From a virus (lineage: Duplodnaviria > Heunggongvirae > Uroviricota > Caudoviricetes): a DNA stretch of 64,000 nucleotides. Shown here one piece after another: positions 1 to 64,000 of the stretch. The stretch covers positions 71,343 through 135,342 of the IMG/VR virus record IMGVR_UViG_3300045450_000050; one strand, written 5' to 3'. A program made the translations under genes and the position numbers. How positions within the stretch are numbered: position 1 is the stretch's first letter; the number at the start of each line of letters is the position of its first letter. Under the pieces are notes generated by a model, which was given only the letters and a program-made list of their open reading frames with translations, was not told the origin of the DNA and did no database searches.

Positions 1-288
1 CAGCACCGACGTTCCGGAGATCCGGTACTCCCAGAAGTCGCGTCCCCGGAAGGACTCGTAGAAGAAGCCCTCGGCGTGCTCGTAGCTCCCGCCACGTTCG
101 GGCTCGCGTGCACGCAGCTCCGCCTCTTGCTCGGCAACTTCCTGCGCCCAGTGCTTGGCCTGCTTGCGGGCGCTTTTCAGGCGCTCTTCGAGGTCACGGC
201 GTATGCGCACCCACTCGGCGTTCTCGCGGCGGCTGTGGGCGATGTAGTTCCTCAGCGCTTCGGTGGGGACGAACGAATAGTCAGCCAT
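1..288 (-). CDS. hypothetical protein (5' part; continues beyond window start)
   Basis: Minus-strand ATG at 288..286 (MADYSFVPTEALRNY...), open to position 1, high GC3; not in track because no stop in window. Confidence 0.45.
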   Translation of the reverse strand, partial: MADYSFVPTEALRNYIAHSRRENAEWVRIRRDLEERLKSARKQAKHWAQEVAEQEAELRAREPERGGSYEHAEGFFYESFRGRDFWEYRISGTSVL

Positions 289-333
289 GGCCCAGCTCCT
301 TCAAGGCGAGGGCCATCCGCACGTAGATGCCCA

Positions 334-636
334 TCAGCGTCGCGCCTCCTGGACACGCCGGATGTACTTCTGCTTCAGGGTGAGGGGAGCATCTTCCCAG
401 CGCGTGATGTCGTAGACCGCGCCGATGTAGTCGCGAGCGTCTTGCTCGTCCTCATCGAACCACTTCTTCGCGAGGTCGTCGGTCGAAAGCACGGAAGGAA
501 TCATCTGAGCTTTCACGGGCGGCGAGCTGAAGCGCGGCTTGGGCGTCTCGAAGTTCGCCGTCAGGCCGCAGACTCGGCACCACGGCGGCTTGCCATCGCG
601 GTTCTGGATCGGGTCGTGGTCGTGCTCGACAGGCAT
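334..636 (-). CDS. hypothetical protein (~100 aa)
   Basis: Track ORF 334..918 trimmed to internal ATG 636 (MPVEHDHD...); ATGA overlap with stop of upstream HDAC gene. Confidence 0.6.
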   Translation of the reverse strand: MPVEHDHDPIQNRDGKPPWCRVCGLTANFETPKPRFSSPPVKAQMIPSVLSTDDLAKKWFDEDEQDARDYIGAVYDITRWEDAPLTLKQKYIRRVQEARR

Positions 637-1556
637 CAGTTCTCCGTCAGTTCGGCGTTGAGAGCGAGCACGACCTGTGCCCACGCCACGGGGGTGTACG
701 TGAAGGGGGTGTAGCCACCCGCGCCGCCTGCGAGCACGGGAATGCCCAGGTCGTGCGCCATCTCGCCGACACGGTGCGCCGCATCGGTCAAGCCTTCGAT
801 GGTGTACTTCAGGCCCCCCAGGGGATCTTCGGTGAGGCCATCTGCGCCGATGGCGAGCAGCAGCACATCGGGACCGAAGTCCTGGATCTTGTCGATGGCT
901 ACGCGGACGGCATTCCACAGCGCGGTGTCACCGTCGCCCTCGGTCAGCGGAAAGTTGTAGGCGTTCAGCAGCTCGCGCGACGTGTTGCCAGTGCCCGGGT
1001 AGATCCCCTGCTGGTGGATCGAGATCGTGAGCACGTTCGGATTGTCGAGAGTGAGGTCCTCGACGCCGTCACCGTGATGCACATCCCAATCCAAGTACGC
1101 CACGCGCTTGCCCTGGTCGGTGAAGAACTTCGCGGCCCACGCCATGTCGTTGAGCGCGCAGAAGCCCGCGCTGTGCGCGTATGCGGCGTGGTGCTTCGCA
1201 CCCTGAGGGTTGAAGAACACCTCGCGCGGGTAGCCCCGGCGCACGACCTCCTGCGCAAGCGCACGGGTGCCTGCGAACATCATCGGTGCGACGTACGAAC
1301 CCTGCTCACCGGGATGCGTCAGATCACGGCCATCGAACAGGTCGTCGATGTACTGCGGGTCGTGGATCTCCTTCAGACGCTCGCGGTCAGCGTCCCGGTT
1401 GGTCTTCGCCGGGCTCGGGATGATGACGTTGACGGGAGTCCCGTCGTTGTCGGCCTCAGCCTTGATGTGCTTGACGGCGAGGTAGGCGCGCTGGGGGGAC
1501 GCGTGCGAGCCCGTCCAGTCGAGATATGCGGGGCTGTAGCCGATGTGGATGGTCAT
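636..1556 (-). CDS. histone deacetylase-family protein (HDAC/AcuC/acetylpolyamine amidohydrolase-like)
   Basis: 306 aa; HDAC signature DWDVHHGDG and AHSAGFCALND; RBS GAAGGA upstream of ATG 1556. Confidence 0.85.
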   Translation of the reverse strand: MTIHIGYSPAYLDWTGSHASPQRAYLAVKHIKAEADNDGTPVNVIIPSPAKTNRDADRERLKEIHDPQYIDDLFDGRDLTHPGEQGSYVAPMMFAGTRALAQEVVRRGYPREVFFNPQGAKHHAAYAHSAGFCALNDMAWAAKFFTDQGKRVAYLDWDVHHGDGVEDLTLDNPNVLTISIHQQGIYPGTGNTSRELLNAYNFPLTEGDGDTALWNAVRVAIDKIQDFGPDVLLLAIGADGLTEDPLGGLKYTIEGLTDAAHRVGEMAHDLGIPVLAGGAGGYTPFTYTPVAWAQVVLALNAELTEN

Positions 1557-1685
1557 GAGGTCCTTCTTTCCATCAGGCCACTCTTAGGCCTAATAAATGC
1601 AGTATACGCGCTAACCGAGGGCTCCGCTAGTAGATAGGCTGCTTCGCATGGCGACTGGGATGTGCGAAGCCCTCGGAGTCTTTGG

Positions 1686-1934
1686 TTACTCGGGCTGGCC
1701 GGTGATCGGATTGCGGCCCAGAGCGCGCTGGATGTTGTGCTCGACCGCGGCGGCGAGGCACTCGATGGAGCAGGCGTAGGTCTTCGGAATCGGTCCACCC
1801 CCTGCCCCTGTTGCCCAGGAGCCCTTGCCGAGGTGGTAGCCGGAAGTCGCCGTGACTCCTTCGAAGTCAACTTCTTCCTCCTCGCCGCACTCTGCGTTGT
1901 CGCAGATCAGGATCTTGGCCGTGCGCATACCCAT
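1686..1934 (-). CDS. small Cys-rich hypothetical protein
   Basis: Track ORF 1686..2012 trimmed to ATG at 1934 (MGMRTAKILICDNAECG...); ATGA overlap with upstream stop. Confidence 0.55.
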   Translation of the reverse strand: MGMRTAKILICDNAECGEEEEVDFEGVTATSGYHLGKGSWATGAGGGPIPKTYACSIECLAAAVEHNIQRALGRNPITGQPE

Positions 1935-2272
1935 CAGAGTCCTTCCCGGTACGCCAACATCGTCAGCGCATACCGCTTCATCAAGTAGTAGTTGTGCTTG
2001 GAGGACTGCCACATGTCTCCATACAAGAGACCGAACAGCGCCGCGATGATGAACTTGTCCCAGTAGTCACCGCCGCTGATGTCGGTGATGAGCAGCCCGA
2101 TCCCGGCGAAGAGATTGAGAACGATGGTGGGCAGACCCGCGAGCCAGACGCCCCACTTCTGGGCCGCACCCAGCTTGCGGTACTTCTCGGCTTCGTCGCG
2201 CATGTACTGCTCGTAGTGCTCGTCGGAGAAGAACTGGTCGGGGGTGCGGGGGTTGAACTCTTGCTGAATCAC
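1934..2272 (-). CDS. membrane protein, hypothetical
   Basis: 112 aa with two predicted TM helices (WLAGLPTIVLNLFAGIGLLI.., FIIAALFGLLYG). Confidence 0.7.
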   Translation of the reverse strand: MIQQEFNPRTPDQFFSDEHYEQYMRDEAEKYRKLGAAQKWGVWLAGLPTIVLNLFAGIGLLITDISGGDYWDKFIIAALFGLLYGDMWQSSKHNYYLMKRYALTMLAYREGL

Positions 2273-2469
2273 TGCGGCTCCTCGGGCTCGACGATAACGG
2301 ACGCCAGCGTGGCATGGATCTGTGCGATGGCGAGCTGGTGAGTGATGTTCTGGTTGAGCACGGCGATGACGCTGGGGTTCAGGAGCTTGTCACTTCCGGC
2401 TGCGCTGACGGCCAGTGCCGACTCCAGGTACTTCTCCGCTGCCTGGTAGTGCTCTTCACGAGTAGCCAT
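2269..2469 (-). CDS. hypothetical protein (66 aa)
   Basis: Trimmed from track ORF 2269..2919 to MATREEHYQAAEKYLE...; ATGA overlap with upstream stop. Confidence 0.55.
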   Translation of the reverse strand: MATREEHYQAAEKYLESALAVSAAGSDKLLNPSVIAVLNQNITHQLAIAQIHATLASVIVEPEEPQ

Positions 2470-2678
2470 CAGCGACCCCACCGTCCTGTTTCCTTGACCC
2501 AGCGCTCCTGGTCGACTTTCCACCCCTTGAAGGGCGGGTTCCCCTGCGAGACGGGCTGCTGCGGCTTGGGAGTGGGCTCTGCCACCTTGGGTGCCTCCGG
2601 GGCCTTGGGTGCGTCGGGCAGGACGATGGCGTCCAGGCCCAGAGTGGATGCGCGGCGGCGCGGGCGTCGAGTTCTCAC
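2469..2678 (-). CDS. hypothetical protein (69 aa)
   Basis: Track ORF; Pro/Lys-rich; start overlaps upstream stop. Confidence 0.5.
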   Translation of the reverse strand: MRTRRPRRRASTLGLDAIVLPDAPKAPEAPKVAEPTPKPQQPVSQGNPPFKGWKVDQERWVKETGRWGR

Positions 2679-3295
2679 ACGACAGCCTTGCCGTCGAGCA
2701 CGCCGCGGACATAGGCCGCACGTGCTTCCGCGTTGCGGTCGACGCCGGGCTCGCCGTCTTGCGGGGGGTACAGCTCCAGCGCTCGATTCTCGATTCGAGT
2801 CTGTGCTTCGTCAGCCCGCTTAGCCAGCATCTCGGCGAGGTCACGGTGCCCCTTCGGAATCCAGTCCTCGTCGTAGTGATCGAGGGTGATCTCGTACAGC
2901 GACATGCCCTTGTACTCACGGGGGGAGTACACGTCGATCTTGCCCACCGGCACGTCGGCGTCGGCGTAGTAGCGCGTGGTTGACGTGCCCAGCTCCATGA
3001 CGAGGCCGCGACCCATCTCGGTCGCCTTCTCCTGGGCCTCTCGGCGCTGCGTCACGTCGAAGCTGGCGGGCTTGATGTCCAGGCGTGTCACGTTGTCGGG
3101 GTGGGCGAAGTGGTTCGCGTAGGTCTCGCCTTCGCTGAGTCGTGCGTGCATGAGGGTCTCCTGCCTCTTGGTCTCTTCGTCGAACGCTGCCATGATGGCC
3201 GCGCCCTCTCGGTTCGCCTTCTTGCTACCGCCATAGATCAGGTAGAAGATCGCGTTCTTCAGATCTTGTCGACGGGTTTTGCGGGTGGGGATCAC
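2675..3295 (-). CDS. hypothetical protein (~206 aa, GTG start)
   Basis: Track ORF 2675..3637 trimmed to GTG 3295 (VIPTRKTRRQDL...) with GAAGAG RBS; GTGA overlap with upstream stop. Confidence 0.6.
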   Translation of the reverse strand: MIPTRKTRRQDLKNAIFYLIYGGSKKANREGAAIMAAFDEETKRQETLMHARLSEGETYANHFAHPDNVTRLDIKPASFDVTQRREAQEKATEMGRGLVMELGTSTTRYYADADVPVGKIDVYSPREYKGMSLYEITLDHYDEDWIPKGHRDLAEMLAKRADEAQTRIENRALELYPPQDGEPGVDRNAEARAAYVRGVLDGKAVV

Positions 3296-3546
3296 GGCAT
3301 TCTCTTCAAGATCAGGTAGTCCTTCACCTTGCCGATGCGCCCGTGTGTCGGGCACTCCACCGGCTCGTTGGGGTTGAGCTTGCGCCAGGTATCGATGAGA
3401 CCGGCGTGCTCGTTGCAGAGGTACATGAGCTGGCCGGTCTCGGCCTCGCACTCGGGCCCGTAGATGAACTGCGCAGGCGCACCGCAGCCGCGGGGGCCGA
3501 TGAAGGTCTGGATGGTCGTCTCGCAGACGAACTCGCTGGCGTCCAT
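3292..3546 (-). CDS. small Cys-rich hypothetical protein (84 aa)
   Basis: Trimmed to MDASEFVCETT...; several Cys (zinc-ribbon-like); ATGA overlap. Confidence 0.6.
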   Translation of the reverse strand: MDASEFVCETTIQTFIGPRGCGAPAQFIYGPECEAETGQLMYLCNEHAGLIDTWRKLNPNEPVECPTHGRIGKVKDYLILKRMP

Positions 3547-3917
3547 CAGATGTTTCCGTCCGCCACACGCTCGTTCGCAGTCGGCTCTTCGACGGGGGTG
3601 CGTGTGCTGTGCGTGTCGAGCCACTCCTGGGCATCACTGATGTCGACGAGGGTGGTGAGGTTGGCCACCGCGGCGATGAGCGCCTTCACGTCACGCTTGC
3701 GCGCGCTGTGCGTGTTCTTGTGCGTGTCGAGCCACTCCTGGGCGTCACGAGCAGTGTCGATGGCCTGCGAGAGCGTTATCTGACGACGCATCCGCTCCTG
3801 TTGTGCTTCGCGTTCCTGCTTGTCGAGCGCTGCACGCGCGTCGACTCGCGAAAGGAACTCGGGCTCGTCTGTCGTGACGGGCCCTGATGTCTTGGGGCGG
3901 CGGCTGAAAAGTCGCAT
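3546..3917 (-). CDS. hypothetical protein with internal duplication
   Basis: Trimmed to MRLFSRRPKTSG...; peptide DAQEWLDTH occurs twice, encoded by a ~40-bp direct repeat at ~3599-3640 and ~3709-3750. Confidence 0.6.
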   Translation of the reverse strand: MRLFSRRPKTSGPVTTDEPEFLSRVDARAALDKQEREAQQERMRRQITLSQAIDTARDAQEWLDTHKNTHSARKRDVKALIAAVANLTTLVDISDAQEWLDTHSTRTPVEEPTANERVADGNI

Positions 3918-3918
3918 G

Positions 3919-4125
3919 TCAGGCTTCCTCGTAGTGGGTGATCCGCATGGGATCGAAGTTCTCGGGCGGATTGATGGCGACGAACATGGTGTGCTCACCA
4001 TCCTTCTTCGCACGAACCGGTACGCGGGTGCCATCATCGAGGACGGCGATTCGTGTGCTCATGTCCGTGATACTCCGGATGGAGCAGGCACATTCACCGT
4101 TAGGTCGACCGTTACACGAGCACAT
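3919..4125 (-). CDS. small Cys-rich hypothetical protein (68 aa)
   Basis: AAGGAA RBS 5 nt before ATG 4125; N-terminal CxC..CxC. Confidence 0.6.
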   Translation of the reverse strand: MCSCNGRPNGECACSIRSITDMSTRIAVLDDGTRVPVRAKKDGEHTMFVAINPPENFDPMRITHYEEA

Positions 4126-4492
4126 CGTGGTTCCTTACTGCCGTCAATGCGGCTTCCAGCTTCTTGCGGTGCACGTGCTTGCGAGCCAGCTCCTTGTCGA
4201 GGGTGGTGAAGCCCCACTGCGCCCCGCAACGGCAAACCCAGTCGCCCCTGAAGCTGGACTCGACCTTGTGGTGCTTGCTCTGCGTCTCCATGGCCTGGAG
4301 GGCGCGGGCGATGTCGACCTCGCTCCAAGTGCCCCGAGTCTTCGGGCTCATGCGGTCACGGACAGCTTGACGCAGCGCTTCAACAGCGTCGCCACGCGCG
4401 TTGGCCAGGTAGGTCCGCACGAAACTTTCCAGGCGCGCTGCGCGCCGGGGGCTCGGTGTCAGCACGGGCTCGCCCGTCTTGTTGTCGATCAT
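4112..4492 (-). CDS. hypothetical protein (126 aa)
   Basis: Trimmed from 4112..4855 to MIDNKTGEPVLTP...; ATGA overlap. Confidence 0.65.
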   Translation of the reverse strand: MIDNKTGEPVLTPSPRRAARLESFVRTYLANARGDAVEALRQAVRDRMSPKTRGTWSEVDIARALQAMETQSKHHKVESSFRGDWVCRCGAQWGFTTLDKELARKHVHRKKLEAALTAVRNHDVLV

Positions 4493-4812
4493 CGTTCCTT
4501 CACCACCGTCATGTCCCATCCCTGGTTGACGGCGTCCTGCTCGTGGTCCCTGATCCAATTCAGGCCCTCGGTCTTGGTGTCGAAGCGATAGGGCAGGCGG
4601 TTGTGGACGGTGCTGCCCACCTCGTTCTGCCGCTCCATGTCGATGCGCCACTTCAGGTCGATGATGCGCACGCCCTCGGCGTAGAGAGTCGCGGCGACCT
4701 CTCGGTGGTAGCTGAGGTAGTGGCTGAATGTGGTGTGCTTCGCCTCTGCCTGATGCAGCGCGAGGGCCAGCTTCTCGATGGCCTTGGCCTCGATATCGTC
4801 CAGATGTGTCAT
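4489..4812 (-). CDS. hypothetical protein (107 aa)
   Basis: Trimmed to MTHLDDIEAKAIEK...; ATGA overlap. Confidence 0.65.
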   Translation of the reverse strand: MTHLDDIEAKAIEKLALALHQAEAKHTTFSHYLSYHREVAATLYAEGVRIIDLKWRIDMERQNEVGSTVHNRLPYRFDTKTEGLNWIRDHEQDAVNQGWDMTVVKER

Positions 4813-5282
4813 CAGGCGCGCCCTCGCTCCTGGCGGACGTACTTGTAGCGACCACGGATCTCGGTCACCATCTGATCGCGCTTGGCCTGGTCCAGCTCGC
4901 TCCACGGCATGAAGGCGGCGGTGAAGCCGTTGGTCTCATAGACCGCACGTGTCACGTCCTCCCAGAACTTGTCGGTGTTCTGCGGCTGAGTGAGCAGCGC
5001 CACGACGACCGTATCGATGTCGCGGTGCTGGTAGCCGAGCTGGCCGTTCGAGTCGGCGACGGCATCCAAGCGCTCGACGGCAGCGTGGACCTCGGCATCG
5101 CGCGGGAGGAGCAGGAACATGCCCTCCACGATTGCCTTGATGGACTTGCTGCCCTCGACGATCTCGGCCTGCGCAGCATCGGAGCGGCCCTGCTTGGCGT
5201 GGGCGAGCGCGGTGTTGAGGCGGTACATCAGCTCCGCCTGGAGCTTGTCGACCACAGCGTTCTGAATGGGGTTGTTCGGCAT
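4812..5282 (-). CDS. hypothetical protein (156 aa)
   Basis: Full track ORF; promoter-like motif at 5321-5354 upstream. Confidence 0.75.
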   Translation of the reverse strand: MPNNPIQNAVVDKLQAELMYRLNTALAHAKQGRSDAAQAEIVEGSKSIKAIVEGMFLLLPRDAEVHAAVERLDAVADSNGQLGYQHRDIDTVVVALLTQPQNTDKFWEDVTRAVYETNGFTAAFMPWSELDQAKRDQMVTEIRGRYKYVRQERGRA

Positions 5283-5320
5283 GATGCCCTTTCGCTAGGC
5301 GAGTGCTTTCGACCCGCAGA

Positions 5321-5354
5321 TTGATTATTGCACGTTACGCGCTATCGCACAAAG
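5321..5354 (-). promoter_or_regulatory. promoter-like motif copy
   Basis: TTGATTATTGCACGTTACGCGCTATCGCACAAAG. Confidence 0.55.
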
Positions 5355-5560
5355 AGGGACAAGACCGTGCCGCCGAGTACCACGCCAAGCAGAGCAATGA
5401 GCGCGACGAGCGGCCATGTCCAGCGGTCACTGCGCTTGGGCTTGTCCCAAACGGCGCGGTGACCGTAGTCGGCGGGATGGACGTGGCGGAAGGTGTTCTT
5501 GGCGGTGACATAGATCGCGCAGTCGCACTCGGCGCACTTCAGGTACTGGGGCCGAGTCAT
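5342..5560 (-). CDS. small membrane protein with N-terminal CxxC
   Basis: 72 aa, C-terminal TM helix; 3' end overlaps promoter motif. Confidence 0.65.
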   Translation of the reverse strand: MTRPQYLKCAECDCAIYVTAKNTFRHVHPADYGHRAVWDKPKRSDRWTWPLVALIALLGVVLGGTVLSLFVR

Positions 5561-5865
5561 CGGTCACCTCCATACAGCCAATAGCCGTCACTAACATCAT
5601 TTTCGTAGCCCACCAGGACCCAGCTTTGTTTATCTACGTGACGGGGTCCGTGCGTAGAAACGTCCTCTGTGCAGCGCACGCGCTTTCCCGGCGAGTTTTC
5701 CCACGTGAAGCCGCACCGCCCATCGGCCGTGGCGGTCTGCCGCAGGCCGCGCTCACAGATGTCGAAGTGCTCGGTCAGGCTCTTGGCGATGGTCGCGGGC
5801 GAGGCGGCGTAGATCAAGCCGAACCGGATGTGCTTCTCAATCTCGCGCTCGATGTCACTTGCCAC
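5557..5865 (-). CDS. hypothetical protein (GTG start; alternative ATG 5937)
   Basis: GAGAGGAA RBS before in-frame GTG 5865; the ATG at 5937 would overlap the upstream gene by 83 nt. Confidence 0.5.
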   Translation of the reverse strand: MASDIEREIEKHIRFGLIYAASPATIAKSLTEHFDICERGLRQTATADGRCGFTWENSPGKRVRCTEDVSTHGPRHVDKQSWVLVGYENDVSDGYWLYGGDR

Positions 5866-6094
5866 GGTTGCGTTCCTCTCGGATTTCCCGCAGACGCCGG
5901 AGCATGTAATCGCGGTACTCGGGCCCAGTCGAGTCATCGCTGGGGGTCTGGAGAGCTGTTCCCACGTCGTCCCAGGCGTTTTCGAGCTGGGTCCGAAGCT
6001 CGACGAACCGAGGCAGGAGCCACAGCCCTGTCGCGAGGGAGCCGACGAACAAGCCCATGACGACGAGGAAGACGTACAGGATCGTCTCTTGCAT
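5855..6094 (-). CDS. membrane protein (79 aa)
   Basis: Track ORF; N-terminal TM helix. Confidence 0.65.
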   Translation of the reverse strand: MQETILYVFLVVMGLFVGSLATGLWLLPRFVELRTQLENAWDDVGTALQTPSDDSTGPEYRDYMLRRLREIREERNRGK

Positions 6095-6270
6095 CAGTCG
6101 GCTTCCCGTCCGCGAAAGAACTGGAACAGGAAAGTGCCCCCGATGATGACGGCTCCGAACCCTATGTTGATGGGGCTGTACGGGTTTCCTGCGATGGCGA
6201 GCGCTGTTCCTGCGACGACCTGCCCGCCGCCGAAGGCGTAGGGCAGGAAGCGGCTTCCACGGAACTTCAT
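6094..6270 (-). CDS. small membrane protein (~58 aa)
   Basis: Not in track; ORF MKFRGSRFLPYAFGGGQVVAGTALAIAG... fills the gap; stop/start overlaps on both sides. Confidence 0.4.
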   Translation of the reverse strand: MKFRGSRFLPYAFGGGQVVAGTALAIAGNPYSPINIGFGAVIIGGTFLFQFFRGREAD

Positions 6271-6614
6271 CGCTTCGTCGCCGCGATGATGTCTTCGAAG
6301 ATCAAGTGCTTGTCTTCGTTCCGATGCGCGATGCCGACGATCATGCGGTTTTCACGCAGCACGATCACGTCCTTGCCCTTGACTTCGGACCAGTCACGGA
6401 CGCCGACAACGTCCAGGACGGTCTTCAGGTAGAGCGTCAGCGCCTCCGGCCCCCAGGCACGTGCGGGCTCGCCTTGGCCCCAGTTCGGGCCCTTGAAGAT
6501 CAGGTACGCGGTGAAGATGTTGTGATCTTCGAAGCCGAGCATGGCCCTGTCGACGGTTGCCAGTTCGGCGTCGTAGACCTTGCTGCCGATCCCGATAGTC
6601 ATCGTGCGTCTCAT
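6267..6614 (-). CDS. hypothetical protein (115 aa)
   Basis: Track ORF; ATGA overlaps on both sides. Confidence 0.7.
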   Translation of the reverse strand: MRRTMTIGIGSKVYDAELATVDRAMLGFEDHNIFTAYLIFKGPNWGQGEPARAWGPEALTLYLKTVLDVVGVRDWSEVKGKDVIVLRENRMIVGIAHRNEDKHLIFEDIIAATKR

Positions 6615-7177
6615 GCCTTGTCCTCCTCGTGCTTCTGCGAGCGTACGTCGACCTTGCGAGCCACCGTCAGCAGGGCCTCAGTGGCGATGTGCGGGCCGAA
6701 CGGACGGCGACCGCGCAGGACGAACGTCTCGCGCGCCTCGTGCTCCCAGTAGCCCTTGTAGAGCCCGAAGACGATCTGGAAGATCTCGCTGTCGGTGGAG
6801 TGCTCGGAGGGGTACGCCTTGCCACCGCGGCCGGTGCCCATCTTCTTCGTGATGGTGTCTTCGCGGTAGCACTCGATCTGGACGTACGCGCCCTTGCCCG
6901 GGGTCTTCGACACCACGACCGAGCAGTTCATGCCCAGCTCGATTTCGGAAGTGAGCTGCTGCATGCGCTCGACCAGCTCGTCGGCGACGGCTTCGGGGTC
7001 GGGTTCGCCTTGCGCCAGGTCGATCTCGTCCCAGTTCCACTCGCCGGGCTCGTCCTGGCTGGCGATGAAGCCGTCGATGGACTCGCGACTGGTGAAGTAG
7101 CCGTAGTCGGTCGTGGTGTCCCACATCACGTAGTTGTCCACGTCGATGCGCTTGCGCTGAGGCAGGAAGATGGTCAT
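6611..7177 (-). CDS. hypothetical protein (188 aa)
   Basis: Track ORF. Confidence 0.75.
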   Translation of the reverse strand: MTIFLPQRKRIDVDNYVMWDTTTDYGYFTSRESIDGFIASQDEPGEWNWDEIDLAQGEPDPEAVADELVERMQQLTSEIELGMNCSVVVSKTPGKGAYVQIECYREDTITKKMGTGRGGKAYPSEHSTDSEIFQIVFGLYKGYWEHEARETFVLRGRRPFGPHIATEALLTVARKVDVRSQKHEEDKA

Positions 7178-7308
7178 GAGGTCTCCTCGGTGTGGAAGTG
7201 GGGGCGCTCGCAGGGAGTGCCATGGTCGAACCAGCGGACGCCGTCCTCGACGACGCAGAACGAGTGCAGGGCGAAGATGTCCTGCTGGCGGGGGTCGAAG
7301 CGGTCCAT
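7174..7308 (-). CDS. small hypothetical protein (44 aa)
   Basis: Trimmed to ATG 7308 (MDRFDPRQQDIF...). Confidence 0.4.
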   Translation of the reverse strand: MDRFDPRQQDIFALHSFCVVEDGVRWFDHGTPCERPHFHTEETS

Positions 7309-7309
7309 G

Positions 7310-7384
7310 TCAGGCTCCGTACAGGGGGAACAGGGCGCGCAGGATGCCGCCGAGCACGAGACCGCCACCGACGACGACGGCCAT
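7310..7384 (-). CDS. possible 24-aa hydrophobic peptide
   Basis: ATG..TGA micro-ORF MAVVVGGGLVLGGILRALFPLYGA filling the gap between genes. Confidence 0.25.
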   Translation of the reverse strand: MAVVVGGGLVLGGILRALFPLYGA

Positions 7385-7407
7385 GGGCCAGGTGTAGACG
7401 CGCTCTC

Positions 7408-7716
7408 TCACGACTGCTCCTTCGGGGTGGCGACGGCGTGCGCCAGGATGGCGTACCAGCTCGTCAGGTCGTGGGGGTACTCGTGGAGCCAGGTGCGCTG
7501 TGCGCCCTCTTCCTCACCCCGCTGGTGGCGCTGGAGGGCGTACTGAGCAACCATCTGCGCCGTGGGGTCGCCGTAGCCGAGCTGCGTGGCCATGCGCAGG
7601 CCCGCCGCGATGTTGACGGGGTCGACGTTCACACCAGGCACGAGCGGGTTGCCGTGCATGTCGCGGGTGTTGTGACCGGGGTGGCCCTCGTACAGGGGCT
7701 CCTCGATGAGGCTCAC
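7408..7716 (-). CDS. hypothetical protein (102 aa, GTG start)
   Basis: GTGA overlap with upstream stop. Confidence 0.6.
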   Translation of the reverse strand: MSLIEEPLYEGHPGHNTRDMHGNPLVPGVNVDPVNIAAGLRMATQLGYGDPTAQMVAQYALQRHQRGEEEGAQRTWLHEYPHDLTSWYAILAHAVATPKEQS

Positions 7717-8129
7717 TGGGCCGACTCCAGCCGTCCGCACTTGGCGCAGGCGGGACCGAACGGCGTGCCCACGGAAGGGCCGTGCACGTGCTCGACCTTC
7801 TGTGCGGCGGTCTGCTCGACGATCTTCGACGCCGTCTGCTGCCAGCTCGCCGCGGTGCTCTCCTGGACGGAGGGGCGCAGGTTGCGGTGGCGGAGGATGT
7901 CGGCAGCGGCTCGGTACGCGCGGTACTCCTCGGCGGCTTTCATGGCCTCGCCCACGGAGACTTCTCCGTGGAGGCGAACGGACTCGCGGATCTCTTCGTT
8001 GGTGCCGGAGATGTCGACGCCGTATTTGTCCTCGAAGGTTGCGACGATCTCGTCTTCGCCACGATCGGCGTAGGCGAGTAACGCCCGGAGACGCTTGTCA
8101 GTGAGTTTCTGGGGGGTGCGGGCAGGCAT
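7713..8129 (-). CDS. hypothetical protein (138 aa)
   Basis: Track ORF; first gene after promoter motif 8177-8207. Confidence 0.7.
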   Translation of the reverse strand: MPARTPQKLTDKRLRALLAYADRGEDEIVATFEDKYGVDISGTNEEIRESVRLHGEVSVGEAMKAAEEYRAYRAAADILRHRNLRPSVQESTAASWQQTASKIVEQTAAQKVEHVHGPSVGTPFGPACAKCGRLESAQ

Positions 8130-8176
8130 GTGGATGTCCCTCTGTCTGGCAGGGTGCTCGTGACTCTGCGGTGGTT

Positions 8177-8207
8177 AGATTGTGGCACGTTACGCGCTAA
8201 CGGTCAA
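8177..8207 (-). promoter_or_regulatory. promoter-like motif copy
   Basis: TAGATTGTGGCACGTTACGCGCTAACGGTCAA. Confidence 0.5.
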
Positions 8208-8217
8208 TTCCGGATCT

Positions 8218-8361
8218 CTACTGGTGGTCCCGTTGGTGAGTGCACGCGCAGGCACGTCGAAGCCACCGACCGTCAGCATCTTGTCGGTGCTGGTTATGCC
8301 AGATCCGTCCCAGCGGAGCATCGTTCACCGGGACCCAGGGAAGGGTGGGCATGTCAGTCAT
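8218..8361 (-). CDS. small hypothetical protein (47 aa)
   Basis: Trimmed to ATG 8361; ATGA overlap. Confidence 0.4.
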   Translation of the reverse strand: MTDMPTLPWVPVNDAPLGRIWHNQHRQDADGRWLRRACACTHQRDHQ

Positions 8362-8566
8362 CGGCATCCCATGTTCATCACTTGTCGCAGTACGGCGTGC
8401 AGTCTGCGTCCACATCGGGGACACACCGTGAGGGCCCCGATGAGCGAGTTGGTGTGGAGCTTGCCGCACGGGCAGTAGAAAAACACGGGCGGCTGCACGC
8501 GGGGCAGCGCCAAGAACTCACGGAGCTGCACACCCGACATGCCGTAGACGTTCATCGGTCGCCCAT
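8358..8566 (-). CDS. zinc-ribbon-like small protein (68 aa)
   Basis: Trimmed to MNVYGMSGVQ...; CPCG..CPRCG motifs; ATGA overlap. Confidence 0.55.
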
Positions 8567-8757
8567 CAGAGATCCCCCGTGCTGTAGGGAGCCGTTGGTA
8601 GCAGGGCCTCGGCAACCTCGCTGGGAAGCAGCTCCGTCACATTGATGCGAGTTCCGTTGCGGAACTCGATGCTGGAGCCGCCACGAGTGGAACGCGACAC
8701 GATCATGACCTCGCGGGAATTCACGTAGACATCACCGACTTTCACGAGACTGATCAC
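8566..8757 (-). CDS. hypothetical protein (63 aa)
   Basis: Track ORF; ATGA overlap. Confidence 0.6.
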   Translation of the reverse strand: MISLVKVGDVYVNSREVMIVSRSTRGGSSIEFRNGTRINVTELLPSEVAEALLPTAPYSTGDL

Positions 8758-8987
8758 GGCTGAGTCGCTCCGTTCCAGACCAGTCGACGAGACTGCTGCA
8801 TGATCACGTGAACCTCCTCGATGAGCGGGGCGTAGTCGGCCAGGTCGTTCTCTTCGACGTAATCGCGCGCAGCCTCGAAGGTGCTGCGCTTGACTATGCG
8901 CCTGGGCGTGTCAGGCGGGAACCAGACGACGTGGAACTCCTTGGTCTCCTTGCGGTCGAACATGCCGACCTCTCCGGGAATGCCCAT
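8754..8987 (-). CDS. hypothetical protein (77 aa)
   Basis: Trimmed to MGIPGEVGMFDRKE... Confidence 0.6.
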   Translation of the reverse strand: MGIPGEVGMFDRKETKEFHVVWFPPDTPRRIVKRSTFEAARDYVEENDLADYAPLIEEVHVIMQQSRRLVWNGATQP

Positions 8988-9637
8988 CAGTCGTCGTCCC
9001 CCTCCGACTGGAATGCCGCCCAGACGAGCTTGTCGATTTCCGCCATGACAGCCTGGTACTGGTCGTAGCTTGTGAAGGTCATGCCAGAGCCACCGTGGGC
9101 ATTTCGGGTCTCGATCTTGACCAAGGGGAAGCTCTTCTGGACCTCCATGTGCCCGGTCCAGTTGGGCCGTCCGTGCTCGCCGAGATGGTTCTTGGGGCGC
9201 GTGCATGTGCCGAGCGAGGGGTAGTTGGCGCTGACGTTCTCATCACAGCGGGACTTGCCCGCGTAGTCGGCATCCACGTCGGATTCCTTGATGAATACCA
9301 GATTGCCGATGGTGACGGGGTCCTTGGGCAGCAGCTTCTCCTCTGCAATGCGACGACGAAGTTCGGCGTTGCGAGCGTCCTTCAGGGCACGCTCTGCCTC
9401 AGCGACGGTCATGGGAGCCGTCGTGGGCCCGCTCGGATGCACGAAATCCGCCCGGTACTCTCCGACCAAATCGCGCAGCCTGTTCAGGGCTTCACGAGCG
9501 TCCTGAGGGCTGCGCATGTCGCGGTGTGCACCATCGACCTTCTGGCGCAGGTTCTCCAACGCGTCTTGGTCGGGCTCGTCAGAGGGCACGATCCTGTCGC
9601 GCAGCTCGGGGGACAGGTCTTCGGGGTCGATGCTCAC
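8987..9637 (-). CDS. hypothetical protein (216 aa, GTG start)
   Basis: Track ORF; GTGA overlap with upstream micro-ORF. Confidence 0.7.
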   Translation of the reverse strand: MSIDPEDLSPELRDRIVPSDEPDQDALENLRQKVDGAHRDMRSPQDAREALNRLRDLVGEYRADFVHPSGPTTAPMTVAEAERALKDARNAELRRRIAEEKLLPKDPVTIGNLVFIKESDVDADYAGKSRCDENVSANYPSLGTCTRPKNHLGEHGRPNWTGHMEVQKSFPLVKIETRNAHGGSGMTFTSYDQYQAVMAEIDKLVWAAFQSEGDDD

Positions 9638-9777
9638 CAGCTCATCTCCTTCGGGGAGTTGCGGCGTTCCCAGCGGACGTAGAACCGGTAGCGCCGGTAG
9701 GCGATAGCCGCGTTCTTCAGGCGAAGGCGGCGCAGCGCACGGATGGTCTCGTTGCGGTAGTGCATGGTCAGGGGCAT
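9634..9777 (-). CDS. small Arg-rich basic protein (47 aa)
   Basis: Not in track; MPLTMHYRNETIRALRRLRLKNAAIAYRRYRF...; overlaps both neighbours. Confidence 0.45.
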   Translation of the reverse strand: MPLTMHYRNETIRALRRLRLKNAAIAYRRYRFYVRWERRNSPKEMSW

Positions 9778-10085
9778 CATGTGTCCAGCTCCAGGTGCTT
9801 CTCGATGCGCAGCAGCCGCTCGTGCAGCCTGCGCGGGTTCCAGTCGAAGGGGTCGACGTGGAAGGCCTTGTAGTTCTCGAACTCGACGTGGACCTCGACG
9901 CGGTCTCCGGGTTCCAAGCCCAGGTTCAGCGCCGCCTCGGCGTGCTTGGGTCGAGCCCAGGGCCAGTGCGTCACCTCGGGCTCCCAGCCGAGGTTGTAGG
10001 GCTTGCCTTCGCTGTCCAGCTCCGAGATCTCGATTCCGTGGTCGTCGAGCTTCACCAGCATGCCGACGTAGCTGCCGTTTCCCAT
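9777..10085 (-). CDS. hypothetical protein (102 aa)
   Basis: Track ORF. Confidence 0.7.
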   Translation of the reverse strand: MGNGSYVGMLVKLDDHGIEISELDSEGKPYNLGWEPEVTHWPWARPKHAEAALNLGLEPGDRVEVHVEFENYKAFHVDPFDWNPRRLHERLLRIEKHLELDT

Positions 10086-10186
10086 CAGATGGCCTCCAGC
10101 CGGGTGACTTGCAGGGCGGACGCCTGCACGTGGGACGACATGACGGAGCCGACCTGCACGTTATACCCCCGAACAGTGCTCGCCAT
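10085..10186 (-). CDS. possible 33-aa peptide
   Basis: ATG..TGA overlapping downstream ATG; no clear RBS. Confidence 0.2.
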   Translation of the reverse strand: MASTVRGYNVQVGSVMSSHVQASALQVTRLEAI

Positions 10187-10242
10187 CACGTGTAGGGCCT
10201 GAATACGTCCGGGCTCGTCGGGGGGATCGGGGGTGGCGGTCT

Positions 10243-10503
10243 TCACTGGTAGCTTCCTTCGTCTTGGACGTACTGGCGGCGAGGATCGAACACCAGGGCG
10301 ATGTTGTCTGGGGCGACAGCTCGACTCGCATACCGCTGCTCAGAGAGCATGCGTCGGTAGGGGGAAGGATCGAGTTCCTCGTTCTTCTGCATGTGTCCCG
10401 CCTTGATCAGCGCGTCCTCGATCTTGAACGCGAGACCGCAGGCGGTGTGGGCAGGAACGATCTCGGTCAGGATCTCCTCGATGGTGTTGTGACGGTCAGG
10501 CAT
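10243..10503 (-). CDS. hypothetical protein (86 aa)
   Basis: Track ORF. Confidence 0.7.
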   Translation of the reverse strand: MPDRHNTIEEILTEIVPAHTACGLAFKIEDALIKAGHMQKNEELDPSPYRRMLSEQRYASRAVAPDNIALVFDPRRQYVQDEGSYQ

Positions 10504-11155
10504 TCGGCACCTCCAGCATGTCGAGCAGGTTGGCCAGGATCTCCACGCCGCGCGCCGTGGCCTGGGAGGTCTCAGGGTGGGTGGCGTCTCCGCGCACAGC
10601 GAGGTCGGAAGTACGGTTGGCCATGGCCATCTTGATCTCGTTGTAGGCGACGATCTTGCCGCGCCGAGTCAGCTCCTCGTCCCCGAGAGGGCCGTTCTGT
10701 ACGAAGGGGGTCGTGACGGCGGCGTACGGGGCCTGGGTGTCCATGGAGCGGCGGTTCCCGGTCAGCAGGTCGTGCATGGTGGGCAGCGGGGGATCGACGT
10801 TCTTCGGGCCCTGCGCAGACTTGCTCCACGTGAAGGGCTGGCGCGGAGGCTTGCGCTCGCCCTGCTTGACCTTGTTCTCACGGTCGAGTTCGTCCTGCGC
10901 GATGTCGATCAGCTTCTGACCGACTCGCTCGGAGTAGTCGCGCTCGCCTTCCGTCCAGGTGGTGGGGTAGGCGCGACAGAACGCCAGGGCAGCACGGGAC
11001 TGCTTGCGCTGCACCTTGGCCCGGTCGTACCAGCCCTTCTTCTCCGAGGCAGGCAGATCGCTCCACGCGTCGGGGATGTCATCTCGGTCGGCCTCGTAGT
11101 ACATCTCCTGGGCACGGGCCCAGATGTCGTAGTAGTGCTTCGGCTTGCGGTTCAT
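10496..11155 (-). CDS. hypothetical protein (219 aa)
   Basis: Track ORF. Confidence 0.75.
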   Translation of the reverse strand: MNRKPKHYYDIWARAQEMYYEADRDDIPDAWSDLPASEKKGWYDRAKVQRKQSRAALAFCRAYPTTWTEGERDYSERVGQKLIDIAQDELDRENKVKQGERKPPRQPFTWSKSAQGPKNVDPPLPTMHDLLTGNRRSMDTQAPYAAVTTPFVQNGPLGDEELTRRGKIVAYNEIKMAMANRTSDLAVRGDATHPETSQATARGVEILANLLDMLEVPNA

Positions 11156-11310
11156 TCGTCGACCTTCCAGTGAGGGTTCAGGTGGTTGGAGTCGTTCAGG
11201 ACAGCACGGATGCGCATGAGAGCGTCGTAGGCCTTGTGGGGCTTGGCCTGGTAGTAGTCCTCGTCCTCCAGCAGGGCACGGATGCGGGCCAGGGTCTCTT
11301 CAGCGCTCAC
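11152..11310 (-). CDS. small hypothetical protein (52 aa, GTG start)
   Basis: Not in track; GAGGTGA RBS 4 nt before GTG; ATGA overlap downstream. Confidence 0.5.
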   Translation of the reverse strand: MSAEETLARIRALLEDEDYYQAKPHKAYDALMRIRAVLNDSNHLNPHWKVDE

Positions 11311-11474
11311 GGGATCACCTCGATGGTGCAGTCGGCACGGACGGCGCAGTCCTGGAGGAACGCCTTGGGCCCGAGCTTGATGGTCACCCCGCGGAAGTCG
11401 AGCTGCATCGCCGTGCCATCACGCAGGGTCACCACGCCCCCGTCGACGATTATGCGGTTCTCTGACGTGCTCAC
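11307..11474 (-). CDS. small hypothetical protein (55 aa, GTG start)
   Basis: Not in track; GTGA overlaps on both sides. Confidence 0.5.
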   Translation of the reverse strand: MSTSENRIIVDGGVVTLRDGTAMQLDFRGVTIKLGPKAFLQDCAVRADCTIEVIP

Positions 11475-11977
11475 GGGACCGGCTCCCAGTCATCGACGGC
11501 GTGGCGACGCACGATGTAGGCGTCGGGGGCGAAGGTGAGGTAGTCCTTCAGGCGCTTCTTGGTGCCCTCCAGGGAGTAGTCGGGGACCGTGCGGCGCAGC
11601 TTGTCCCGCGCGGTGCGCTGGGGGATCTCGATGGCGTACTCCCAGATGACGCCCTCGCTCAGGACGGCACGGAAGCGCTCCAGCCACTCGTTCACCACGT
11701 TCGTGGCCAGGGGCTCCTGCTTGATGGGCACCATGGCACGCACGAGGCCTTCGAGGGTGTCGGGCTCCGCAGGACGCGCCGTTTTCGGCGACACGATCTC
11801 GGTCACCGAGCCGTCCTCGTGCACGTGCCAGTTGGGCAGGGCTTCCAGGGTGACATCGACTCCCGCACGGGCGGCGATGACGTAGCTCTCCGGCAGGGGG
11901 TGGGGTCCGAGGCCGCTGTCGGCAGCTCGGTTGATGGCGTCCGCGTACAGGGCGTCACGGTCGGTGAAGTCAGGCAT
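11471..11977 (-). CDS. hypothetical protein (168 aa)
   Basis: Track ORF. Confidence 0.75.
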   Translation of the reverse strand: MPDFTDRDALYADAINRAADSGLGPHPLPESYVIAARAGVDVTLEALPNWHVHEDGSVTEIVSPKTARPAEPDTLEGLVRAMVPIKQEPLATNVVNEWLERFRAVLSEGVIWEYAIEIPQRTARDKLRRTVPDYSLEGTKKRLKDYLTFAPDAYIVRRHAVDDWEPVP

Positions 11978-12323
11978 CGGGGCTCTCCTTGAAGGTGTGC
12001 TCGTTGGGGATTTCGCGGCGAAGCTGGGTCAGCAGGGGATGGACCTTGTACTCCTCCAGCAGGTCGAGGTCGTCTCGGATCTGCTCCAGCAGAGAAACCT
12101 GCACGGCGATGAACGGGGTCGTGGCGTTCTTGATCAGGCCTTCCACGCGCTCTTTGGCGCTCCGAACGTAGGGGATGATCTGCGCGGAGGTCTGCATGAT
12201 GAGGGGGCCGATGTCCCACTGCACCCACACCTTGTCTTCCGACGCGTGCTGGACGGTCCCAAGGGCCTCGGTGTCGCGGGCGTGGCGTACCCGGTCTCCG
12301 AAGGCGTAGGTGTGCTCAGTCAT
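11970..12323 (-). CDS. hypothetical protein (117 aa)
   Basis: Trimmed to MTEHTYAFGDRVRH...; ATGA overlap. Confidence 0.7.
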   Translation of the reverse strand: MTEHTYAFGDRVRHARDTEALGTVQHASEDKVWVQWDIGPLIMQTSAQIIPYVRSAKERVEGLIKNATTPFIAVQVSLLEQIRDDLDLLEEYKVHPLLTQLRREIPNEHTFKESPDA

Positions 12324-12769
12324 CGGTGGGCCTCCCACTTCGGTGCCTTGACGCGCCGCACGGGCACGTAGTTCCAGTACGGAGTGCCGTCCGCATCATG
12401 ACCGTCAGCCTTGTGCTCGTCGTACTCGGCCTTGGTGACGACACGGACATAGCGACGGATGCCATCCCCGGCGTCGAAGCGTGCACCGCTCTCCCACCCG
12501 TCGATGAGGGGGTACGCCTTGCCGTACTCGTAGTCGATTTGGGGCACTCCGTCGACGAGACGTGCAGCGATCAGGGCGGTGCGTGCAGCCAGGATGTAGC
12601 CCTCCCAGTTCGTGCTCGCGGCACGGTTGGCCAGGGTACGCGCCACTGCCTCGACCTCTGCGGCGCTGGGGAGCGCGTAGGGGTACAGATTCCCTTGCCG
12701 AGCGACTTCGGCCGCGAGACGGGCGCTCATGCCCTTATGGGGGGTGTCAGCCACGGCGCTCCTCCTCAT
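12320..12769 (-). CDS. hypothetical protein (149 aa; alternative start 12730)
   Basis: Track ORF. Confidence 0.65.
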   Translation of the reverse strand: MRRSAVADTPHKGMSARLAAEVARQGNLYPYALPSAAEVEAVARTLANRAASTNWEGYILAARTALIAARLVDGVPQIDYEYGKAYPLIDGWESGARFDAGDGIRRYVRVVTKAEYDEHKADGHDADGTPYWNYVPVRRVKAPKWEAHR

Positions 12770-13010
12770 CGATCAGTTCCATCAGCTCGGTCTTGAAGCT
12801 GGCCACGCTCTCCAGCTCCACGGCCTGCGGAAGCAAGCTGTGCTCCTGGACGAGACCGTTCGCCTCCAGGGCCTGCACGTACAGGTCTTCCAGGTGCTCG
12901 ATCCGGCGCACGACTCGGTTCGCCGTGGCCTCGTCCTTGATGGGCCCGATGGCGCGCACCACGTGGGTGCCGTCAGGGCGTACCACCACGACCCAGGGTC
13001 GATTAGACAT
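12747..13010 (-). CDS. hypothetical protein (87 aa)
   Basis: GGAGAG RBS 4 nt before ATG 13010. Confidence 0.65.
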   Translation of the reverse strand: MSNRPWVVVVRPDGTHVVRAIGPIKDEATANRVVRRIEHLEDLYVQALEANGLVQEHSLLPQAVELESVASFKTELMELIDEEERRG

Positions 13011-13248
13011 AGCGCTCTCCATGGGGGTCGGTGTAGGCGCGGCGGGCGATCTGCGCCATGGTGTGCAGGTTGTTGACGCTGCGCGGGTGGGCGTGCTCCT
13101 GGATAGCCAGGGCGAGCGAGTACAGGGTCAGAGGGACTTCGTACATGCGTCGCTGTGCGTCCTGCCGGTACAGCCAGTCCTGATAGCTCCTGTGGCTCAT
13201 GTGCTGCACGGCCACGTATGGAGGACCAAAGAAGCGATGATCAGCCAC
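13003..13248 (-). CDS. hypothetical protein (81 aa)
   Basis: Track ORF. Confidence 0.65.
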   Translation of the reverse strand: MADHRFFGPPYVAVQHMSHRSYQDWLYRQDAQRRMYEVPLTLYSLALAIQEHAHPRSVNNLHTMAQIARRAYTDPHGERYV

Positions 13249-13717
13249 GGGGCACCTCCGGACGCAGGGCTATGGCGAGCAGGTTCGCTTCCCGCAGGCG
13301 CGTGCAAGGGGGATTCACGTCGTGGGCCGCGCCGCGACTGCCTCCGCACGAACAGCGTCCCCGTGCTCCGTCGAAGAACGACAGGATCTTCTCCGCGGTC
13401 GCCTCCTGGTCGTAGCCGGGCACACCATGGGACTGATCCCAGGCCACGTTGTAGCCGAGGCTGTTCACGCACTCGGAGCAGACCTCGATCTCGCCCTCGA
13501 CGCGGATCTTGCGGTGGCGTGCCGAATCATCCTGGCGGCGCTTGACCCAGGACTGGCGGATGTTGTCTTCCATCCCCGCTGCGTGGGTGATCAGCTCTGC
13601 GACTCGTGCCATCAGGTTGCGCACAACCACGTCGGGGACAAAGCTGCCCCGCTCGGTGTAGCGCTTGGCTTCGCGCAGGGCCTGGCGTGCGTCCAGGATG
13701 AAGCTGGTCTCGGTCAT
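13241..13717 (-). CDS. Cys-rich hypothetical protein (158 aa)
   Basis: Trimmed from 13241..13906 to MTETSFILDARQ...; CSECV..CSCGG. Confidence 0.65.
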   Translation of the reverse strand: MTETSFILDARQALREAKRYTERGSFVPDVVVRNLMARVAELITHAAGMEDNIRQSWVKRRQDDSARHRKIRVEGEIEVCSECVNSLGYNVAWDQSHGVPGYDQEATAEKILSFFDGARGRCSCGGSRGAAHDVNPPCTRLREANLLAIALRPEVPRG

Positions 13718-13719
13718 GA

Positions 13720-13923
13720 TCAAACCCAATCGCAGGGGCCACTGTGGCCACGGGTGAGGATGCAACGGGGGCTGATCTGGCACCAGTTGCTGCGGCGATA
13801 CCTCCGGTCGATGAGGATGTTCCGGAGGATGTTCCGGATGAGGAGGGCCAGCAACCACGCAAGGCCACCGACGACGATCAGCACGCCGATGATGAGCGCG
13901 AACCAATCTGCGATCTCGGTCAC
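13720..13923 (-). CDS. small membrane protein (67 aa)
   Basis: Track ORF; TM helix. Confidence 0.65.
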   Translation of the reverse strand: MTEIADWFALIIGVLIVVGGLAWLLALLIRNILRNILIDRRYRRSNWCQISPRCILTRGHSGPCDWV

Positions 13924-14147
13924 AGGGTGCCTTCCTCGGAGACGACGTAGGTTGCTCCCTCAGGGAACGGGATGGTGGGGAACTCGGCCTCCCACTGGGC
14001 GCGGGTGTAGGCCGTGACGGGCTCCAGGACGACGGTTCCGTCCGGGTGCAGGGTGGCCCGATAGTCGCGGTCGGGCTCCAGCAACTTGCTCAGGGACAGG
14101 CGGGCTCGGGCGTCGGTACGCACCAGCAGGACACGGGGGGAGATCAC
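13920..14147 (-). CDS. small hypothetical protein (possibly AbrB/SpoVT-like fold)
   Basis: GTG start, GTGA overlap; VISPRVLLVRTDARARLSLSKLLE... Confidence 0.45.
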   Translation of the reverse strand: MISPRVLLVRTDARARLSLSKLLEPDRDYRATLHPDGTVVLEPVTAYTRAQWEAEFPTIPFPEGATYVVSEEGTL

Positions 14148-14560
14148 AGCTTGCCTCCTACAGCGAGCGCGGCCAGGTAGTTTTCCTGTGCGAACTCCGG
14201 GTAGGCCTCCCATGCGACGGCGGTCTCGTCCTCAGCGGTCTCCCGCTCGTAGTGGACCTTGGCGAGGGCGAGCGCGGCCTCACTGCGTTCCATCAGGGCC
14301 AGGCCGTAGTTCGCGTCAGAGGGCTTGCCCATGGGGTACAGGGCCTCTCGCACGAAGGGCACGCCCAAGACCTTGAAGCCCCGGATGCGCCCGACGCCGT
14401 AGATCCCTCCCAGGGTGCCGAACAGCTTGGACCCGCTGGGGCGGTGGATCAGCATGACCTGATCCCCGATGTGGAAGAACTCGCCGTCGCGGATGAAGCC
14501 CTTGATGTCGGCGGGCGTCTCGGCGTCCTTCGGGAACAGGGTGATCTGGGGTTCGGGCAT
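14144..14560 (-). CDS. hypothetical protein (138 aa)
   Basis: GAGAGG RBS before ATG 14560 (MPEPQITLFPKD...). Confidence 0.65.
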   Translation of the reverse strand: MPEPQITLFPKDAETPADIKGFIRDGEFFHIGDQVMLIHRPSGSKLFGTLGGIYGVGRIRGFKVLGVPFVREALYPMGKPSDANYGLALMERSEAALALAKVHYERETAEDETAVAWEAYPEFAQENYLAALAVGGKL

Positions 14561-14647
14561 GGGATGCCTCTCTGTCTGGCGGAGCGCTCTTGGCCCCTCA
14601 CGTGGATGTGTTCCCTTAGGATAGCGCATAACGCGCTGAAATGGGGA

Positions 14648-14860
14648 CTAGGAAGATTCGGATGCCCGCTGCACGAAGGACAGGGCCTGACGGAGACCTG
14701 CGATCTTGCCCCGGGCGTGGGCACTGGCGCGGAGTCGGGCGGACAACTCCAGGGGATGGGGTTCGGCGATGGTCTGCAATTCCCGCAGGCGTGCTCGGGC
14801 AATCCGTAGTTCTTCCACGGCGTCTTCCAGGGCCTGACGGATTTGGGCTTCGGCGCTCAC
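14648..14860 (-). CDS. coiled-coil small protein (70 aa)
   Basis: Track ORF. Confidence 0.6.
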   Translation of the reverse strand: MSAEAQIRQALEDAVEELRIARARLRELQTIAEPHPLELSARLRASAHARGKIAGLRQALSFVQRASESS

Positions 14861-15099
14861 TGGTGCGTCCTCAGGGGCTCGCCCTCACGGCGGATGCCGT
14901 TGTCCCAGTGGGTGGGCAGCACTCGGTTCGCACCGTAGCGTCCTGTCGAGCCCTCGGTGGCACGGTCCCAGCCCTGTGCGATGCGCAGGATCAGGGCCAT
15001 GCGCTCAGAGGACGACAGGCTGAAGTTGTCCATGACCATGCCGATGCAGGTCAAGTCGCTGTTGCTGCGGCTCTCGACGGATGCGGAATCCAGGGCCAT
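14857..15099 (-). CDS. hypothetical protein (80 aa)
   Basis: AAAGGA RBS before ATG 15099. Confidence 0.6.
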   Translation of the reverse strand: MALDSASVESRSNSDLTCIGMVMDNFSLSSSERMALILRIAQGWDRATEGSTGRYGANRVLPTHWDNGIRREGEPLRTHQ

Positions 15100-15129
15100 A
15101 TCAGGTCCTTTCGGGTTGGGTGCGGGAAG

Positions 15130-15156
15130 GCCCCCCGAGGCGGTCTCAGGGGGCCT
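15130..15156 (-). terminator. GC-rich hairpin (possible terminator or attenuator) in an intergenic gap
   Basis: GGCCCCC-N13-GGGGGCC; no clear U-tract. Confidence 0.3.
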
Positions 15157-15167
15157 GTGAGCGGGGC

Positions 15168-15509
15168 TCAGGCCGTGGCGGGCTTGCTCGCGTCGAAGTC
15201 CTCCAGGGAGTCGAACACGTCGTGCATGGTCGCGCCCACGGGCACGAGTGCAGGGACGACGGCCATGTAGCCCTCACCGGCCCACTCGATGGCGTTCGCA
15301 CGCATGGCGTAGTAGCGGATCTCGTCGCCCTTCTCGGCCATGTAGCCCGGGATGTGGGTGACGACGACGCTGTCAGGGGCGACGCCGATTGTGCCCTGCG
15401 GCGTGAGGACCGCATACAGGTGGCCAGTGACGCCCTGGAAGTAGCCAGTGCGTCCTGCGGCATCTCCGGTCTCGACGCGGACGTGGGAACCGATCTGGGG
15501 AGTAGCCAT
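15168..15509 (-). CDS. hypothetical protein (113 aa)
   Basis: Track ORF; preceded by motif, stem-loop and RBS cassette. Confidence 0.75.
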   Translation of the reverse strand: MATPQIGSHVRVETGDAAGRTGYFQGVTGHLYAVLTPQGTIGVAPDSVVVTHIPGYMAEKGDEIRYYAMRANAIEWAGEGYMAVVPALVPVGATMHDVFDSLEDFDASKPATA

Positions 15510-15552
15510 GGCGTGTGCCTCTCGTGAGGGGGAGTCTGTCGCTCCCGGTAGC

Positions 15553-15586
15553 TCTATTGTTGCACGTCACGCGCTAACGCACAAGC
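15553..15586 (-). promoter_or_regulatory. promoter-like motif copy, with stem-loop and RBS cassette
   Basis: CTCTATTGTTGCACGTCACGCGCTAACGCACAAGC. Confidence 0.6.
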
Positions 15587-15644
15587 TGAAACGCGAAGTG
15601 GCCCCCCGGGTTCTCCGAGGGGCCGAGCAATGGGGGCGGCACGG

Positions 15645-15809
15645 TCATGCGACACCCCCAAGGATCGAGCGCAGACGTGCACGCTCTTCGTCCTCTGCGG
15701 AGCGCTGTTCGTCCGTGAGGGCGGCTCTGCGGGCTCGGGCGTATTCGATCACCCGTGCATCCTCTGCGGCCCTCTCAGCGGCGCGTGTGGCTCGGGAAGC
15801 GGCATCCAT
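15645..15809 (-). CDS. small hypothetical protein (54 aa)
   Basis: Trimmed to MDAASRATRAAERAAEDARVIEY... Confidence 0.45.
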   Translation of the reverse strand: MDAASRATRAAERAAEDARVIEYARARRAALTDEQRSAEDEERARLRSILGGVA

Positions 15810-15985
15810 CACTTGCCTCGCGTCTCGATGGCGGCGCAGATTCCCGCAACGCCGAACAGTAGGACGGTCGAGACGATGGCCCAGCCGGTGAGCGGACTCC
15901 ACCCCTCCACGTGCCAGCAGACGATGGCTGTGACGAGCCACAGTAGGCCTGCCAGGAAAGACGCCCACGCGGGCACCTTCCACAT
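15809..15985 (-). CDS. small membrane protein (58 aa)
   Basis: Not in track; MWKVPAWASFLAGLLWLVTAIVCW... Confidence 0.45.
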   Translation of the reverse strand: MWKVPAWASFLAGLLWLVTAIVCWHVEGWSPLTGWAIVSTVLLFGVAGICAAIETRGK

Positions 15986-16128
15986 CAGAAGCTCCCTGTG
16001 GCGACGCCGAGCACGTAGAGGACGTACAGGCCCGCCACGGTGACGATGGCGACTCCGAGGTAGGCAGCGATGGACGCAGCCACACGGCGCACGTCACGGC
16101 CCTTCTGGGTGATGCGCAGCTTGCCCAT
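15985..16128 (-). CDS. small membrane protein (47 aa)
   Basis: Not in track; MGKLRITQKGRDVRRVAASIAAYLGVAIVTVAG... Confidence 0.4.
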   Translation of the reverse strand: MGKLRITQKGRDVRRVAASIAAYLGVAIVTVAGLYVLYVLGVATGSF

Positions 16129-16271
16129 CAGGAGACCCCTGCTGCGGCGTCCAGGCCGCTCTCACGGCCCAGGTCGTACGCGTCGAGCATGGCCGCTTTC
16201 AGCAGGCTGCGTACGTAGGGAGTCTCGCCGACCGCGTAGTTCTCGGTCAGCACTTCCAGCTCGGTGGCCAT
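16128..16271 (-). CDS. small hypothetical protein (47 aa)
   Basis: Trimmed to MATELEVLTENYAVG... Confidence 0.4.
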   Translation of the reverse strand: MATELEVLTENYAVGETPYVRSLLKAAMLDAYDLGRESGLDAAAGVS

Positions 16272-16390
16272 CAGACGGCCCGACGCGAGATGACGAACCA
16301 CAGGCCGAAGAGGCGGATGCTGCGGCTGACGGTGACAGCGGGCCGGGATGGGCGGTTGGCGACGTGCGCACTGGCGGGGACGGGAAGCAT
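16271..16390 (-). CDS. possible 39-aa peptide
   Basis: ATG 16390; overlaps downstream start. Confidence 0.25.
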   Translation of the reverse strand: MLPVPASAHVANRPSRPAVTVSRSIRLFGLWFVISRRAV

Positions 16391-16438
16391 GAGGGTCCGA
16401 TCTCTCGATGCGAGGGCTCTTGCCTCGCTGTACCCCTA

Positions 16439-16468
16439 GCTTAGTGCACGTCACGCGCTAACGTCAAG
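16439..16468 (-). promoter_or_regulatory. promoter-like motif copy
   Basis: CTTAGTGCACGTCACGCGCTAACGTCAAGC. Confidence 0.5.
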
Positions 16469-16856
16469 CGTGCGCTTCGATTGGTCCATCTGGTCTGAAA
16501 GTCGCCATCCGAACACTGCGCTGGATGTCGCTGCCATCTGGTCTCACGAGTGCCATGTCACGGAAGCTGCCGGTGCCTCGCATGCCCATGCGCGCGTCGT
16601 AGCCGTTGTCCAGGAGGATGCGGTTGTAGAGGCGGATGATGGCGCGCCCTCGGTTGTGGTGCGTATCCAGGTGCACCTCCCCGTCAGCGTTCAGCACGGC
16701 CACCAGACGGTTGCGGTAGTAGAGACTCACTTCATCTGGCGTGCTCGGGGTCATGACCACGAACAGGAACGGGATGATCTCGACTCGATAGGTCCGTCGC
16801 ACCCGCCCACGCAGGATCTCGAAGTGGAGGGATACGTCGGCGGGGAAGGTCAGCAC
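16464..16856 (-). CDS. hypothetical protein (130 aa, GTG start)
   Basis: Track ORF; high GC3 from the first codon. Confidence 0.6.
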   Translation of the reverse strand: MLTFPADVSLHFEILRGRVRRTYRVEIIPFLFVVMTPSTPDEVSLYYRNRLVAVLNADGEVHLDTHHNRGRAIIRLYNRILLDNGYDARMGMRGTGSFRDMALVRPDGSDIQRSVRMATFRPDGPIEAHA

Positions 16857-16897
16857 CCGGCCAGCCTACCGCTCCGAATCTTCTTAGCGCGTGACAC

Positions 16898-16942
16898 GCG
16901 AAAACCCCGCCCCCGGACTGTGGCTGGCCTGCGGGGACGGGG
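16898..16942 (-). terminator. intrinsic terminator
   Basis: Minus strand CCCCGUCCCCG-N16-CGGGGGCGGGG followed by UUUUCG. Confidence 0.55.
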
Positions 16943-16955
16943 CTCTCTGGGTGAG

Positions 16956-17363
16956 TCAGTGCGAGTACAGGCGCTGCGCCTCCATCAGGCCACGCAGGCG
17001 ACCCTGCGAGAGGGCGATGGACTCGATCTGAGAGTTGATGGTGCTCAAGCTCAGCGGGTAGTCGGACGCGAGGCGAACCAACTCTTCCTGCTTACGAGCA
17101 AGTTCGCCTTCGACCATGACGATGCGCGACTGGAGTTTGGCTGCGGGGCTGTCCTTCGGCGTGATGTTGCGCAGGGCGGTCGCGAGGCTGTGCTCGGGAC
17201 GCACCTCGGTGTCGATCTCGTAGGTGTACTGACCGATGGTGTCGTTCCACTCGATCTCAGACACGAAGTGCCCACTGCGCTGGTGAGCGACACGGGACTG
17301 CTGAGCGGTCTCGATGCCCTTGCCTGCGGCCACCGTGCGGTTGGGGTTGAAGTGCTTCGTCAT
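16956..17363 (-). CDS. hypothetical protein (135 aa), C-terminal coiled coil
   Basis: Track ORF. Confidence 0.7.
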   Translation of the reverse strand: MTKHFNPNRTVAAGKGIETAQQSRVAHQRSGHFVSEIEWNDTIGQYTYEIDTEVRPEHSLATALRNITPKDSPAAKLQSRIVMVEGELARKQEELVRLASDYPLSLSTINSQIESIALSQGRLRGLMEAQRLYSH

Positions 17364-17407
17364 GTCAGATTCCGTTCTCCGGGGGAAGTCTCGTGCCTCC
17401 CGATGGA

Positions 17408-17441
17408 TCTATTCTTGCACGTCACGCGCTAACGCACAAGC
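17408..17441 (-). promoter_or_regulatory. promoter-like motif copy
   Basis: TCTATTCTTGCACGTCACGCGCTAACGCACAAGC (consensus copy). Confidence 0.6.
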
Positions 17442-17447
17442 CCCAGA

Positions 17448-17870
17448 TCAGACGAGATCCCAGCTAGTCGCGAGACCGTACTTCCAGCGAAGAAACCGTT
17501 CTAGGTCATACGCGCTAACCACAGCATCGAAGACAGGCGTCGACTCCCGGTTAGCGCGTGACGCGCGCGATGTGAGCCCTGCCATCATCCGGTAGGACTC
17601 CAGGTCGATTTGGCCTTCCACGGTGACGCTTCTCGGCTCCCACGTCCAGGCGTCCAGGATCTCGGCCACACCCTCGAAGTCATCCTGCCCCTCAGGGGTC
17701 CAGTTCTGGCGCTCGTCCCGTTCAGCGGCAGTGGGTATGTGCGCGTCACGCGCTAGCTGCGGGTCCACCCATATGAGACCGAGCATGCCTGTGGGCGAGC
17801 CGATGACTCGAAGCTCCGAATCTTCTTGCGCGTCACGCGCTACCCGCACGGCGGGGATGCCAGGTTTCAT
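17448..17870 (-). CDS. hypothetical protein (140 aa); reading frame contains several inverted copies of the ACGCGCTAAC half-motif
   Basis: Track ORF; coding status uncertain because of embedded dyad repeats (17507-17572, 17738-17760, 17826-17848). Confidence 0.45.
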   Translation of the reverse strand: MKPGIPAVRVARDAQEDSELRVIGSPTGMLGLIWVDPQLARDAHIPTAAERDERQNWTPEGQDDFEGVAEILDAWTWEPRSVTVEGQIDLESYRMMAGLTSRASRANRESTPVFDAVVSAYDLERFLRWKYGLATSWDLV

Positions 17871-18928
17871 TTCAGGTTCGCTTCCACGTACTCGGCTGCG
17901 AGACGTGCTGCCTCGGCAATGGTGATGGTGTCTGCGTCGGACTCGCCATAGTTGGGGCTCTTCATGTCCACGCTCTTGCCATGTTCGTGCATGTACGCGC
18001 TAAACCCCTCTGCCAGTCCGCCCAGGGCCTCGCTGTAGCTGATCTCGGCTTGGGCAAGCTCTTCGTTCGCTGCGTTCAGATTCGCGAGGGTTGCCGCTGC
18101 TGCCTTGTCAGCTTCCAGATAGGACGTGAGGCTGCGCTTTAGTGCTGCGTACGCGCTAGCCGCTGCCATCAGGTCGGCTTCGCTCGGGATCTCGAAGTCG
18201 GCTGCGCCCCTGAGGGCTCGTACACGGCCTGCGTTGATCTCCAGGGCCTCCAGGGCACCGGCGAGGCTATCTACGGCCTCAGACAGGCTCCTGGCGCGTT
18301 CTATGGCACCTTCCGCCTCGCCCAGGGCTGCTACTTGCGCTTTCAGGTCGCGATACCCCGGCACTTTTGCCTTGATCACTTCCAGATCCGCGCTGCGTGT
18401 GGTGAGCGTGCGCTTGTGGGCATCCTTGCGCCTGTTGCTCTCCCGCGCACCCTCTAGGAGCACCGTGGCATTCGTGAGGGCTCCCAGGGTCCGCGCGATC
18501 TCTGGTGCGCTCTCATCGAGCAAGTAGGGCTTGTCGAATTGCGATGCGAACGCGAGCGGGTCCTTCGGGTCGATCCCCAGGAACGCGCTCACCTCCACAG
18601 GCACTTCCCCGCCCAGCTTGCTGTACGTCGTCTGCGGTGCAAGCGGGTGGCTCGGGTCGTTCGGGATGACCACATAGCTGTTGTCGCTCGTGCCCTTGCC
18701 CCTGGTGAGCGTCACGCTCCCGTGTGTGGTGCGAAGCGTGATAGCTGCCGTCCGCTCCCCCTGACTGATGAACGCTGCGCCGCGTCGGTTCGCAATCGCT
18801 GTGTTCAGCGCTCGGGTGAGTGCGCTCTTGCCGCTGGACGACGGGCCGACGATCACGGTAAACGGTGCCAGGTCCAAGCTCACGTCATGCAGAGACTGGA
18901 AGTTCCGTACGTGGATGTGCTCGATCAC
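17867..18928 (-). CDS. SMC/SbcC/RecF-like ABC ATPase head domain protein (truncated, coiled coil)
   Basis: N-terminus MIEHIHVRNFQSLHDVSLDLAPFTVIVGPSSSGKSA (Walker A); long coiled coil; no Walker B or signature segment found. Confidence 0.75.
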   Translation of the reverse strand: MIEHIHVRNFQSLHDVSLDLAPFTVIVGPSSSGKSALTRALNTAIANRRGAAFISQGERTAAITLRTTHGSVTLTRGKGTSDNSYVVIPNDPSHPLAPQTTYSKLGGEVPVEVSAFLGIDPKDPLAFASQFDKPYLLDESAPEIARTLGALTNATVLLEGARESNRRKDAHKRTLTTRSADLEVIKAKVPGYRDLKAQVAALGEAEGAIERARSLSEAVDSLAGALEALEINAGRVRALRGAADFEIPSEADLMAAASAYAALKRSLTSYLEADKAAAATLANLNAANEELAQAEISYSEALGGLAEGFSAYMHEHGKSVDMKSPNYGESDADTITIAEAARLAAEYVEANLK

Positions 18929-19074
18929 GGGATGCTCCGATGTGTCTCGTATGCGCTCGGATCGATCCGCACCTCAGGTGACCACTCGCTATCCACACTG
19001 AGGGTGAGTCGATAGATGGCTGCTGCCGCCCATGCGAGCGCTGCCAGGCTCAGCGCGATGATGACTGGTCTCAT
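18925..19074 (-). CDS. small secreted/membrane peptide (49 aa)
   Basis: Not in track; MRPVIIALSLAALAWAAAAIY...; GTGA and ATGA overlaps. Confidence 0.45.
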   Translation of the reverse strand: MRPVIIALSLAALAWAAAAIYRLTLSVDSEWSPEVRIDPSAYETHRSIP

Positions 19075-19328
19075 GACCGTGATACTCCCTCGGGGCTCGT
19101 GATATCCGCACTGCTGACGATCCGTGCCAGGTGCTCACGGGACAACCGCGTCTTCGTCATCAGATACGGATACGGGATGCGTGCCTCTCGTGCATCCCTG
19201 ATGAGGTTGTCACGGTTAGCGCGTGACGCGGCGAGGGCTTGCTCTGCCTTGCGTACCTCCTCGCATGCCTCAGTCAGTGCCGATAGCGCGAGTGACGCAC
19301 TAATGGTTGGTGCCGGTCGTTTTGCCAT
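19071..19328 (-). CDS. hypothetical protein, possible HTH regulator (85 aa)
   Basis: Track ORF; IPYPYLMTKTRLSREHLARIV helix-turn-helix-like segment. Confidence 0.6.
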   Translation of the reverse strand: MAKRPAPTISASLALSALTEACEEVRKAEQALAASRANRDNLIRDAREARIPYPYLMTKTRLSREHLARIVSSADITSPEGVSRS

Positions 19329-19334
19329 GACCGA

Positions 19335-19366
19335 ATTGTAGCGTGTCCGTTACGCGCTAACGCGGC
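19335..19366 (-). promoter_or_regulatory. promoter-like motif copy
   Basis: ATTGTAGCGTGTCCGTTACGCGCTAACGCGGC. Confidence 0.5.
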
Positions 19367-19432
19367 CCGGGGGTGTGTCGCTAATTCGCGATTCCAGGTA
19401 CACCCCCGGTGTGCTGTGTGAGGCTCACAGGG

Positions 19433-19765
19433 CTACTTCCAAGGGCACCCGCTCTCATGGTCAACGTCGCTGCGCTCGTGGCAGTAGGCGCACACATTGC
19501 GTCGGCGCTGTTCGATGTAGTCGGTGGGAGGTGTCCCGTACCTGCCCAGGTCATCACTGCCCCAGGCAAGCATGTTGTGATGCTCGACGGCCCACGTGGG
19601 ATTGATCTCGACGTAGCGGCCGCTGCCGTCCCGTTCGATAGCGCGGGAGACAATCTGGGCGTCTTCCTCTCGCCAGAACGGACCCCCTGCGAGTTGGTAG
19701 CCGCTGCCATCCGGATTGATGACGTACAGGTGTGCCCTGCCGGTGCGCTCGGGGTATGTAGCCAT
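19433..19765 (-). CDS. hypothetical protein, C-terminal Cys/His cluster
   Basis: Track ORF; CAYCHERSDVDHESGCP. Confidence 0.7.
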   Translation of the reverse strand: MATYPERTGRAHLYVINPDGSGYQLAGGPFWREEDAQIVSRAIERDGSGRYVEINPTWAVEHHNMLAWGSDDLGRYGTPPTDYIEQRRRNVCAYCHERSDVDHESGCPWK

Positions 19766-19767
19766 GA

Positions 19768-20283
19768 TCAGGACCCCGCGCCCAGCATGGCGAAGATCTC
19801 TTCGCTGGTCTCGTACACGTGCAGGATGCCGCCCGTGGTGAGACTGATGTACGTACTGTTGTCGGCGTCACTCTCCACGGGGGTGAAGCGCGTGATGGTG
19901 AAACGGTGCACGTGCGTGGGCATCTGTCGGCCCACCTCGAACACGGTGATGAAGTCGTGGCGCACACGGGGGGCTGCGGGCGTCGGGGTGGCCCTGACAG
20001 TAGCCCTGAGGTTGTCGAAGTAGTCGCGTGCCCCGGCTGCGTACGCGTTGTATGCCTGGACGCCCACCTCATCGAACAACTCGGTGAGGGCTCCGTACAG
20101 CTCGTCAACGCCGATGTCCTCGCCCTGCACGTACACGTCCTCCCCCGCGTGGGCGGCGAGCGCGTGACGCATGTCATCGATGAGTGCGATGGGGTAGTCC
20201 TCCCACGAGTCGGGGCGGTCGTCCGTGTAGTCACGGAAGCGATTGATGATCAGATTGGTGCTGGCGGGGATCTTGATAGCCAT
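19768..20283 (-). CDS. hypothetical protein (171 aa)
   Basis: Track ORF. Confidence 0.75.
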   Translation of the reverse strand: MAIKIPASTNLIINRFRDYTDDRPDSWEDYPIALIDDMRHALAAHAGEDVYVQGEDIGVDELYGALTELFDEVGVQAYNAYAAGARDYFDNLRATVRATPTPAAPRVRHDFITVFEVGRQMPTHVHRFTITRFTPVESDADNSTYISLTTGGILHVYETSEEIFAMLGAGS

Positions 20284-20316
20284 GATGCGTTCTCGATTCT
20301 GGATTCAGGGTGGATG

Positions 20317-20640
20317 TCAGCGGAGGGGGCGACGGTTGAGGGATGCGTAGCCCAGGTCGGCGTTCCAAGCGAGCAGGTAGTCCTGCCCACCCACGCGCTG
20401 GATGCTCACGCGGTCGCTGCTGCCCCACTGACCACCGTCTGTGGTGTGGGCCTCATCGGTCTCGCTGCCCATGTCCCACTGTGCGAGATACACGGCCATG
20501 TCATGCGTGCCTGCGTCGGCGATCTCGTCGTATCCGTCGCCCTGGACGTACGCGATGGAGACCCACTGGCCCTGGCCACGGTCCCAGTAGGTCTCGTGGT
20601 CGAAAACGGCGGTGATGTCGGCGTCGGTGATGTCAGCCAT
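20317..20640 (-). CDS. acidic hypothetical protein (107 aa)
   Basis: Track ORF. Confidence 0.7.
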   Translation of the reverse strand: MADITDADITAVFDHETYWDRGQGQWVSIAYVQGDGYDEIADAGTHDMAVYLAQWDMGSETDEAHTTDGGQWGSSDRVSIQRVGGQDYLLAWNADLGYASLNRRPLR

Positions 20641-20684
20641 GATGTGATTCCGTTCGTCGGGGGGAGTCTCTTGCTCCCCGTATG

Positions 20685-20754
20685 ACTCAATTAAAACACG
20701 TCACGCGCTAACCGTCAAGACTAAATCTCGAATTGGTTAGCGCGTGACGTGTGG
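20685..20754 (-). promoter_or_regulatory. promoter-like motif copy plus inverted half-site (dyad)
   Basis: ACGTCACGCGCTAACCGTCAAG ... GGTTAGCGCGTGACGT inverted repeat ~26 bp apart. Confidence 0.5.
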
Positions 20755-20758
20755 GGGC

Positions 20759-20935
20759 TCAGGTGTAGCGCTTCGTGGCTTCCACGTCCGCGGCGTACAC
20801 ACGTGCCCAGGTGTCTGCGAGCGTCATGATGCGCTCGAATGAGGGACCCTGAGTGCCAATCGCTACCGTGGCCTTGCTCAGGGCTTGGATGGTCTGATCA
20901 CGCGACTGTGCCGCGTTTGTGTGCGGGTTAGGCAT
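20759..20935 (-). CDS. small hypothetical protein (58 aa)
   Basis: Not in track; MPNPHTNAAQSRDQTIQALSKATVAIG... Confidence 0.4.
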   Translation of the reverse strand: MPNPHTNAAQSRDQTIQALSKATVAIGTQGPSFERIMTLADTWARVYAADVEATKRYT

Positions 20936-21299
20936 GGCTCGTCATTATGACCGTGAGCGAGTCGGGCGAGACGAGAACCGCGGATGCGTCCCCCTCGAAT
21001 TGCACCAAAACGCTGCTGCTGTCTCGGCCTTGGATGAGTGAGCGTGAGAGGGTGATGCCCTCGCGCCCACTCGCATTGAGCCTGACGCGTTGTCCTGCGT
21101 GGCCATGGGGGCGCTGCATCTCAGCTTCCGCCTTTCGAAGTGTCATCTTGTCGCCGTAGCGGAGCATGTATCTCTGCGGGGTGCCGTCTTCATCCCAGCC
21201 GTGCACCTCATAACTCTCCACATACGAGTCATAGATCGAGAACGACCGTCCGCTCTTCGTATCGATGTCCGCGATGATGCCGCGGTTGCGGATGGTCAC
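20928..21299 (-). CDS. hypothetical protein (123 aa)
   Basis: Track ORF. Confidence 0.7.
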   Translation of the reverse strand: MTIRNRGIIADIDTKSGRSFSIYDSYVESYEVHGWDEDGTPQRYMLRYGDKMTLRKAEAEMQRPHGHAGQRVRLNASGREGITLSRSLIQGRDSSSVLVQFEGDASAVLVSPDSLTVIMTSHA

Positions 21300-21583
21300 A
21301 GTCCCACGCCGATCTTGGCGAGACCTTCGTTCAGCGTGGCCATAACCTGGCCCAGCTTGCGCTCGAATTCGTCGTGCGGCACGCGGGTGCTCTTGCTGCT
21401 GCCGTCGATCTCATTGAGGTGTCGGCCCGTGGTGTTCGACCAGATGTTCTCACTGACCACACGGCGCTGCCCCGGCACGTGGAACGCGACGACGGTCTCG
21501 TACGAGAACCACAGGACGAGATTGCCCAGGTAGACGCGGGTGAGGTTGTTGTTCTGGCTGCGGCTCAGTTCGACAGTGGCCAT
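21296..21583 (-). CDS. hypothetical protein (95 aa)
   Basis: Track ORF; canonical motif/stem-loop/GAAGGGA cassette upstream. Confidence 0.7.
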   Translation of the reverse strand: MATVELSRSQNNNLTRVYLGNLVLWFSYETVVAFHVPGQRRVVSENIWSNTTGRHLNEIDGSSKSTRVPHDEFERKLGQVMATLNEGLAKIGVGL

Positions 21584-21626
21584 GGTGATATCCCTTCGTG
21601 GGTGGGAGTCTGTTGCTCCCTGGTAG

Positions 21627-21662
21627 CTCTATTCTTGCACGTCACGCGCTAACAACGCAAGC
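21627..21662 (-). promoter_or_regulatory. promoter-like motif copy with stem-loop and RBS cassette
   Basis: CTCTATTCTTGCACGTCACGCGCTAACAACGCAAGC; followed by GGGAGCAACAGACTCCC and GAAGGGA. Confidence 0.6.
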
Positions 21663-21798
21663 CAATTCCGGAATCAGTTTTGATCTCGGGTGCGAGGCGC
21701 ACGACCGCGGCGCTCCGAATCATCTCAGGCCTGCCGGGGCAAGACGATGCCCCCGTGTCGGGGGGTGACACGGGGGCTGTTCGTTCTGGGACGTAGGG

Positions 21799-21933
21799 CT
21801 ACACCTTCCCCACCCCCTTACGGCCCAGCCGCATGATGACGGCGAGTGTGATGCACGCGATGAGGCAGACGATGCCCAGCGCGGCGAGGGTGGGAGTGAG
21901 AGTCAGGACGTAGAACGTCTGAGACACGCTCAC
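21799..21933 (-). CDS. small membrane protein (44 aa)
   Basis: GTGA overlap; VSVSQTFYVLTLTPTLAALGIVCLIACITLAVIM... Confidence 0.4.
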   Translation of the reverse strand: MSVSQTFYVLTLTPTLAALGIVCLIACITLAVIMRLGRKGVGKV

Positions 21934-22190
21934 TTGACGTTGCGCACCGCGCGCATGCCCAGGTCGGTGAGACGGGCGCGGTGCGGCTTGCTCAGGTCGA
22001 CAGCGACCATGCCCTTGCCCTCCAGACGGGAGAACATGGCGTCGTTGATGACGGAGCCCGGGGCGATGGGCGCGGTGCCGTGGGTGTCGATCAGGCGCAG
22101 GGCCTCGACCTGAGGCTTGGTCAGCTTCGCGGCCTTGGTCGCGGCGGCGAGGGTGGAGGTACGGACGGCGAAGATCTCGCGTGCACTCAT
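21930..22190 (-). CDS. hypothetical protein (86 aa), possibly winged-helix
   Basis: Track ORF. Confidence 0.65.
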   Translation of the reverse strand: MSAREIFAVRTSTLAAATKAAKLTKPQVEALRLIDTHGTAPIAPGSVINDAMFSRLEGKGMVAVDLSKPHRARLTDLGMRAVRNVK

Positions 22191-22231
22191 GATGGATCAG
22201 TCTTTTCTGTGTGGATGTGATCGGTGGATGG

Positions 22232-22693
22232 TCAGGATGTGAAGTCTTCGAAGCCCTCACGGGCAAGGAACGCGGTTGCGTCGGCGTAGGTGGCGAACGG
22301 CACGTGCGTGATCAGGCCGACTGCGGTGAGATACCACTGCACGTCGTAGGTGCCGTCCTCGGTGCCGTAGACGTTCGCTTCCGCTTCGGCGTCGTCGGTC
22401 TGGTCGTTCGGGCCGAAACGGAGCCACACGTCCAGGGCCACGTCGGTGAAGCGCTCACGGACGCGGAACGGGCCGTTGTCCTGCCACCACTCCAGCGTGT
22501 GAGCCTCGCCCGGCACGGCTTCGTGGTCCTCCAGGGCATTGTCGTGGTCGTTGCCGCGCGTGAGGTGAACCCACGGTGCGATGTCGTCGGGGTTGTCCTC
22601 ATGCGCGCTGTTGACCTCGATGAAGAACGGGCACGGTGCGCCGTCCTCGGTGTGACCTGCACACAGGATGTAGTCGCGTTCCTTGATGGCCAT
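22232..22693 (-). CDS. acidic hypothetical protein (153 aa)
   Basis: Track ORF; cassette upstream. Confidence 0.75.
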   Translation of the reverse strand: MAIKERDYILCAGHTEDGAPCPFFIEVNSAHEDNPDDIAPWVHLTRGNDHDNALEDHEAVPGEAHTLEWWQDNGPFRVRERFTDVALDVWLRFGPNDQTDDAEAEANVYGTEDGTYDVQWYLTAVGLITHVPFATYADATAFLAREGFEDFTS

Positions 22694-22737
22694 GGCCTGA
22701 TTCCCTTCGTGGGTGGGAGTCTGTTGCTCCCGATGTA

Positions 22738-22771
22738 TCTATTATTGCACGTCACGCGCTAACGCGCAAGC
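22738..22771 (-). promoter_or_regulatory. promoter-like motif copy with stem-loop and RBS cassette
   Basis: TCTATTATTGCACGTCACGCGCTAACGCGCAAGC. Confidence 0.6.
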
Positions 22772-22866
22772 TCAGTTTCGATCTCGCTTGCTCGGGGGCG
22801 TGGGGGCCGCAATCATGCCGATCAGGGCCCCCACGACGAACACGTGCAAGATGATGCCTTCGAGGC

Positions 22867-23562
22867 TCACACGCTCAGCATTTCGGGAAGCTCGGGAGCC
22901 CCGGACTCGAACGCGCCCGCAGACCGCTTCGCGTAGGTCTCGCCCACGTATCCCCAGCACTGGATGTCGACCTCGAAGTCATCGAAGTCGATCTCGTCGT
23001 CAGCGAGCACACGCTCGGGCAGGGTGGCCCAACCGATGCCGTAGACCTCACCTTCGGCGATTGCACGCACCTCATCGGACATGGAGTCGACCCATTTCTG
23101 TGCCTCATCCTGATCGATCAGACCGTCGTCCTCGATGTGAGCACGAAATTCGGGCGTGTTCAGGATCAGCACGTCGTACGCGTGCCCGTAGCCGTAGTCG
23201 CCGCGGTGGAACGTGGTGCCGTGGAAGATCCATGCCCAGCGAGCGAGCACGGCGTCGCCCTTGTCGATGTGGTGCGCGCTCAGGCCGTTGTAGCGGTAGC
23301 CCGCGGCGTAGCGGAAGCGGTCGCGCGCCTCGACGATGCGCGACGCGATGGACGCACTGTCACCATCGAAGCCGCCCACGTGGTCGACACTGTCGCGGTC
23401 CACCAGGAACACGGGCAGGATCGCGTCGCCGTCCAGGTTGGTCGAGAACGATGCCTCACTGTCACGCTGGATGACGGCGAGCACACGGGGGTCGTTCGTG
23501 GGTGCCCACGCCGTCTGGTAGTCGTCCGTGTCGGTCCAGTCGTTGCACGTGATGATGTTCAT
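22867..23562 (-). CDS. hypothetical protein (231 aa)
   Basis: Track ORF; cassette upstream. Confidence 0.75.
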   Translation of the reverse strand: MNIITCNDWTDTDDYQTAWAPTNDPRVLAVIQRDSEASFSTNLDGDAILPVFLVDRDSVDHVGGFDGDSASIASRIVEARDRFRYAAGYRYNGLSAHHIDKGDAVLARWAWIFHGTTFHRGDYGYGHAYDVLILNTPEFRAHIEDDGLIDQDEAQKWVDSMSDEVRAIAEGEVYGIGWATLPERVLADDEIDFDDFEVDIQCWGYVGETYAKRSAGAFESGAPELPEMLSV

Positions 23563-23605
23563 GGTGATGTCCCTTCGTGGGTGGGAGTCTCTTGCTCCCG
23601 ATGTG

Positions 23606-23639
23606 TCTATTCTTGCATGTCACGCGCTAACGCACAAGC
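23606..23639 (-). promoter_or_regulatory. promoter-like motif copy with stem-loop and RBS cassette
   Basis: TCTATTCTTGCATGTCACGCGCTAACGCACAAGC. Confidence 0.6.
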
Positions 23640-23657
23640 CTGAATCTGAAATTAGTT

Positions 23658-23921
23658 TCAGTGCCAGTCGAGCAGGGTGTGTAGATCCGCGGGCTCGATG
23701 TCCAGTTCCCGCACGCGCACGCGATGCGTGGGGAGGTCGATCTCGATGATGGACAGGTACACGCTCGATGAGTCCATCTGAGGCGGGCTCAGGATCATGC
23801 ATGTGGTGCCGTCGACCGTGTAGGTGACGATGGCATCTTCGCCGTATGCCTCGGTGATGATGTCGATCTGTTCCTGCATCTCAGGCAGGGGAAGTAGCCG
23901 TTCGGCCATGGGGTAGTGCAT
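23658..23921 (-). CDS. hypothetical protein (87 aa)
   Basis: Track ORF. Confidence 0.65.
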   Translation of the reverse strand: MHYPMAERLLPLPEMQEQIDIITEAYGEDAIVTYTVDGTTCMILSPPQMDSSSVYLSIIEIDLPTHRVRVRELDIEPADLHTLLDWH

Positions 23922-24000
23922 CCGTTCTGGTTAGTGCGTAACGCTCAGTATCTCATGTACAGGGGCGCGAACGCAATGCTCCGAATCTTCTTCTCATCAG

Positions 24001-24031
24001 GCAAAAAGATGGGGGACGGTTGCCCGTCCCC
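24001..24031 (-). terminator. intrinsic terminator
   Basis: Minus strand GGGGGACGG-GCAA-CCGUCCCCC followed by CAUCUUUUUG. Confidence 0.55.
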
Positions 24032-24037
24032 CTGATC

Positions 24038-24526
24038 TCAGTCCTCGCGCAACCCTTCCTCCCAGGCCTCGCGACCCTTGCCGAAGAACGCGGCCAGGCG
24101 GTGCTCGGTGGACTCACACGCGTCGTACATGCGCTGTGCTTTCCGGATGTCCGTGGGAGTCTCCCACTCCATGCCGAGGCCCAACGCCCAGCCCTCACCG
24201 AAGCGCTCGTAGGCAATCGTGCCTGCATCCAGGAACGCCGCCTCCAGGCCTTCGTGGCCAATGGGCGTGGATGCGAGCGTGCCACACCTCCACGTGATCG
24301 AGAACGTGCGGCCCTGGTGCCGGTAGGTGAACACGTAGGTGTAGTGCTCCCAGCCGTCGACCTCGCGCGGCTGCGCCTTCGTGCTGTCCAGGCGCACGCT
24401 GTAGCCGATGACCGAAGCGCCGGGGTCGACCGCGGTCTGGGTGAGGCCCAGGTAGTTGACCACGGTCTCACCGCTCAGGATGAGGATGCCGCTGATGGGG
24501 GCGGTGAGGGGCTTGTGCGCGTTCAT
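24038..24526 (-). CDS. hypothetical protein (162 aa)
   Basis: Track ORF 24038..24586 trimmed; its first 20 aa (MTCKNRSIGSTRLPPTNGIT) are the translated promoter-motif/stem-loop/RBS cassette. Confidence 0.7.
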   Translation of the reverse strand: MNAHKPLTAPISGILILSGETVVNYLGLTQTAVDPGASVIGYSVRLDSTKAQPREVDGWEHYTYVFTYRHQGRTFSITWRCGTLASTPIGHEGLEAAFLDAGTIAYERFGEGWALGLGMEWETPTDIRKAQRMYDACESTEHRLAAFFGKGREAWEEGLRED

Positions 24527-24568
24527 GGTGATTCCGTTCGTCGGTGGGAGTCTCGTGCTCCCTATGGA

Positions 24569-24601
24569 TCTATTCTTGCACGTCACGCGCTAACGCGCAA
24601 C
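24569..24601 (-). promoter_or_regulatory. promoter-like motif copy with stem-loop and RBS cassette
   Basis: TCTATTCTTGCACGTCACGCGCTAACGCGCAAC. Confidence 0.6.
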
Positions 24602-24607
24602 TCCATC

Positions 24608-24748
24608 TCAGTCTTTCGTGCGCAGGATGTCGATCAGGACATACACGCCGAACCCGAAGAGGGCCAGGACGGCGAGACCCGCGCTCGCGATCTCGGGGTC
24701 GATCCATCCCTCGGGATAGCGCGCGACCTCGGCCAGGATGGGGCTCAC
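24608..24748 (-). CDS. small membrane protein (46 aa)
   Basis: Not in track; GTGA overlap. Confidence 0.4.
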   Translation of the reverse strand: MSPILAEVARYPEGWIDPEIASAGLAVLALFGFGVYVLIDILRTKD

Positions 24749-25485
24749 GGGGTGACCATCTCGTCAGCCTGCGGCGTGCCCAGGGCCTTGATGAAGTCAC
24801 GCGCTGCGGCGAGGGCGTCGCGCTTTGAACCAATGGTCGTGTAGTTGATGATGTCGTAGGTGTAGTCGCACGTGATCTCGCTCCCGCCGATGTCGGACAG
24901 GTCACTGCAATGCATGTATTCGGTCATGTTCTCGACGGCGTATCCGTCACGGCGCGGGCGGAAGTCTTCGCCGTTGTCGACACCCGGGACCACGTACGCG
25001 GCCTCGGTGACCACAAGGTGCGTGCCATCCAGCAGGGACTGGATGAAGCGACGGCCAGGGGCCGCGGAGAGTTGACGGTCACCGCCGATGTCGCCCTCAT
25101 CGGCGACGTACCCCCCGTACTCGACGGGCGCAGCCTGGGGCCAGTACGCGACCGCCCAGCCGATGGCATCGCCCTCGGGGAGACTGCCGTCTTCGTCGCG
25201 CACCTCCACGACACAGAACGCGACCGCGCCGTTGTCGGTGTGGGTGGCGAGGTCGTCCAGTGCCCACTGTCCCCACTGCTCGGATGCGTGCATGACCGCG
25301 CCGTTGTAGCTCTGCTGGCCCGTGTGACCGGTCAGCACGTGCCATCCGCTGTCCACGCTCACGTCGTCGGGTCCCAGGATGACCTCAGGGGCGTGCAGGA
25401 ACACGCTCGACTCGGTGATGGTGCCGTCCGCGTTCAGGACGTACACGGCGTCGAAGTCGGGGTCGAAGGTGGCGATGTCGATCAT
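24745..25485 (-). CDS. acidic hypothetical protein (246 aa)
   Basis: Trimmed to MIDIATFDPDFD... (cassette-derived N-terminal extension removed). Confidence 0.7.
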   Translation of the reverse strand: MIDIATFDPDFDAVYVLNADGTITESSVFLHAPEVILGPDDVSVDSGWHVLTGHTGQQSYNGAVMHASEQWGQWALDDLATHTDNGAVAFCVVEVRDEDGSLPEGDAIGWAVAYWPQAAPVEYGGYVADEGDIGGDRQLSAAPGRRFIQSLLDGTHLVVTEAAYVVPGVDNGEDFRPRRDGYAVENMTEYMHCSDLSDIGGSEITCDYTYDIINYTTIGSKRDALAAARDFIKALGTPQADEMVTP

Positions 25486-25527
25486 GGTCTTGCCTCTCGT
25501 GAGGGGGAGTCTCTTGCTCCCGATGTG

Positions 25528-25561
25528 TCTATTCTTGCATGTCACGCGCTAACGCACAAGC
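25528..25561 (-). promoter_or_regulatory. promoter-like motif copy with stem-loop and RBS cassette
   Basis: TCTATTCTTGCATGTCACGCGCTAACGCACAAGC. Confidence 0.6.
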
Positions 25562-25573
25562 CTGAATCTGGAA

Positions 25574-25762
25574 TTAGTTTTCGAGCGCCATGGGAGCGGG
25601 CTCAGGTGCATCCAGGATCTCGGGGTGATAGATGCCGTTGTGCGCCTCGATCTGACGTTGCACGACATCGGGCAGGTTCTGCGAGCGCTGGAAGTGCGGA
25701 CACTTGTCACACACGGCGCGCACGTAACCGGGCGTGCGGCCAGGCACTGCGTGGGCACTCAT
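25574..25762 (-). CDS. small zinc-ribbon-like protein (62 aa)
   Basis: ATGA overlap; CDKCPH. Confidence 0.55.
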   Translation of the reverse strand: MSAHAVPGRTPGYVRAVCDKCPHFQRSQNLPDVVQRQIEAHNGIYHPEILDAPEPAPMALEN

Positions 25763-26079
25763 GCGCCCTGGTGCTCCCACGTGTCGAAGTAGCCGTTCTC
25801 CCAGGCGTCGGCCAGCGCTTCGACCCCATCGACTGCGCTAGTCGATCCGAGACGTGCGTACCCCACGTCAGCGGCGACGCTGCGGGGCGAGGGGCTGTCG
25901 GCCCACTCGCCACTGAGGGGCGTCTCTTCGGAACGCACACAGCCCGCGGCGATCTGCGCACGGGCACGGTCGCTGCCCAGTGCGGAAGCTGCATCGAACT
26001 GCTCTTGCGTGGGCCATGCACCGGAGGGAGCCACCTGAAAGAAATGGTGTCCTTCGTACTCGTGCTCTTTGAACTCCAT
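25759..26079 (-). CDS. hypothetical protein (106 aa)
   Basis: Trimmed to MEFKEHEYEGHHFF... Confidence 0.65.
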   Translation of the reverse strand: MEFKEHEYEGHHFFQVAPSGAWPTQEQFDAASALGSDRARAQIAAGCVRSEETPLSGEWADSPSPRSVAADVGYARLGSTSAVDGVEALADAWENGYFDTWEHQGA

Positions 26080-26121
26080 GGTGTCTCCGATGTCCGGGGG
26101 GAGGCTCGTGCTCCCGATGGA

Positions 26122-26155
26122 TCTATTTAAGCACGTCACGCGCTAACGCACAAGC
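26122..26155 (-). promoter_or_regulatory. promoter-like motif copy with stem-loop and RBS cassette
   Basis: TCTATTTAAGCACGTCACGCGCTAACGCACAAGC. Confidence 0.6.
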
Positions 26156-26326
26156 TCGGATCTGGAAGTGATGTCGGCCTGCGTGCCGGGGTGCTCCGAA
26201 TCTTCTCCGGCCACGCGCCCGCGCATGAGAGAGGCCCCCCACCTCCCGAGAGAGATGAGGGGCCATGCCGCGGGTACGCACTTTGTGCTTTCGCGGGGGC
26301 TGTACTCTGTGCGGCGTGTGGTCAGC

Positions 26327-34888: not shown

Positions 34889-35292
34889 GCGGCCCCCTTC
34901 TTCGTGATCTCGATGTACGCATTGCAGTCACCGTGCCCGCACTCGTAGAGGACCATGGCGACGTTGGGCACCTTCACCCACGTGTGCATAGCGTTGCGCG
35001 GATGGGCCTCGGTGTACCCCTTCGGGTAGAAGACCCGCGCCTTCTCATCTTCGAGCACGTCGATCCCGTAGTTAGCCTGCGGCTTCGGCCCCTGCATGAC
35101 GTACTCGTACGGTCCCCCGAGCGCGGGGCGAGCGGGACGCACAGCCTGGTCCACCGAGCGGGCCGTGACGGCCTGTGTGAGGCCCTGGACGCCGCGGAGC
35201 AGGTCCTGCCACTCGTTCGCCGAAAGAGGTCCGGAGACGGTCACCGTGACCGTTGCGTGTGCTGATGTCACGGCATAGGACATGAGGCTCAT
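34885..35292 (-). CDS. hypothetical protein (135 aa)
   Basis: Trimmed to MSLMSYAVTSAH... Confidence 0.65.
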   Translation of the reverse strand: MSLMSYAVTSAHATVTVTVSGPLSANEWQDLLRGVQGLTQAVTARSVDQAVRPARPALGGPYEYVMQGPKPQANYGIDVLEDEKARVFYPKGYTEAHPRNAMHTWVKVPNVAMVLYECGHGDCNAYIEITKKGAA

Positions 35293-36683
35293 GATTTGCT
35301 TCCGTTCCTGGCGTTGAACGCCTGATCCCACTTCGTCATTTCGTCGTCACGCTTCTTCTCGTCGGCCTTGTTCAGCTCTGCCGTCAGCTCGTCGGTCGTC
35401 ATCTGGTACAGCACGCCGATGTCCTTTGCCTTGACCTCAGTCGGAGCCGCACGCTCCAGCATCGAGTCGAGCCGATGAAGCTGCTTGCGAAGCATCCGTG
35501 TGCCCGTGGACTCGGCCCAGGAACGGGTCGGACGCCAGTAGACCCAGTCCTTCCCGATAGCCAGGCTGACCAGTACCTCGAAGCCCCAGATGTTCGCGGG
35601 GCGCACGGCGTAGCGCATCTCTCCGTGCCGCTTGCGGTACTCCTCGCGCGTGAGCACGAGAGGGCGTCGCCGCGTTGAGTGCTCGTACCTGACACCACTT
35701 TCCGTCACGAACACACGACTGCCCCCGGGGAGGATCTGACTGTGCAGCGTGATGGAGGCGTTCTTCGTCAGCGGGGGAGAGGGCGGGAACGCCTTAGCGT
35801 CCGTTGCGTGCCCCCAGATACCGTCCGGTGTCACGCCCACCGAACGCTGATAGCCGCGCACGGCCTCCGTCGTCGCCCAGTCGTAGTTACTGCCCAGATG
35901 TTGTGGGCTGACATACCCGTTGTTGACCAGGAAGCGCTGGATTTCGGAAGTCGGTCGAGTGACGGGCATCGAGTTGAACCCCGTCGCATTCGCGCGCTTG
36001 CGCTCTGCCAGGCGATGCTCTGTCGCACGACGGCGGGTATCCGCCTCCCACTTGCTCTGCATCGCGGCGTACTTCGCCTTGCGCTGGATCTCATCGTCCT
36101 GCTCCCGGCGCATGGTTTCGGCTTCCTTGCGCCGACGAATGGTGTCCTGAATCTTTGTGGCGGTCACCCCGACGAGATTGGCCGTGTTGTCGGCGAGGAA
36201 GAACGCGGCGTCCTGAGTCCAGGTAGCGCGGCGCGTCTTATACGTGCCCTTGTGGATGGAGTGGTGCAGGCCCGGCACCTCGCACTCGATGTAGACGAGC
36301 GGTCCCACGGACGACGCCGTGAGGATCATGGCCTCGCTGGCGCACCTGACGATCTCGCGAGTGCCCTGGTACTCACCAAAGCTCCCCTTGCGTCCGAGGT
36401 ATCGACCGCTCTTGTCGTAGACCTCGCCACCGCGAAGATCGATCTTGGCTCCACGGTCGCTGTCGTCACCCAAGTTGTTGTACGAGTCCTGCTCCTCGAA
36501 CGGGCAGCCACAGCGGGTCGAGTGGTAGCGGTCGTGCTGGCCGAGCATAGACGAGTTACTTGCCTCGTTCGCCCGCATCTTCGCGCGCAACTGATCCTGA
36601 GTGATGTGCCCGTTCTCCAGGAACCGGCGCAGGAACTCAGGATCACCTCCGTCGCGGTAGCGGTCGTAGTCGGCGTTGCTCAT
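35289..36683 (-). CDS. peptidoglycan-binding (PG_binding_1) domain protein, possible cell-wall hydrolase/lysis accessory
   Basis: 464 aa; NGYVSPQHLGSNYDWATTEAVRGYQRSVGVTPDGIWGHAT matches PG_binding_1. Confidence 0.75.
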   Translation of the reverse strand: MSNADYDRYRDGGDPEFLRRFLENGHITQDQLRAKMRANEASNSSMLGQHDRYHSTRCGCPFEEQDSYNNLGDDSDRGAKIDLRGGEVYDKSGRYLGRKGSFGEYQGTREIVRCASEAMILTASSVGPLVYIECEVPGLHHSIHKGTYKTRRATWTQDAAFFLADNTANLVGVTATKIQDTIRRRKEAETMRREQDDEIQRKAKYAAMQSKWEADTRRRATEHRLAERKRANATGFNSMPVTRPTSEIQRFLVNNGYVSPQHLGSNYDWATTEAVRGYQRSVGVTPDGIWGHATDAKAFPPSPPLTKNASITLHSQILPGGSRVFVTESGVRYEHSTRRRPLVLTREEYRKRHGEMRYAVRPANIWGFEVLVSLAIGKDWVYWRPTRSWAESTGTRMLRKQLHRLDSMLERAAPTEVKAKDIGVLYQMTTDELTAELNKADEKKRDDEMTKWDQAFNARNGSKS

Positions 36684-36883
36684 CAGAATTCCTCGGGACG
36701 TGCCGGGGGGAGGTTCTGCGCGCGGCGCTGCGTGCCCTCGATGACACCCTGCTCACGCGCGGCGCGGATGGCCTTCTGGAAGTAGGCGGCGTTCTTGATG
36801 CGCTGCGAGGCGAACATCACGCCGGAGGCAAACCCACCGCCTGCGAGGGCGACGGCGGCAATGGCAAGCAGAAAAGGGGTCAC
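36683..36883 (-). CDS. small membrane-anchored protein (66 aa)
   Basis: N-terminal TM helix. Confidence 0.6.
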   Translation of the reverse strand: MTPFLLAIAAVALAGGGFASGVMFASQRIKNAAYFQKAIRAAREQGVIEGTQRRAQNLPPARPEEF

Positions 36884-36964
36884 GTGGATGCTCCTTGGAA
36901 GATGAAGGGGTGGGGGGCGGATCGTTACTGACGCCGCTTCTAGGCACGTCCGCCCCCCGATCTG

Positions 36965-37921
36965 TTACTGCGCTGCGGGCGCGTCTCGGTTGAGGAGCAC
37001 GCCGCCCTCGCCGCCGTCGATGATGAGGTTGCCGCCCTTCGAGACCTCGATCAGCGCGTCGATCCGGCGCTGCTCGATCACCTGGGGGGTCAGCGACTCC
37101 GTGAGGATGCGGTTGGCGTCGGCCTCAGCCTGTGCCGCCGCGATCTTCGTCTCGTTCTGGACCGCCGCGGTGCGCTGCTCGGCCTCGGCCGTCTGCGCCG
37201 CCTGGTTGGCCTCCTCGATACGAGTCAGCGCGGCCTCGACATTCTCGTCGAACCGAACGTCCTGGATCGTCACCGCGGAGAACTCGACTCCGTACTGCGC
37301 CAGGCGCTCGTTCAGCGCCTCCTGGATCTTCAGCTCGGCCTCGCCGCGCTTGGCACCGCGGAACTCGATGGCGCTGTACTCGGACGGGATCTGACGCGAG
37401 ATCGACAGCACCTGACGCGAGATGATCTGCTCGGTGAAGCGCTCCTGCGAGCGGAACTCCTGGTAGATGTCCTCGACGTTGTCGGCGTTCACGCCGTAGA
37501 CGAAGGTCATGTCGACACGCGCCTGGGTCGAGCCACCGGCCACGCCACCCACGGAGACGGTGACCTCCTGGCCGTTGACGGTGCCACCCGTGTAGCTGGG
37601 CGCGCCCTGGTCGCCGCCTCCGGCGAAGACCAGTTCCTGGCTGAACAGATCGAAGTCGACGAAGTCGACCCATGCGGGCTTGAAGCCTGACCCGGGCTGC
37701 TCGATGGTGCCGACGACCTGCTTGTCGACGGAGTTGACCATGACCTTGGCCTCACCGACGCCGTTCGTCCACCACGTGGAGAAGAAGATCAGTACGGCGG
37801 CGACGACGCCCATGATGAAGCCGACCAGGATGCTGATGCCGACGCCCTTGGCGAAGCCGTAGATCAGCACTCCGAGGGCGATGACGCCCAACAGGAGGCC
37901 GATGATGAACAGAGCGGTCAT
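36965..37921 (-). CDS. SPFH/band-7 (stomatin/prohibitin-like) membrane protein
   Basis: 318 aa; two N-terminal TM helices; SPFH-type Ala/Glu-rich coiled coil. Confidence 0.85.
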   Translation of the reverse strand: MTALFIIGLLLGVIALGVLIYGFAKGVGISILVGFIMGVVAAVLIFFSTWWTNGVGEAKVMVNSVDKQVVGTIEQPGSGFKPAWVDFVDFDLFSQELVFAGGGDQGAPSYTGGTVNGQEVTVSVGGVAGGSTQARVDMTFVYGVNADNVEDIYQEFRSQERFTEQIISRQVLSISRQIPSEYSAIEFRGAKRGEAELKIQEALNERLAQYGVEFSAVTIQDVRFDENVEAALTRIEEANQAAQTAEAEQRTAAVQNETKIAAAQAEADANRILTESLTPQVIEQRRIDALIEVSKGGNLIIDGGEGGVLLNRDAPAAQ

Positions 37922-37949
37922 ATGACTGCCTTTCGATTGGTGGTGTGGG

Positions 37950-38459
37950 TTAGTCCACGCTGAACGTGCGGACGCTTTGGGCGCGGTCCATCTTGTCGAT
38001 GGCCGCGACGATGAGAGAGCCTGCCTTGACCAGCTCTTCGCGCTTGACGGCGTCGGGCAGGATGTTGGTGGCGTTGGAGAGAGGGCCGAGGCGGAACACG
38101 GCCTGGTTGATCAGGTGTGCCGTCGTGCCGTTGTCGTCGTGCGCTGCGGTGTAGCCGCGCTCGTGGTGGGTCTTGCGCTCGCGCCAGATGTCGTCGAGCA
38201 CGGACGTGGCGTTCAGGTCCTCGAAGCCCTCGACGAAGTTCGCGGGCGGGACGGGCACCACGCCGGAATCGGTCTTGACGAGCCACGGCTGGAAGTCGAG
38301 CGCGCCCAGGTTCTCCTCGGCGCTGGCCAGCTCCTGATCGATGTGCTCTTCGGGCGCATCGAAGCCACGCAGCCAGCCGACCAGCACGTCCTTCCAGTCG
38401 GGGGCGGACAGGTGGACAGCCTCGAACGTGGTCGTGGCGCGAACGGTGGTTGCGGGCAT
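37950..38459 (-). CDS. hypothetical protein (169 aa)
   Basis: Trimmed to MPATTVRATTTFEAVH... Confidence 0.65.
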   Translation of the reverse strand: MPATTVRATTTFEAVHLSAPDWKDVLVGWLRGFDAPEEHIDQELASAEENLGALDFQPWLVKTDSGVVPVPPANFVEGFEDLNATSVLDDIWRERKTHHERGYTAAHDDNGTTAHLINQAVFRLGPLSNATNILPDAVKREELVKAGSLIVAAIDKMDRAQSVRTFSVD

Positions 38460-38460
38460 C

Positions 38461-38703
38461 TCAGGCCTTCTCTCGGAGGTCGTGCACCTCGCGCCAGGAC
38501 GTGTCTTCATCGAAGATCTGCACGCTGACGGAGGCAGGGGAGTTGTGGATGTGGTGATCGATCTGGCCCACGTGGACGGCCACGATGGCGTCGTACACGA
38601 ACTTGGCAGTGTCCAGATCGGGAACGTCGATGGACAGGCCATGGTCGGGCACTGCCGTCATGACGTAGCAGACCCGGAGGTCGCCGTGCTGAGGGATCTT
38701 CAT
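38461..38703 (-). CDS. hypothetical protein (80 aa)
   Basis: Track ORF. Confidence 0.65.
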   Translation of the reverse strand: MKIPQHGDLRVCYVMTAVPDHGLSIDVPDLDTAKFVYDAIVAVHVGQIDHHIHNSPASVSVQIFDEDTSWREVHDLREKA

Positions 38704-38827
38704 GTACGTGATACGCCTTTCGGGCTGTCGAAAACAACCTTCGCGCTCACATGGCTGTCCCCCTCCGGGGCGAATTCACTCAGAGGGGGACGACGCACGC
38801 AGAATAGCGCGAACGTGTCCGAATTGG

Positions 38828-39274
38828 CTACTGCTTCGAGCGCAGTTCCAGGTACTCGGGGATGGACTCGGAGCGGATGGCCAGGGGGTTGGCCCGACGC
38901 ACGAAGTCTCGCCACGACATCAGTGAGTCGAACATGGTCGTCATGTTCTCGGGCGTGGGGTCCCGGTAGAACACGGTGATTGCCGTCTGAAACAACTGGT
39001 GCAGCTTCTTGTAGTCCTTGCGCTGCTTCAGCACGCCAAGACGCCAATCGTCCACGGGCACGAGGGTGGCTCGGGGGAGCCCGTCGTCGTCGATGGCCTC
39101 GGCGTCAGCGCGACCATCGGTGTAGTACCACTGGTGCTCGCGCTTGGCTTGGAGATAGACCTCCACGCCCCCCTCATCACGCTTGGTGACCTCGACGGGG
39201 AAGAACGAGTTCTGTCGCCCGCTGAGGACGTAAGCCACGTCCCCGACCTTCAGTTCTGCGATGGAATTCACCAT
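38828..39274 (-). CDS. hypothetical protein (148 aa)
   Basis: GAGGAGG RBS before ATG 39274. Confidence 0.65.
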   Translation of the reverse strand: MVNSIAELKVGDVAYVLSGRQNSFFPVEVTKRDEGGVEVYLQAKREHQWYYTDGRADAEAIDDDGLPRATLVPVDDWRLGVLKQRKDYKKLHQLFQTAITVFYRDPTPENMTTMFDSLMSWRDFVRRANPLAIRSESIPEYLELRSKQ

Positions 39275-39909
39275 CCGTAGCCTCCTCGGCGTTGCTGTGC
39301 TTCGATGTGCTCGCGGCCCCACGAAGCCTGCCACTGTGTTCGCCGACCGTACTTACGGTGCAGCTTGTGCATCTCGGGCAGGTTGTCCCCGCTCATGTTG
39401 AGCCAGATGTCGTGCCAGGCCATGTCCCACGTCGTGCCCACGGGCCACTTCATGGCCAAAGCGTCGCCCTGGTGGATCGTGACACGGGGGTCGTCGTAGT
39501 GGGGGGCGATGTGCTTGATGATGCGCTCGTCGATCTCGACAACGTCGATGTGCGCGACGTTGTCGAGCTTCAGCAGGGCACCGAGGATCATCCCTGCACC
39601 GAGGCCGTTGATCACCACACGTGCGTTCGGGATGCGCTGGGCCCGGTAGAAGACATGCGAGTGATCGCGCTTCTCGTCGGGGGTGTCGCTCATCCAGAGG
39701 CGACCGTCGATGTAGACGGTGGTGAGTTTCCCGGCGTTGATGCGCCCACGACCGCCGTCGAGAATGGCGCGGAGGCTGGTCGCGTTGGCCTGCTCCTCGG
39801 TGATCTCCTTGACGGTGACCTTGATGCCGTCGACATCCATCTCAGGCAGGCTCAACTCCATGGCCTCGCGGTAGGTGAGGCTGTGGGGGGCGTATGCGGT
39901 GCTGGTCAC
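39268..39909 (-). CDS. Rossmann-fold class I SAM-dependent methyltransferase / spermidine-synthase-like protein
   Basis: VVINGLGAGMILGALL..VVEIDERII nucleotide-binding pattern. Confidence 0.55.
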   Translation of the reverse strand: MTSTAYAPHSLTYREAMELSLPEMDVDGIKVTVKEITEEQANATSLRAILDGGRGRINAGKLTTVYIDGRLWMSDTPDEKRDHSHVFYRAQRIPNARVVINGLGAGMILGALLKLDNVAHIDVVEIDERIIKHIAPHYDDPRVTIHQGDALAMKWPVGTTWDMAWHDIWLNMSGDNLPEMHKLHRKYGRRTQWQASWGREHIEAQQRRGGYGW

Positions 39910-40442
39910 TGGTCGCCCTCCTTGGACATGCTGAAGATTTCGTCGGGGTAGTTCTTAGTGTCCTGGTTGAAGTCGATCCCGGGGTGGAAGATCGACCCCG
40001 GGAAGATCCGCTCGGACTTGGTCTCAGGCCCGCCGTTGCGGAAGGGCTTGGGGTCGAGGCGACGAGTGTCCTCGGTGATGAACGGGGTGGTCTCTTTCAG
40101 GCCACGTGCCGCCTTCGCTGCCTGGAGGACAGCCCCGCGGACGATGCGGCGGGTGTTGGGATCGATGCCGCTGTAGCCGCCGATGGAGCGCTGGGACGAG
40201 ATGCGCTCGGCGATCTGCTCGGGCGTCTCCACCTCGCCGGGGGTCTGGCTGGCGTAGATCTCGCCCAGGTCCTCCCAGAGGCGACGTGCCTCGCGGTCGG
40301 TGAGGTTGACCGTCAGGGACCCGAAGCTGATCGTGGTGGCGTGGAACTCGCCACGCTCGGAGTTGAAAGCAGCGAGCTTGTCATCACGGGTGACCCGGGG
40401 CGGGTTGCTTTCGCCAGTCACGTGAGCGCTGAACCGGCTCAT
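39906..40442 (-). CDS. hypothetical protein (178 aa)
   Basis: Track ORF; ATGA overlaps. Confidence 0.7.
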   Translation of the reverse strand: MSRFSAHVTGESNPPRVTRDDKLAAFNSERGEFHATTISFGSLTVNLTDREARRLWEDLGEIYASQTPGEVETPEQIAERISSQRSIGGYSGIDPNTRRIVRGAVLQAAKAARGLKETTPFITEDTRRLDPKPFRNGGPETKSERIFPGSIFHPGIDFNQDTKNYPDEIFSMSKEGDQ

Positions 40443-40801
40443 CGCTCGGTCTCCGCCGTGAAGATTGCGTCCTTGACGGTCGTCTCCTGCTCGGCTGTAC
40501 GAGCATCGATGACGCGCTGCGCCTCACGGGACAGCAGCAGCTCACGGAGCTGACGGGCGGGGCCGTCGAGCTGCGCGTTGGCCACGCCGGAGGTGACGAT
40601 GGCCACGACCTGCGCGGGCAGGCCGATGTAGCTCGTGGCGCGCGTCAGGTTGGCGTGCTCCTCGTTGGCCTTGGCCCGCTCGATCTCGTTCTCGATGTCG
40701 TCGGCCATGCGGCGCAGCTTGTTGGCCACGGCCTGCGAGGTCTCGTAGATGCGGTTGATGCCGAAGCGCTCGAACGTCTCAGCGCGGTCGTTGGTTTCCA
40801 C
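40439..40801 (-). CDS. hypothetical protein (120 aa)
   Basis: Track ORF. Confidence 0.7.
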   Translation of the reverse strand: METNDRAETFERFGINRIYETSQAVANKLRRMADDIENEIERAKANEEHANLTRATSYIGLPAQVVAIVTSGVANAQLDGPARQLRELLLSREAQRVIDARTAEQETTVKDAIFTAETER

Positions 40802-40913
40802 TGGCGGGTTCCTTAACTCTCGAAGGATTTTGCGGCGGGCCGGAGTGGAACCTATGTGATCCGAGCTGTCTCTTTGTTGGCCCGCCGTGACTACAGGTTA
40901 GCGCGTATGCGCA

Positions 40914-41129
40914 CTAATCCGCAAGTTCGCGTTTTCTGTTGTCCACGCTGACGAACATGCGCGTCTTGTCAGTCACGTCGTCGTCCTGGTGGAACAGCAT
41001 CGAGCCCTGCTCGGTCTCGAAGCGGACGGAGGGTGGGGCCTCTCCCCCGGGGATCAGCATGACGAAGCGCTTCCCGGTGCCGGGGTGGACGAAGACGAAC
41101 GTCTCCTCGGGGGAGGGGTGCCAGACCAT
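40914..41129 (-). CDS. hypothetical protein (71 aa)
   Basis: Trimmed to MVWHPSPEETFVF... Confidence 0.55.
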   Translation of the reverse strand: MVWHPSPEETFVFVHPGTGKRFVMLIPGGEAPPSVRFETEQGSMLFHQDDDVTDKTRMFVSVDNRKRELAD

Positions 41130-41344
41130 CAGTGCTTCCACGTTTCGTGCTCGATCTTGCTCTGATTGGGATAGACACGTATGCGGTGCGAGCGCAAGGC
41201 TGTCTCGCGGGAGAAATGAACGACATTCCGAGGTCCGATACGAACCGCCCAAGCCGACAGATCCAGGCCCAATTCGTCGGCGTATATCTGGATCGTGTTG
41301 GGGCCCAGTCCGACGCCGTGAGGGACCTCAGGAGGGGTCGGCAT
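41129..41344 (-). CDS. hypothetical protein (71 aa)
   Basis: Track ORF. Confidence 0.6.
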   Translation of the reverse strand: MPTPPEVPHGVGLGPNTIQIYADELGLDLSAWAVRIGPRNVVHFSRETALRSHRIRVYPNQSKIEHETWKH

Positions 41345-41600
41345 GGTCGTACTCCCCCACGAACTTCTCGTAGTCGCCGATACGGTCCAGGATGTCCTGG
41401 GCGGCGTTGCTGATGGCCTTCTGGTCGGCCACCACGTACTCGCTGTTGAGCACGGTCGATGCGCCGCGGGACCCGCGCTTGTAGCGCTCGATGAGCTTCA
41501 GGACCATGGGCTTGGTCTGGCTCTTCGGGTTGAGGTCGATCACCCACTTCCGCCCTGGTCCGGGATCGGGGAGGAAGGATAGGTTCTTGTTGTTGGTCAT
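41328..41600 (-). CDS. hypothetical protein (90 aa); likely leaderless mRNA
   Basis: ATG directly preceded by CGTATAACGGGC (-10-like TATAAC) and an upstream terminator hairpin. Confidence 0.6.
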   Translation of the reverse strand: MTNNKNLSFLPDPGPGRKWVIDLNPKSQTKPMVLKLIERYKRGSRGASTVLNSEYVVADQKAISNAAQDILDRIGDYEKFVGEYDHADPS

Positions 41601-41610
41601 GCCCGTTATA

Positions 41611-41656
41611 CGACAAAGACCCCCGAAGCATCCACTCTTCGGGGGTCTTTCGTGAC
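41611..41656. terminator. bidirectional intrinsic terminator downstream of rsr
   Basis: GACCCCCGAAG-N8-CTTCGGGGGTC flanked by T-rich tracts on both strands. Confidence 0.55.
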
Positions 41657-41781
41657 TCCGGCTGGATTCGAGCCAGCAGCAGTGGAGGTTATGAGCCTCC
41701 CGCCCCACCAAGGAAGAGCCGTGGGACAGCATACTCCACCGGCCCGCATGGGGGAAGTTGAGCCGGTGGAGTAGCTGGGTC

Positions 41782-43422
41782 TCACATCTTGGCGAACGCC
41801 GAGATGACCTGGGGAACGGACGAGTCGAAGCCGACCACGTCCAGGGTGCGGGGGTCCTTGGGGTCCGCGACCGAGGACCGCGAGGCGTTGGTCGCCACGA
41901 CGACGAGCTTGGCGTCGATACCCGTTTCCTTGCGGTACTTCGCCAGCTCCTCGTGCGTGTGCGCCGGGCCTGCGTAGGTCTCGTTGTCCGTCATGAGCAC
42001 GAACACGTCGACCTGGATCTTCTGCTCGCGTGCGTAGCGGATCACGCACGACACGTCGGTCATGCGGCCCGTGTGTGCCCGTGCCTCCCACGTTGCCTCC
42101 TGGAGGGTCATGCCCTTTCGGATGCTCAGCGGGTAGGTGTACGCGTCGAAGCCGATGGTGTGGACCTCGGGCTCGATGTTCGCGATAACGCAGGCCATGG
42201 CCGCGCCACCCTCGGACGCCGTCATGTTGGGCACGTCAGCGATGCGAGCACCCATCGATCCGGAGGTGTCCACGCCCACGAGGTAGCGCAGACCCGTGGG
42301 CTCTGCGAACTTGAACGCGAGATGGAACGCCTCGTCGAGCGCGGCGATGATGCGCTGGTTGGGCACCCAAGTGGCCGTCGAGCGGGCCTGGGTGGAGTGA
42401 CCGAGCGCGTACGCCTTCTGGGCGAGCAGGATCGTCATCGGGTGCAGGCGCGCCTTGGCCAGCGCGTCACGATCCGTCAGACGGTCCACCACGAGCTGCG
42501 TCTTGCCTCCGAGGGGAACGATGACACCGATGCGCGTCAGACGCGAGAGCTGGCGGAGCAGCGCGCCCAGGGGCACGTTGTTGTTCTCCAGCAGGGCCGT
42601 CCAGACCGCCTCGTTGTTCAGCGCCGACGAGGGCAGCATCTCCCACGACAGGCCGTACGTCTTGATGATCGAGATCAGCTCGGACACCTTGGCGCTGGGC
42701 GTGTTCTCCCACTCCAGGGCCTTCAGGTTGCCGGTGACAGCCTTGGGCAGCAGCACGCGCGAGGGGTCTTCGACGCGGCCGAGCGTGTAGTCCATGAGGT
42801 GGCGGAACAGCTCGTCCTCGCTCGACTTGGTGGGCCGAGCGAGCTTGATCAGGTCGGCGTGCGACCATCCCTCGCGGTTCTTGTACTTCGTGAGCTGGTA
42901 GCCGAGGCGCTCGATGTCCTTGCCCTCGTACCAGCGCTTGAACGCCTTGCGGGCACCCATACCGAAGCCCTTGCCTCCGCGAAGGTTCTTCAGGAACTCG
43001 GCGAACATGAACAGCGTCGTGCCCGTACGGCAGACCTTGTCGACCTGCTGGTACGCGTAGCTGCGCGCGGCGTCGTCCTCGGTGGTCGCGATGACCAGAG
43101 CGAGCGCGAAGATGGCGGGGTCCTGCTTGGGAGCGCGGCCCTCGACCGAGACCGAGACGATGAGATCGATCAGTTCGAACACCTTGTCGGTGCGAGCCAC
43201 GTCCTCGATGTCGCTGACGCGCTTCAGCGTCAGCTTCTGGCCGGTCTGGTAGAAGCCGCTCTCGGCACCGAGGATGAGGAAGCGCTTGATGGCTTCCATC
43301 TTGCCGACCTTGAAGACGTAGCCGCCCGCGGCGTTCTTCTTCTGCTCGGGTGCGGCCTTCTTCGTGCCGGGCGTGGTCTTCTGAACGGGTGCTCCGACCG
43401 TGCGGAGAGTGCTGTTACCCAT
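41782..43422 (-). CDS. rsr: Ro60-like TROVE-domain protein with C-terminal vWA/MIDAS domain
   Basis: 546 aa after trimming the track ORF to ATG 43422 (AAAGGA RBS); N-terminal GGYVFKVGKMEAIKRFLILGAESGFYQ, C-terminal MIDAS VGVDTSGSMG; adjacent Y-RNA-like array. Confidence 0.8.
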   Translation of the reverse strand: MGNSTLRTVGAPVQKTTPGTKKAAPEQKKNAAGGYVFKVGKMEAIKRFLILGAESGFYQTGQKLTLKRVSDIEDVARTDKVFELIDLIVSVSVEGRAPKQDPAIFALALVIATTEDDAARSYAYQQVDKVCRTGTTLFMFAEFLKNLRGGKGFGMGARKAFKRWYEGKDIERLGYQLTKYKNREGWSHADLIKLARPTKSSEDELFRHLMDYTLGRVEDPSRVLLPKAVTGNLKALEWENTPSAKVSELISIIKTYGLSWEMLPSSALNNEAVWTALLENNNVPLGALLRQLSRLTRIGVIVPLGGKTQLVVDRLTDRDALAKARLHPMTILLAQKAYALGHSTQARSTATWVPNQRIIAALDEAFHLAFKFAEPTGLRYLVGVDTSGSMGARIADVPNMTASEGGAAMACVIANIEPEVHTIGFDAYTYPLSIRKGMTLQEATWEARAHTGRMTDVSCVIRYAREQKIQVDVFVLMTDNETYAGPAHTHEELAKYRKETGIDAKLVVVATNASRSSVADPKDPRTLDVVGFDSSVPQVISAFAKM

Positions 43423-43445
43423 GGATGTCGTCCTTTCGATCAGGG

Positions 43446-43502
43446 CATAGAAAAATCCCGGGGGTGGACTGGCTGTTGGCCAGTATGGGACCCACCCCCG
43501 GG
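43446..43502 (-). terminator. intrinsic terminator between the Y-RNA-like array and rsr
   Basis: Minus-strand hairpin CCCGGGGGUGG...CCACCCCCGGG followed by AUUUUUCU. Confidence 0.6.
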
Positions 43503-43504
43503 AC

Positions 43505-43737
43505 GGGGAATCCAGACAGGAGATCGCTGCGCGAGGATCTAGGCAGTGATAACGCGGAGCTAACAGCCTGGAAAGTTTAGTGGGCAGACAGGAAACGCAA
43601 TCGGGAATGGTTGTTTGAGTTTGAGTCAAATTGATAACCCGGAAGCAGCAGCCTGCTCATGTGAAGTTGTAAGGCCCGACAGGAAACGACCCGGGAGAGT
43701 ATCACCACAAGATAACCCGGACCAGACAGCCTGGCCT
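43505..43737 (-). ncRNA. three tandem short Y-RNA-like stem modules (no tRNA-like domain)
   Basis: Each starts CAGGCUG-N-(C/G)GGUUAUC and ends CCUGUCUG, with complementary 5' and 3' arms. Confidence 0.4.
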
Positions 43738-43774
43738 TTGTGAATGAGAGAGCTTTGACCCTCTCTCACCCGAG

Positions 43775-43918
43775 AAAAATAATGTCAGACAGGAAGGCGA
43801 ACCTCGCGTTTAGGCGCTCTGCCGATTGAGCTATACCGGATTGCTCCGGCACTGGGACTCGAACCCAGAACATCCCGCTTAGAAGGCGATAACGAGATTC
43901 AGGCAGCCTGACATCTTC
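43775..43918 (-). ncRNA. Y-RNA-like ncRNA with circularly permuted tRNA-like domain (module 2)
   Basis: Minus strand: T-arm CUGGG-UUCGAGU-CCCAG, 7-bp acceptor-like stem UGCCGGA/UCCGGUA closed by GCAA loop, D-arm GCUC-AAUCGGCA-GAGC; 5' and 3' ends pair in a long imperfect stem. Confidence 0.6.
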
Positions 43919-43930
43919 TTCTGTTGTGTT

Positions 43931-43964
43931 CTGATTATTGCACGACTCGCGCTAACGAGTCAAG
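43931..43964 (-). promoter_or_regulatory. promoter-like motif copy inside the Y-RNA locus
   Basis: CTGATTATTGCACGACTCGCGCTAACGAGTCAAG. Confidence 0.5.
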
Positions 43965-44110
43965 TAGTACCGCAGACAGGGGGCGAGTTCGGAGATTTTA
44001 CGCTGCTCTACCAACTGAGCTACCCCCCGATGTGGTCGGGGGACCTGGACTCGAACCAGGGACCAACGGCTCCGGATGCGATAACCGAGTCTCTTCAGCC
44101 TGCGGAAGTC
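43945..44110 (-). ncRNA. Y-RNA-like ncRNA with circularly permuted tRNA-like domain (module 1)
   Basis: T-arm CCUGG-UUCGAGU-CCAGG, acceptor-like stem UCCCCCG/CGGGGGG closed by 7-nt loop, D-arm GCUC-AGUUGGUA-GAGC, flanking complementary arms. Confidence 0.55.
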
Positions 44111-44167
44111 TGTTGTGTTGTTGTGCCCGTTATACGCCTGAGCCCCGGGCACAATCCACACTAGCGG

Positions 44168-45739
44168 TCAGAAAATCCAGGATTTCTGCAACTCGTCCTG
44201 GGTGGGCTCCGGGTGCTTGCTGTCCAGCCATGCGTGTGCCTCGTCCACGGACGAGAACGTCTTGCGCGTGCCCGGTCCCGTGAACTCCCAGCCGGTCGAC
44301 ACAGTGCCCAGGAAGACGTTCTCGCCCTCCAGGTAGGCCTGTGCTGCTCCGGCGAGCACACGAGGCTCGTACTGCTTGGGAGCAGTGGTGCTGGGGCGCG
44401 GGTAGCGGCGCTCGAAATACGGCCCTCCGAGGAGAACGGCGTCCTTCAGTCGCACACCGGGGATGCCTGCGAACATGAGGGTCTGCGAGTGTGCACCGTA
44501 CATGACGTGCTTCTCGATGCTGATGCCCGAGATCTCGCCGCCGCCCTCCTGACGCTCCACCTGGAGGTGGTCGCAGTGGGCTCCCGAGCCGACCGGCTTC
44601 AGGATGGGTGCGCCGTAGCCGCCGTAGATGCCGATGCGGCTCAGGGTAGTTCCGGGCTTGGCCGTGACGAAGCGGTGACGGTCATCGCTGGCGATGAGCA
44701 GACCACGAGACACGGGCTCGATCCACTCGATGTCCGACGCCGACTTGCTGTCGTTCGCCGTGACGCGACACATGTTGATCTCACTCCACGCCCACGCGCT
44801 CTTGTGCGAGTTGCGGAACAGCACGGCCTGGCCGATGGCCTCGAAGCCGACGAACGAGATGCCCTGGATCTCCACGAACGAGATGCCCGAATCCAGCTTG
44901 ACGCGACCGTAGCCGTTCAGCGGAGTGATGAGCACGTTCTGCCCGGCGCTGTTCACGCCGTTGAGACCTGCCAGCTCACCCGCACGCGACGAACCTGCAC
45001 CGGCACCGTTGAGCGCGCCGTCTCGAACCTTCAGGTGACGAGCACCCGCGAGGATGGCCTGTCGGATGGCGCTCCACGAGCAGTCCACGATCACCGAGGG
45101 AACCTGTCCCGGACGCGGGGTGTTGGATGGCCAGAAGACGCCGAAACGTCCTCCTGCCGGAACGGGAAGCGTCACGACGGGCGGAGGAGTCGGCGTGGGC
45201 TCAGGAGTCGGTGTGGGAGTCGGTGTGGGCGTCGGTGTGGGCTCGGGAGCCGCACCCTTGGTCACCGCGCTGGATGCCGTGACCGAAGCTGCTCCTGAGG
45301 TTGCGCGCACCGAGAAGGTGACCGCACCGGCAGGAACACCCGCCGTCTTGATGGTGGCCTCGTAGAGAGATCCGGCCTTGGTCAGGGTGGCGACGACCGC
45401 GTCCTGGTACAGCAGGACAACGGTGGGTGCATCCAGGCCCGCCACCGCAGCCGAGACATAGACCGTGTCGGCATCGAACGTAGTTCCCGGCGCAGGCGTC
45501 AGGATCGTCACGCTCGGAGGAGCGGGCTGCGGGTCGGGCACGGGCTCCAGAGTCGGAACCGGCTCAGGGCCCGGCACAGGAGCCTCCAGCTCCGCGATAC
45601 GAGCGCGCAGCTCAGCGATGACGCCCTGATCGGCCGTCACCTTGCTCTGCTCCGCCACCAGTGCGCTCTCCAGTTCCGAGAACTGCTCGTCGTAGTAGTT
45701 CTCGGCACGCTTGCGCGCTTCTGTGTGGTCCAGGGTCAT
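44168..45739 (-). CDS. structural/cell-wall-binding protein with N-terminal coiled coil, Pro/Thr linker and C-terminal beta-helix (pectate-lyase-like) region; possible tailspike/depolymerase
   Basis: 523 aa; TPTPTPTPTPEPTPTPP linker; beta-rich C-terminus; located next to the lysin. Confidence 0.65.
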   Translation of the reverse strand: MTLDHTEARKRAENYYDEQFSELESALVAEQSKVTADQGVIAELRARIAELEAPVPGPEPVPTLEPVPDPQPAPPSVTILTPAPGTTFDADTVYVSAAVAGLDAPTVVLLYQDAVVATLTKAGSLYEATIKTAGVPAGAVTFSVRATSGAASVTASSAVTKGAAPEPTPTPTPTPTPTPEPTPTPPPVVTLPVPAGGRFGVFWPSNTPRPGQVPSVIVDCSWSAIRQAILAGARHLKVRDGALNGAGAGSSRAGELAGLNGVNSAGQNVLITPLNGYGRVKLDSGISFVEIQGISFVGFEAIGQAVLFRNSHKSAWAWSEINMCRVTANDSKSASDIEWIEPVSRGLLIASDDRHRFVTAKPGTTLSRIGIYGGYGAPILKPVGSGAHCDHLQVERQEGGGEISGISIEKHVMYGAHSQTLMFAGIPGVRLKDAVLLGGPYFERRYPRPSTTAPKQYEPRVLAGAAQAYLEGENVFLGTVSTGWEFTGPGTRKTFSSVDEAHAWLDSKHPEPTQDELQKSWIF

Positions 45740-45765
45740 GGCCGTTCCTTCGGCTCGGGTGGTGC

Positions 45766-47862
45766 TCAGGGCAGGTACTTGGAGATCTCTTCGGCGTCCG
45801 AGAGCTGGTTGGCTCGCAGGTTCTTCAGGAACTCTACGGACACGGAGACCGTGTCTGCGGGGACCTCGGGCTCGGGCGTCGTGGTGTCGACGTACTTGGT
45901 CTGGTAGATCACCTTGGCGCGCAGCAGGATCTTGTCCAGATCCATCGATGGCCCGGGGCAGACCGTGCTCGTGGACTTGCCCGCAGGGGTGTCACGGTGA
46001 GGGATCAGTCCCGGCACAGTGATGACGTTCTCGCCGTTGCGCAGCTCGGCCGCGCCCCGCTGAATCGGGAACTGGTAGCGGTGAGCCGCCCAGGCCAGGA
46101 TGTCGGCGATGCGCTCGTGCGAGGCACCGCTGATGCCCCAGTTGGGCTCCGCCGAAGTGTTGCCCGTCTCGATGGTGACGGCCTGGTGATCGATCTGACC
46201 CGTCGTCCACGCGCGGTAGTCGTCGGGGGGAACGATCTCGTCCGCCGAGCCATCCTGGTTGACGTTCCAGTTCGGCGAGACGTTGCGGTCGTTCGCAGCC
46301 ATGAAGCGCTTGCGGGCGCTCTCGGCGCTGCCCGTGTCTGCACGGTGGTGAAGGATCAGGGCCTGGACCTTGCCTGTACGCACCGACTTGTTCGGCGAGA
46401 TGTCGGCCCATGCAGCACCGGGGTACTGAGGGGTCTTCTTGCCGTACGTGGGGTCGGCTGCGGGGTCCTTGGGAGCGTCGGGCAGAGCCACGCCGGGGAA
46501 GCCCTTGGCGTCGGAGGCGGGGCCCCAGACACCGTCAGCGTCGAGGCCGTTCTTCTCCTGCCACTGCGCCACCTTCACCGAGGTGTTGGGGCCGTAGCTG
46601 CCGTCGATCTCCGCGCCGACGAGCTTCTGGATGTCCTCCGTCTTGCGCGTGGTCGCGTTGCGGCCCGTGGTCGGGTAGCTCGACGCGGGGTTGGTGACCG
46701 GGAAGCCCTCGGCGTCGGAGGACTCGCCCCAGATGCCGTCTGCTTCGAGACCGTTCGCTGCCTGCCAGACCTTCACCTTGTCGGTGGTCTCCTGGCCCCA
46801 GATGCCGTCTGCGGTGGCACCCACCAGGCGCTGGATGTCCCAGGTGGAGCGTGTCGTACGGTTGCCACCGACCGAGGCGGGCGGGAACGCCTTGGCGTCC
46901 GCGAGCGGGCCCCAGACACCGTCAGGCTCCAGGCCGTTGTCCTTCTGGAACGCGATGACTGCCGAAGTGGTGGCCTGACCGTAGTCGCCGTCCGCTCCGT
47001 ACTGGCCGAGGTCGTAGCCCTTCGACTTCAGATAGTTCTGGATCTCGGTCGTCGAGCGCGAAGTCGCGTTGCGGCCCACGGGGGCCGCGGTGAGCTTCTG
47101 GTCCATGACGTTGTTCGTCGCGGGACCGGCGATGCCATCTGCGGCAAGACCGTTGGCCGACTGGAAGCGCTTGACTGCCTCCCGAGTGCCACCACCGTCG
47201 AGACCGTCGACTGTGACAGGACCCAGGCCAAGACGGTTGAGCTTGTCCTGGATCGCACGGACCCATGCGCCGCCGTACATGCTGTTCGCAGGGTGCTGCT
47301 CGCGGTGAGCTGCCTCGGTGCCTGCGCCCCACGCGCCGTCCTGCGCCACGCCCAGGATGCCCTGGTAGCGCTTGACCGCTGCCTGAGTGGCAGGGCCGTC
47401 GATGCCGTCTACGGTCAGGCCCGCGCCGAGGTTGTCGTTCAGCCAGTTCTGGGCATCACGAATCGACGGTCCTCCGGAGGCTCCACCGGCAGGCGCACCC
47501 TGGCCACGGAAGTTGTCTTCGGACTCCAGGTACTCGGTGTGCCAGACCTCGGACGCGACCGTGCGACGGTGGCCGTTGCGATTGATCGTGAGCCCACGCC
47601 AACCGGTGCCGTCATACAGACCCAGCAGGCCGTAGACAGCGTAGCCCCAGTCGATGGCGTTGCCGCGCTCGTGGATGGACTGACCGGGCGGAAGCGCGAG
47701 TGGTCCGCCGTTCTTGTACTTGCGGTAGGCCTCAGCCTGCTCGGCGTATGTACGCCCCGCGGAAGCGATGGGGAGGATGCGCCCGAAGGCACTGTCCATC
47801 CGGTGGACAGACGCAGCACAGGCGTCAGATGCCCAGCCACGACCGTGGGAGAGAGTTGCCAT
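45766..47862 (-). CDS. multidomain endolysin: M15 zinc peptidase + 5x PG_binding_1 repeats + N-acetylmuramoyl-L-alanine amidase (Amidase_2)
   Basis: SIHERGNAIDW (M15), five DGxxGxxT..Q..NGLxxDG repeats, C-terminal ILHHRADTGSAE...IETGN; track ORF trimmed at ATG 47862 because its 5' extension overlaps tRNA-Ala. Confidence 0.85.
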   Translation of the reverse strand: MATLSHGRGWASDACAASVHRMDSAFGRILPIASAGRTYAEQAEAYRKYKNGGPLALPPGQSIHERGNAIDWGYAVYGLLGLYDGTGWRGLTINRNGHRRTVASEVWHTEYLESEDNFRGQGAPAGGASGGPSIRDAQNWLNDNLGAGLTVDGIDGPATQAAVKRYQGILGVAQDGAWGAGTEAAHREQHPANSMYGGAWVRAIQDKLNRLGLGPVTVDGLDGGGTREAVKRFQSANGLAADGIAGPATNNVMDQKLTAAPVGRNATSRSTTEIQNYLKSKGYDLGQYGADGDYGQATTSAVIAFQKDNGLEPDGVWGPLADAKAFPPASVGGNRTTRSTWDIQRLVGATADGIWGQETTDKVKVWQAANGLEADGIWGESSDAEGFPVTNPASSYPTTGRNATTRKTEDIQKLVGAEIDGSYGPNTSVKVAQWQEKNGLDADGVWGPASDAKGFPGVALPDAPKDPAADPTYGKKTPQYPGAAWADISPNKSVRTGKVQALILHHRADTGSAESARKRFMAANDRNVSPNWNVNQDGSADEIVPPDDYRAWTTGQIDHQAVTIETGNTSAEPNWGISGASHERIADILAWAAHRYQFPIQRGAAELRNGENVITVPGLIPHRDTPAGKSTSTVCPGPSMDLDKILLRAKVIYQTKYVDTTTPEPEVPADTVSVSVEFLKNLRANQLSDAEEISKYLP
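46300..47300 (-). repeat. five coding repeats of a PG_binding_1 module within the lysin gene
   Basis: ~150-nt periodic repeats visible in both DNA and protein. Confidence 0.7.
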
Positions 47863-47963
47863 GGGTCGGTCCTCCAGGGGACATGCCGAACAAGGGAGTA
47901 TCGGCACAGGGAGTATCGGCCTGGCATGTGAACGTGCGGGTGCTCGATATACGAGACTTGCTG

Positions 47964-48036
47964 TGGAAACGGGGAGACTCGAACTCCCGACATCCTGCTT
48001 GCAAAACAGGCGCTCTACCAACTGAGCTACGCCCCC
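47964..48036 (-). tRNA. tRNA-Ala(UGC)
   Basis: Cloverleaf by eye; G3:U70; anticodon loop UUUGCAA. Confidence 0.75.
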
Positions 48037-48124
48037 ATGGGTGATGCTGAAGTGAGTCACCGATCAGTTCGAGAGTCCGGTTATCTACGAGAGGGCCCCT
48101 CCGGGCGTCCCACTCACTTCTGCG

Positions 48125-48197
48125 TGGCCAGGGCTGGACTTGAACCAGCGACCCCCGTCTTATCAGGACGGTGCTCTACCTGCTGAGCTACATGACC
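48125..48197 (-). tRNA. tRNA-Ile(GAU)
   Basis: Anticodon loop CUGAUAA; one acceptor mismatch. Confidence 0.65.
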
Positions 48198-48198
48198 G

Positions 48199-48278
48199 TG
48201 GAGAGGCAGGCGGGAATCGAACCCGCGTTCTCATCCGCTACAGGTGTCCGGGTTAGAACTCCGGCCTGATACTGCCCC
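48199..48278 (-). tRNA. atypical tRNA-like gene with encoded CCA (possible Arg(UCU)); aberrant D-arm region
   Basis: Canonical T-arm GCGGG-UUCGAUU-CCCGC, 7-bp acceptor stem and CCA; anticodon-like loop GUUCUAA; no standard D-arm. Confidence 0.35.
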
Positions 48279-48293
48279 GTGATTCTGAAATTG

Positions 48294-48363
48294 AAGCGCT
48301 AGCGGGAGTCGAGCCCGCAACCAAGACTTTGCAGGTCCTGTTCGCCTACCCGGTCATAGCGCC
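48294..48363 (-). tRNA. tRNA-Cys(GCA)
   Basis: Anticodon loop CUGCAAA. Confidence 0.6.
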
Positions 48364-48364
48364 G

Positions 48365-48436
48365 TAGGCCCCCCGGGGATCGAACCCGAGACCCCTGGAT
48401 TAAAAGTCCGGTGCTCTGCCACTGAGCTAGAGGCCC
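48365..48436 (-). tRNA. tRNA-Lys(UUU)
   Basis: Anticodon loop CUUUUAA. Confidence 0.7.
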
Positions 48437-48437
48437 G

Positions 48438-48508
48438 CACCGGAAGCTGGATTCGAACCAACGTGAACGGCTCCAAAGGCCGTCGTCCTGCCACTAAACG
48501 ATTCCGGT
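48438..48508 (-). tRNA. tRNA-Gln(UUG)
   Basis: Anticodon loop CUUUGGA; A1:U72. Confidence 0.65.
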
Positions 48509-48512
48509 AAAG

Positions 48513-48584
48513 CACCCCATCCTGGTTACGATCCAAGGACTTCTGCTCCAGAGGCAGACGTGTTGCCGATTACACCAACGGGGT
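48513..48584 (-). tRNA. tRNA-Gln(CUG)
   Basis: Anticodon loop CUCUGGA; T-loop AUCGUAA. Confidence 0.65.
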
Positions 48585-48657
48585 ATAGCTCTTTGTCGCC
48601 AGGTGAGCAATGCCTGGAGGGGACCTATCAACCCCTCGCCAGTCGTGCGCGCAACGT

Positions 48658-48728
48658 GCCCCACGCAGGTATCGAACCCGCGACCTCCAGTTCCGGAAAC
48701 TGGCGCTCTTCCACTGAGCTAGAAGGGC
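48658..48728 (-). tRNA. tRNA-Arg(CCG)
   Basis: Anticodon loop UUCCGGA. Confidence 0.65.
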
Positions 48729-48792
48729 AAAGAAGGTCCGGGGTGCTACGAATGTGGCCGAAGCCTAGTCAATGGATTGTCGAACCTTCTGG

Positions 48793-48864
48793 TGCCCTCG
48801 GCAGGAGTCGAACCTACATCCCTGGTTCCGTAGACCAGTGTCGTGTCCGTTGGACGACGAGGGC
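48793..48864 (-). tRNA. tRNA-Arg(ACG)
   Basis: Anticodon loop CUACGGA. Confidence 0.75.
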
Positions 48865-48928
48865 GTCGATGGTGGGTCATCACCCTGTGTGGGACTCGTC
48901 GTAGGGGCCCCTACCCTCTTATGTTGCG

Positions 48929-49001
48929 CTCCCCGAGCTGGACTCGAACCAACGACCCTGCGGTTAACAGCCGCGCACTCTACCAACTGAGCTATCGGGG
49001 A
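48929..49001 (-). tRNA. tRNA-Asn(GUU)
   Basis: Anticodon loop CUGUUAA. Confidence 0.75.
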
Positions 49002-49096
49002 ATACGATCAGTTCACGCCACGCGACTTCCGAGCCGGAATCGAACCGACTCAGAGGGGGTCTCGAACCCCATTCTGATCAGAGCCACCAGGCTCTT

Positions 49097-49169
49097 GTGG
49101 GCCGTGAGGGACTCGAACCCCCGCGCATCTCCGTGTAAAGGAGCAGCTCTGCCGCTGAGCTAACGGTCC
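49097..49169 (-). tRNA. tRNA-Val(UAC)
   Basis: Anticodon loop UUUACAC; A3-C70 mismatch. Confidence 0.65.
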
Positions 49170-49240
49170 ATGTGTCGCGCTACCCGTCCCCATGGGCCAG
49201 GTCTGCATTCCCTTGATGCGCGACTACCAAGGTTCCAGCG

Positions 49241-49314
49241 TGCCGACGACAGGAATCGAACCCGCGTCCTCCTTATTACAAGTAAGGTGCTCGGCCAGCG
49301 TGAGCTACATCGGC
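49241..49314 (-). tRNA. tRNA-Thr(UGU)
   Basis: Anticodon loop CUUGUAA. Confidence 0.7.
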
Positions 49315-49379
49315 GTGCGAGGCGGCATGATTTGTGACCTTTGCGCTTCTCTCCGGGACGGTCAGGCGGAGACCTCTTG

Positions 49380-49494
49380 TGTGCGTGACAGACGGGGAGC
49401 GAGTCCTGGGGTGCCCACCAATCGGGCGTATGACCTAGCGGCCACAGGTGGAGTCGAACCATCGATAACCAGAAGCTCTTCAGCCTGTCGTGCG
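49380..49494 (-). ncRNA. Y-RNA-like ncRNA with permuted tRNA-like domain (module 6) inside the tRNA cluster
   Basis: 5' GACAGGCUGAAGAGCUUCUGGUUAUCG matches the rsr-proximal modules; T-arm GAUGG-UUCGACU-CCACC, acceptor-like UGUGGCC/GGUCAUA closed by GCUA, D-arm GCCC-GAUUGGU-GGGC. Confidence 0.5.
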
Positions 49495-49568
49495 TGCAGT
49501 GAACGGGGTCCGAACCCGTGACCTCCTCGTTGGCAACGAGGTGCTCTGCCAGATTGAGCTACCACTAC
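49495..49568 (-). tRNA. tRNA-Gly(GCC)
   Basis: Anticodon loop UUGCCAA. Confidence 0.7.
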
Positions 49569-49658
49569 GGAGTGTGGGACGGGCTCCAACTTCGCCCTTC
49601 CTGAGGCCCACACGGCCCCAACGGATTTCGGATCGCGATCCAGGCATTCCTACCTTCG

Positions 49659-49732
49659 AGAGGTATACGAGACTCGAACTCGTTCTATTCCACTTTGGAA
49701 GAGTGGTGCCGCACCATATCGGCATATACCCC
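49659..49732 (-). tRNA. tRNA-Gly(UCC)
   Basis: Anticodon loop CUUCCAA. Confidence 0.7.
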
Positions 49733-49788
49733 AGAAGAGTCTCGACACCGCTAAACGCAGTCGTCACCACTTGCAATGTCGGACCCCG

Positions 49789-49860
49789 TGCTCCCCCGGA
49801 ATTTCGAAATCCGGACCCTCCGGTTAAGAGCCGGATGCTCTGCCTCTGAGCTAGAGGAGC
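49789..49860 (-). tRNA. tRNA-Lys(CUU)
   Basis: Anticodon loop CUCUUAA. Confidence 0.65.
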
Positions 49861-50050
49861 GTTAGGTGGGGCCCAAGCGAGTGCGCTTACTCGCCCGGCC
49901 CCGGAGATTGTCGGATCTCACCCTGCCACACCATTCAGTGGCCTAAACCTGCCCTGTAACCCAAGGCAGGATTATGGGCCAGACTCTGCGTCTGATGACA
50001 GCCAGGATCTCGCCTGGTCACAAACGTTGGGCTGACGACCCTCGGTGACT

Positions 50051-50084
50051 CGATTAAAGCATGTCACGCGCTAACGCGCAACTC
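50051..50084 (-). promoter_or_regulatory. promoter-like motif copy upstream of the main tRNA cluster
   Basis: CGATTAAAGCATGTCACGCGCTAACGCGCAACTC. Confidence 0.5.
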
Positions 50085-50085
50085 G

Positions 50086-50171
50086 CGGAAGAAGGAGGGC
50101 ACGATCCCCACACCGTTGCCGGTGCCTCCGGTTAGCAACCGGGCTACAGGACCCCCCGTAGATCGTCTTCC
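50086..50171 (-). tRNA. tRNA-Ser(GCU), class II, atypical T-loop
   Basis: Anticodon loop UUGCUAA; variable arm CACCG-GCAA-CGGUG; T-loop AUCGUGC. Confidence 0.5.
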
Positions 50172-50175
50172 ATGG

Positions 50176-50259
50176 CGGAGAGAGGAGGGCACGATCCCCA
50201 CACCTTGCAGTGCTGCACGCTTTCCAAGCGTGAGTCGGGACCTCCCGATCTTCACTCTC
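50176..50259 (-). tRNA. tRNA-Ser(GGA), class II, atypical T-loop
   Basis: Anticodon loop UUGGAAA; shares the GGAGGGCACGAUCCCCACACC segment with the neighbouring Ser tRNA. Confidence 0.5.
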
Positions 50260-50275
50260 CATGCATGAAGACTCG

Positions 50276-50363
50276 GCGGAAGGTGGGAGGGTCGAACTCC
50301 CACGCCCTTTCGAGCAAGCACTTTTCGAGAATGCCGCCGCCGCCAACTATCGGCTGGACCTTC
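50276..50363 (-). tRNA. tRNA-Ser(CGA), class II
   Basis: Anticodon loop CUCGAAA; variable arm closed by GAAA; T-arm GGGAG-UUCGACC-CUCCC. Confidence 0.6.
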
Positions 50364-50574
50364 CGCCAAACCTTCATGCCTCTGTGGAATTAGAAAAGCC
50401 CCGGACTCTTCGAGTCTGGGGCTGTCCGTTGCTCAGCTTTCGCTGGCAGGTCCTATCGCAGGACAGCCCTATGTACCGATGACGGCATTTGCCGTCCCGG
50501 TCTTGGACTGTCGCGAGCTGAGGAACATGTTGATCACCGTACATGCTCCTCAGCTCACGTGCAACTCATCGCGA

Positions 50575-52707
50575 TCAGACCGTGTCCACGGCCAGGACAG
50601 CGAACGCGTTCCAGCGACCTGTGGTGTCGCTGTTGATGCGCGAGAACCCGGCGAAGCCCGTGGCGTTCGTGACACCGGTGTTGGTGATGTTGGTGATTAC
50701 CGTGCCGACATCGGTCGCGCTCGTGGCCTTGACGATGGAGATCGCCGTGCCCTTCATGCGAAGGCCTACCCAGTCGCCTACCGCGAACGTGCCTGCGGGG
50801 GCAGTCGCAATCGACGTAGTTCCGTTCGCCAGGTATGCCGACCCGTCACTGCGAAGGTAGAGCCGGTACTGCGTGGCTCCGGAAGAGGTCACCGTGGAGC
50901 GGCGTGCATCGATGGTGTAGAGCGTCGTCCCGGACGCCGTAGGCATGACAGCGATCTGACCACGTGCCTCGTAGTCGGCCTGGCCCACGGCGAGGAACTG
51001 ACCACCCGTGACTCCGGTCGGGGCGAGGGTGTTGTCGGTGATCTGCCAGGCAGCGGCGTTCTCCTGCCACGAGATTGCCGAACCACCGAACGCGCGGTCG
51101 GTCGCCGAGGAACCGACCGTGGTCGAGTTCGCGCGGTCGAACGAGTCGGAGTACAGCACGTTCATCGACCCGCCGACAGGAGCAGCAGACACCGTGTAGG
51201 CCAGCGTCTTGCTGTTGTTGCCCGTGCTGTTGGTAGCCGTGAACGTGACGTTGCCCGTACCTGCCGTCGTCGGCTTTCCAGAGATGACGCCAGCGCTGGA
51301 GATGGACAGGCCAGCGGGAAGGCCCGACGCGGTCACAGTCGATGTGTCGCCCGTGTACGTGATCGTCTGGGAGAAGTCCACGCCCACGGTCATCGAGTTC
51401 AGGCTGGTCGTGGTGATCGTCGGAGCCGTGCCGGTAGGCGGTGTAGTCGCCGCGCCAGCCGCCACGAGAGCGCCGCCCAGGAAGCTCGTGCGCAGGATGT
51501 CCGCCATGAAGTCATGGCCCTGGTCGTTCATGTGGATCTCGTCGGTGTCGATGTAGTCCCACGGGTCTGCCCCGGCCGCGCCCGTGACGCCCTGGCGGGC
51601 CCAGTCGTCGGAGTTGTCCGTGACCACCACGTTGGTAGCTGCTGCGGCAATCTCCTTCAGGGCGGTGAGGTAGTCCGCCCATGGAGCCACGCGGTTGGTC
51701 AATGCGGCGCTGTCGAAGCGGGGGTAGGTGTGGATCAGGACGTGGACGTGCTGTACGCCGATGGCAGCATCGAGTGCCGCGATCTCGTTCTGGAGGTTGC
51801 TCTTGTACGTGGCCACGGGCACGCCGTTGCCGTAGTCGTTCGCACCGATCATGTGCACGAGCACGCGCGGGTTCAGCGCAGCGATCTGGTTGCGCGTTGT
51901 CGAGCTGATGTACGGCGTGGCACCGTTCTGGTTGCCAGAACGCGAACCAGAGATACCCGCGTTCACACCGAAGATGCCTGCGCCCGAAGGGGCCGACGAC
52001 ACAGCCTGAGCGAGCGTCTGCACGCCCGTCGGGTGCGATCCAGAAGGGAGGGGGTAGGCCGCACGGATGAATGCCATGGTCTTGTTCACGTAGCGGTTCT
52101 CAGCCGCGCTGGCGTTGTTGCCTGCGGTCGACGAAGAGCCCAGCCACACGATGGTGACCGGGGACGAGGTCAGGCGCTTGGACATTGCACCTCGGAAGAT
52201 GCTGATGGCGTCAGCGGTTGTGTCCACCGACCCGCCACCGCTACCAGCAGGCCCGGCTGGTCCCTGGATGCCCTGCGGACCTGTAGCCCCAGTCGCTCCC
52301 GTCGCTCCGGTGTCGCCCTTCGGTCCCGTTGCCCCTGTTGCTCCGGTGTCGCCCTTGGGTCCCTGAGGACCTGTTGCTCCGGTGTCGCCCTTCGGTCCCT
52401 GAGGTCCGACTGTTCCCGACCCGGACCCGGACCCGGCTGGTCCCTGGATGCCCTGTGGTCCCTGGGGTCCTGTCGCTCCGGTGTCCCCCTTGGGTCCTGT
52501 TGCTCCCGTGGCCCCGGCAGCGCCAGTGTCACCCTTCACTCCCTGGGCTCCGGCAGCGCCAGTGTCCCCCTTGGGTCCCTGAACGCCCTGGATGCCCTGA
52601 GGCCCCTGAGGGCCGGTGGCTCCCGTAGCTCCGGTGTCGCCCTTGGGCCCCTGTGGTCCAATCGAACCAGACCCATCACCCGAAACAGGTACGCGTGTAA
52701 AAGGCAT
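50575..52707 (-). CDS. tail fibre/minor tail protein with N-terminal collagen-like Gly-X-Y repeats and SGNH/GDSL-type hydrolase domain
   Basis: 710 aa; ~55 G-X-Y triplets; SGNH blocks [28 protein letters not shown]; beta-rich C-terminus. Confidence 0.85.
52170..52650 (-). repeat. collagen-like Gly-X-Y triplet repeats (coding, within the tail fibre gene)
   Basis: Repeated GGxCCxxxxGGxxCC nucleotide periodicity encoding [13 protein letters not shown]. Confidence 0.8.
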
Positions 52708-52711
52708 CTGC

Positions 52712-52954
52712 TTATCCGATCTCGATCACACGGACATCCGTGGCAGCTTGGGTGGAGACGACGTAGATGTCATCGAGTGAGCCCGATGTGGCGAACTCCA
52801 TGATCATCTGAGGCATAAGTTCGAGGCCGGTGTCTGGAGACACCGTGCCCTGAGTATCGATGTAAATCGTTCCCGGCCCTCGGTTTTGAATGACGGGACG
52901 AGCGCGACCACTCGACACGACCTTCTGCGGAGTTGTCCCTACGATCATGCGCAT
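52712..52954 (-). CDS. hypothetical tail-associated protein (80 aa)
   Basis: Track ORF. Confidence 0.65.
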
Positions 52955-52957
52955 GAG

Positions 52958-53509
52958 CTATGCCTCCTGAACCCAGAGTTCGTAGCCGCCAGATCCGTTC
53001 GACTTGTACCACAGCGCCGGTCCCGAGGTTGTGGGCGCGACAGTGCCTCCCACGAAGACCTGCTGCGGAGCAGTGATGGGCTGGGGCGTGACGTTGCCTC
53101 CACCGGACACGGGCACGAGAAGCGCGATGTCCTGTGCTGAACTGCTCGGCACCGCGATGTCGAGCTGGGGGAAATCGACGATCTGACCGTTCAAGGACAG
53201 CCGGAACGTCACACGGTAGACCCAGCCCGTAGGCGAGGTTGGTCCGTTCGTGGCGACCAGATACACACCCTTGACGCCGTTGAGCGAGAGGTCTCCCGCG
53301 GCGTCGAGCGTGGTCACGATAGGCGTAGGCGCGATGATCGTAGGCGGGGTCGAGCCCAGAACCTTCACGGGCCCGACGAGCGGAGTGAACGTGACGGTTC
53401 CCTCCATGGGCAGCACGTCAGGGTACTCGCCGGAGTCCCCGCTGTCGGCAACGATGGCTGCGAAACGTCCGGTCACCCGTCCGTACGCCAGTCCTGGCAT
53501 GTCAGCCAT
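52958..53509 (-). CDS. minor tail-like protein (183 aa)
   Basis: Track ORF; beta-rich, Pro/Thr-rich. Confidence 0.7.
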   Translation of the reverse strand: MADMPGLAYGRVTGRFAAIVADSGDSGEYPDVLPMEGTVTFTPLVGPVKVLGSTPPTIIAPTPIVTTLDAAGDLSLNGVKGVYLVATNGPTSPTGWVYRVTFRLSLNGQIVDFPQLDIAVPSSSAQDIALLVPVSGGGNVTPQPITAPQQVFVGGTVAPTTSGPALWYKSNGSGGYELWVQEA

Positions 53510-53554
53510 AGGGGCTCCTCTGTCAGGCCTACCTCAATATCGGGAGTATCGGAC

Positions 53555-53869
53555 TTAGGACTTCCGTCGCCGCGCTAGCCGAACGATTCCCGTCGTCACC
53601 AGGACGATGATGCCGACAGCGAGGAAGCCCACGATGTACGGCGTGAGCGGGGCGACATGATGCAGCGCCGACTCTTCGTTGGGGAAGATGCCCGGCGAAT
53701 CAGGACGGGGCCAGTGGTGGTCTGTGGGCGCGTGAGACACTTCCTGGCTAGTCCCTGCGGCCTTGTGCATGAGAGTCGTCGGGGAACCCGCATGCGCCGT
53801 CACCGAGCCCGCGAGCGCGAGGGAGATGCCGAGAAGAGATCCCAGCACCATGTTGGTGACGGCTCTCAT
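53555..53869 (-). CDS. secreted/membrane-anchored protein (signal peptide + C-terminal TM, RRRKS tail)
   Basis: Track ORF 53555..54049 trimmed to ATG 53869 because its 5' part overlaps tRNA genes. Confidence 0.55.
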   Translation of the reverse strand: MRAVTNMVLGSLLGISLALAGSVTAHAGSPTTLMHKAAGTSQEVSHAPTDHHWPRPDSPGIFPNEESALHHVAPLTPYIVGFLAVGIIVLVTTGIVRLARRRKS

Positions 53870-53912
53870 GTCCTGAGTATCGGACTTCAGTCCGCATGCG
53901 ACAGAATACGAA

Positions 53913-53989
53913 GTGGTAGCGCTCCAGGGACTCGAACCCTGACTGGCGTGCACCTCATGCACGTGCCTCTTCCATTGGGCTAGAGCGCC
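53913..53989 (-). tRNA. tRNA with anticodon GAG (Leu?), class I shape, CCA encoded
   Basis: Anticodon loop AUGAGGU; short variable loop, unusual for Leu. Confidence 0.5.
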
Positions 53990-54063
53990 GTACCCCTCCC
54001 CGGATTCGAACCGGGAACCTCCGCGCCCTGAACGCGTCGCCTCTACCATTTGGGCTAGAAGGG
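53990..54063 (-). tRNA. tRNA with anticodon CAG (Leu?), class I shape
   Basis: Anticodon loop UUCAGGG. Confidence 0.45.
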
Positions 54064-54076
54064 CTCACTGTGTTGC

Positions 54077-54150
54077 GTGGACAACGCCGGAGTCGAACCG
54101 GTCAACCTCTCGTGTTTCAAACGAGCGCTCTACCAACTGAGCTTGAAGTC
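54077..54150 (-). tRNA. tRNA-Phe(GAA), two acceptor-stem mismatches (possible pseudo-tRNA)
   Basis: Anticodon loop UUGAAAC; U5-U68 and U6-U67 mismatches. Confidence 0.5.
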
Positions 54151-54152
54151 CG

Positions 54153-54237
54153 TGGTGCCAGAGGAGGGAGTCGAACCCTCACAGCCGAAGCGGGTGATTT
54201 ACAGTCACTTGCCCTCGCCAATGGGACGGTGCCCTGA
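54153..54237 (-). tRNA. tRNA-Tyr(GUA), class II, CCA encoded
   Basis: Anticodon loop CUGUAAA; variable arm with UUCG loop. Confidence 0.55.
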
Positions 54238-54257
54238 CATATGTATTCAGTTGTTGC

Positions 54258-54330
54258 GTAGAGCGTGCGGGATTCGAACCCGCGCTGTTGGCGTGAAAAA
54301 CCAATGACCTAGGCCGCTAATCGAACGCTC
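54258..54330 (-). tRNA. tRNA-Glu(UUC)
   Basis: Anticodon loop UUUUCAC. Confidence 0.55.
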
Positions 54331-54331
54331 C

Positions 54332-54402
54332 GTAGCCCACGAGGGTTTCGATCCCTCGACATCAGATTGAGAATCTGACGTGTTCCCATTACACCAGTGG
54401 GC
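54332..54402 (-). tRNA. tRNA-Glu(CUC)
   Basis: Anticodon loop UUCUCAA; T-loop AUCGAAA. Confidence 0.65.
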
Positions 54403-54418
54403 CATGTTCAGTTGTTGC

Positions 54419-54491
54419 GCGAACCTGACGGGTTTCGATCCCGCTACCTTCCGCTCGACAGGCGGATGCTCTCCCAATTGAGCTACAGGTC
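54419..54491 (-). tRNA. tRNA-Asp(GUC)
   Basis: Anticodon loop CUGUCGA; T-loop AUCGAAA. Confidence 0.7.
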
Positions 54492-54569
54492 CATGGGGTG
54501 GATGACGGGTACTGCCCCCGCTACAAGCAGTTCCACAAACTGCTGCCTCGCTTTTCGGCCTCAAACACC

Positions 54570-54641
54570 GTACGGATGGGGAGGATCGAACTCCCGGTCT
54601 CCTGATCCCAAATCAGGCGGCATACCGCTTGCCTACACCCG
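54570..54641 (-). tRNA. tRNA-Pro(UGG)
   Basis: Anticodon loop UUUGGGA; A1:U72. Confidence 0.6.
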
Positions 54642-54656
54642 TATATTGAATTGTCC

Positions 54657-54707
54657 TGTACGCGAAGACGACCCCCCGGATATCTCCGAGGGGTCGTCTT
54701 CGCGTAC
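54657..54707. terminator. 18-bp perfect hairpin at the edge of the tRNA cluster (terminator or processing signal)
   Basis: GTACGCGAAGACGACCCC-N15-GGGGTCGTCTTCGCGTAC. Confidence 0.4.
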
Positions 54708-54777
54708 GCGCGCTTCAGACCCCCCGGATGGGCTCCAGGAGGTAATCGAAGTGCTCGAACGTGTTCATGCTCTGACC

Positions 54778-54927
54778 TTATGACGCGAGTAGCTGCGGTG
54801 TCAAGTCAACATCCGCATGAGCTGTCTCCTGATGCTCCAGGAGGGCCCACAGACCCGATGGCTGGCCGTGCAGAGTGCCTTCGTCGATGAAGACCTCGCC
54901 GCACCAGCAGGCGCGCTCTGTGCCCAT
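54778..54927 (-). CDS. small Cys-containing hypothetical protein (49 aa)
   Basis: Trimmed from track ORF 54778..55032. Confidence 0.35.
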   Translation of the reverse strand: MGTERACWCGEVFIDEGTLHGQPSGLWALLEHQETAHADVDLTPQLLAS

Positions 54928-54931
54928 GGGC

Positions 54932-55138
54932 TCAGATGTTGGGGGTGGTGTGAGTCGAGATGAAGTGGTCCTCCAGGAGATCCACTGCGGCGCTCTTGGT
55001 GCCTGCGACCTGAAGGGTGTCGCAGAGCGCACACTGAGCCTCCCAGCCCAGCTCCTCGTCCTTGGTGACGGTGCCGAGATCTACGTCGACCTCTCCCACC
55101 TCGGCGTGGACGGTTCCCTGGCGATTGACGCTGACCAT
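54932..55138 (-). CDS. small hypothetical protein (68 aa)
   Basis: AAGGGAG RBS before ATG 55138. Confidence 0.5.
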   Translation of the reverse strand: MVSVNRQGTVHAEVGEVDVDLGTVTKDEELGWEAQCALCDTLQVAGTKSAAVDLLEDHFISTHTTPNI

Positions 55139-55210
55139 GATGGCTCCCTTGGCTCGGGAGGAGTATCGGCGCATGCAGAAGGGCCCCAGATCTCTCTGAG
55201 GCCCTTCGTT

Positions 55211-55283
55211 GCAGGGGGTGCAGGATTTGAACCTACGCCTATCGGGTTGGAGCCGAGCGTCTTTGGCCGCTGAACTAACCCCC
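55211..55283 (-). tRNA. tRNA-Trp(CCA)
   Basis: Anticodon loop CUCCAAC; perfect acceptor GGGGGGU/ACCCCCU. Confidence 0.65.
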
Positions 55284-55334
55284 CAGATGGCACCGTGGTT
55301 CGATCCGACGAAAGATGACCCCCACGGTGCTCGT

Positions 55335-55416
55335 AGCCGTCTCGGGACTCGAACCCGAACGAGGCGAACCCCTACGCATTTTGAGTGCGCTCTGTCTACC
55401 CATTCCAGCAGACGGC
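55335..55416 (-). tRNA. tRNA-Leu(CAA), class II
   Basis: Anticodon loop CUCAAAA; variable arm with UUCG loop; perfect acceptor stem. Confidence 0.65.
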
Positions 55417-55427
55417 CGATGAAGACG

Positions 55428-55643
55428 TTACTTGTGATCGAACACCCACGTCAAGCCAGCCCGGAGCACTCGCGAGCGGGTGTTCTTCTCGGCGCGCTGG
55501 TCGCTGTCGGTGTTGTGGATGGGCATGGAGGTCTTCCCGTCCGGGAAGTAGACCATCCAGCCCCCTGATGCCGTCTCGCGGACGGTACAGCCCTGCTTCT
55601 CCAGGTCTGTGATGATGATTCGGTTGCGCTTGGTCTTAGCCAT
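55428..55643 (-). CDS. HicA/YcfA-like mRNA-interferase domain protein (71 aa)
   Basis: ITDLEKQGCTVRETASGGWMVYFPDGKTSMPIH...RVLRAGL resembles the HicA fold pattern. Confidence 0.5.
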   Translation of the reverse strand: MAKTKRNRIIITDLEKQGCTVRETASGGWMVYFPDGKTSMPIHNTDSDQRAEKNTRSRVLRAGLTWVFDHK

Positions 55644-55836
55644 CGTCGCGCCCCCGCCGACGCAGGATCTCGTAGACGATGGCCATGGGGATGACCGCCA
55701 CGATGCCGAGCACGATGGCCCCGCCGTAGCGCTCCTCATTGACGTGCTGCAAGATCATGAAGACCAAGACGGCCCATGCGGCGACACTCACCCAAAGGGC
55801 GGTACGCGCTACCGTCTTGCTCTGATCTTCGGACAT
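55636..55836 (-). CDS. small membrane protein (66 aa)
   Basis: AAGGAGA RBS; two TM helices; 8-nt overlap with the HicA-like gene. Confidence 0.6.
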   Translation of the reverse strand: MSEDQSKTVARTALWVSVAAWAVLVFMILQHVNEERYGGAIVLGIVAVIPMAIVYEILRRRGRDDG

Positions 55837-55913
55837 GCTGATTCTCCTTGTGGTTGACCGCCCCCTCAGACGTTAGCAGGTAACGCGCACAAATGCGAGC
55901 TAATTCGCGAACT

Positions 55914-56369
55914 CTACACCGACTCGGACTTCTCGTCGGTGGCTTCGAGATAGAAGGGAGGTCGGTTGTTGGGATCAGTCAGCTCCTTTGGACCGGCCTC
56001 CGGGTTGACGTATGACCCATTCGGAGTGCCGCCATAGACGATGTACTTCCACTGTGTCTGATCGAAGTCGTGGCCTCCCGGAAGGCGGCGCGCCTCCGTG
56101 TGGTACTTGTCGTGGTGCTCCTCCCACACGCTCAGTCGCTCGTCCTCGTCCGTTAGGAGCGTGATCAGGCGCTGAGTGAGGGCCACAGCGTTGGGAGACT
56201 TCTCGCGGATGTACATCGTCTCCTGCACCCCCTCCAGGCGGAAGTGCACGTCGATGAGATACCAGGGGTGGTCGTCCCAGTTCTCCTTCCAGGACTTCAT
56301 GCCCCAGGCCAGGTTCTCGTCGACATGGATGAGTTCCATGTCGAAATCGACAGATACGAGCTTGGTCAT
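55914..56369 (-). CDS. hypothetical protein (151 aa)
   Basis: Trimmed from track ORF 55914..56798 to MTKLVSVDFDM... Confidence 0.65.
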   Translation of the reverse strand: MTKLVSVDFDMELIHVDENLAWGMKSWKENWDDHPWYLIDVHFRLEGVQETMYIREKSPNAVALTQRLITLLTDEDERLSVWEEHHDKYHTEARRLPGGHDFDQTQWKYIVYGGTPNGSYVNPEAGPKELTDPNNRPPFYLEATDEKSESV

Positions 56370-56554
56370 GCTGCTCTCTCTTTCACCTTCGCGATGATGT
56401 CGTGCTGATCGGCCTCCGTGTGAGCACACGCTGCGCGTGGCCACGGGGTGCCGTCGATGAGGCACTTCCACTTCGGGTCGAAGGCGTGCTTCGCCTGCTT
56501 GACGCGCTTCTCGATCTGGGCCCACTGGGCTCGCGAGATGTGGTGGGTGCTCAT
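56366..56554 (-). CDS. small hypothetical protein (62 aa)
   Basis: ATGA overlaps. Confidence 0.5.
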   Translation of the reverse strand: MSTHHISRAQWAQIEKRVKQAKHAFDPKWKCLIDGTPWPRAACAHTEADQHDIIAKVKERAA

Positions 56555-56823
56555 GCTGATTCGATCTCTCCTCGCCGGGGCTCGATCTCGGGCTGATCGT
56601 CGCCTGGCATCTGATCCTTCCATATCCGACCCCCCGTGAAAGGCCCGGATACGGTGAGTGTTTGAGAGTACCCAGGCCTTCCCAGGATGGGTCCGAAAAT
56701 GTCGACGAGGGGCTCCACCTCCATCTCCAGCGTGACGGGCTCGTGCATGGCATAGACCATCCTCGTGCCGTCTGTGAACTCGGCCACAAGAGCGGCACGT
56801 TTCAGGTGAGCGAACTGCTTCAT
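56551..56823 (-). CDS. hypothetical protein (90 aa)
   Basis: Trimmed to MKQFAHLKRAAL... Confidence 0.55.
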   Translation of the reverse strand: MKQFAHLKRAALVAEFTDGTRMVYAMHEPVTLEMEVEPLVDIFGPILGRPGYSQTLTVSGPFTGGRIWKDQMPGDDQPEIEPRRGEIESA

Positions 56824-57023
56824 CACGGCAGATGCTCCCTCACCGTCGTAATCACCTGTGTCTGGCGCTCCCACCAGCCCTCTTCCCCGTCGTGGCCTCT
56901 GGGCTCCGTGTACGGGCCCATGGTCACGAACGGCGCGTGGAACCAATAGGTGACCTTGGCTCCAGACGAATACACAGACACCGCCTGTTCCGGTCGAGTC
57001 TGCGGAACCATCAGAAGCGACAT
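56823..57023 (-). CDS. hypothetical protein (66 aa)
   Basis: Trimmed to MSLLMVPQTRPE... Confidence 0.5.
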   Translation of the reverse strand: MSLLMVPQTRPEQAVSVYSSGAKVTYWFHAPFVTMGPYTEPRGHDGEEGWWERQTQVITTVREHLP

Positions 57024-57214
57024 CAGACTTCCTTCACCGACTGGGTCCAGCGCGCCGTGATGCTGCCCTGATCTCGGTCCTGCGGTCGGTCGGCAGAGGT
57101 GTAGGCCACGCTGACCTTGGCCATCGGCGGGACCGTCCTCAGCCAATTCGAGATGTCACCCGCCGTCGTGCGGATGTCGACGTTCAGCGTGGTCTGCATG
57201 TCCTGCGTAGCCAC
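57023..57214 (-). CDS. hypothetical protein (63 aa)
   Basis: Track ORF. Confidence 0.55.
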   Translation of the reverse strand: MATQDMQTTLNVDIRTTAGDISNWLRTVPPMAKVSVAYTSADRPQDRDQGSITARWTQSVKEV

Positions 57215-57450
57215 TACTTCGACACCCTCCGGTACTCGCGCTTCAGCGTCTGGAAGCTGAGCTTGCCGCGCCGACTAACGACGAGCTTGTTGCCGTCATC
57301 GGTGACCACGACGTAGCGGTACAGGGGGCCACGCACTTCGTGGTTGGCGAGGATGCCGAGGATCTTGATGCGGCGGTTGTCGTAGCGGTTGTCGGTGCTC
57401 AGGAACGTCTCCCCGACGTTCTCGTCGGGCTCCTGGTAGATCTCTGCCAT
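57214..57450 (-). CDS. hypothetical protein (78 aa)
   Basis: Track ORF. Confidence 0.65.
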   Translation of the reverse strand: MAEIYQEPDENVGETFLSTDNRYDNRRIKILGILANHEVRGPLYRYVVVTDDGNKLVVSRRGKLSFQTLKREYRRVSK

Positions 57451-57459
57451 GTCGTCCTC

Positions 57460-58083
57460 CTAGACGAGTTCTGCGGCCTTGCGCACCCAGGCCTGGATGC
57501 GCTGTGCCTCTTTGAGGTGGGCGTTCACGTCGTCCCAGGCGCGGTGCGTCTTGTTGCCGTCGCGAGAGGACTCGGGCAGCGGGTTGACGACCGGCTGGTT
57601 GAAGTTGAACGTGGTCAGTCCACGCCGGAGCGAACCGATGTCGATCTCGGCGTAGTGCAGCCAACGGGAGAACATCGGCATCTTCACGTCGATGATCGGG
57701 TGATCGAAACGGGCGACTCCTGAGCCTGCGATAGCGAACTCGCCGGGGTCGTACGCGGTCTTCTCCTGGAACATCTTGTGGATCTGAGCGTCCAGCTCCT
57801 CCAGCGTCAGAGCATCCGGGCTCTTGACGCAGTCGCGGACGAGGTGGTTGGCCATGTGCATCTCGCGCACGAAGTCGTTCTTCTTCAGCGCTGCTCCCGC
57901 CTCGGGCGTCATGCGGACGACCTCGTGATAGCCAGTGATGGGCTGAAGATCGAGATCCGTCACGAGCACCGCGACTTCCAGCATGTGAAGATCGCGGTAG
58001 TCCATGATCCCGTCGCCGGGTTCCGGCAGGCCCGTGGTCTCCAGGTCCACCCAGGCGAGAGCGTTGATGGGCTTATGCGCCAC
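57460..58083 (-). CDS. DnaQ-like DEDDh 3'-5' exonuclease
   Basis: AGGAGG RBS then GTG 58083; Exo I motif ALAWVDLETTGL; Exo III-like H-x4-D (THRAWDDVNAHL). Confidence 0.75.
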   Translation of the reverse strand: MAHKPINALAWVDLETTGLPEPGDGIMDYRDLHMLEVAVLVTDLDLQPITGYHEVVRMTPEAGAALKKNDFVREMHMANHLVRDCVKSPDALTLEELDAQIHKMFQEKTAYDPGEFAIAGSGVARFDHPIIDVKMPMFSRWLHYAEIDIGSLRRGLTTFNFNQPVVNPLPESSRDGNKTHRAWDDVNAHLKEAQRIQAWVRKAAELV

Positions 58084-58417
58084 CGTTGGCCTCCTCGTAC
58101 TGAGCGACGATCTCCTGGGAGATTCGACCGCGATCAGCGACGGCGATGTCGTTCTCCCCCGCCCACTCACGAATCTTCCAGGCCGGAGTCCCCTGACGCT
58201 TGTAGCGCTTGTTCTTGGGCGCTCCCGAAGGCGTGTGGAGTCCGATGCGTGCACGCTCCGCGAAGGGACGGACGGCGGCGTCGAGCTTGGCTCGGTTCTC
58301 CGGGCTCAGCTCCATCTCGTAGAGCGCGCCGTCGACCGAGAAGCGTACGGTCGCCACGTCGTCGCTGATCGTGCCGTCGAGGTCGTCGATCATCTGGGTG
58401 GTGGTCCTGGTAGCCAT
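58073..58417 (-). CDS. lsr2: Lsr2-like nucleoid-associated DNA-binding protein
   Basis: C-terminus KIREWAGENDIAVADRGRISQEIVAQYEEANGG matches the Lsr2 RGR DNA-binding motif. Confidence 0.75.
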   Translation of the reverse strand: MATRTTTQMIDDLDGTISDDVATVRFSVDGALYEMELSPENRAKLDAAVRPFAERARIGLHTPSGAPKNKRYKRQGTPAWKIREWAGENDIAVADRGRISQEIVAQYEEANGGA

Positions 58418-58692
58418 CAGTCGGTCTCCATTCCATTGCCGACGACGCGGCGCAATTGTTCGAGGGTGTCGCTGATTCCGGAGCCGTACGAAGCGAGACG
58501 CTTGCGCTCCACGAGAAGCCGCGAAGTCAAGAGGCGAGCGTCACGGATCGTGAGGTCATCCAGACGGTCGCTGCGCTGCCGCTCGTTGAGCGCGAGCAGC
58601 TCCTTGTCTGCCGCAGAGAGCAGATACCCCTCCTTGTCGACGGCTACCTGGATGTGCTCACGATCACGGTCGATGTTGATTCTGCTTGACAT
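58417..58692 (-). CDS. hypothetical protein (91 aa); likely leaderless mRNA
   Basis: ATG immediately preceded by CGTATAACGGGC. Confidence 0.6.
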   Translation of the reverse strand: MSSRINIDRDREHIQVAVDKEGYLLSAADKELLALNERQRSDRLDDLTIRDARLLTSRLLVERKRLASYGSGISDTLEQLRRVVGNGMETD

Positions 58693-58706
58693 GCCCGTTA
58701 TACGCC

Positions 58707-58747
58707 GAATGCCTCGGAGATATCCACACTCCGAGGCATTCTTTTTG
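58707..58747 (+). terminator. intrinsic terminator (plus-strand polarity)
   Basis: GAATGCCTCGGAG-N9-CTCCGAGGCATTC followed by TTTTTG. Confidence 0.5.
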
Positions 58748-58752
58748 ATGCG

Positions 58753-59913
58753 TTACGCGATAGCGCGAATTGCGTAGGGATTCATCGCATTGCGGTCAGC
58801 CCCACGGCCTTCCTCCCAGATCTGCGCCTTCAGAGTGTCGAAGGTCTGGGTGGGGATGGCTCCGCCGATGCGCATCAGCCGGTCGCGGCGGGAGTCGACC
58901 ATGTCGTGATCGTTCGCTGCCTCGGAGATGGCGTTGGTGATGTGGTACAGCGTGGTCTCGGCCGGGTTGTCCATGAGCAGCGACTGGATGTCGTTGCGCT
59001 GGCTGACGGGCACCTTGTACTGCGTGAAGATGTCGCGCAGGATGTCGGACGTGTTGCCCTCGGTGCTGAGCGTCGTCAGGGACTGCACCTGATCGAAGTG
59101 GTGCTCCAGGCCACCCAGGATCTCCTCGACCGTCTCAGCCGCCCAGTCATACACGGTGTCGTTCTGTCCATCCGAGCGCCGGTTCCACACGCCCGACTCG
59201 CTGATCGTGCTCGTGTAGCCGTTGGTGCACCAGTAGCGGAACAGGTACGCCTCCATCGTCGTCTGGGTCTTGCCGACGAGCGAGTTCGACAGGTGCACTC
59301 CGGCGTACCAGAGGTCGTCCTGCCCCTCAGGCACGTCTGCCATCATGCCGTCGTGGATGACGCGATCCGTGGCTGGCGTGATGAGACGGATGTTGGTCTT
59401 CAGGAACGAGTTCGAGAACTTGTAGTCGGCGTAGATCGGCGCGTCCGACCCCTGCGTCTTGCGGATGCCCTCGACCGTGCGCTCCAGGAGCTGGAGGTTG
59501 GAGAAGGGCAGGCGGGTGGCCTTGCCGAACGCGGTGAGGTGTCCGCCCGCGACGAACGCGTTCAGTTCGGTGCCTCCCATGCCCGCGCCGTAGTGCCAGT
59601 TCAGCAGGCGCTCGATGTGCACGGCGGGCACCTTCTTGACGTACGGCGCGAGCAGACCGTGTGCGGCTGCTGCCTGGTTGACGGCCTCCTTGGTCATCTG
59701 GCGCTCGGTGCCGTCGATGGTCATGGTGACCGGCACGAGATCGGTCTTCTCCAGCGCGTCGATCCCCGAGGCCCAGTCGGGCTCCATGTGGAACGAGATG
59801 TCGTTGTCGGCATCGACGTTGATGGTCTCCAGCGGCTCGGTGAGCTGGAGCTGGCGGGTCACGTCGTCGAGGGAGAGGAGCTTGTGGTCGAGGTCGTGGA
59901 TGCTGATGCTCAT
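58753..59913 (-). CDS. hypothetical protein (386 aa)
   Basis: Track ORF. Confidence 0.8.
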   Translation of the reverse strand: MSISIHDLDHKLLSLDDVTRQLQLTEPLETINVDADNDISFHMEPDWASGIDALEKTDLVPVTMTIDGTERQMTKEAVNQAAAAHGLLAPYVKKVPAVHIERLLNWHYGAGMGGTELNAFVAGGHLTAFGKATRLPFSNLQLLERTVEGIRKTQGSDAPIYADYKFSNSFLKTNIRLITPATDRVIHDGMMADVPEGQDDLWYAGVHLSNSLVGKTQTTMEAYLFRYWCTNGYTSTISESGVWNRRSDGQNDTVYDWAAETVEEILGGLEHHFDQVQSLTTLSTEGNTSDILRDIFTQYKVPVSQRNDIQSLLMDNPAETTLYHITNAISEAANDHDMVDSRRDRLMRIGGAIPTQTFDTLKAQIWEEGRGADRNAMNPYAIRAIA

Positions 59914-59925
59914 GATGTCCTGATT

Positions 59926-61194
59926 TCAGATCTCGCGTCGGTTACCGGCGCTGGTGGATTCTTCTGAGGCGAGGATGTCGTCGAGTTCGTCGGACTCTGC
60001 GGCCTCCTCATCGGTGGGACCATCGACGGTGGGCACCACGTGCTTCAGTGCGTCGGCGTTGTCTCTGACGATCTGCTCGGCCATCCCGATCAGCTTCTCG
60101 CGCCACTCGGGGTGCGCATCCGCCGCAGCGAAGACAGCCTTCTCGCCGTGGATGTTCAGGCGATTGGTGCCCGTCTTCTCCCGGTTCATCCACGGCATCT
60201 CAACCTTGTCTTCGAGCTTGTGGAAGTAGAACCGACCCGCCTGGTACGAGACGTACTTGTTGGCGAGCAGGACCTGCATGGCCGTCCAGAAGTTGTCGAA
60301 ACCGCGGCCGTAGCGCACGCGCACGACGGCTTCGCGGTTGGGCGGGAAGGTCTTGTTCTTGACGGTCTTCACGCGTACGTCGGTGGCGACCGGGATCTCC
60401 TTGACCTCCGCCGTCACCGGGTCCGTGTAGGGCCCCTTGTGGGTCTTCACGGGACGGAACTGGAGACGCACCGAGGCGAAGAACTTGATCGACTTGCCGC
60501 CCGGCGTCGTGGTCGGAGGAGGGCCGTAGCTGGCTGGTCCGCCCATGGCCATGACCTCCATCTCGTGGTTGACCATGATGAGCGAGCCCTGGGACTCACG
60601 CAGGATCGGGTTGAGGTTCTGCCCGAACGTGCGCATGAGGCGCGCGGTGATGGCCGGGAGGCTCTTCGAGATGGACTCAGCTTCGGCCTGCGCCGAAGGC
60701 ACCATGCCCGCGACGGAGTCGATGACAGCCAGGCGCAGCTCGCCCGTCTTGAACGCCGCGGTGAGGAAATCCGCGCCCTGCTCCAGGGTGTCGGGCTGGA
60801 AGAGCTGGAACGAAGGGTGCTCGGGGTCCAGACCCAGAGCGACGCAGTAGTCCAGATCCATCGTCTGCTCGTAGTCCGCATAGATGAGCACATCCGTGGG
60901 ACTGATACCCAGCTCCTTCGAGCCGCCCAGCTTGATGATGCGCTGAGCGTTGATGAGGCACTGGGTCGCCAGCGTCGTCTTGCCCGAGGACGGAGGCCCG
61001 TAGAACTCCGCCGTACGTCCGAGAGGCATGCCACCACCGAGAGCCGCGTCCACGCCGATGTTGCCGGTCGAGATGCGGGTGTGGTCGGACACCTTCGTCG
61101 CCATGGTGCCGATGCTGATGTCGTACTTCTTCTCGGCGTTCAGCAGCAGCGTCTGGAGTGGTGAAAGGGCCTTGGTGGTACGTGCAGCGACCAT
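59926..61194 (-). CDS. RecA-family recombinase (RecA/UvsX/RadA-like ATPase)
   Basis: GGGMPLGRTAEFYGPPSSGKTTLATQ Walker A in RecA context; 422 aa. Confidence 0.8.
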   Translation of the reverse strand: MVAARTTKALSPLQTLLLNAEKKYDISIGTMATKVSDHTRISTGNIGVDAALGGGMPLGRTAEFYGPPSSGKTTLATQCLINAQRIIKLGGSKELGISPTDVLIYADYEQTMDLDYCVALGLDPEHPSFQLFQPDTLEQGADFLTAAFKTGELRLAVIDSVAGMVPSAQAEAESISKSLPAITARLMRTFGQNLNPILRESQGSLIMVNHEMEVMAMGGPASYGPPPTTTPGGKSIKFFASVRLQFRPVKTHKGPYTDPVTAEVKEIPVATDVRVKTVKNKTFPPNREAVVRVRYGRGFDNFWTAMQVLLANKYVSYQAGRFYFHKLEDKVEMPWMNREKTGTNRLNIHGEKAVFAAADAHPEWREKLIGMAEQIVRDNADALKHVVPTVDGPTDEEAAESDELDDILASEESTSAGNRREI

Positions 61195-61538
61195 CAGTCC
61201 TCGCCCCCCTGCTCGTCGCGCAGCACGCGCCGGTCGTCGATGTCGACCGCGTAGGTGAAGTGAGTCTTCTCCAGGCGAACGGTGAACAGCACGTCGTGCT
61301 GGGGGCCCGGGACGAGGCGGAGCTTGCGAAGATGCGCATCGAAGGCATCCTGGAACTTCTTCTCACCGTCATCCGCGATGATCTGATCGACGGTCCAGTT
61401 GCCGAACGGAGTGTGAAGAACGCCCCAGCGGGGGAACCAATCGATGGTGCCGTTAGGCCAGCGAACGCCCAACCGCTCGAAGACGGCATCCGCTTCGGAG
61501 TCGTAGTTGTCTGCCTCGCCTAGTGCGATGTACTGCAT
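61194..61538 (-). CDS. hypothetical protein (114 aa)
   Basis: Track ORF. Confidence 0.7.
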   Translation of the reverse strand: MQYIALGEADNYDSEADAVFERLGVRWPNGTIDWFPRWGVLHTPFGNWTVDQIIADDGEKKFQDAFDAHLRKLRLVPGPQHDVLFTVRLEKTHFTYAVDIDDRRVLRDEQGGED

Positions 61539-61547
61539 GGTGACCTC

Positions 61548-62150
61548 TTAGATGTGTGCGGGCTCGACGCCCTGAAACGGAAACTCCGAAAGCTGGAAGT
61601 CGCGAAGGTACTCGGACATCAGGAATGCAGAGACGTAGTCCGTGCGGTTCTTGTCGAGGACGTTCGTGTACTTCTTCAGCGGCTTCAGAGTGGGGTTCTT
61701 GGCCTGCCAGTCGGAGATGAGATCGGGAGCTTCGTAGCCCAGCTCTCGGGCATACTCTGCTGCCTTGGCCTCTCGCCAGCGGTCCTTCTGCGTTGTCGTC
61801 ATCCGGGCTGCGATGTCAGCGGGAACACGCTGGACGCCGGGGAACTTGGTCATCCAGGTAGACGGGTTGACCATGAAGACGCGGTCGAGGCTCTGGTTGC
61901 CGAAGGCCATGATGATGCCCTGGAGCTTGAAGACCGGCTTCGTCATCACCTGGGTGTAGCGAGGGTTCTTGGGCACGTCCTCGATGAACGTGGCCTCGCA
62001 CTCAGGATCGAGGGCCGTCCGCGCGATGCGAGCGGCGAAGGCAAACGCTGACTGATCGCGCGAGTCGTACTGCGCGCGGACCCCGCCGCCCTCTTCCCGA
62101 AGCACTGTGGCCGAGAAGAGGGCGGCGAGATCTACTACCTGGCGGAACAC
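61548..62150 (-). CDS. hypothetical protein (200 aa)
   Basis: Track ORF. Confidence 0.75.
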   Translation of the reverse strand: MFRQVVDLAALFSATVLREEGGGVRAQYDSRDQSAFAFAARIARTALDPECEATFIEDVPKNPRYTQVMTKPVFKLQGIIMAFGNQSLDRVFMVNPSTWMTKFPGVQRVPADIAARMTTTQKDRWREAKAAEYARELGYEAPDLISDWQAKNPTLKPLKKYTNVLDKNRTDYVSAFLMSEYLRDFQLSEFPFQGVEPAHI

Positions 62151-63227
62151 TTACTCCATGCCACCGAGGAGGTCGTCGAAGTTGTCGACGGCGTCATCGG
62201 AAGCCTTGGCCGGAGCGGTCTCCTTCTTGGGCTCGTCGGCCTCGGAAGCCGGTCCACCCTCGCTGAGTCCCGCGCCGAGCGAGTTGAGCAGGTCCGAGTC
62301 GTCGTCCGACTCGGTCGAGCTTGGTCCAGTGGAGTCGTCCGAAGCGAGAGCGGCCAGCTCTGCATCGGCAGCGTCGTCCTTTGCCCAGCCCTCGGCGTCC
62401 TTGGCCGCGTCGGGCTCCTTGTCGAGCAGCGCCGAGAGGTCGGTGTCGAGGGACGTGTCCTTCGCACCGCCGTTCTCGTAGGCCTTGACCTCGGACCACG
62501 CTTCCTTGATGGTGGCCACGTCCTCCTTGATCCAGTCGGCCTTCTTGCGTGCGCCGATGGCGATGGTGAGGTCGGGGATCTGGTTCTCCTTCCAGGTCTC
62601 GGCGAAGAGGACCTGGCGCTCCTTGTCGACCATCCACTCGGCCTTCTTCAGGCTTGGTGTGATGTCGAACTGCTGGAAGTTCGCGTTCGTGCAGGGACCC
62701 AGGACAAGGTCGTGCTTGCGCAGGTCGCCGCCCTCGATGTCGTTGCGGATGTCGACGAGCTTGTTGAAGACGGTCTGGGTGAAGCTCCACACGAGCAGCT
62801 CGACCGAGAACGGGTTCTGGATGTCGGACGTGTTGCCCTTGGTCCGGTAGCGCATGACGTGCATGGCGTAGCGGCGCTTGGGAGCGTCGGTGTAGTCGGA
62901 GTTCTCGGCAGCGAGAGCGCACATGGGGCAGCGCTCCTTGTCGAGGCCCTTGTCCTCCAGGACCTCCTCGCGGCCCTCGCAGATCGGGTTGCCGACGAAC
63001 TGCTTCTTGTGGGCGCGGTACTCCTCGCCGTTCTTGCGCTTCAGCGTCTCCATCTGCGGGACGCCGTTCACGATCTCCGGCTTGCGGAGCGTGTGCACGT
63101 ACTCCATGACGGGAGGTTCGAGGCCGATGACGATGCGGGCCTTCTCGCCCTGCGTCAGCTTCAGCTTCGGGTACTCGTAGTTGTTCGTGGACTTCTTGTT
63201 GTCGTTGGAGAACTCAACGCGACCCAT
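62151..63227 (-). CDS. putative ssDNA-binding protein (gp32-like: zinc-binding segment plus long acidic C-terminal tail)
   Basis: CEGREEVLEDKGLDKERCPMC; ~100-aa D/E/A/S-rich tail ending DNFDDLLGGME; adjacent to the RecA-like gene. Confidence 0.55.
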   Translation of the reverse strand: MGRVEFSNDNKKSTNNYEYPKLKLTQGEKARIVIGLEPPVMEYVHTLRKPEIVNGVPQMETLKRKNGEEYRAHKKQFVGNPICEGREEVLEDKGLDKERCPMCALAAENSDYTDAPKRRYAMHVMRYRTKGNTSDIQNPFSVELLVWSFTQTVFNKLVDIRNDIEGGDLRKHDLVLGPCTNANFQQFDITPSLKKAEWMVDKERQVLFAETWKENQIPDLTIAIGARKKADWIKEDVATIKEAWSEVKAYENGGAKDTSLDTDLSALLDKEPDAAKDAEGWAKDDAADAELAALASDDSTGPSSTESDDDSDLLNSLGAGLSEGGPASEADEPKKETAPAKASDDAVDNFDDLLGGME

Positions 63228-63329
63228 GATGGGCCCTCATTTCTTCTTGATTGGCGGTGGACCGAACCTCGATATCGGGCGGACCACTTTGGATTTCAGG
63301 ATGAGCCTACACACACCCTCCGACATCGC

Positions 63330-63860
63330 TCACCGGTCGAGAGATGCCTCGAATTGGAGGGCGTGCAGCAGCGCTCGTGCGTCCTTGCGCATGGCATCGA
63401 GCTGCCAGTAGATGTCACTGATGACGGTGTGCGCCTCGGTGGTCACGTCCACTAGGCGAGCTGTCTGATGCGCCTCTCGGCGCTTCTCGAACGAGTCGAG
63501 CTTGGCCTGGGATTCCCTCTCCTTTCCTGTCTCGAAGTCGACCCGGCGCGCGGCTCGCTTCGCTGTTGCTTCGTCGAGCGCATTCTCAGCGACGAACGTC
63601 GCCTCGCTCTGCGCACGTTTGGCTCGATGCCGCGCACGAGTGCACGCGGTACGAAGTTCGTCGATCCGATCCGCTCGCGCCAAGACGACACGGATGTAGT
63701 CCACCCACTCGTGCGGCGACTGCGGATCGTAGTCCCTGAGCTTTCGGTTATGGGGATCTCCCACCGTGCCGTGGCGCAGTGAGATGGCCTCGTCGACCCA
63801 GCCCAGCACCTGGGCCTCCAGCTTGCTCAGGGGAATGTCGTACTGATCGATGTCCACCAT
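63330..63860 (-). CDS. hypothetical protein (176 aa)
   Basis: Track ORF. Confidence 0.7.
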   Translation of the reverse strand: MVDIDQYDIPLSKLEAQVLGWVDEAISLRHGTVGDPHNRKLRDYDPQSPHEWVDYIRVVLARADRIDELRTACTRARHRAKRAQSEATFVAENALDEATAKRAARRVDFETGKERESQAKLDSFEKRREAHQTARLVDVTTEAHTVISDIYWQLDAMRKDARALLHALQFEASLDR

Positions 63861-64000
63861 CAGAACTCCACCTGAGCGAAGTCGTCCACAGACACGTCGC
63901 TGGTCTCATAGGCGAGGTCAGCCCCTCCCAGGAGCAGCGAGATGATGCCCTGGTCGTCCTTCTCGATCAGGAACGTCTTGTCGTCCGTCACATCACCCTC
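63857..64000 (-). CDS. hypothetical protein (3' part; gene starts beyond window end)
   Basis: Open minus-strand frame ending at 63857 and overlapping the downstream ATG. Confidence 0.45.

Follow-up and report, generated by a model that had tools for sequence, protein, structure and literature searches.

Composition of the tRNA array

Which of the many tRNA-like sequences in this phage locus are genes, and what are those that depart from the cloverleaf? A preliminary description had reported at least 28 tRNA genes here, including atypical members and tRNA-like debris. The observation itself is confirmed and its interpretation partly supported: the number of genes, their positions, their anticodons and the oddities noted are largely correct, as is the reading as a large phage tRNA repertoire. 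The interval is a tRNA gene array of a large actinobacterial phage (∼135 kb, 64% G+C), whose relative Microbacterium phage Magritte has a tRNA array syntenic with that of our window, the whole 64,000-nucleotide stretch analysed. The best explanation, which we hold to be probable, is that this is the array of a Magritte-related phage and includes, at 48202-48278 on the minus strand, a tRNA-Arg(UCU) with a rewired core. Comparisons below draw on related loci, designated by L numbers; their sampling is biased, since many were reached via a Ro60 anchor.

ARAGORN at default settings identified 24 minus-strand tRNAs in two clusters, 47963-50364 and 53914-55417, with anticodons exactly as first listed. 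The Rfam tRNA model matched 22 of the 24 at its gathering score. In the first cluster these are tRNA-Ala(UGC) (47963-48036; 67.6 bits), a canonical tRNA-Ile(GAU) (48124-48197; 63.9 bits), Lys(UUU) (48364-48436), Gln(UUG) (48437-48508), Gln(CUG) (48512-48584), canonical Arg(CCG) (48656-48728) and Arg(ACG) (48790-48864, CCA encoded), Asn(GUU) (48928-49001), Val(UAC) (49097-49169), Thr(UGU) (49240-49314), Gly(GCC) (49494-49568), Gly(UCC) (49658-49732; 35.4 bits) and Lys(CUU) (49788-49860). The second cluster contributes Leu(GAG) (53914-53989, CCA encoded; 46.5 bits), Leu(CAG) (53990-54064; 45.4 bits), Phe(GAA) (54077-54151; 47.9 bits), Glu(UUC) (54258-54331; 54.1 bits), Glu(CUC) (54332-54403; 60.9 bits), Asp(GUC) (54419-54492; 61.2 bits), Pro(UGG) (54570-54642; 64.6 bits), Trp(CCA) (55211-55284; 50.9 bits) and a class II Leu(CAA) with a long variable arm (55333-55417; 49 bits). 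tRNA-Cys(GCA) (48293-48363), with T loop CUCGACU, reached 29.6 bits in E-value mode only. The class II tRNA-Ser(CGA) (50275-50364), with a long D region, had no match to the Rfam tRNA model even in that mode; orthologues with compensatory acceptor changes occur in L011 and in Magritte, where the gene is annotated.

Lowering the ARAGORN threshold to 90% (-ps90) gained two genes, both with CCA encoded. tRNA-Ser(GGA) (50173-50260; the ARAGORN call spans 50173-50255) aligns with L006 6727-6819 at 89% identity. The class II tRNA-Tyr(GUA) (54153-54238), called only at this setting, has an atypical expanded D region and a partial Rfam match of 20 bits; it shares 90% identity with L011 4507-4612, and its acceptor, anticodon and T stems show compensatory changes. 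tRNA-Ser(GCU) (50086-50171) was read from the sequence and aligns with L006 6909-6994 at 87.5% identity. Together with an 80-nt gene lacking a normal D arm these make 28, and a tRNA-His-like gene brings the total to 29, all on the minus strand and covering 19 amino acids, with no tRNA-Met among them. At neither threshold did ARAGORN return a tmRNA, a credible intron or a permuted tRNA, three possibilities raised at the outset.

The tRNA genes are co-oriented with the majority of flanking genes, and the array lies between a HicA-like region and an endolysin/Ro60 region. It serves both common G/C-ending and rare A-ending codons, and so would seem to be a near-complete back-up set for translation, not a patch for codon bias. 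AGA accounts for just 3% of the Arg codons within the window, a figure that we counted against the tRNA-Arg(UCU) reading of 48202-48278.

Unusual cloverleaf tRNAs

Three oddities, namely tRNA-Leu genes with short variable arms, U·U mismatches in tRNA-Phe and T loops with A54, recur in related phages and are features rather than parsing errors. The variable loop of Leu(CAG) and Leu(GAG) is only 5 nt long, so the class-I-like shape first described stands. Mis-parsing or non-standard decoding had been offered to account for it, but the same short-variable-arm genes (anticodons CAG, GAG or CAA) are found in Magritte, Cece, L006, L010 and L011. Each carries the Leu-type D loop AAUGGUAGA and A73, the CUN readers also carry G37, and there is no sign of non-standard decoding. 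The acceptor mismatches noted in tRNA-Phe, U5·U68 and U6·U67, are present in identical form in Magritte, L006 and L011. The three non-canonical T loops were also found as reported: AUCGAAA (A54) in Asp and Glu(CUC), AUCGUAA in Gln(CUG), and AUCGUGC (A54/U58) in Ser(GGA) and Ser(GCU). The Glu(CUC) loop is shared with Magritte and L003, and L010 has AUCGUAA.

The spacer between Pro and Asp is occupied by a conserved tRNA-His(GUG)-like gene (54494-54569, minus strand), which was missed by ARAGORN, by Rfam and in the preliminary description. The cloverleaf has G-1:C73 and its CCA is encoded; the D loop, GAAAAGCGA, lacks GG and the T loop is GGCAGUA, both non-consensus. Homologues in L011, L010 and Magritte are 86-91% identical over 77 nt, the anticodon stem covarying around an invariant UUGUGGA loop. 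Model R2, built from this gene, also matched canonical tRNA-His at 45-52 bits.

Structured RNAs between and beside the tRNA genes

Three segments had been taken for orphan T-arm-containing pieces. All exist as structured segments, but they are heterogeneous. The first (48588-48655, minus strand), an RNA 64-68 nt long, folds into four helices, has two 9-nt loops and lacks a canonical T loop; Magritte and L011 carry copies of 93-94% identity, in which 2 pairs change in a compensatory way. It has no Rfam family, and matches to model R3 were confined to the copies in the window, Magritte and L011. The second (48729-48789, minus strand) is a 61-nt hairpin (z = -2.1 against shuffles) with no homologue in the related loci; the corresponding spacer in Magritte is 1 nt long. 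The third (49002-49096, minus strand) is much more stable than shuffled sequence (z = -4.5). Within a closing stem of 6 bp it holds a small hairpin besides two hairpins with T loops; it has no homologue among ten related loci and is possibly a tRNA-derived remnant. To call such sequences debris is too sweeping, given the conserved 48588-48655 RNA, the gene without a D arm and the tRNA-His-like gene; only the two lineage-specific segments are without homologues and may be debris.

Two further minus-strand spacers are conserved. At 49440-49493 the motif ACGACAGGCUGAAGAG is followed by a T-arm-like hairpin; the segment falls short of a full tRNA, is common to Magritte and L009, and its T-like stem covaries. 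An RNA of ∼88 nt (49569-49657), abutting the 3' end of tRNA-Gly(UCC), contains a pseudoknot: one hairpin covaries, as does the loop-to-3'-tail helix (6/6), across homologues in six phages. It matches no Rfam family. Both this RNA and that at 48588-48655 are conserved structured RNAs.

Outside the tRNA interval, two true Y RNAs of YrlA-like type adjoin a Ro60 gene (41782-43422, minus strand) whose 546-aa product carries TROVE and vWA domains (Pfam TROVE 6e-42, vWA_Ro60 6e-47) and is their presumed partner. Y RNA 1 (43977-44088, minus strand), with a T arm, a closed acceptor-like hairpin and a D arm, scored 43.3 bits (E = 3e-7) with Rfam YrlA, short of the gathering score of 69; it is 84-85% identical in L006 and L008, with 8 compensatory pairs. 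Y RNA 2 (43780-43913, minus strand; 32.4 bits) has a long closing stem and compensatory changes at 20 of 38 consensus pairs.

A probable tRNA-Arg(UCU) without a D hairpin

The CCA-bearing gene of 80 nt, described initially as having no normal D arm, is real: the RNA of 77 nt is encoded by 48202-48278 (minus strand) and the CCA by 48199-48201. A canonical tRNA has a D hairpin between its acceptor and anticodon stems, whereas here there is none. From the 5' end, a 7-bp acceptor stem is followed by U8, A9 and U, and then by a 4-bp outer stem stacked on an anticodon stem of five positions (four Watson-Crick pairs and a loop-closing A·C), with an ACA bulge in the 3' strand and the anticodon loop GUUCUAA. 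The strand 3' of U8-A9-N thus pairs with the strand 3' of the anticodon stem, giving a single long bulged hairpin. A single-stranded connector of 13-14 nt, here UAGCGGAUGAGAAC, joins the hairpin to a normal T arm and bears equivalents of A14, R15, G18, G19, A20 and Y48. Nothing is unusual about the acceptor stem, the T arm or the anticodon loop (U33, UCU, A37). ARAGORN did not find the gene and the Rfam tRNA model gave it only 18.6 bits; model R1 scored it at 93.4 bits, against at most 32 bits for canonical tRNAs.

The gene belongs to a conserved family of ∼77-nt tRNAs without a D hairpin, marked by heavy covariation. In these a 3-4 bp stem stacks right against the anticodon stem, and the stretch 3' of the anticodon arm is a connector resembling a D loop (U-A14-R15…G18G19A20…Y48). 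In an alignment of 7 sequences, 93.9% of cells were paired, 13 of 21 pairs showed compensatory changes and none of 500 shuffles did as well. Two larger alignments were fitted to the model. With 17 sequences, 20 of 23 pairs were compensatory, U8:A14 was invariant and R15:Y48 was GC in 10, AU in 7 and broken in none. With 28 rows (27 true members), 92.7% were paired, against 38-50% in slid controls, and 21 of the 23 pairs proposed were compensatory, including the R15:Y48 tertiary pair, for which the 7 members retrieved by a pattern fixing A15 and U48 are not independent evidence. The innermost outer-stem pair is often unpaired in this alignment (21/28), as is the outermost anticodon-stem pair (12/28); the helix is therefore interrupted and its register near the A-rich bulge uncertain.

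Members scored 43-93 bits with R1, whose training loops (UCU and GAU) bias it mildly toward Arg-like loops. All 25 non-Ile members have Arg anticodons (UCU 14, CCU 3, UCG 4, ACG 4), counting the 24 Arg rows of the 28-row alignment and L003 7147-7228, which at 29.6 bits lies inside the canonical range. Three members have the Ile anticodon GAU. Every Arg member keeps GGA, and with it A20; the Ile members have GGU or GGG. Family members were missed by ARAGORN and the Rfam tRNA model, and in GenBank their genes are mis-named or without annotation. The Magritte annotation was made with tRNAscan-SE 2.0 and Aragorn (PMC11663251), and the Magritte homologues of the odd genes are unannotated. Standard tools fail on these genes, and the comparative evidence argues against their being pseudogenes.

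Proposed function and significance of the rewired tRNAs

Their genomic settings suggest that rewired genes take the Arg or Ile role in their phages. L003 has four of them and no ARAGORN-called tRNA-Arg at the locus examined; in Magritte and L011 a rewired Ile gene is the sole tRNA-Ile of the region examined; and in L100 a rewired gene fills an exact tRNA-sized gap in an array of 25 tRNAs. In L006, L009 and L010 the slot after tRNA-Cys is taken by a canonical tRNA-Arg(UCU), which also fits that role; since close relatives use a canonical gene, the rewired form is not required.

From the covariation at one tertiary pair and the conserved bases, we infer that the RNA would still be L-shaped, the connector acting as the D loop (U8:A14, R15:Y48, and G18G19 with the T loop). 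The stacked D and anticodon stems would be replaced by the long hairpin, so that the core would be topologically isomeric to that of a normal tRNA. A20 is the main identity element of bacterial ArgRS, from studies in E. coli and T. thermophilus; host ArgRS would charge the 48202-48278 tRNA via A20 and C35/U36, and the product would decode AGA. To our knowledge, bacterial-type tRNAs have been held always to be cloverleaves. It is against this view that the rewired D arm matters: these tRNAs form a conserved class of arginine tRNAs that apparently has so far gone undescribed.

tRNA gene content and genomic setting of the array

With default settings ARAGORN identified 24 tRNA genes in the window, all on the minus strand and arranged in two clusters (47963-50364 and 53914-55417). 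The Rfam tRNA model confirmed 22 of these 24 at its gathering score; in E-value mode it gave the tRNA-Cys 29.6 bits and did not match the tRNA-Ser(CGA). At an ARAGORN threshold of 90% a tRNA-Ser(GGA) and a tRNA-Tyr(GUA) were added, together with two obviously spurious calls, while reading of the sequence gave a third serine gene (GCU, 50086-50171) and a CCA-bearing gene of 77 nt at 48202-48278. These genes make up the 28 counted in the preliminary description, whose large tRNA repertoire with atypical members is confirmed as an observation, and we now add a 29th, a tRNA-His-like gene at 54494-54569. The anticodons of the array cover 19 amino acids; neither ARAGORN nor Rfam revealed a tRNA-Met in the window. 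Nothing credible in the way of tmRNA, introns or permuted genes was returned by ARAGORN with the -m and -i options, the intron calls being plus-strand artefacts across coding sequence.

The window has a G+C content of 64%, and about 75 of 81 crude gene calls are co-oriented with the tRNAs. An endolysin with PG-binding repeats and an amidase domain adjoins the tRNA-Ala, and a collagen-repeat/GDSL-lipase protein lies between the two tRNA clusters. The latter (50575-52707, minus strand; 710 aa) combines collagen triple-helix repeats, a GDSL lipase/esterase domain and an Ig-like domain, and could be a LysB-like lysis or tail-associated esterase. Scans for promoters and terminators gave counts not above those of shuffled controls.

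For comparison we used the arrays of the phages Magritte, Cece and Big4, of five metagenomic relatives (L006-L011) and of many Ro60-anchored IMG/VR loci; a search of IMG/VR for relatives with the endolysin as anchor found none. Among cultured phages, Microbacterium phage Magritte is the nearest relative (a singleton of 133 kb, with a Ro60 that is 62% identical), and no close DNA relative was found in the phage collection, where the best match was 82% over 207 bp. The Magritte array, with 26 annotated tRNAs, has its gene order in common with that of the window, namely Leu-Trp ... Pro-Asp-Glu-Glu-Tyr-Phe-Leu-Leu ... Ser followed by Lys-Gly-Gly-Thr-Val-Asn-Arg-Arg-Gln ... Lys-Cys ... Ala. Like the arrays of large actinophages in general (Magritte, the Cece/Big4 group, Mildred21, cluster C mycobacteriophages), that of the window is dense and co-oriented, falls in the range of 25-45 tRNAs and is near endolysin and Ro-like genes, whereas its three Ser genes, its canonical Ile gene and its lineage-specific spacer elements set it apart. 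Arrays of this kind are commonplace in large actinophages. Judged by the codon usage of the window, tRNAs are present for the commonest codons (CUG, CUC, GAG, AAG, CAG, AUC) and also for rare A-ending codons (AAA 6%, CAA 10%, GUA 4%, and AGA, 3% of Arg codons). Because the set serves the commonest and the rarest codons alike, simple compensation for codon bias is not supported, and a general, host-independent tRNA supply, for instance against depletion or cleavage of host tRNAs, would fit better.

A probable tRNA-Arg gene with a rewired D region

The preliminary description had drawn attention to a CCA-bearing gene at 48199-48278 that lacks a normal D-arm. The gene is real and has no room for a D hairpin. 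Read 5' to 3' on the minus strand (48202-48278, with CCA at 48199-48201), it consists of GGGGCAG, UAU, CAGG, the anticodon hairpin CCGGA GUUCUAA CCCGG, ACA, CCUG, the connector UAGCGGAUGAGAAC, the T arm GCGGG UUCGAUU CCCGC, CUGCCUC, U and CCA. GGGGCAG and CUGCCUC form an acceptor stem of 7 bp with one G.U, followed by U and CCA, and all seven acceptor pairs covary in an alignment of 28 rows; the T arm is canonical, its stem being 100% paired over the same rows; and the anticodon loop is ordinary, with U33, UCU and A37. A D hairpin is missing, as only UAU and a 4-nt strand stand ahead of the anticodon stem. The CAGG strand pairs with CCUG in a helix that encloses the anticodon hairpin, and a 14-nt D-loop-like connector links this long hairpin to the T stem. 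The gene scores 18.6 bits against the Rfam tRNA model (RF00005), below the gathering threshold of 29 bits.

Compared with a normal tRNA, the D loop and the 5' D-stem strand would together have been moved from before to after the anticodon arm, and all helical strands and loop nucleotides could take their usual places in the L shape. Three links would be rewired: position 9 would connect with the upper end of the descending strand of the D stem, the anticodon stem, where it ends, would pass through an A-rich bulge to the lower end of the ascending strand, and the D loop would run on into position 48/49. The positions joined by these three links are near one another in canonical tRNA structures. 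A weak spot of the fold is the junction of the two stems, where two pairs are often unpaired in the 28-row alignment.

An ordinary cloverleaf that has been mis-parsed, because of an unusual D arm or an intron, is a very improbable account of 48202-48278. The Magritte copy does reach 31.9 bits as a tRNA in Rfam, and two copies in phage Mildred21 carry the GenBank names “tRNA-Phe(gaa)” and “tRNA-OTHER”, as a misread cloverleaf might. However, the gap between acceptor and anticodon stem amounts to only 3 nt plus the 4-nt strand, so that a D hairpin cannot fit, and the 14-nt connector is too short for an anticodon arm. Relaxed ARAGORN searches give the homologues conflicting anticodons (cct, tag, gtg, gct), intron-aware ARAGORN makes no call at 48202-48278, and sliding the pairing register on the 28-row alignment cuts pairing from 93% to 38-50%.

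Departures from the cloverleaf are known elsewhere. Animal mitochondrial tRNA-Ser(AGY) and the synthetic mini-HisT likewise have no D hairpin and a longer anticodon helix, which keeps the distance from anticodon to acceptor end, and D-arm-less RNAs can be accepted by the translation machinery (PMC4013460, PMC9427863, PMC11551756). Those RNAs have lost the D loop, and with it the contact to the T loop, and take a Y or boomerang shape, whereas the rewired tRNA, at a normal 77 nt and with a fully canonical T arm, retains the equivalents of A14, R15, G18, G19 and A20, moved 3' of the anticodon arm. The 8/5 tRNA-Sec, tRNA-Pyl and allo-tRNAs are also natural and functional departures from the 7/5 cloverleaf (PMC7609411), but they are still four-armed, with the D hairpin 5' of the anticodon arm; the same review lists no phage or bacterial tRNA that lacks a D hairpin in that position.

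Distribution and covariation of the rewired family

Homologues of exactly 77 nt are present in Magritte, Cece, Big4 and the metagenomic locus L008, and a sister type with a GAU (Ile) anticodon was found in Magritte, L008 and a second metagenomic locus, L011. In an alignment of seven sequences the proposed fold was 93.9% paired, with compensatory changes at 13 of 21 pairs, and none of 500 shuffles was as good. A covariance model built from these seven sequences scored members at 82-93 bits, versus at most 32 bits for every canonical tRNA of the arrays. With this model we found four rewired genes (CCU, UCG, UCU, ACG) in locus L003, where there is no tRNA-Arg among the 24 tRNAs called by ARAGORN, six more in three other loci (L018, L038 and L042), and three in Streptomyces phage Mildred21. 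A loose pattern scan of bacterial genome contigs, filtered with the same model, identified seven on MAG contigs assigned to five phyla, one of which fills a tRNA-sized gap in an array of 25 tRNAs; an exact-pattern scan for the actinophage-type connector gave 0 matches in the viral, metagenome and genome contig collections. The class occurs in Microbacterium and Streptomyces phages and also in phage-like tRNA arrays on contigs assigned to Acidobacteriota, Chloroflexota, Spirochaetota, Armatimonadota and Alphaproteobacteria.

The 28-row alignment comprises 27 members and one canonical tRNA-Gly let in by the threshold; 92.7% of its cells are paired, and 21 of 23 pairs show compensatory changes. 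U33 and A37 are present in 27 of 27 members, and the anticodon stem, of 4-5 bp, covaries. All non-Ile members have an Arg anticodon (UCU 14, CCU 3, UCG 4, ACG 4), a count that includes L003 7147-7228, whose 29.6 bits fall in the canonical range. A candidate Levitt pair joins the connector base that follows U-A to the base immediately ahead of the T stem. It is G:C in 10 rows and A:U in 17, the search pattern having fixed seven of the latter; without these there are 10 G:C and 10 A:U, and the unbiased set of 17 sequences has 10 G:C and 7 A:U. The equivalents of U8 and A14 are invariant across the family, and a GG corresponding to G18G19 is always present, extended to GGA in all Arg members and to GGU or GGG in the Ile members. 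In the Arg members the A would correspond to A20, the classical ArgRS identity base. On this comparison of sequences, the rewired tRNAs have candidate equivalents of the U8:A14 and R15:Y48 pairs, which appear to be kept, and of the G18G19 of the elbow.

We lean, by a modest degree, towards the view that these genes constitute a functional class of non-cloverleaf elongator tRNAs in bacterial phages, mainly for arginine and sometimes for isoleucine, which would be charged and used by bacterial synthetases, EF-Tu and ribosomes. A different role, as decoys or sponges that mimic the anticodon arm and elbow of tRNA-Arg and take no part in decoding, seems unlikely to us. Candidate targets would be host anticodon nucleases, enzymes that modify tRNA and RNA quality-control factors such as Ro60/PNPase, and phage tRNAs are known to counter host defences that cleave tRNA (PMC11555353, PMC12409363). 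The near confinement of the class to one amino-acid identity would suit a decoy, as would the many carrier phages that encode Ro60 and Y RNAs as well; the Ro60 association, however, is a sampling artefact of the locus collection, since L100 and other MAG contigs were found without a Ro60 anchor. Moreover, the members keep a covarying acceptor stem of 7 bp, a discriminator and often an encoded CCA, which a pure anticodon-arm decoy would not need, and in L003, Magritte and L011 rewired genes are the sole Arg or Ile tRNAs of otherwise broad sets.

Conserved and lineage-specific segments within the array

Three further segments of the array had been described as tRNA-like debris. This may hold for two of them, 48729-48789 and 49002-49096, for which no homologue was found in ten related loci, whereas the third, 48588-48655, and two other segments, 49569-49657 and 49440-49493, are conserved. 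The segment at 48588-48655 (minus strand) is a four-helix RNA of 64-68 nt with two 9-nt loops, UUGAUAGGU and CAUUGCUCA. Magritte and L011 carry it at 93-94% identity, two pairs showing compensatory changes; it is absent from the other loci searched, and a covariance model built from it finds the RNA in only three phages. It has no Rfam match and can be rejected as a tRNA on account of its 9-nt loops, there being no 7-nt loop compatible with U33/R37 and no T-loop consensus.

The segment at 49569-49657 (minus strand) belongs to an RNA of about 88 nt that is present in six phages, always 0-1 nt from the 3' end of a tRNA, and that combines a covarying hairpin with a covarying pseudoknot helix between a hairpin loop and the 3' tail. 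No Rfam family matches it. An HDV-like (theta) or hammerhead ribozyme was rejected, as there is no P1 partner for the 5' end, no CUGAUGA core and no Rfam match (PMC10879173). A role in tRNA 3' processing is an idea that we put forward for this RNA. At 49440-49493, after the tRNA-Gly(GCC), a conserved motif with a T-arm-like hairpin is shared by three phages, for which RNAalifold gave no consensus structure.

The two lineage-specific segments bear on whether the gene without a D arm and the other segments that escaped calling are tRNA pseudogenes in decay, produced by duplication and deletion in a fast-evolving array. ARAGORN and the Rfam tRNA model make no call at these sites, the arrays of relatives contain homing-endonuclease insertions and chimeric tRNA remnants (for example L008 311-763), and 48729-48789 and 49002-49096 are without homologues, all of which decay would explain. 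It would not explain the 27 homologues of 48202-48278, from Microbacterium and Streptomyces phages and unrelated MAG contigs, which keep every helix by compensatory changes and retain U33, R37, an Arg or Ile anticodon, GGA and R15:Y48, nor the His-like gene, which stays 86-91% identical between phages that share only 50-62% identity in Ro60. Such conservation is unlike the behaviour of pseudogenes and therefore argues against decay, which we regard as quite improbable overall, although it may account for 48729-48789 and 49002-49096. The latter segment contains two T-loop hairpins and folds far better than shuffled sequence (z = -4.5), and its most economical reading would be as a tRNA-derived remnant.

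Other features of the spacers were noted. In L008 an Endonuclease_7/HNH-type gene (311-940) is inserted in the tRNA array beside a chimeric Ala/Ile tRNA remnant, and HNH genes lie between tRNAs in Magritte and Cece too; homing endonucleases appear to reshuffle these phage arrays. A motif GCAACA(A/C)... occurs 3' of the tRNAs for Asp (54404-54418), Glu-UUC (54239-54257), Phe (54065-54076) and Asn (48914-48927), all on the minus strand, and in Magritte as well, and may be a processing signal. The spacer 48865-48927 (minus strand), with the palindrome GUAGGGGCCCCUAC, recurs at other positions in the arrays of L009, L010, L011 and Magritte with 82-90% identity, and on this pattern behaves like a small repeated or mobile spacer module. 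Between the tRNA-Ser(GCU) and the tRNA-Lys(CUU) there is a tRNA-free stretch of 220 nt (49861-50083, minus strand) that is 70% identical to L006 6995-7219; its portion 49861-49985 is strongly structured (z = -4.0), and the stretch ends in a G+C-rich hairpin without a U tract.

Other atypical tRNAs

The tRNA-Leu(CAG) and tRNA-Leu(GAG) genes at 53914-54064 are shaped like class I tRNAs, for which mis-parsing had been suggested. Both are confident calls (45-46 bits) with a variable loop of 5 nt and no class II arm, as is the case in at least five relatives: short-arm tRNA-Leu (CAG, GAG, CAA) recurs in Magritte, Cece, L006, L010 and L011. All copies have A73 and a Leu-type D loop (CAAAUGGUAGA or CAAUGGAAGA), with G37 in the CUN readers, and because the architecture recurs with these features we consider the parse correct and the suspicion of an artefact unfounded. 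Some relatives have a long-arm tRNA-Leu for the same anticodon. A73 and the Leu-type D loop are the identity set of E. coli LeuRS, and bacterial LeuRS has been reported not to need the long variable arm; for the latter reason the simplest reading would be that the short-arm genes keep an ordinary leucine identity. Class I tRNA-Leu of animal mitochondria similarly places a Leu anticodon on a short-variable-loop scaffold, but the genes of the window differ from it in their bacterial Leu-type D loop, A73 and G37. To our knowledge, bacterial and phage tRNA-Leu are otherwise class II.

Two further peculiarities remarked on earlier are borne out by relatives. The acceptor mismatches of the tRNA-Phe, U5.U68 and U6.U67, are conserved in four phages beside a compensatory change at 3-70, and the non-canonical T loops are real, the A54 loops AUCGAAA and AUCGUAA recurring in orthologues. 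The T loop AUCGUGC of Ser(GGA/GCU), together with AUCAUCC in Magritte, represents a swap of U54/A58 to A54/U58. The tRNA-Tyr has an expanded D region; an uncalled L011 gene matches it at 90% identity, and three of the stems show compensatory changes.

The apparent spacer between the Pro and Asp genes, 54494-54569, is the His-like gene, which has counterparts in L011, L010 and Magritte. It forms a cloverleaf of standard size with G-1:C73 (GGUG...CACC, with CCA directly after) and an encoded CCA; its GUG-anticodon loop UUGUGGA is invariant in the 4 phages, and the anticodon stem covaries. The D loop GAAAAGCGA, without GG, and the T loop GGCAGUA depart from the consensus and are invariant in 4 of 4 copies, and neither ARAGORN nor Rfam calls the gene. 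Canonical tRNA-His genes score 45-52 bits with a covariance model built from it, which also recovers a similarly unusual tRNA-Asp from L011, and in L006 a canonical tRNA-His occupies the slot of the His-like gene. Sequences resembling tRNA-Asp(GUC), with non-consensus T loops and missed by ARAGORN, are present at L011 4200-4275 and L006 5242-5317, in arrays otherwise without a tRNA-Asp. Loop-divergent tRNAs seem to be common in this phage group.

Ro60 and Y RNAs

A Ro60 gene, identified by matches to the TROVE and vWA domains, is located at 41782-43422 on the minus strand. Two YrlA-like RNAs lie on the same strand 360-670 nt upstream of its start, at 43977-44088 (43.3 bits) and 43780-43913 (32.4 bits), both scores being below the Rfam gathering score of 69. 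By their cmscan alignments and by covariation in six phages, both have the order T arm, closed hairpin, D arm, and both are conserved in relatives with extensive covariation; the second has a clear covarying closing stem, while that of the first was not recovered by RNAalifold. Y RNAs placed in this way beside Ro60 have been described from bacteria and mycobacteriophages (PMC4201824). Non-coding sequence is also conserved in a third stretch, 43423-43779, with 79% identity to Magritte, and a promoter-like TTGACT-18-AATAAT is located between the two Y RNAs (43963-43934). Two GenBank annotations, the “tRNA-Arg(tct)” of Magritte (L001 10029-10105; 76028-76104) and the “tRNA-Ser(cga)” of Big4 (L013 14199-14266; 100198-100265), overlap the tRNA-like module of YrlA homologues and are probably mis-annotations.

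With Ro60 only 4.3 kb from the array, the tRNA-like pieces of the latter could be taken for YrlA Y RNAs that partner the phage Ro60, the more so as YrlA RNAs are tRNA mimics (PMC4201824) and there are weak Rfam YrlA matches within the array (48173-48227, 48977-49049 and 54096-54215). We find this scarcely credible. The in-array matches reach at most 25 bits against the gathering score, and since each lies over a bona fide tRNA they reflect only T and D arms, whereas the real YrlA-like RNAs sit directly upstream of Ro60. YrlA Y RNAs (RF02553; Chen et al. 2014) do resemble the rewired tRNAs in being permuted tRNA mimics, found in the same phages beside Ro60 and with two examples in the window, but the permutation is the opposite one: in YrlA the anticodon stem is opened, the acceptor is closed and there is no anticodon loop, while in 48202-48278 the acceptor ends are open, CCA is present and there is an anticodon loop, features that already contradict a Y RNA. 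The YrlA-like RNAs explain none of the odd genes of the array.

Annotation status and significance of the rewired class

Rewired genes are not found by ARAGORN in either bacterial or mitochondrial mode, and for 17 of them mitochondrial mode and an 80% threshold gave either nothing or calls that were inconsistent. The annotation of Magritte, made with tRNAscan-SE 2.0 and Aragorn, lists 26 tRNAs, among which neither the two rewired genes of this phage nor its His-like gene appears; in ten records of cultured Microbacterium and Streptomyces phages there is no annotation under the BLAST homologues of the rewired gene. One of the three Mildred21 copies is unannotated in GenBank. The other two are probably mis-annotated, the “tRNA-Phe(gaa)” (L094 5368-5443; 91367-91442) being a rewired tRNA-Arg(UCG) and the “tRNA-OTHER” (L094 380-454) a rewired tRNA-Arg(UCU). 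A full-text literature search, with most subscription journals outside it, found no description of a phage or bacterial tRNA without a D hairpin, nor does a phage case figure in a 2020 review of non-canonical tRNAs (PMC7609411). The rewired class is probably new, and this conserved group of tRNA-Arg and tRNA-Ile genes appears to have gone unrecognised so far. It is directly testable because it is present in cultured phages, namely Magritte, Cece, Big4, A3Wally, Zooman and Mildred21.

Should the rewired fold prove real and functional, bacterial ArgRS, RNase P, the CCA enzyme, EF-Tu and the ribosome would be seen to tolerate another backbone topology in nature, and ready-made, orthogonal-looking scaffolds would be at hand for genetic-code engineering. 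A blind spot in tRNAscan-SE, ARAGORN and Rfam would also be exposed, and phage tRNA counts and calls of “missing Arg/Ile/His” would be underestimates or mis-annotations, as with the “tRNA-Phe(gaa)” of Mildred21. That rewiring allows escape from a host factor recognising the body of tRNA-Arg is pure speculation, but the finding, if true, would pose a question open to testing, namely why it is arginine tRNAs that have been rewired in phages.

What the first reader, a model, noticed from the sequence alone, without database searches (positions are those of the whole stretch)
49380..49494. Additional Y-RNA-like permuted-tRNA module embedded in the tRNA cluster
Between tRNA-Thr and tRNA-Gly(GCC) lies a module whose 5' end (GACAGGCUGAAGAGCUUCUGGUUAUCG) is nearly identical to the rsr-proximal modules. 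It carries the same permuted arrangement: T-arm GAUGG-UUCGACU-CCACC, acceptor-like stem closed by GCUA, D-arm GCCC-GAUUGGU-GGGC. It sits in the tRNA transcription unit about 6 kb from rsr. This suggests Y-RNA paralogs processed together with tRNAs, for example by RNase P or RNase Z, or a tRNA-derived origin for these elements.
Basis: seen in the sequence. Interest (0 to 1): 0.6.

Follow-up and report, generated by a model that had tools for sequence, protein, structure and literature searches.

The report
Y RNA gene inside phage tRNA array
Between two tRNA genes of an uncultured Microbacterium-type phage lies a real, conserved 103-nt gene for a tRNA-mimicking "Y RNA", the small-RNA partner of the phage's Ro60/Rsr protein, placed about 6 kb from that protein's gene where tRNA-processing enzymes probably cut it out.

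Summary
Window 49489-49387 (minus strand, 103 nt) is a discrete module between tRNA-Gly(GCC) and tRNA-Thr(UGU), 5,964 nt upstream of rsr.

- **Shared stem motifs.** It carries the same 5' (AGGCUGAAGAG...GGUUAUC) and 3' (CCCCGUCUGUC) stem motifs as the five rsr-proximal Y modules. That is 6 motif hits in the window against 0.08 expected.
- **tRNA-like head.** It encloses a permuted T-arm / 7-bp acceptor-like hairpin / D-arm.
- **Leave-out test.** A covariance model built only from rsr-adjacent modules of five other phages finds it as the window's best hit (72 bits, E 3e-18).
- **Covariation.** Eight family members covary in all five helices: 24 of 32 pairs change on both sides, and 88% of cells pair against 37-47% when partners are slid.
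- **Synteny.** Orthologs sit at the same Gly->Thr position in phage Magritte and one metagenomic contig, only 5-6 nt from the flanking tRNAs.

It is a divergent "compact" YrlA-type Y RNA: no V arm, degenerate D arm, A·C in the T stem. It scores below Rfam's YrlA threshold (14.5 against 69 bits). Rsr binding and excision by RNase P/Z are inferred, not shown. I rate it a new variant of a known kind, of moderate interest.

The parts
49387..49489 (-). Whole compact Y-RNA (YrlA-type) module, 103 nt
   Evidence: R2 (leave-out model) 72.1 bits, E 2.8e-18, model positions 1-106. R1 102 bits. Energy of the consensus structure is -38.1 kcal/mol against an MFE of -39.2.
49483..49489 (-). P1 5' strand GACAGGC (terminal stem)
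   Evidence: Pairs with 49393-49387. 98% of cells are paired in 8 homologs and 3 of 7 pairs change on both sides. In L014 the whole helix is replaced with pairing kept.
49387..49393 (-). P1 3' strand GUCUGUC
49476..49486 (-). AGGCUGAAGAG: putative Rsr-binding 5'-strand motif, a variant of GNCGAAG
   Evidence: Identical 11-mer in rsr-proximal module M1 (44101-44091). The signature AGGCYGAAG..GTTATC..GGTTCRA lies beside rsr on the same strand in 51 of 51 rsr-containing bacterial loci. The motif's role in Ro60 recognition is taken from Chen et al. 2014 (PMC4201824).
49469..49478 (-). P2 (GAG) + bulged C + P3 (UUCUGG), 5' strand
   Evidence: Pairs with 49409-49401 (CCAGGA-CUC). Helix 2 has 7 of 9 pairs with changes on both sides. 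RNAalifold recovers it de novo.
49401..49409 (-). P3/P2 3' strand CCAGGACUC
49464..49468 (-). UUAUC, the equivalent of the tRNA variable loop, invariant in the family
   Evidence: Invariant GTTATC columns in alignments A1 and A4. It is followed directly by the T-arm, with no V stem-loop.
49447..49463 (-). T-arm mimic GAUGG-UUCGACU-CCACC (A·C at the second pair)
   Evidence: 4 of 5 pairs covary. A non-standard pair in the T stem is seen in the family: the middle pair is non-standard in 6 of 8 sequences.
49429..49446 (-). Acceptor-stem mimic, 7-bp hairpin UGUGGCC-GCUA-GGUCAUA
   Evidence: All 7 pairs change on both sides among homologs.
49413..49427 (-). D-arm mimic GCCC-GAUUGGU-GGGC (GG retained, A14/A21 equivalents missing)
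   Evidence: 3 of 4 pairs change on both sides, 75% of cells paired.
49490..49494 (-). 5-nt spacer CGCAC between the tRNA-Gly discriminator and the module
   Evidence: CGAAC at the same place in Magritte and L092. It resembles the recurrent tRNA trailer CGCAAC of this array.
49495..49568 (-). tRNA-Gly(GCC), upstream neighbour, no encoded CCA
49381..49386 (-). 6-nt spacer ACGCAC after the module
   Evidence: Corresponds to GGUCAC (Magritte) and GUCCAC (L092), which abut tRNA-Thr directly.
49315..49380 (-). 66-nt insertion between the spacer and tRNA-Thr. It contains a 62-nt element conserved in other actinophages just upstream of tRNAs.
   Evidence: 95% identity to Zooman. Core conserved in Rhodococcus phage Dorin. 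No Rfam match.
49241..49314 (-). tRNA-Thr(UGU), downstream neighbour
43511..44104 (-). Five rsr-proximal Y modules: M1 44104-43971, M2 43912-43784, and simple modules at 43735-43674, 43658-43583 and 43572-43511
41782..43422 (-). rsr (Ro60 ortholog, 546 aa)
   Evidence: Pfam TROVE + vWA_Ro60. The translation is identical to P0001.

Best explanation
The module is a sixth Y-RNA gene of this phage. It is a compact, tRNA-mimicking (YrlA-type) Y RNA that has been relocated from the rsr-adjacent Y-RNA cluster into the tRNA array.

**Shown here.**
- It is homologous to Y modules that lie directly upstream of rsr in related phages.
- Its 5' and 3' ends form a long stem (P1, an internal loop carrying AGGCUGAAG, P2, a bulge, P3). 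The stem sequence is the one shared by all rsr-linked modules.
- The stem carries a circularly permuted tRNA head (T-arm, closed acceptor-like hairpin, D-arm).
- All helices are kept by compensatory changes.
- The gene occupies the same tRNA-Gly(GCC) -> tRNA-Thr slot in three phages.

**Inferred.**
- It is transcribed as part of the tRNA precursor.
- Its 5' end is set when the 3' end of tRNA-Gly is matured. No CCA is encoded, so this means RNase Z-type cleavage after the discriminator, or trimming.
- Its 3' end is set by RNase P cleavage at the 5' end of the next tRNA. In this window, 3'-exonucleolytic trimming of the extra 72 nt would also be needed.
- The mature RNA binds the phage Rsr ring through the conserved stem.
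- It uses its tRNA-like head as a tether or gate, for example recruiting host PNPase into a RYPER-like RNA-degradation machine, as described for D. radiodurans, S. Typhimurium and Thermus phage phiLo.
For: **Homology**
- Leave-out model R2, built from five rsr-adjacent modules of phages whose Rsr is at most 52% identical, ranks the candidate first in the window (72.1 bits, E 2.8e-18). That is above rsr-proximal M1 (45.8), M2 (37.7) and the simple modules (29, 25, 23). Tandem-tRNA false positives reach only about 20 bits.
- The motif count is 6 against 0.08 expected.
- The 11-mer AGGCUGAAGAG is identical to that of M1.

**Structure**
- Across 8 homologs, 87.9% of cells pair against 69.6% in shuffles (0 of 500 reach the observed value) and 37-47% when partners are slid.
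- 24 of 32 pairs change on both sides.
- RNAalifold on an unfitted MAFFT alignment of 9 sequences recovers P1, P2, P3, the T stem and the D stem, with 19 of 24 pairs compensatory.
- The consensus fold lies within 1.1 kcal/mol of the MFE.
- Un-permuted constructs of two orthologs and of M1 are accepted by ARAGORN as cloverleaf tRNAs.

**Context**
- Syntenic orthologs are at Magritte L002 7471-7585 and L092 4360-4463, with a 5-nt spacer after tRNA-Gly and a 6-nt spacer before tRNA-Thr.
- In Cece a Y module likewise ends 6 nt before tRNA-Ala.
- The compact class lies next to rsr in L094-L098 and L014. There the Gly->Thr gap was checked only in L094, where it is an 87-nt gap with no module. This fits relocation of one paralog.
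- No promoter- or terminator-like site flanks the module.
- 22 of the 24 tRNAs lack CCA.

**Family knowledge**
- YrlA architecture, the GNCGAAG Ro60 motif, and RNase P cleavage with CCA addition for a 7-bp acceptor mimic: PMC4201824.
- Phage Ro60 binding phage Y RNAs and host PNPase: PMC12135203.
Against: - There are no expression, end-mapping or Rsr-binding data.
- The Rfam YrlA model scores the module only 14.5 bits against a gathering score of 69.
- Single-sequence folding is no better than shuffles (z = -1.1), and the MFE does not form the T-arm.
- The head is a poorer tRNA mimic than M1 or M2. It has an A·C pair in the T stem, one linker nucleotide instead of two before the D stem, and a D loop without the A14 equivalent. 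Its un-permuted form is not called a tRNA by ARAGORN.
- The literal motif GNCGAA has U in place of C.
- The closest relative by Rsr with a complete array (L091, 62%) lacks the module, so it is dispensable.
- In this window the 3' end is 72 nt from the next RNase P site, not 6 nt.
Confidence: 0.72

Rival explanations
1. Two-piece Y RNA. The module is a Y RNA, but its 7-bp acceptor-like hairpin is itself cut by RNase P at GCUA|GGUCAUA and the new 3' end receives CCA, as in M. smegmatis YrlA. The functional species would then be a nicked, possibly chargeable tRNA mimic held together by the Rsr-bound stem.
For: The window copy, L092 and L094/L098 have exactly 7 bp stacked on a 5-bp T stem. Chen et al. 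[quoted passage not shown] The L092 loop reads GCCACAU, that is discriminator plus CCA.
Against: The hairpin is not held at 7 bp in the family. Magritte, L095, L096 and L097 have extended or bulged hairpins of 10-12 bp, some with GNRA loops. The window loop is GCUA, with no CCA. The T stem carries an A·C mismatch.
Confidence: 0.12
2. Rsr-independent element. The module is a tRNA-like structure in the array that acts in cis as a processing spacer or insulator, or in trans as a decoy for tRNA-binding host factors such as modification enzymes or tRNA-targeting defence nucleases. The Y-type stem would be only inherited baggage.
For: It lies 6 kb from rsr and inside the tRNA array. The phage already has five Y modules next to rsr. 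L091 does without it.
Against: The parts that are most conserved are the Y-type stem strands (AGGCYG..., GGUUAUC, CCNGUCU), not the tRNA-like head, whose sequences vary freely. The same compact class sits directly upstream of rsr in six other phages. There is no anticodon loop to attract anticodon nucleases.
Confidence: 0.1
3. Chance or decayed tRNA remains. On this reading the T-arm of one dead tRNA and the D-arm of the next (the 'tandem tRNA' artefact that Chen et al. filtered out), or a permuted tRNA gene that matures into a real tRNA.
For: The element lies in a tRNA array. YrlA-type models do give weak hits across real tandem tRNAs here, for example 48598-48704 at 20-25 bits.
Against: The score is 72-102 bits against about 20 for tandem tRNAs. 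The acceptor mimic is one closed hairpin with a 4-nt loop. The long stem carrying the Y motif covaries. The element is conserved at the same site in three phages. There is no anticodon arm, and ARAGORN and the Rfam tRNA model do not call it.
Confidence: 0.02

Closest known systems
YrlA RNAs (Rfam RF02553; S. Typhimurium and M. smegmatis YrlA; Chen et al. 2014, PMC4201824)
   Same: Ends pair into a stem carrying a GNCGAAG-type 5' motif. The head has T-arm, closed acceptor-like stem and D-arm in that permuted order. It is on the same strand as rsr. The acceptor mimic is 7 bp, as in M. smegmatis.
   Different: There is no V stem-loop between the stem and the T-arm. The motif has U for C. The D arm is degenerate and the T stem has an A·C pair. 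The Rfam score is 14.5 bits against a gathering score of 69. The gene is 5.96 kb from rsr, outside the 4-kb window used to define the family, and lies between tRNA genes, a context those authors filtered out.
rsr-adjacent compact Y modules of related uncultured phages (L094-L098, L014) and the rsr-proximal modules M1/M2 of this window
   Same: Direct homologs, at 72 bits with a model built from them. Same stem motifs, and UUAUC followed at once by the T-arm.
   Different: Genomic position: those lie 90-260 nt upstream of rsr, whereas this one and its Magritte and L092 orthologs lie between tRNA-Gly(GCC) and tRNA-Thr.
Thermus phage phiLo Yrl1/Yrl2 with phage Ro60 (PMC12135203), and D. radiodurans Yrn1 in RYPER
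   Same: Phage-encoded Y RNAs partnered with a phage Ro60. They have a stem-bulge-stem with a CGAA-type motif. Their proposed role is tethering host PNPase.
   Different: Those are encoded immediately upstream of the Ro60 gene and have been tested biochemically. Nothing has been tested here.
Small RNAs released from precursors by tRNA-processing enzymes (MALAT1 mascRNA, gammaherpesvirus tRNA-miRNA units, bacterial tRNA-spacer sRNAs such as 3'ETS-leuZ; from my own knowledge)
   Same: A non-tRNA small RNA placed within a few nucleotides of tRNAs, so that RNase P and RNase Z would define its ends.
   Different: Those RNAs are unrelated in sequence and function. Processing here is inferred only from spacing.
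Circularly permuted tRNA genes (Cyanidioschyzon merolae; from my own knowledge)
   Same: The 3' half elements (T-arm, acceptor 3' strand) precede the 5' half elements (acceptor 5' strand, D-arm).
   Different: There is no anticodon arm. The acceptor mimic is closed by a loop. The ends form a 16-bp Y-type stem rather than a splice-like junction.

Membership tests
Y RNA (Ro60/Rsr-associated ncRNA) | 5' and 3' ends pair into a long stem interrupted by an internal loop or bulge | tested here: met
   P1 (7 bp), a 4 x 7 internal loop, P2 (3 bp), bulged C, P3 (6 bp). 92-98% of cells pair and 10 of 16 pairs change on both sides. Recovered de novo.
Y RNA (Ro60/Rsr-associated ncRNA) | Physically bound by Ro60/Rsr | not testable with these tools
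   Needs RIP or EMSA. Only the shared stem motif argues for it.
Y RNA (Ro60/Rsr-associated ncRNA) | A Ro60 ortholog is encoded in the same genome, on the same strand | tested here: met
   rsr at 43422-41782 (-), TROVE + vWA_Ro60.
YrlA (Chen et al. 2014) | GNCGAAN0-1G motif near the 5' end | tested here: inconclusive
   The module has GCUGAAG, with U instead of C at position 3. All six Y modules of this window share the U, while relatives L091 and L094-L098 have GCCGAAG or GCCGCUG. Among rsr-linked bacterial hits the U form is a minority, 5 of 66.
YrlA (Chen et al. 2014) | T-arm-like stem-loop with a UUCRA loop | tested here: met
   GAUGG-UUCGACU-CCACC. 4 of 5 pairs covary. One A·C pair.
YrlA (Chen et al. 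2014) | Acceptor-stem-like hairpin between the T and D arms | tested here: met
   7 bp, and all 7 pairs change on both sides in the family.
YrlA (Chen et al. 2014) | D-arm-like stem-loop with GG | tested here: met
   GCCC-GAUUGGU-GGGC. The stem covaries (G-C to U·G and C-G to U-A). The loop lacks the A14 and A21 equivalents, and the un-permuted form is not accepted by ARAGORN.
YrlA (Chen et al. 2014) | V stem-loop upstream of the T-arm (described as less conserved) | tested here: not met
   UUAUC is followed directly by the T-arm. None of the 66 rsr-linked bacterial hits has a gap of 0-4 nt.
YrlA (Chen et al. 2014) | Encoded within 4 kb of rsr (reporting criterion) | tested here: not met
   5,964 nt from the rsr start codon.
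YrlA, Rfam RF02553 | Covariance-model score at or above the gathering score (69 bits) | tested here: not met
   14.5 bits, E 1.9, full-length alignment 1-114. M1 at 43.3 and M2 at 32.4 bits also fail.
YrlA (Chen et al. 2014) | tRNA-type modifications (Psi55, D), and RNase P or CCA-enzyme recognition | not testable with these tools
   Biochemical.
Compact phage Y-module class (defined here) | Significant match to a model built from rsr-adjacent members only | tested here: met
   72.1 bits, E 2.8e-18, top hit of the window.
tRNA | Contiguous cloverleaf with an anticodon arm | tested here: not met
   Not called by ARAGORN or the Rfam tRNA model. There is no anticodon arm.

The most novel reading that the evidence does not exclude
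Placing a Y RNA inside the tRNA precursor is functional coupling, not an accident. On this reading the phage makes an Rsr-Y RNP in step with its tRNAs, with ends cut by RNase P/Z. The tRNA-shaped head then directs Rsr, with host PNPase or a repair ligase, to surveillance, repair or selective degradation of tRNAs during infection, for example against host tRNA-cleaving defences. This would give the long-unexplained tRNA-like domain of bacterial Y RNAs a concrete substrate class. It would also support the idea that Y RNAs arose from permuted tRNA genes within tRNA operons.
Probability: 0.15. Interest if true: 0.7.

Novelty: new variant of a known kind. Interest (0 to 1): 0.45.

Why it matters
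Bacterial and phage Y RNAs have so far been sought, and defined, only next to rsr. Hits among tRNA genes were deliberately discarded.

- **Where Y RNAs can sit.** This case shows a bona fide Y-RNA paralog sitting inside a tRNA array, conserved there in three phages. It is spaced so that RNase Z and RNase P would set its ends.
- **A testable biogenesis route.** That gives a route different from the self-standing rsr-proximal genes, and it can be tested in a cultured phage, Magritte.
- **Surveys under-count.** Y-RNA surveys probably miss copies. The curated Rfam model misses the whole set in this phage group.
- **Annotation errors.** Some annotated phage 'tRNAs', such as Magritte tRNA-Arg(tct), are really Y-RNA heads.
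- **Repertoire size.** The count for one phage rises to six Y RNAs of three architectures, which raises the question of why a phage needs so many adaptors for one Ro60 ring.

Tried and rejected
- **Rfam at gathering threshold.** It reports only tRNAs. At relaxed threshold over 24 kb the candidate is not listed at all, and it appears only in a 221-nt search at 14.5 bits. Rfam alone would have rejected it.
- **Single-sequence folding.** z = -1.1, and the T-arm is absent from the MFE. This is uninformative; the evidence had to come from comparison.
- **Near and distant BLAST of the module against 50,697 phage records.** Only Magritte matched, by the 5' motif, plus the unrelated 62-nt element in Zooman.
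- **Exact-pattern scans.** Scans of IMG/VR and JGI metagenomes for the module's 5' half gave 0, 1 and 6 hits. The IMG/VR hit is a tRNA-Phe(GAA), whose anticodon arm reads GGCUGAAGA; none of the metagenome hits is an ortholog of the module.
- **Rsr-guided IMG/VR loci.** 78 loci were retrieved, all with Rsr at most 42% identical. Only L014 yielded a compact module. Useful relatives came instead from the protein search followed by contig look-ups.
- **Un-permuting the head.** This worked for L092, L094 and M1 but not for the window copy.
- **Rfam on bacterial loci carrying the signature.** None reaches the YrlA gathering score, so anchoring was done by rsr adjacency instead.
- **Literature.** Two Y-RNA reviews (PMC10870794, PMC6047535) and the supplement tables of Chen et al. 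2014 are not held. I therefore cannot exclude that a tRNA-array Y RNA is mentioned there. Full-text searches found none.
- **Rejected ideas.** A protein-coding reading, because the ORFs at 49160-49613 overlap tRNAs. The tandem-tRNA artefact. A permuted true tRNA.

Full report
**Setting.** The window is part of a 135-kb metagenomic (JGI) phage contig. Its Ro60 ortholog is identical to P0001. The nearest named relative is Microbacterium phage Magritte, with Rsr 62% identical and syntenic gene order. Everything relevant is on the minus strand, in this order:
- an array of 24 tRNA genes (55417 to 47963);
- an endolysin;
- a Big_7-domain protein;
- five Y-RNA modules (44104 to 43511);
- rsr (43422 to 41782; Pfam TROVE + vWA_Ro60).

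**The observation.** Read on the minus strand, 49489-49387 is GACAGGCUGAAGAGCUUCUGGUUAUC-GAUGGUUCGACUCCACC-UGUGGCCGCUAGGUCAUA-C-GCCCGAUUGGUGGGC-ACC-CCAGGACUCGCUCCCCGUCUGUC.
- The module lies between tRNA-Gly(GCC) (49568-49495) and tRNA-Thr(UGU) (49314-49241), 5,964 nt upstream of the rsr start codon.
- The motif AGGCTG-N4-16-GTTAYC occurs six times in the window against 0.08 expected. Five copies are the rsr-proximal modules and the sixth is this one.
- The 11-mer AGGCUGAAGAG is identical to that of module M1.

**Is it a Y RNA? Curated model.** The Rfam YrlA model (RF02553) aligns the candidate end to end but gives only 14.5 bits (E 1.9 in a 221-nt search; gathering score 69). The rsr-proximal M1 and M2 also miss the threshold, at 43.3 and 32.4 bits. 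The curated model is therefore too narrow for this phage group, and a lineage-level test was needed.

**Is it a Y RNA? Lineage test.**
- From Rsr homologs I retrieved contigs of related uncultured phages.
- These hold a distinct "compact" class of Y module, in which UUAUC is followed directly by the T-arm.
- Eight members were found at first and a ninth (L014) later.
- Three lie between tRNA-Gly(GCC) and tRNA-Thr: the window, Magritte L002 7471-7585, and ENA contig L092 4360-4463.
- Six lie 90-260 nt upstream of rsr: L094, L095, L096, L097, L098 and L014.
- A covariance model built only from the five rsr-adjacent modules L094-L098 (model R2; their Rsr is at most 52% identical to the window's) was searched against the whole window.
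- The candidate is the best hit (72.1 bits, E 2.8e-18). It scores above M1 (45.8), M2 (37.7) and the three simple modules (29, 25, 23).
- Hits that straddle genuine tandem tRNAs reach only about 20 bits.

**Structure.**
- On the eight-sequence structural alignment, 87.9% of cells form standard pairs. Column shuffles give 69.6% (0 of 500 reach the observed value), and sliding the 3' partners gives 37-47%.
- 24 of 32 pairs show changes on both sides, spread over all five helices.
- That alignment was fitted to my structure, so I also ran RNAalifold on a plain MAFFT alignment of nine sequences.
  - It recovers P1, P2, P3, the T stem and the D stem, with 19 of 24 pairs compensatory.
  - In L014 the whole of P1, including the conserved AGGC/GUCU, is replaced with pairing kept.
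  - The acceptor-like hairpin is missed there because its length varies.
- In the fitted alignment all seven pairs of that hairpin covary.
- For the window copy the consensus fold (-38.1 kcal/mol) is within 1.1 kcal/mol of the MFE.
- Single-sequence stability is unremarkable (z = -1.1), and the T-arm, weakened by an A·C pair, is not in the MFE.
- A non-standard pair in the T stem is a family trait: the middle pair is non-standard in 6 of 8 sequences.

**tRNA mimicry.**
- The order T-arm, acceptor 3' strand, loop, acceptor 5' strand, D-arm is a circular permutation of a cloverleaf. The Y stem stands where the anticodon stem would be, which is the YrlA architecture of Chen et al. 2014.
- I un-permuted the sequences and closed P3 with an artificial anticodon loop. 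ARAGORN then accepts the L092 and L094 orthologs and module M1 as tRNAs, but not the window copy.
- The window copy has a single linker nucleotide before the D stem, a D loop without the A14 equivalent, and the A·C pair. Its head is therefore a degenerate mimic.

**The stem motif is rsr-linked in general.**
- 51 of these have an Rsr homolog within the 8-kb stretch, always on the same strand and usually just downstream.
- The U variant used by this phage is a minority there (5 of 66). The compact spacing of 0-4 nt between GUUAUC and the T loop is not seen among rsr-linked bacterial hits.

**Context and likely biogenesis.**
- In Magritte and L092 the module is separated from the tRNA-Gly discriminator by 5 nt (CGAAC) and from tRNA-Thr +1 by 6 nt (GGUCAC, GUCCAC).
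- The window has CGCAC on the 5' side. On the 3' side it has ACGCAC followed by a 66-nt insertion.
- In phage Cece, two Y modules lie between tRNA-Ile and tRNA-Ala, and the second ends 6 nt (GUCUAC) before tRNA-Ala.
- No sigma-70-like promoter or intrinsic terminator flanks the module. A promoter-like site does exist inside the rsr-proximal cluster at 43963-43934.
- Only 2 of the 24 tRNAs encode CCA, and several abut with 0-3 nt between them.
- I therefore infer co-transcription with the tRNAs. The 5' end would be set by maturation of the tRNA-Gly 3' end (RNase Z-type cleavage or trimming). The 3' end would be set by RNase P at the next tRNA, plus exonucleolytic trimming of the insertion in this window.
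- This is inference from spacing. No RNA data exist here.

**Evolution.**
- The compact class is next to rsr in the more distant phages. The Gly->Thr gap was examined only in L094, where it is 87 nt with no module.
- It is in the tRNA array in the window/Magritte/L092 group, which has no compact copy next to rsr.
- L091 (Rsr 62%) has neither.
- One relocation, with loss in L091 or gain after it diverged, is the simplest reading.

**Function.** By analogy only, the conserved stem should bind the phage Rsr, and the head should act as tether or gate.
- Y RNA tethers Rsr to PNPase in D. radiodurans.
- M. smegmatis YrlA, which has a 7-bp acceptor mimic, is cut by RNase P and receives CCA.
- A Thermus phage Ro60 binds two phage Y RNAs and assembles with host PNPase.
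- The window copy has exactly 7 bp, so internal RNase P cleavage is possible. However, the hairpin is 10-12 bp in four family members, so this is not a conserved property.

**Comparison and novelty.**
- It works like, and is homologous to, YrlA-type Y RNAs.
- It fails three literal membership criteria: the Rfam gathering score, the 4-kb distance to rsr, and the V arm.
- It differs from the GNCGAAG motif by one base.
- Chen et al. reported only hits within 4 kb of rsr and discarded hits overlapping tandem tRNAs. Full-text searches found no report of a Y RNA inside a tRNA array.
- Two reviews and the supplement tables of that paper could not be read.
- I rate it a new variant of a known kind: a compact subclass with a new, conserved genomic placement that implies a different maturation route. 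Interest is moderate.

Noticed in passing
window 49319-49380 (-); L001 (Zooman) 6001-6062; L099 (Dorin) 1501-1548: A roughly 62-nt element lies directly 3' of the Y module and 5 nt upstream of tRNA-Thr. It is 95% identical to a stretch of Microbacterium phage Zooman that lies 4 nt upstream of tRNA-Lys(ctt). Its core (CGCCUGACCGUCCCG / AAGnGCAAAGGUC / UGCCGCC) recurs 6 nt upstream of tRNA-Lys(ttt) in Rhodococcus phage Dorin. It may form an H-type pseudoknot (UCUCCG/CGGAGA plus UGACC/GGUCA). It has no Rfam match and its fold is not significant (z = +0.9). In the window it looks like an insertion bounded by CGCAC repeats. Function unknown.
   Followed up: partly
window 43511-44104 (-): Five Y-RNA modules lie in tandem upstream of rsr: two tRNA-like (M1, M2) and three short 'simple' ones. 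A promoter-like TTGACT-18-(TG)AATAAT sits between M1 and M2 at 43963-43934. With the tRNA-array copy the phage has six Y RNAs of three architectures.
   Followed up: partly
L002 (Magritte) 11524-11600; L090 3902-3978; L092 9719-9788: The GenBank feature 'tRNA-Arg(tct)' (gene 117) of Magritte lies inside Y module M3 (11530-11657, 45 bits with R2). It is probably a Y-RNA head mis-called as a tRNA. ARAGORN makes similar calls inside Y stems in L090 (Arg-cct) and L092 (Ser-tga).
   Followed up: partly
L092 9680-9809: A Y-type stem (AGCAGGCUGAAG ... CCCUGUCGGCU) encloses a tRNA-like insert in the normal, non-permuted order: D-arm, anticodon-like arm, T-arm. This is a different way of combining a Y stem with a tRNA shape in the same phage group.
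   Followed up: no
L010 (Cece) 17325-17934 and 19512-20013: Cece carries Y modules with the canonical GAGCCGAAG motif next to rsr, and also between the endolysin gene, tRNA-Ile and tRNA-Ala. One ends 6 nt before tRNA-Ala. So Y modules interleaved with tRNAs are not confined to the window's clade.
   Followed up: partly
L001 (Zooman) 6130-6510 (-): Three spaced repeats of GGGUUUCGAAUACUCUGCUCnCCGC (a T-loop-like core) lie in an unannotated 530-nt gap of the tRNA array. Nature unknown.
   Followed up: no
window 47963-55417 (-): Only 2 of the 24 phage tRNA genes encode CCA. Several tRNAs abut with 0-3 nt (Glu-Glu, Leu-Leu, Gln-Lys-Cys). Many share a 3' trailer C-GCAAC(A), which resembles the CGCAC spacer in front of the Y module.
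   Followed up: partly
L003 2478-2551 and several genome loci (e.g. L109, L120, L123): The anticodon arm of tRNA-Phe(GAA) reads GGCUGAAGA. Together with the variable loop and T loop it matches simple Y-RNA 5' patterns, which is a source of false positives. The resemblance between the Ro-binding motif and a Phe anticodon loop may or may not be meaningful.
   Followed up: no
L121, L124, L194, L196 (Nostoc and relatives): Cyanobacterial genomes carry two or three tandem copies of the same Y-RNA signature just upstream of rsr. None reaches the Rfam YrlA gathering score, which suggests that the curated family under-detects Y RNAs widely.
   Followed up: partly
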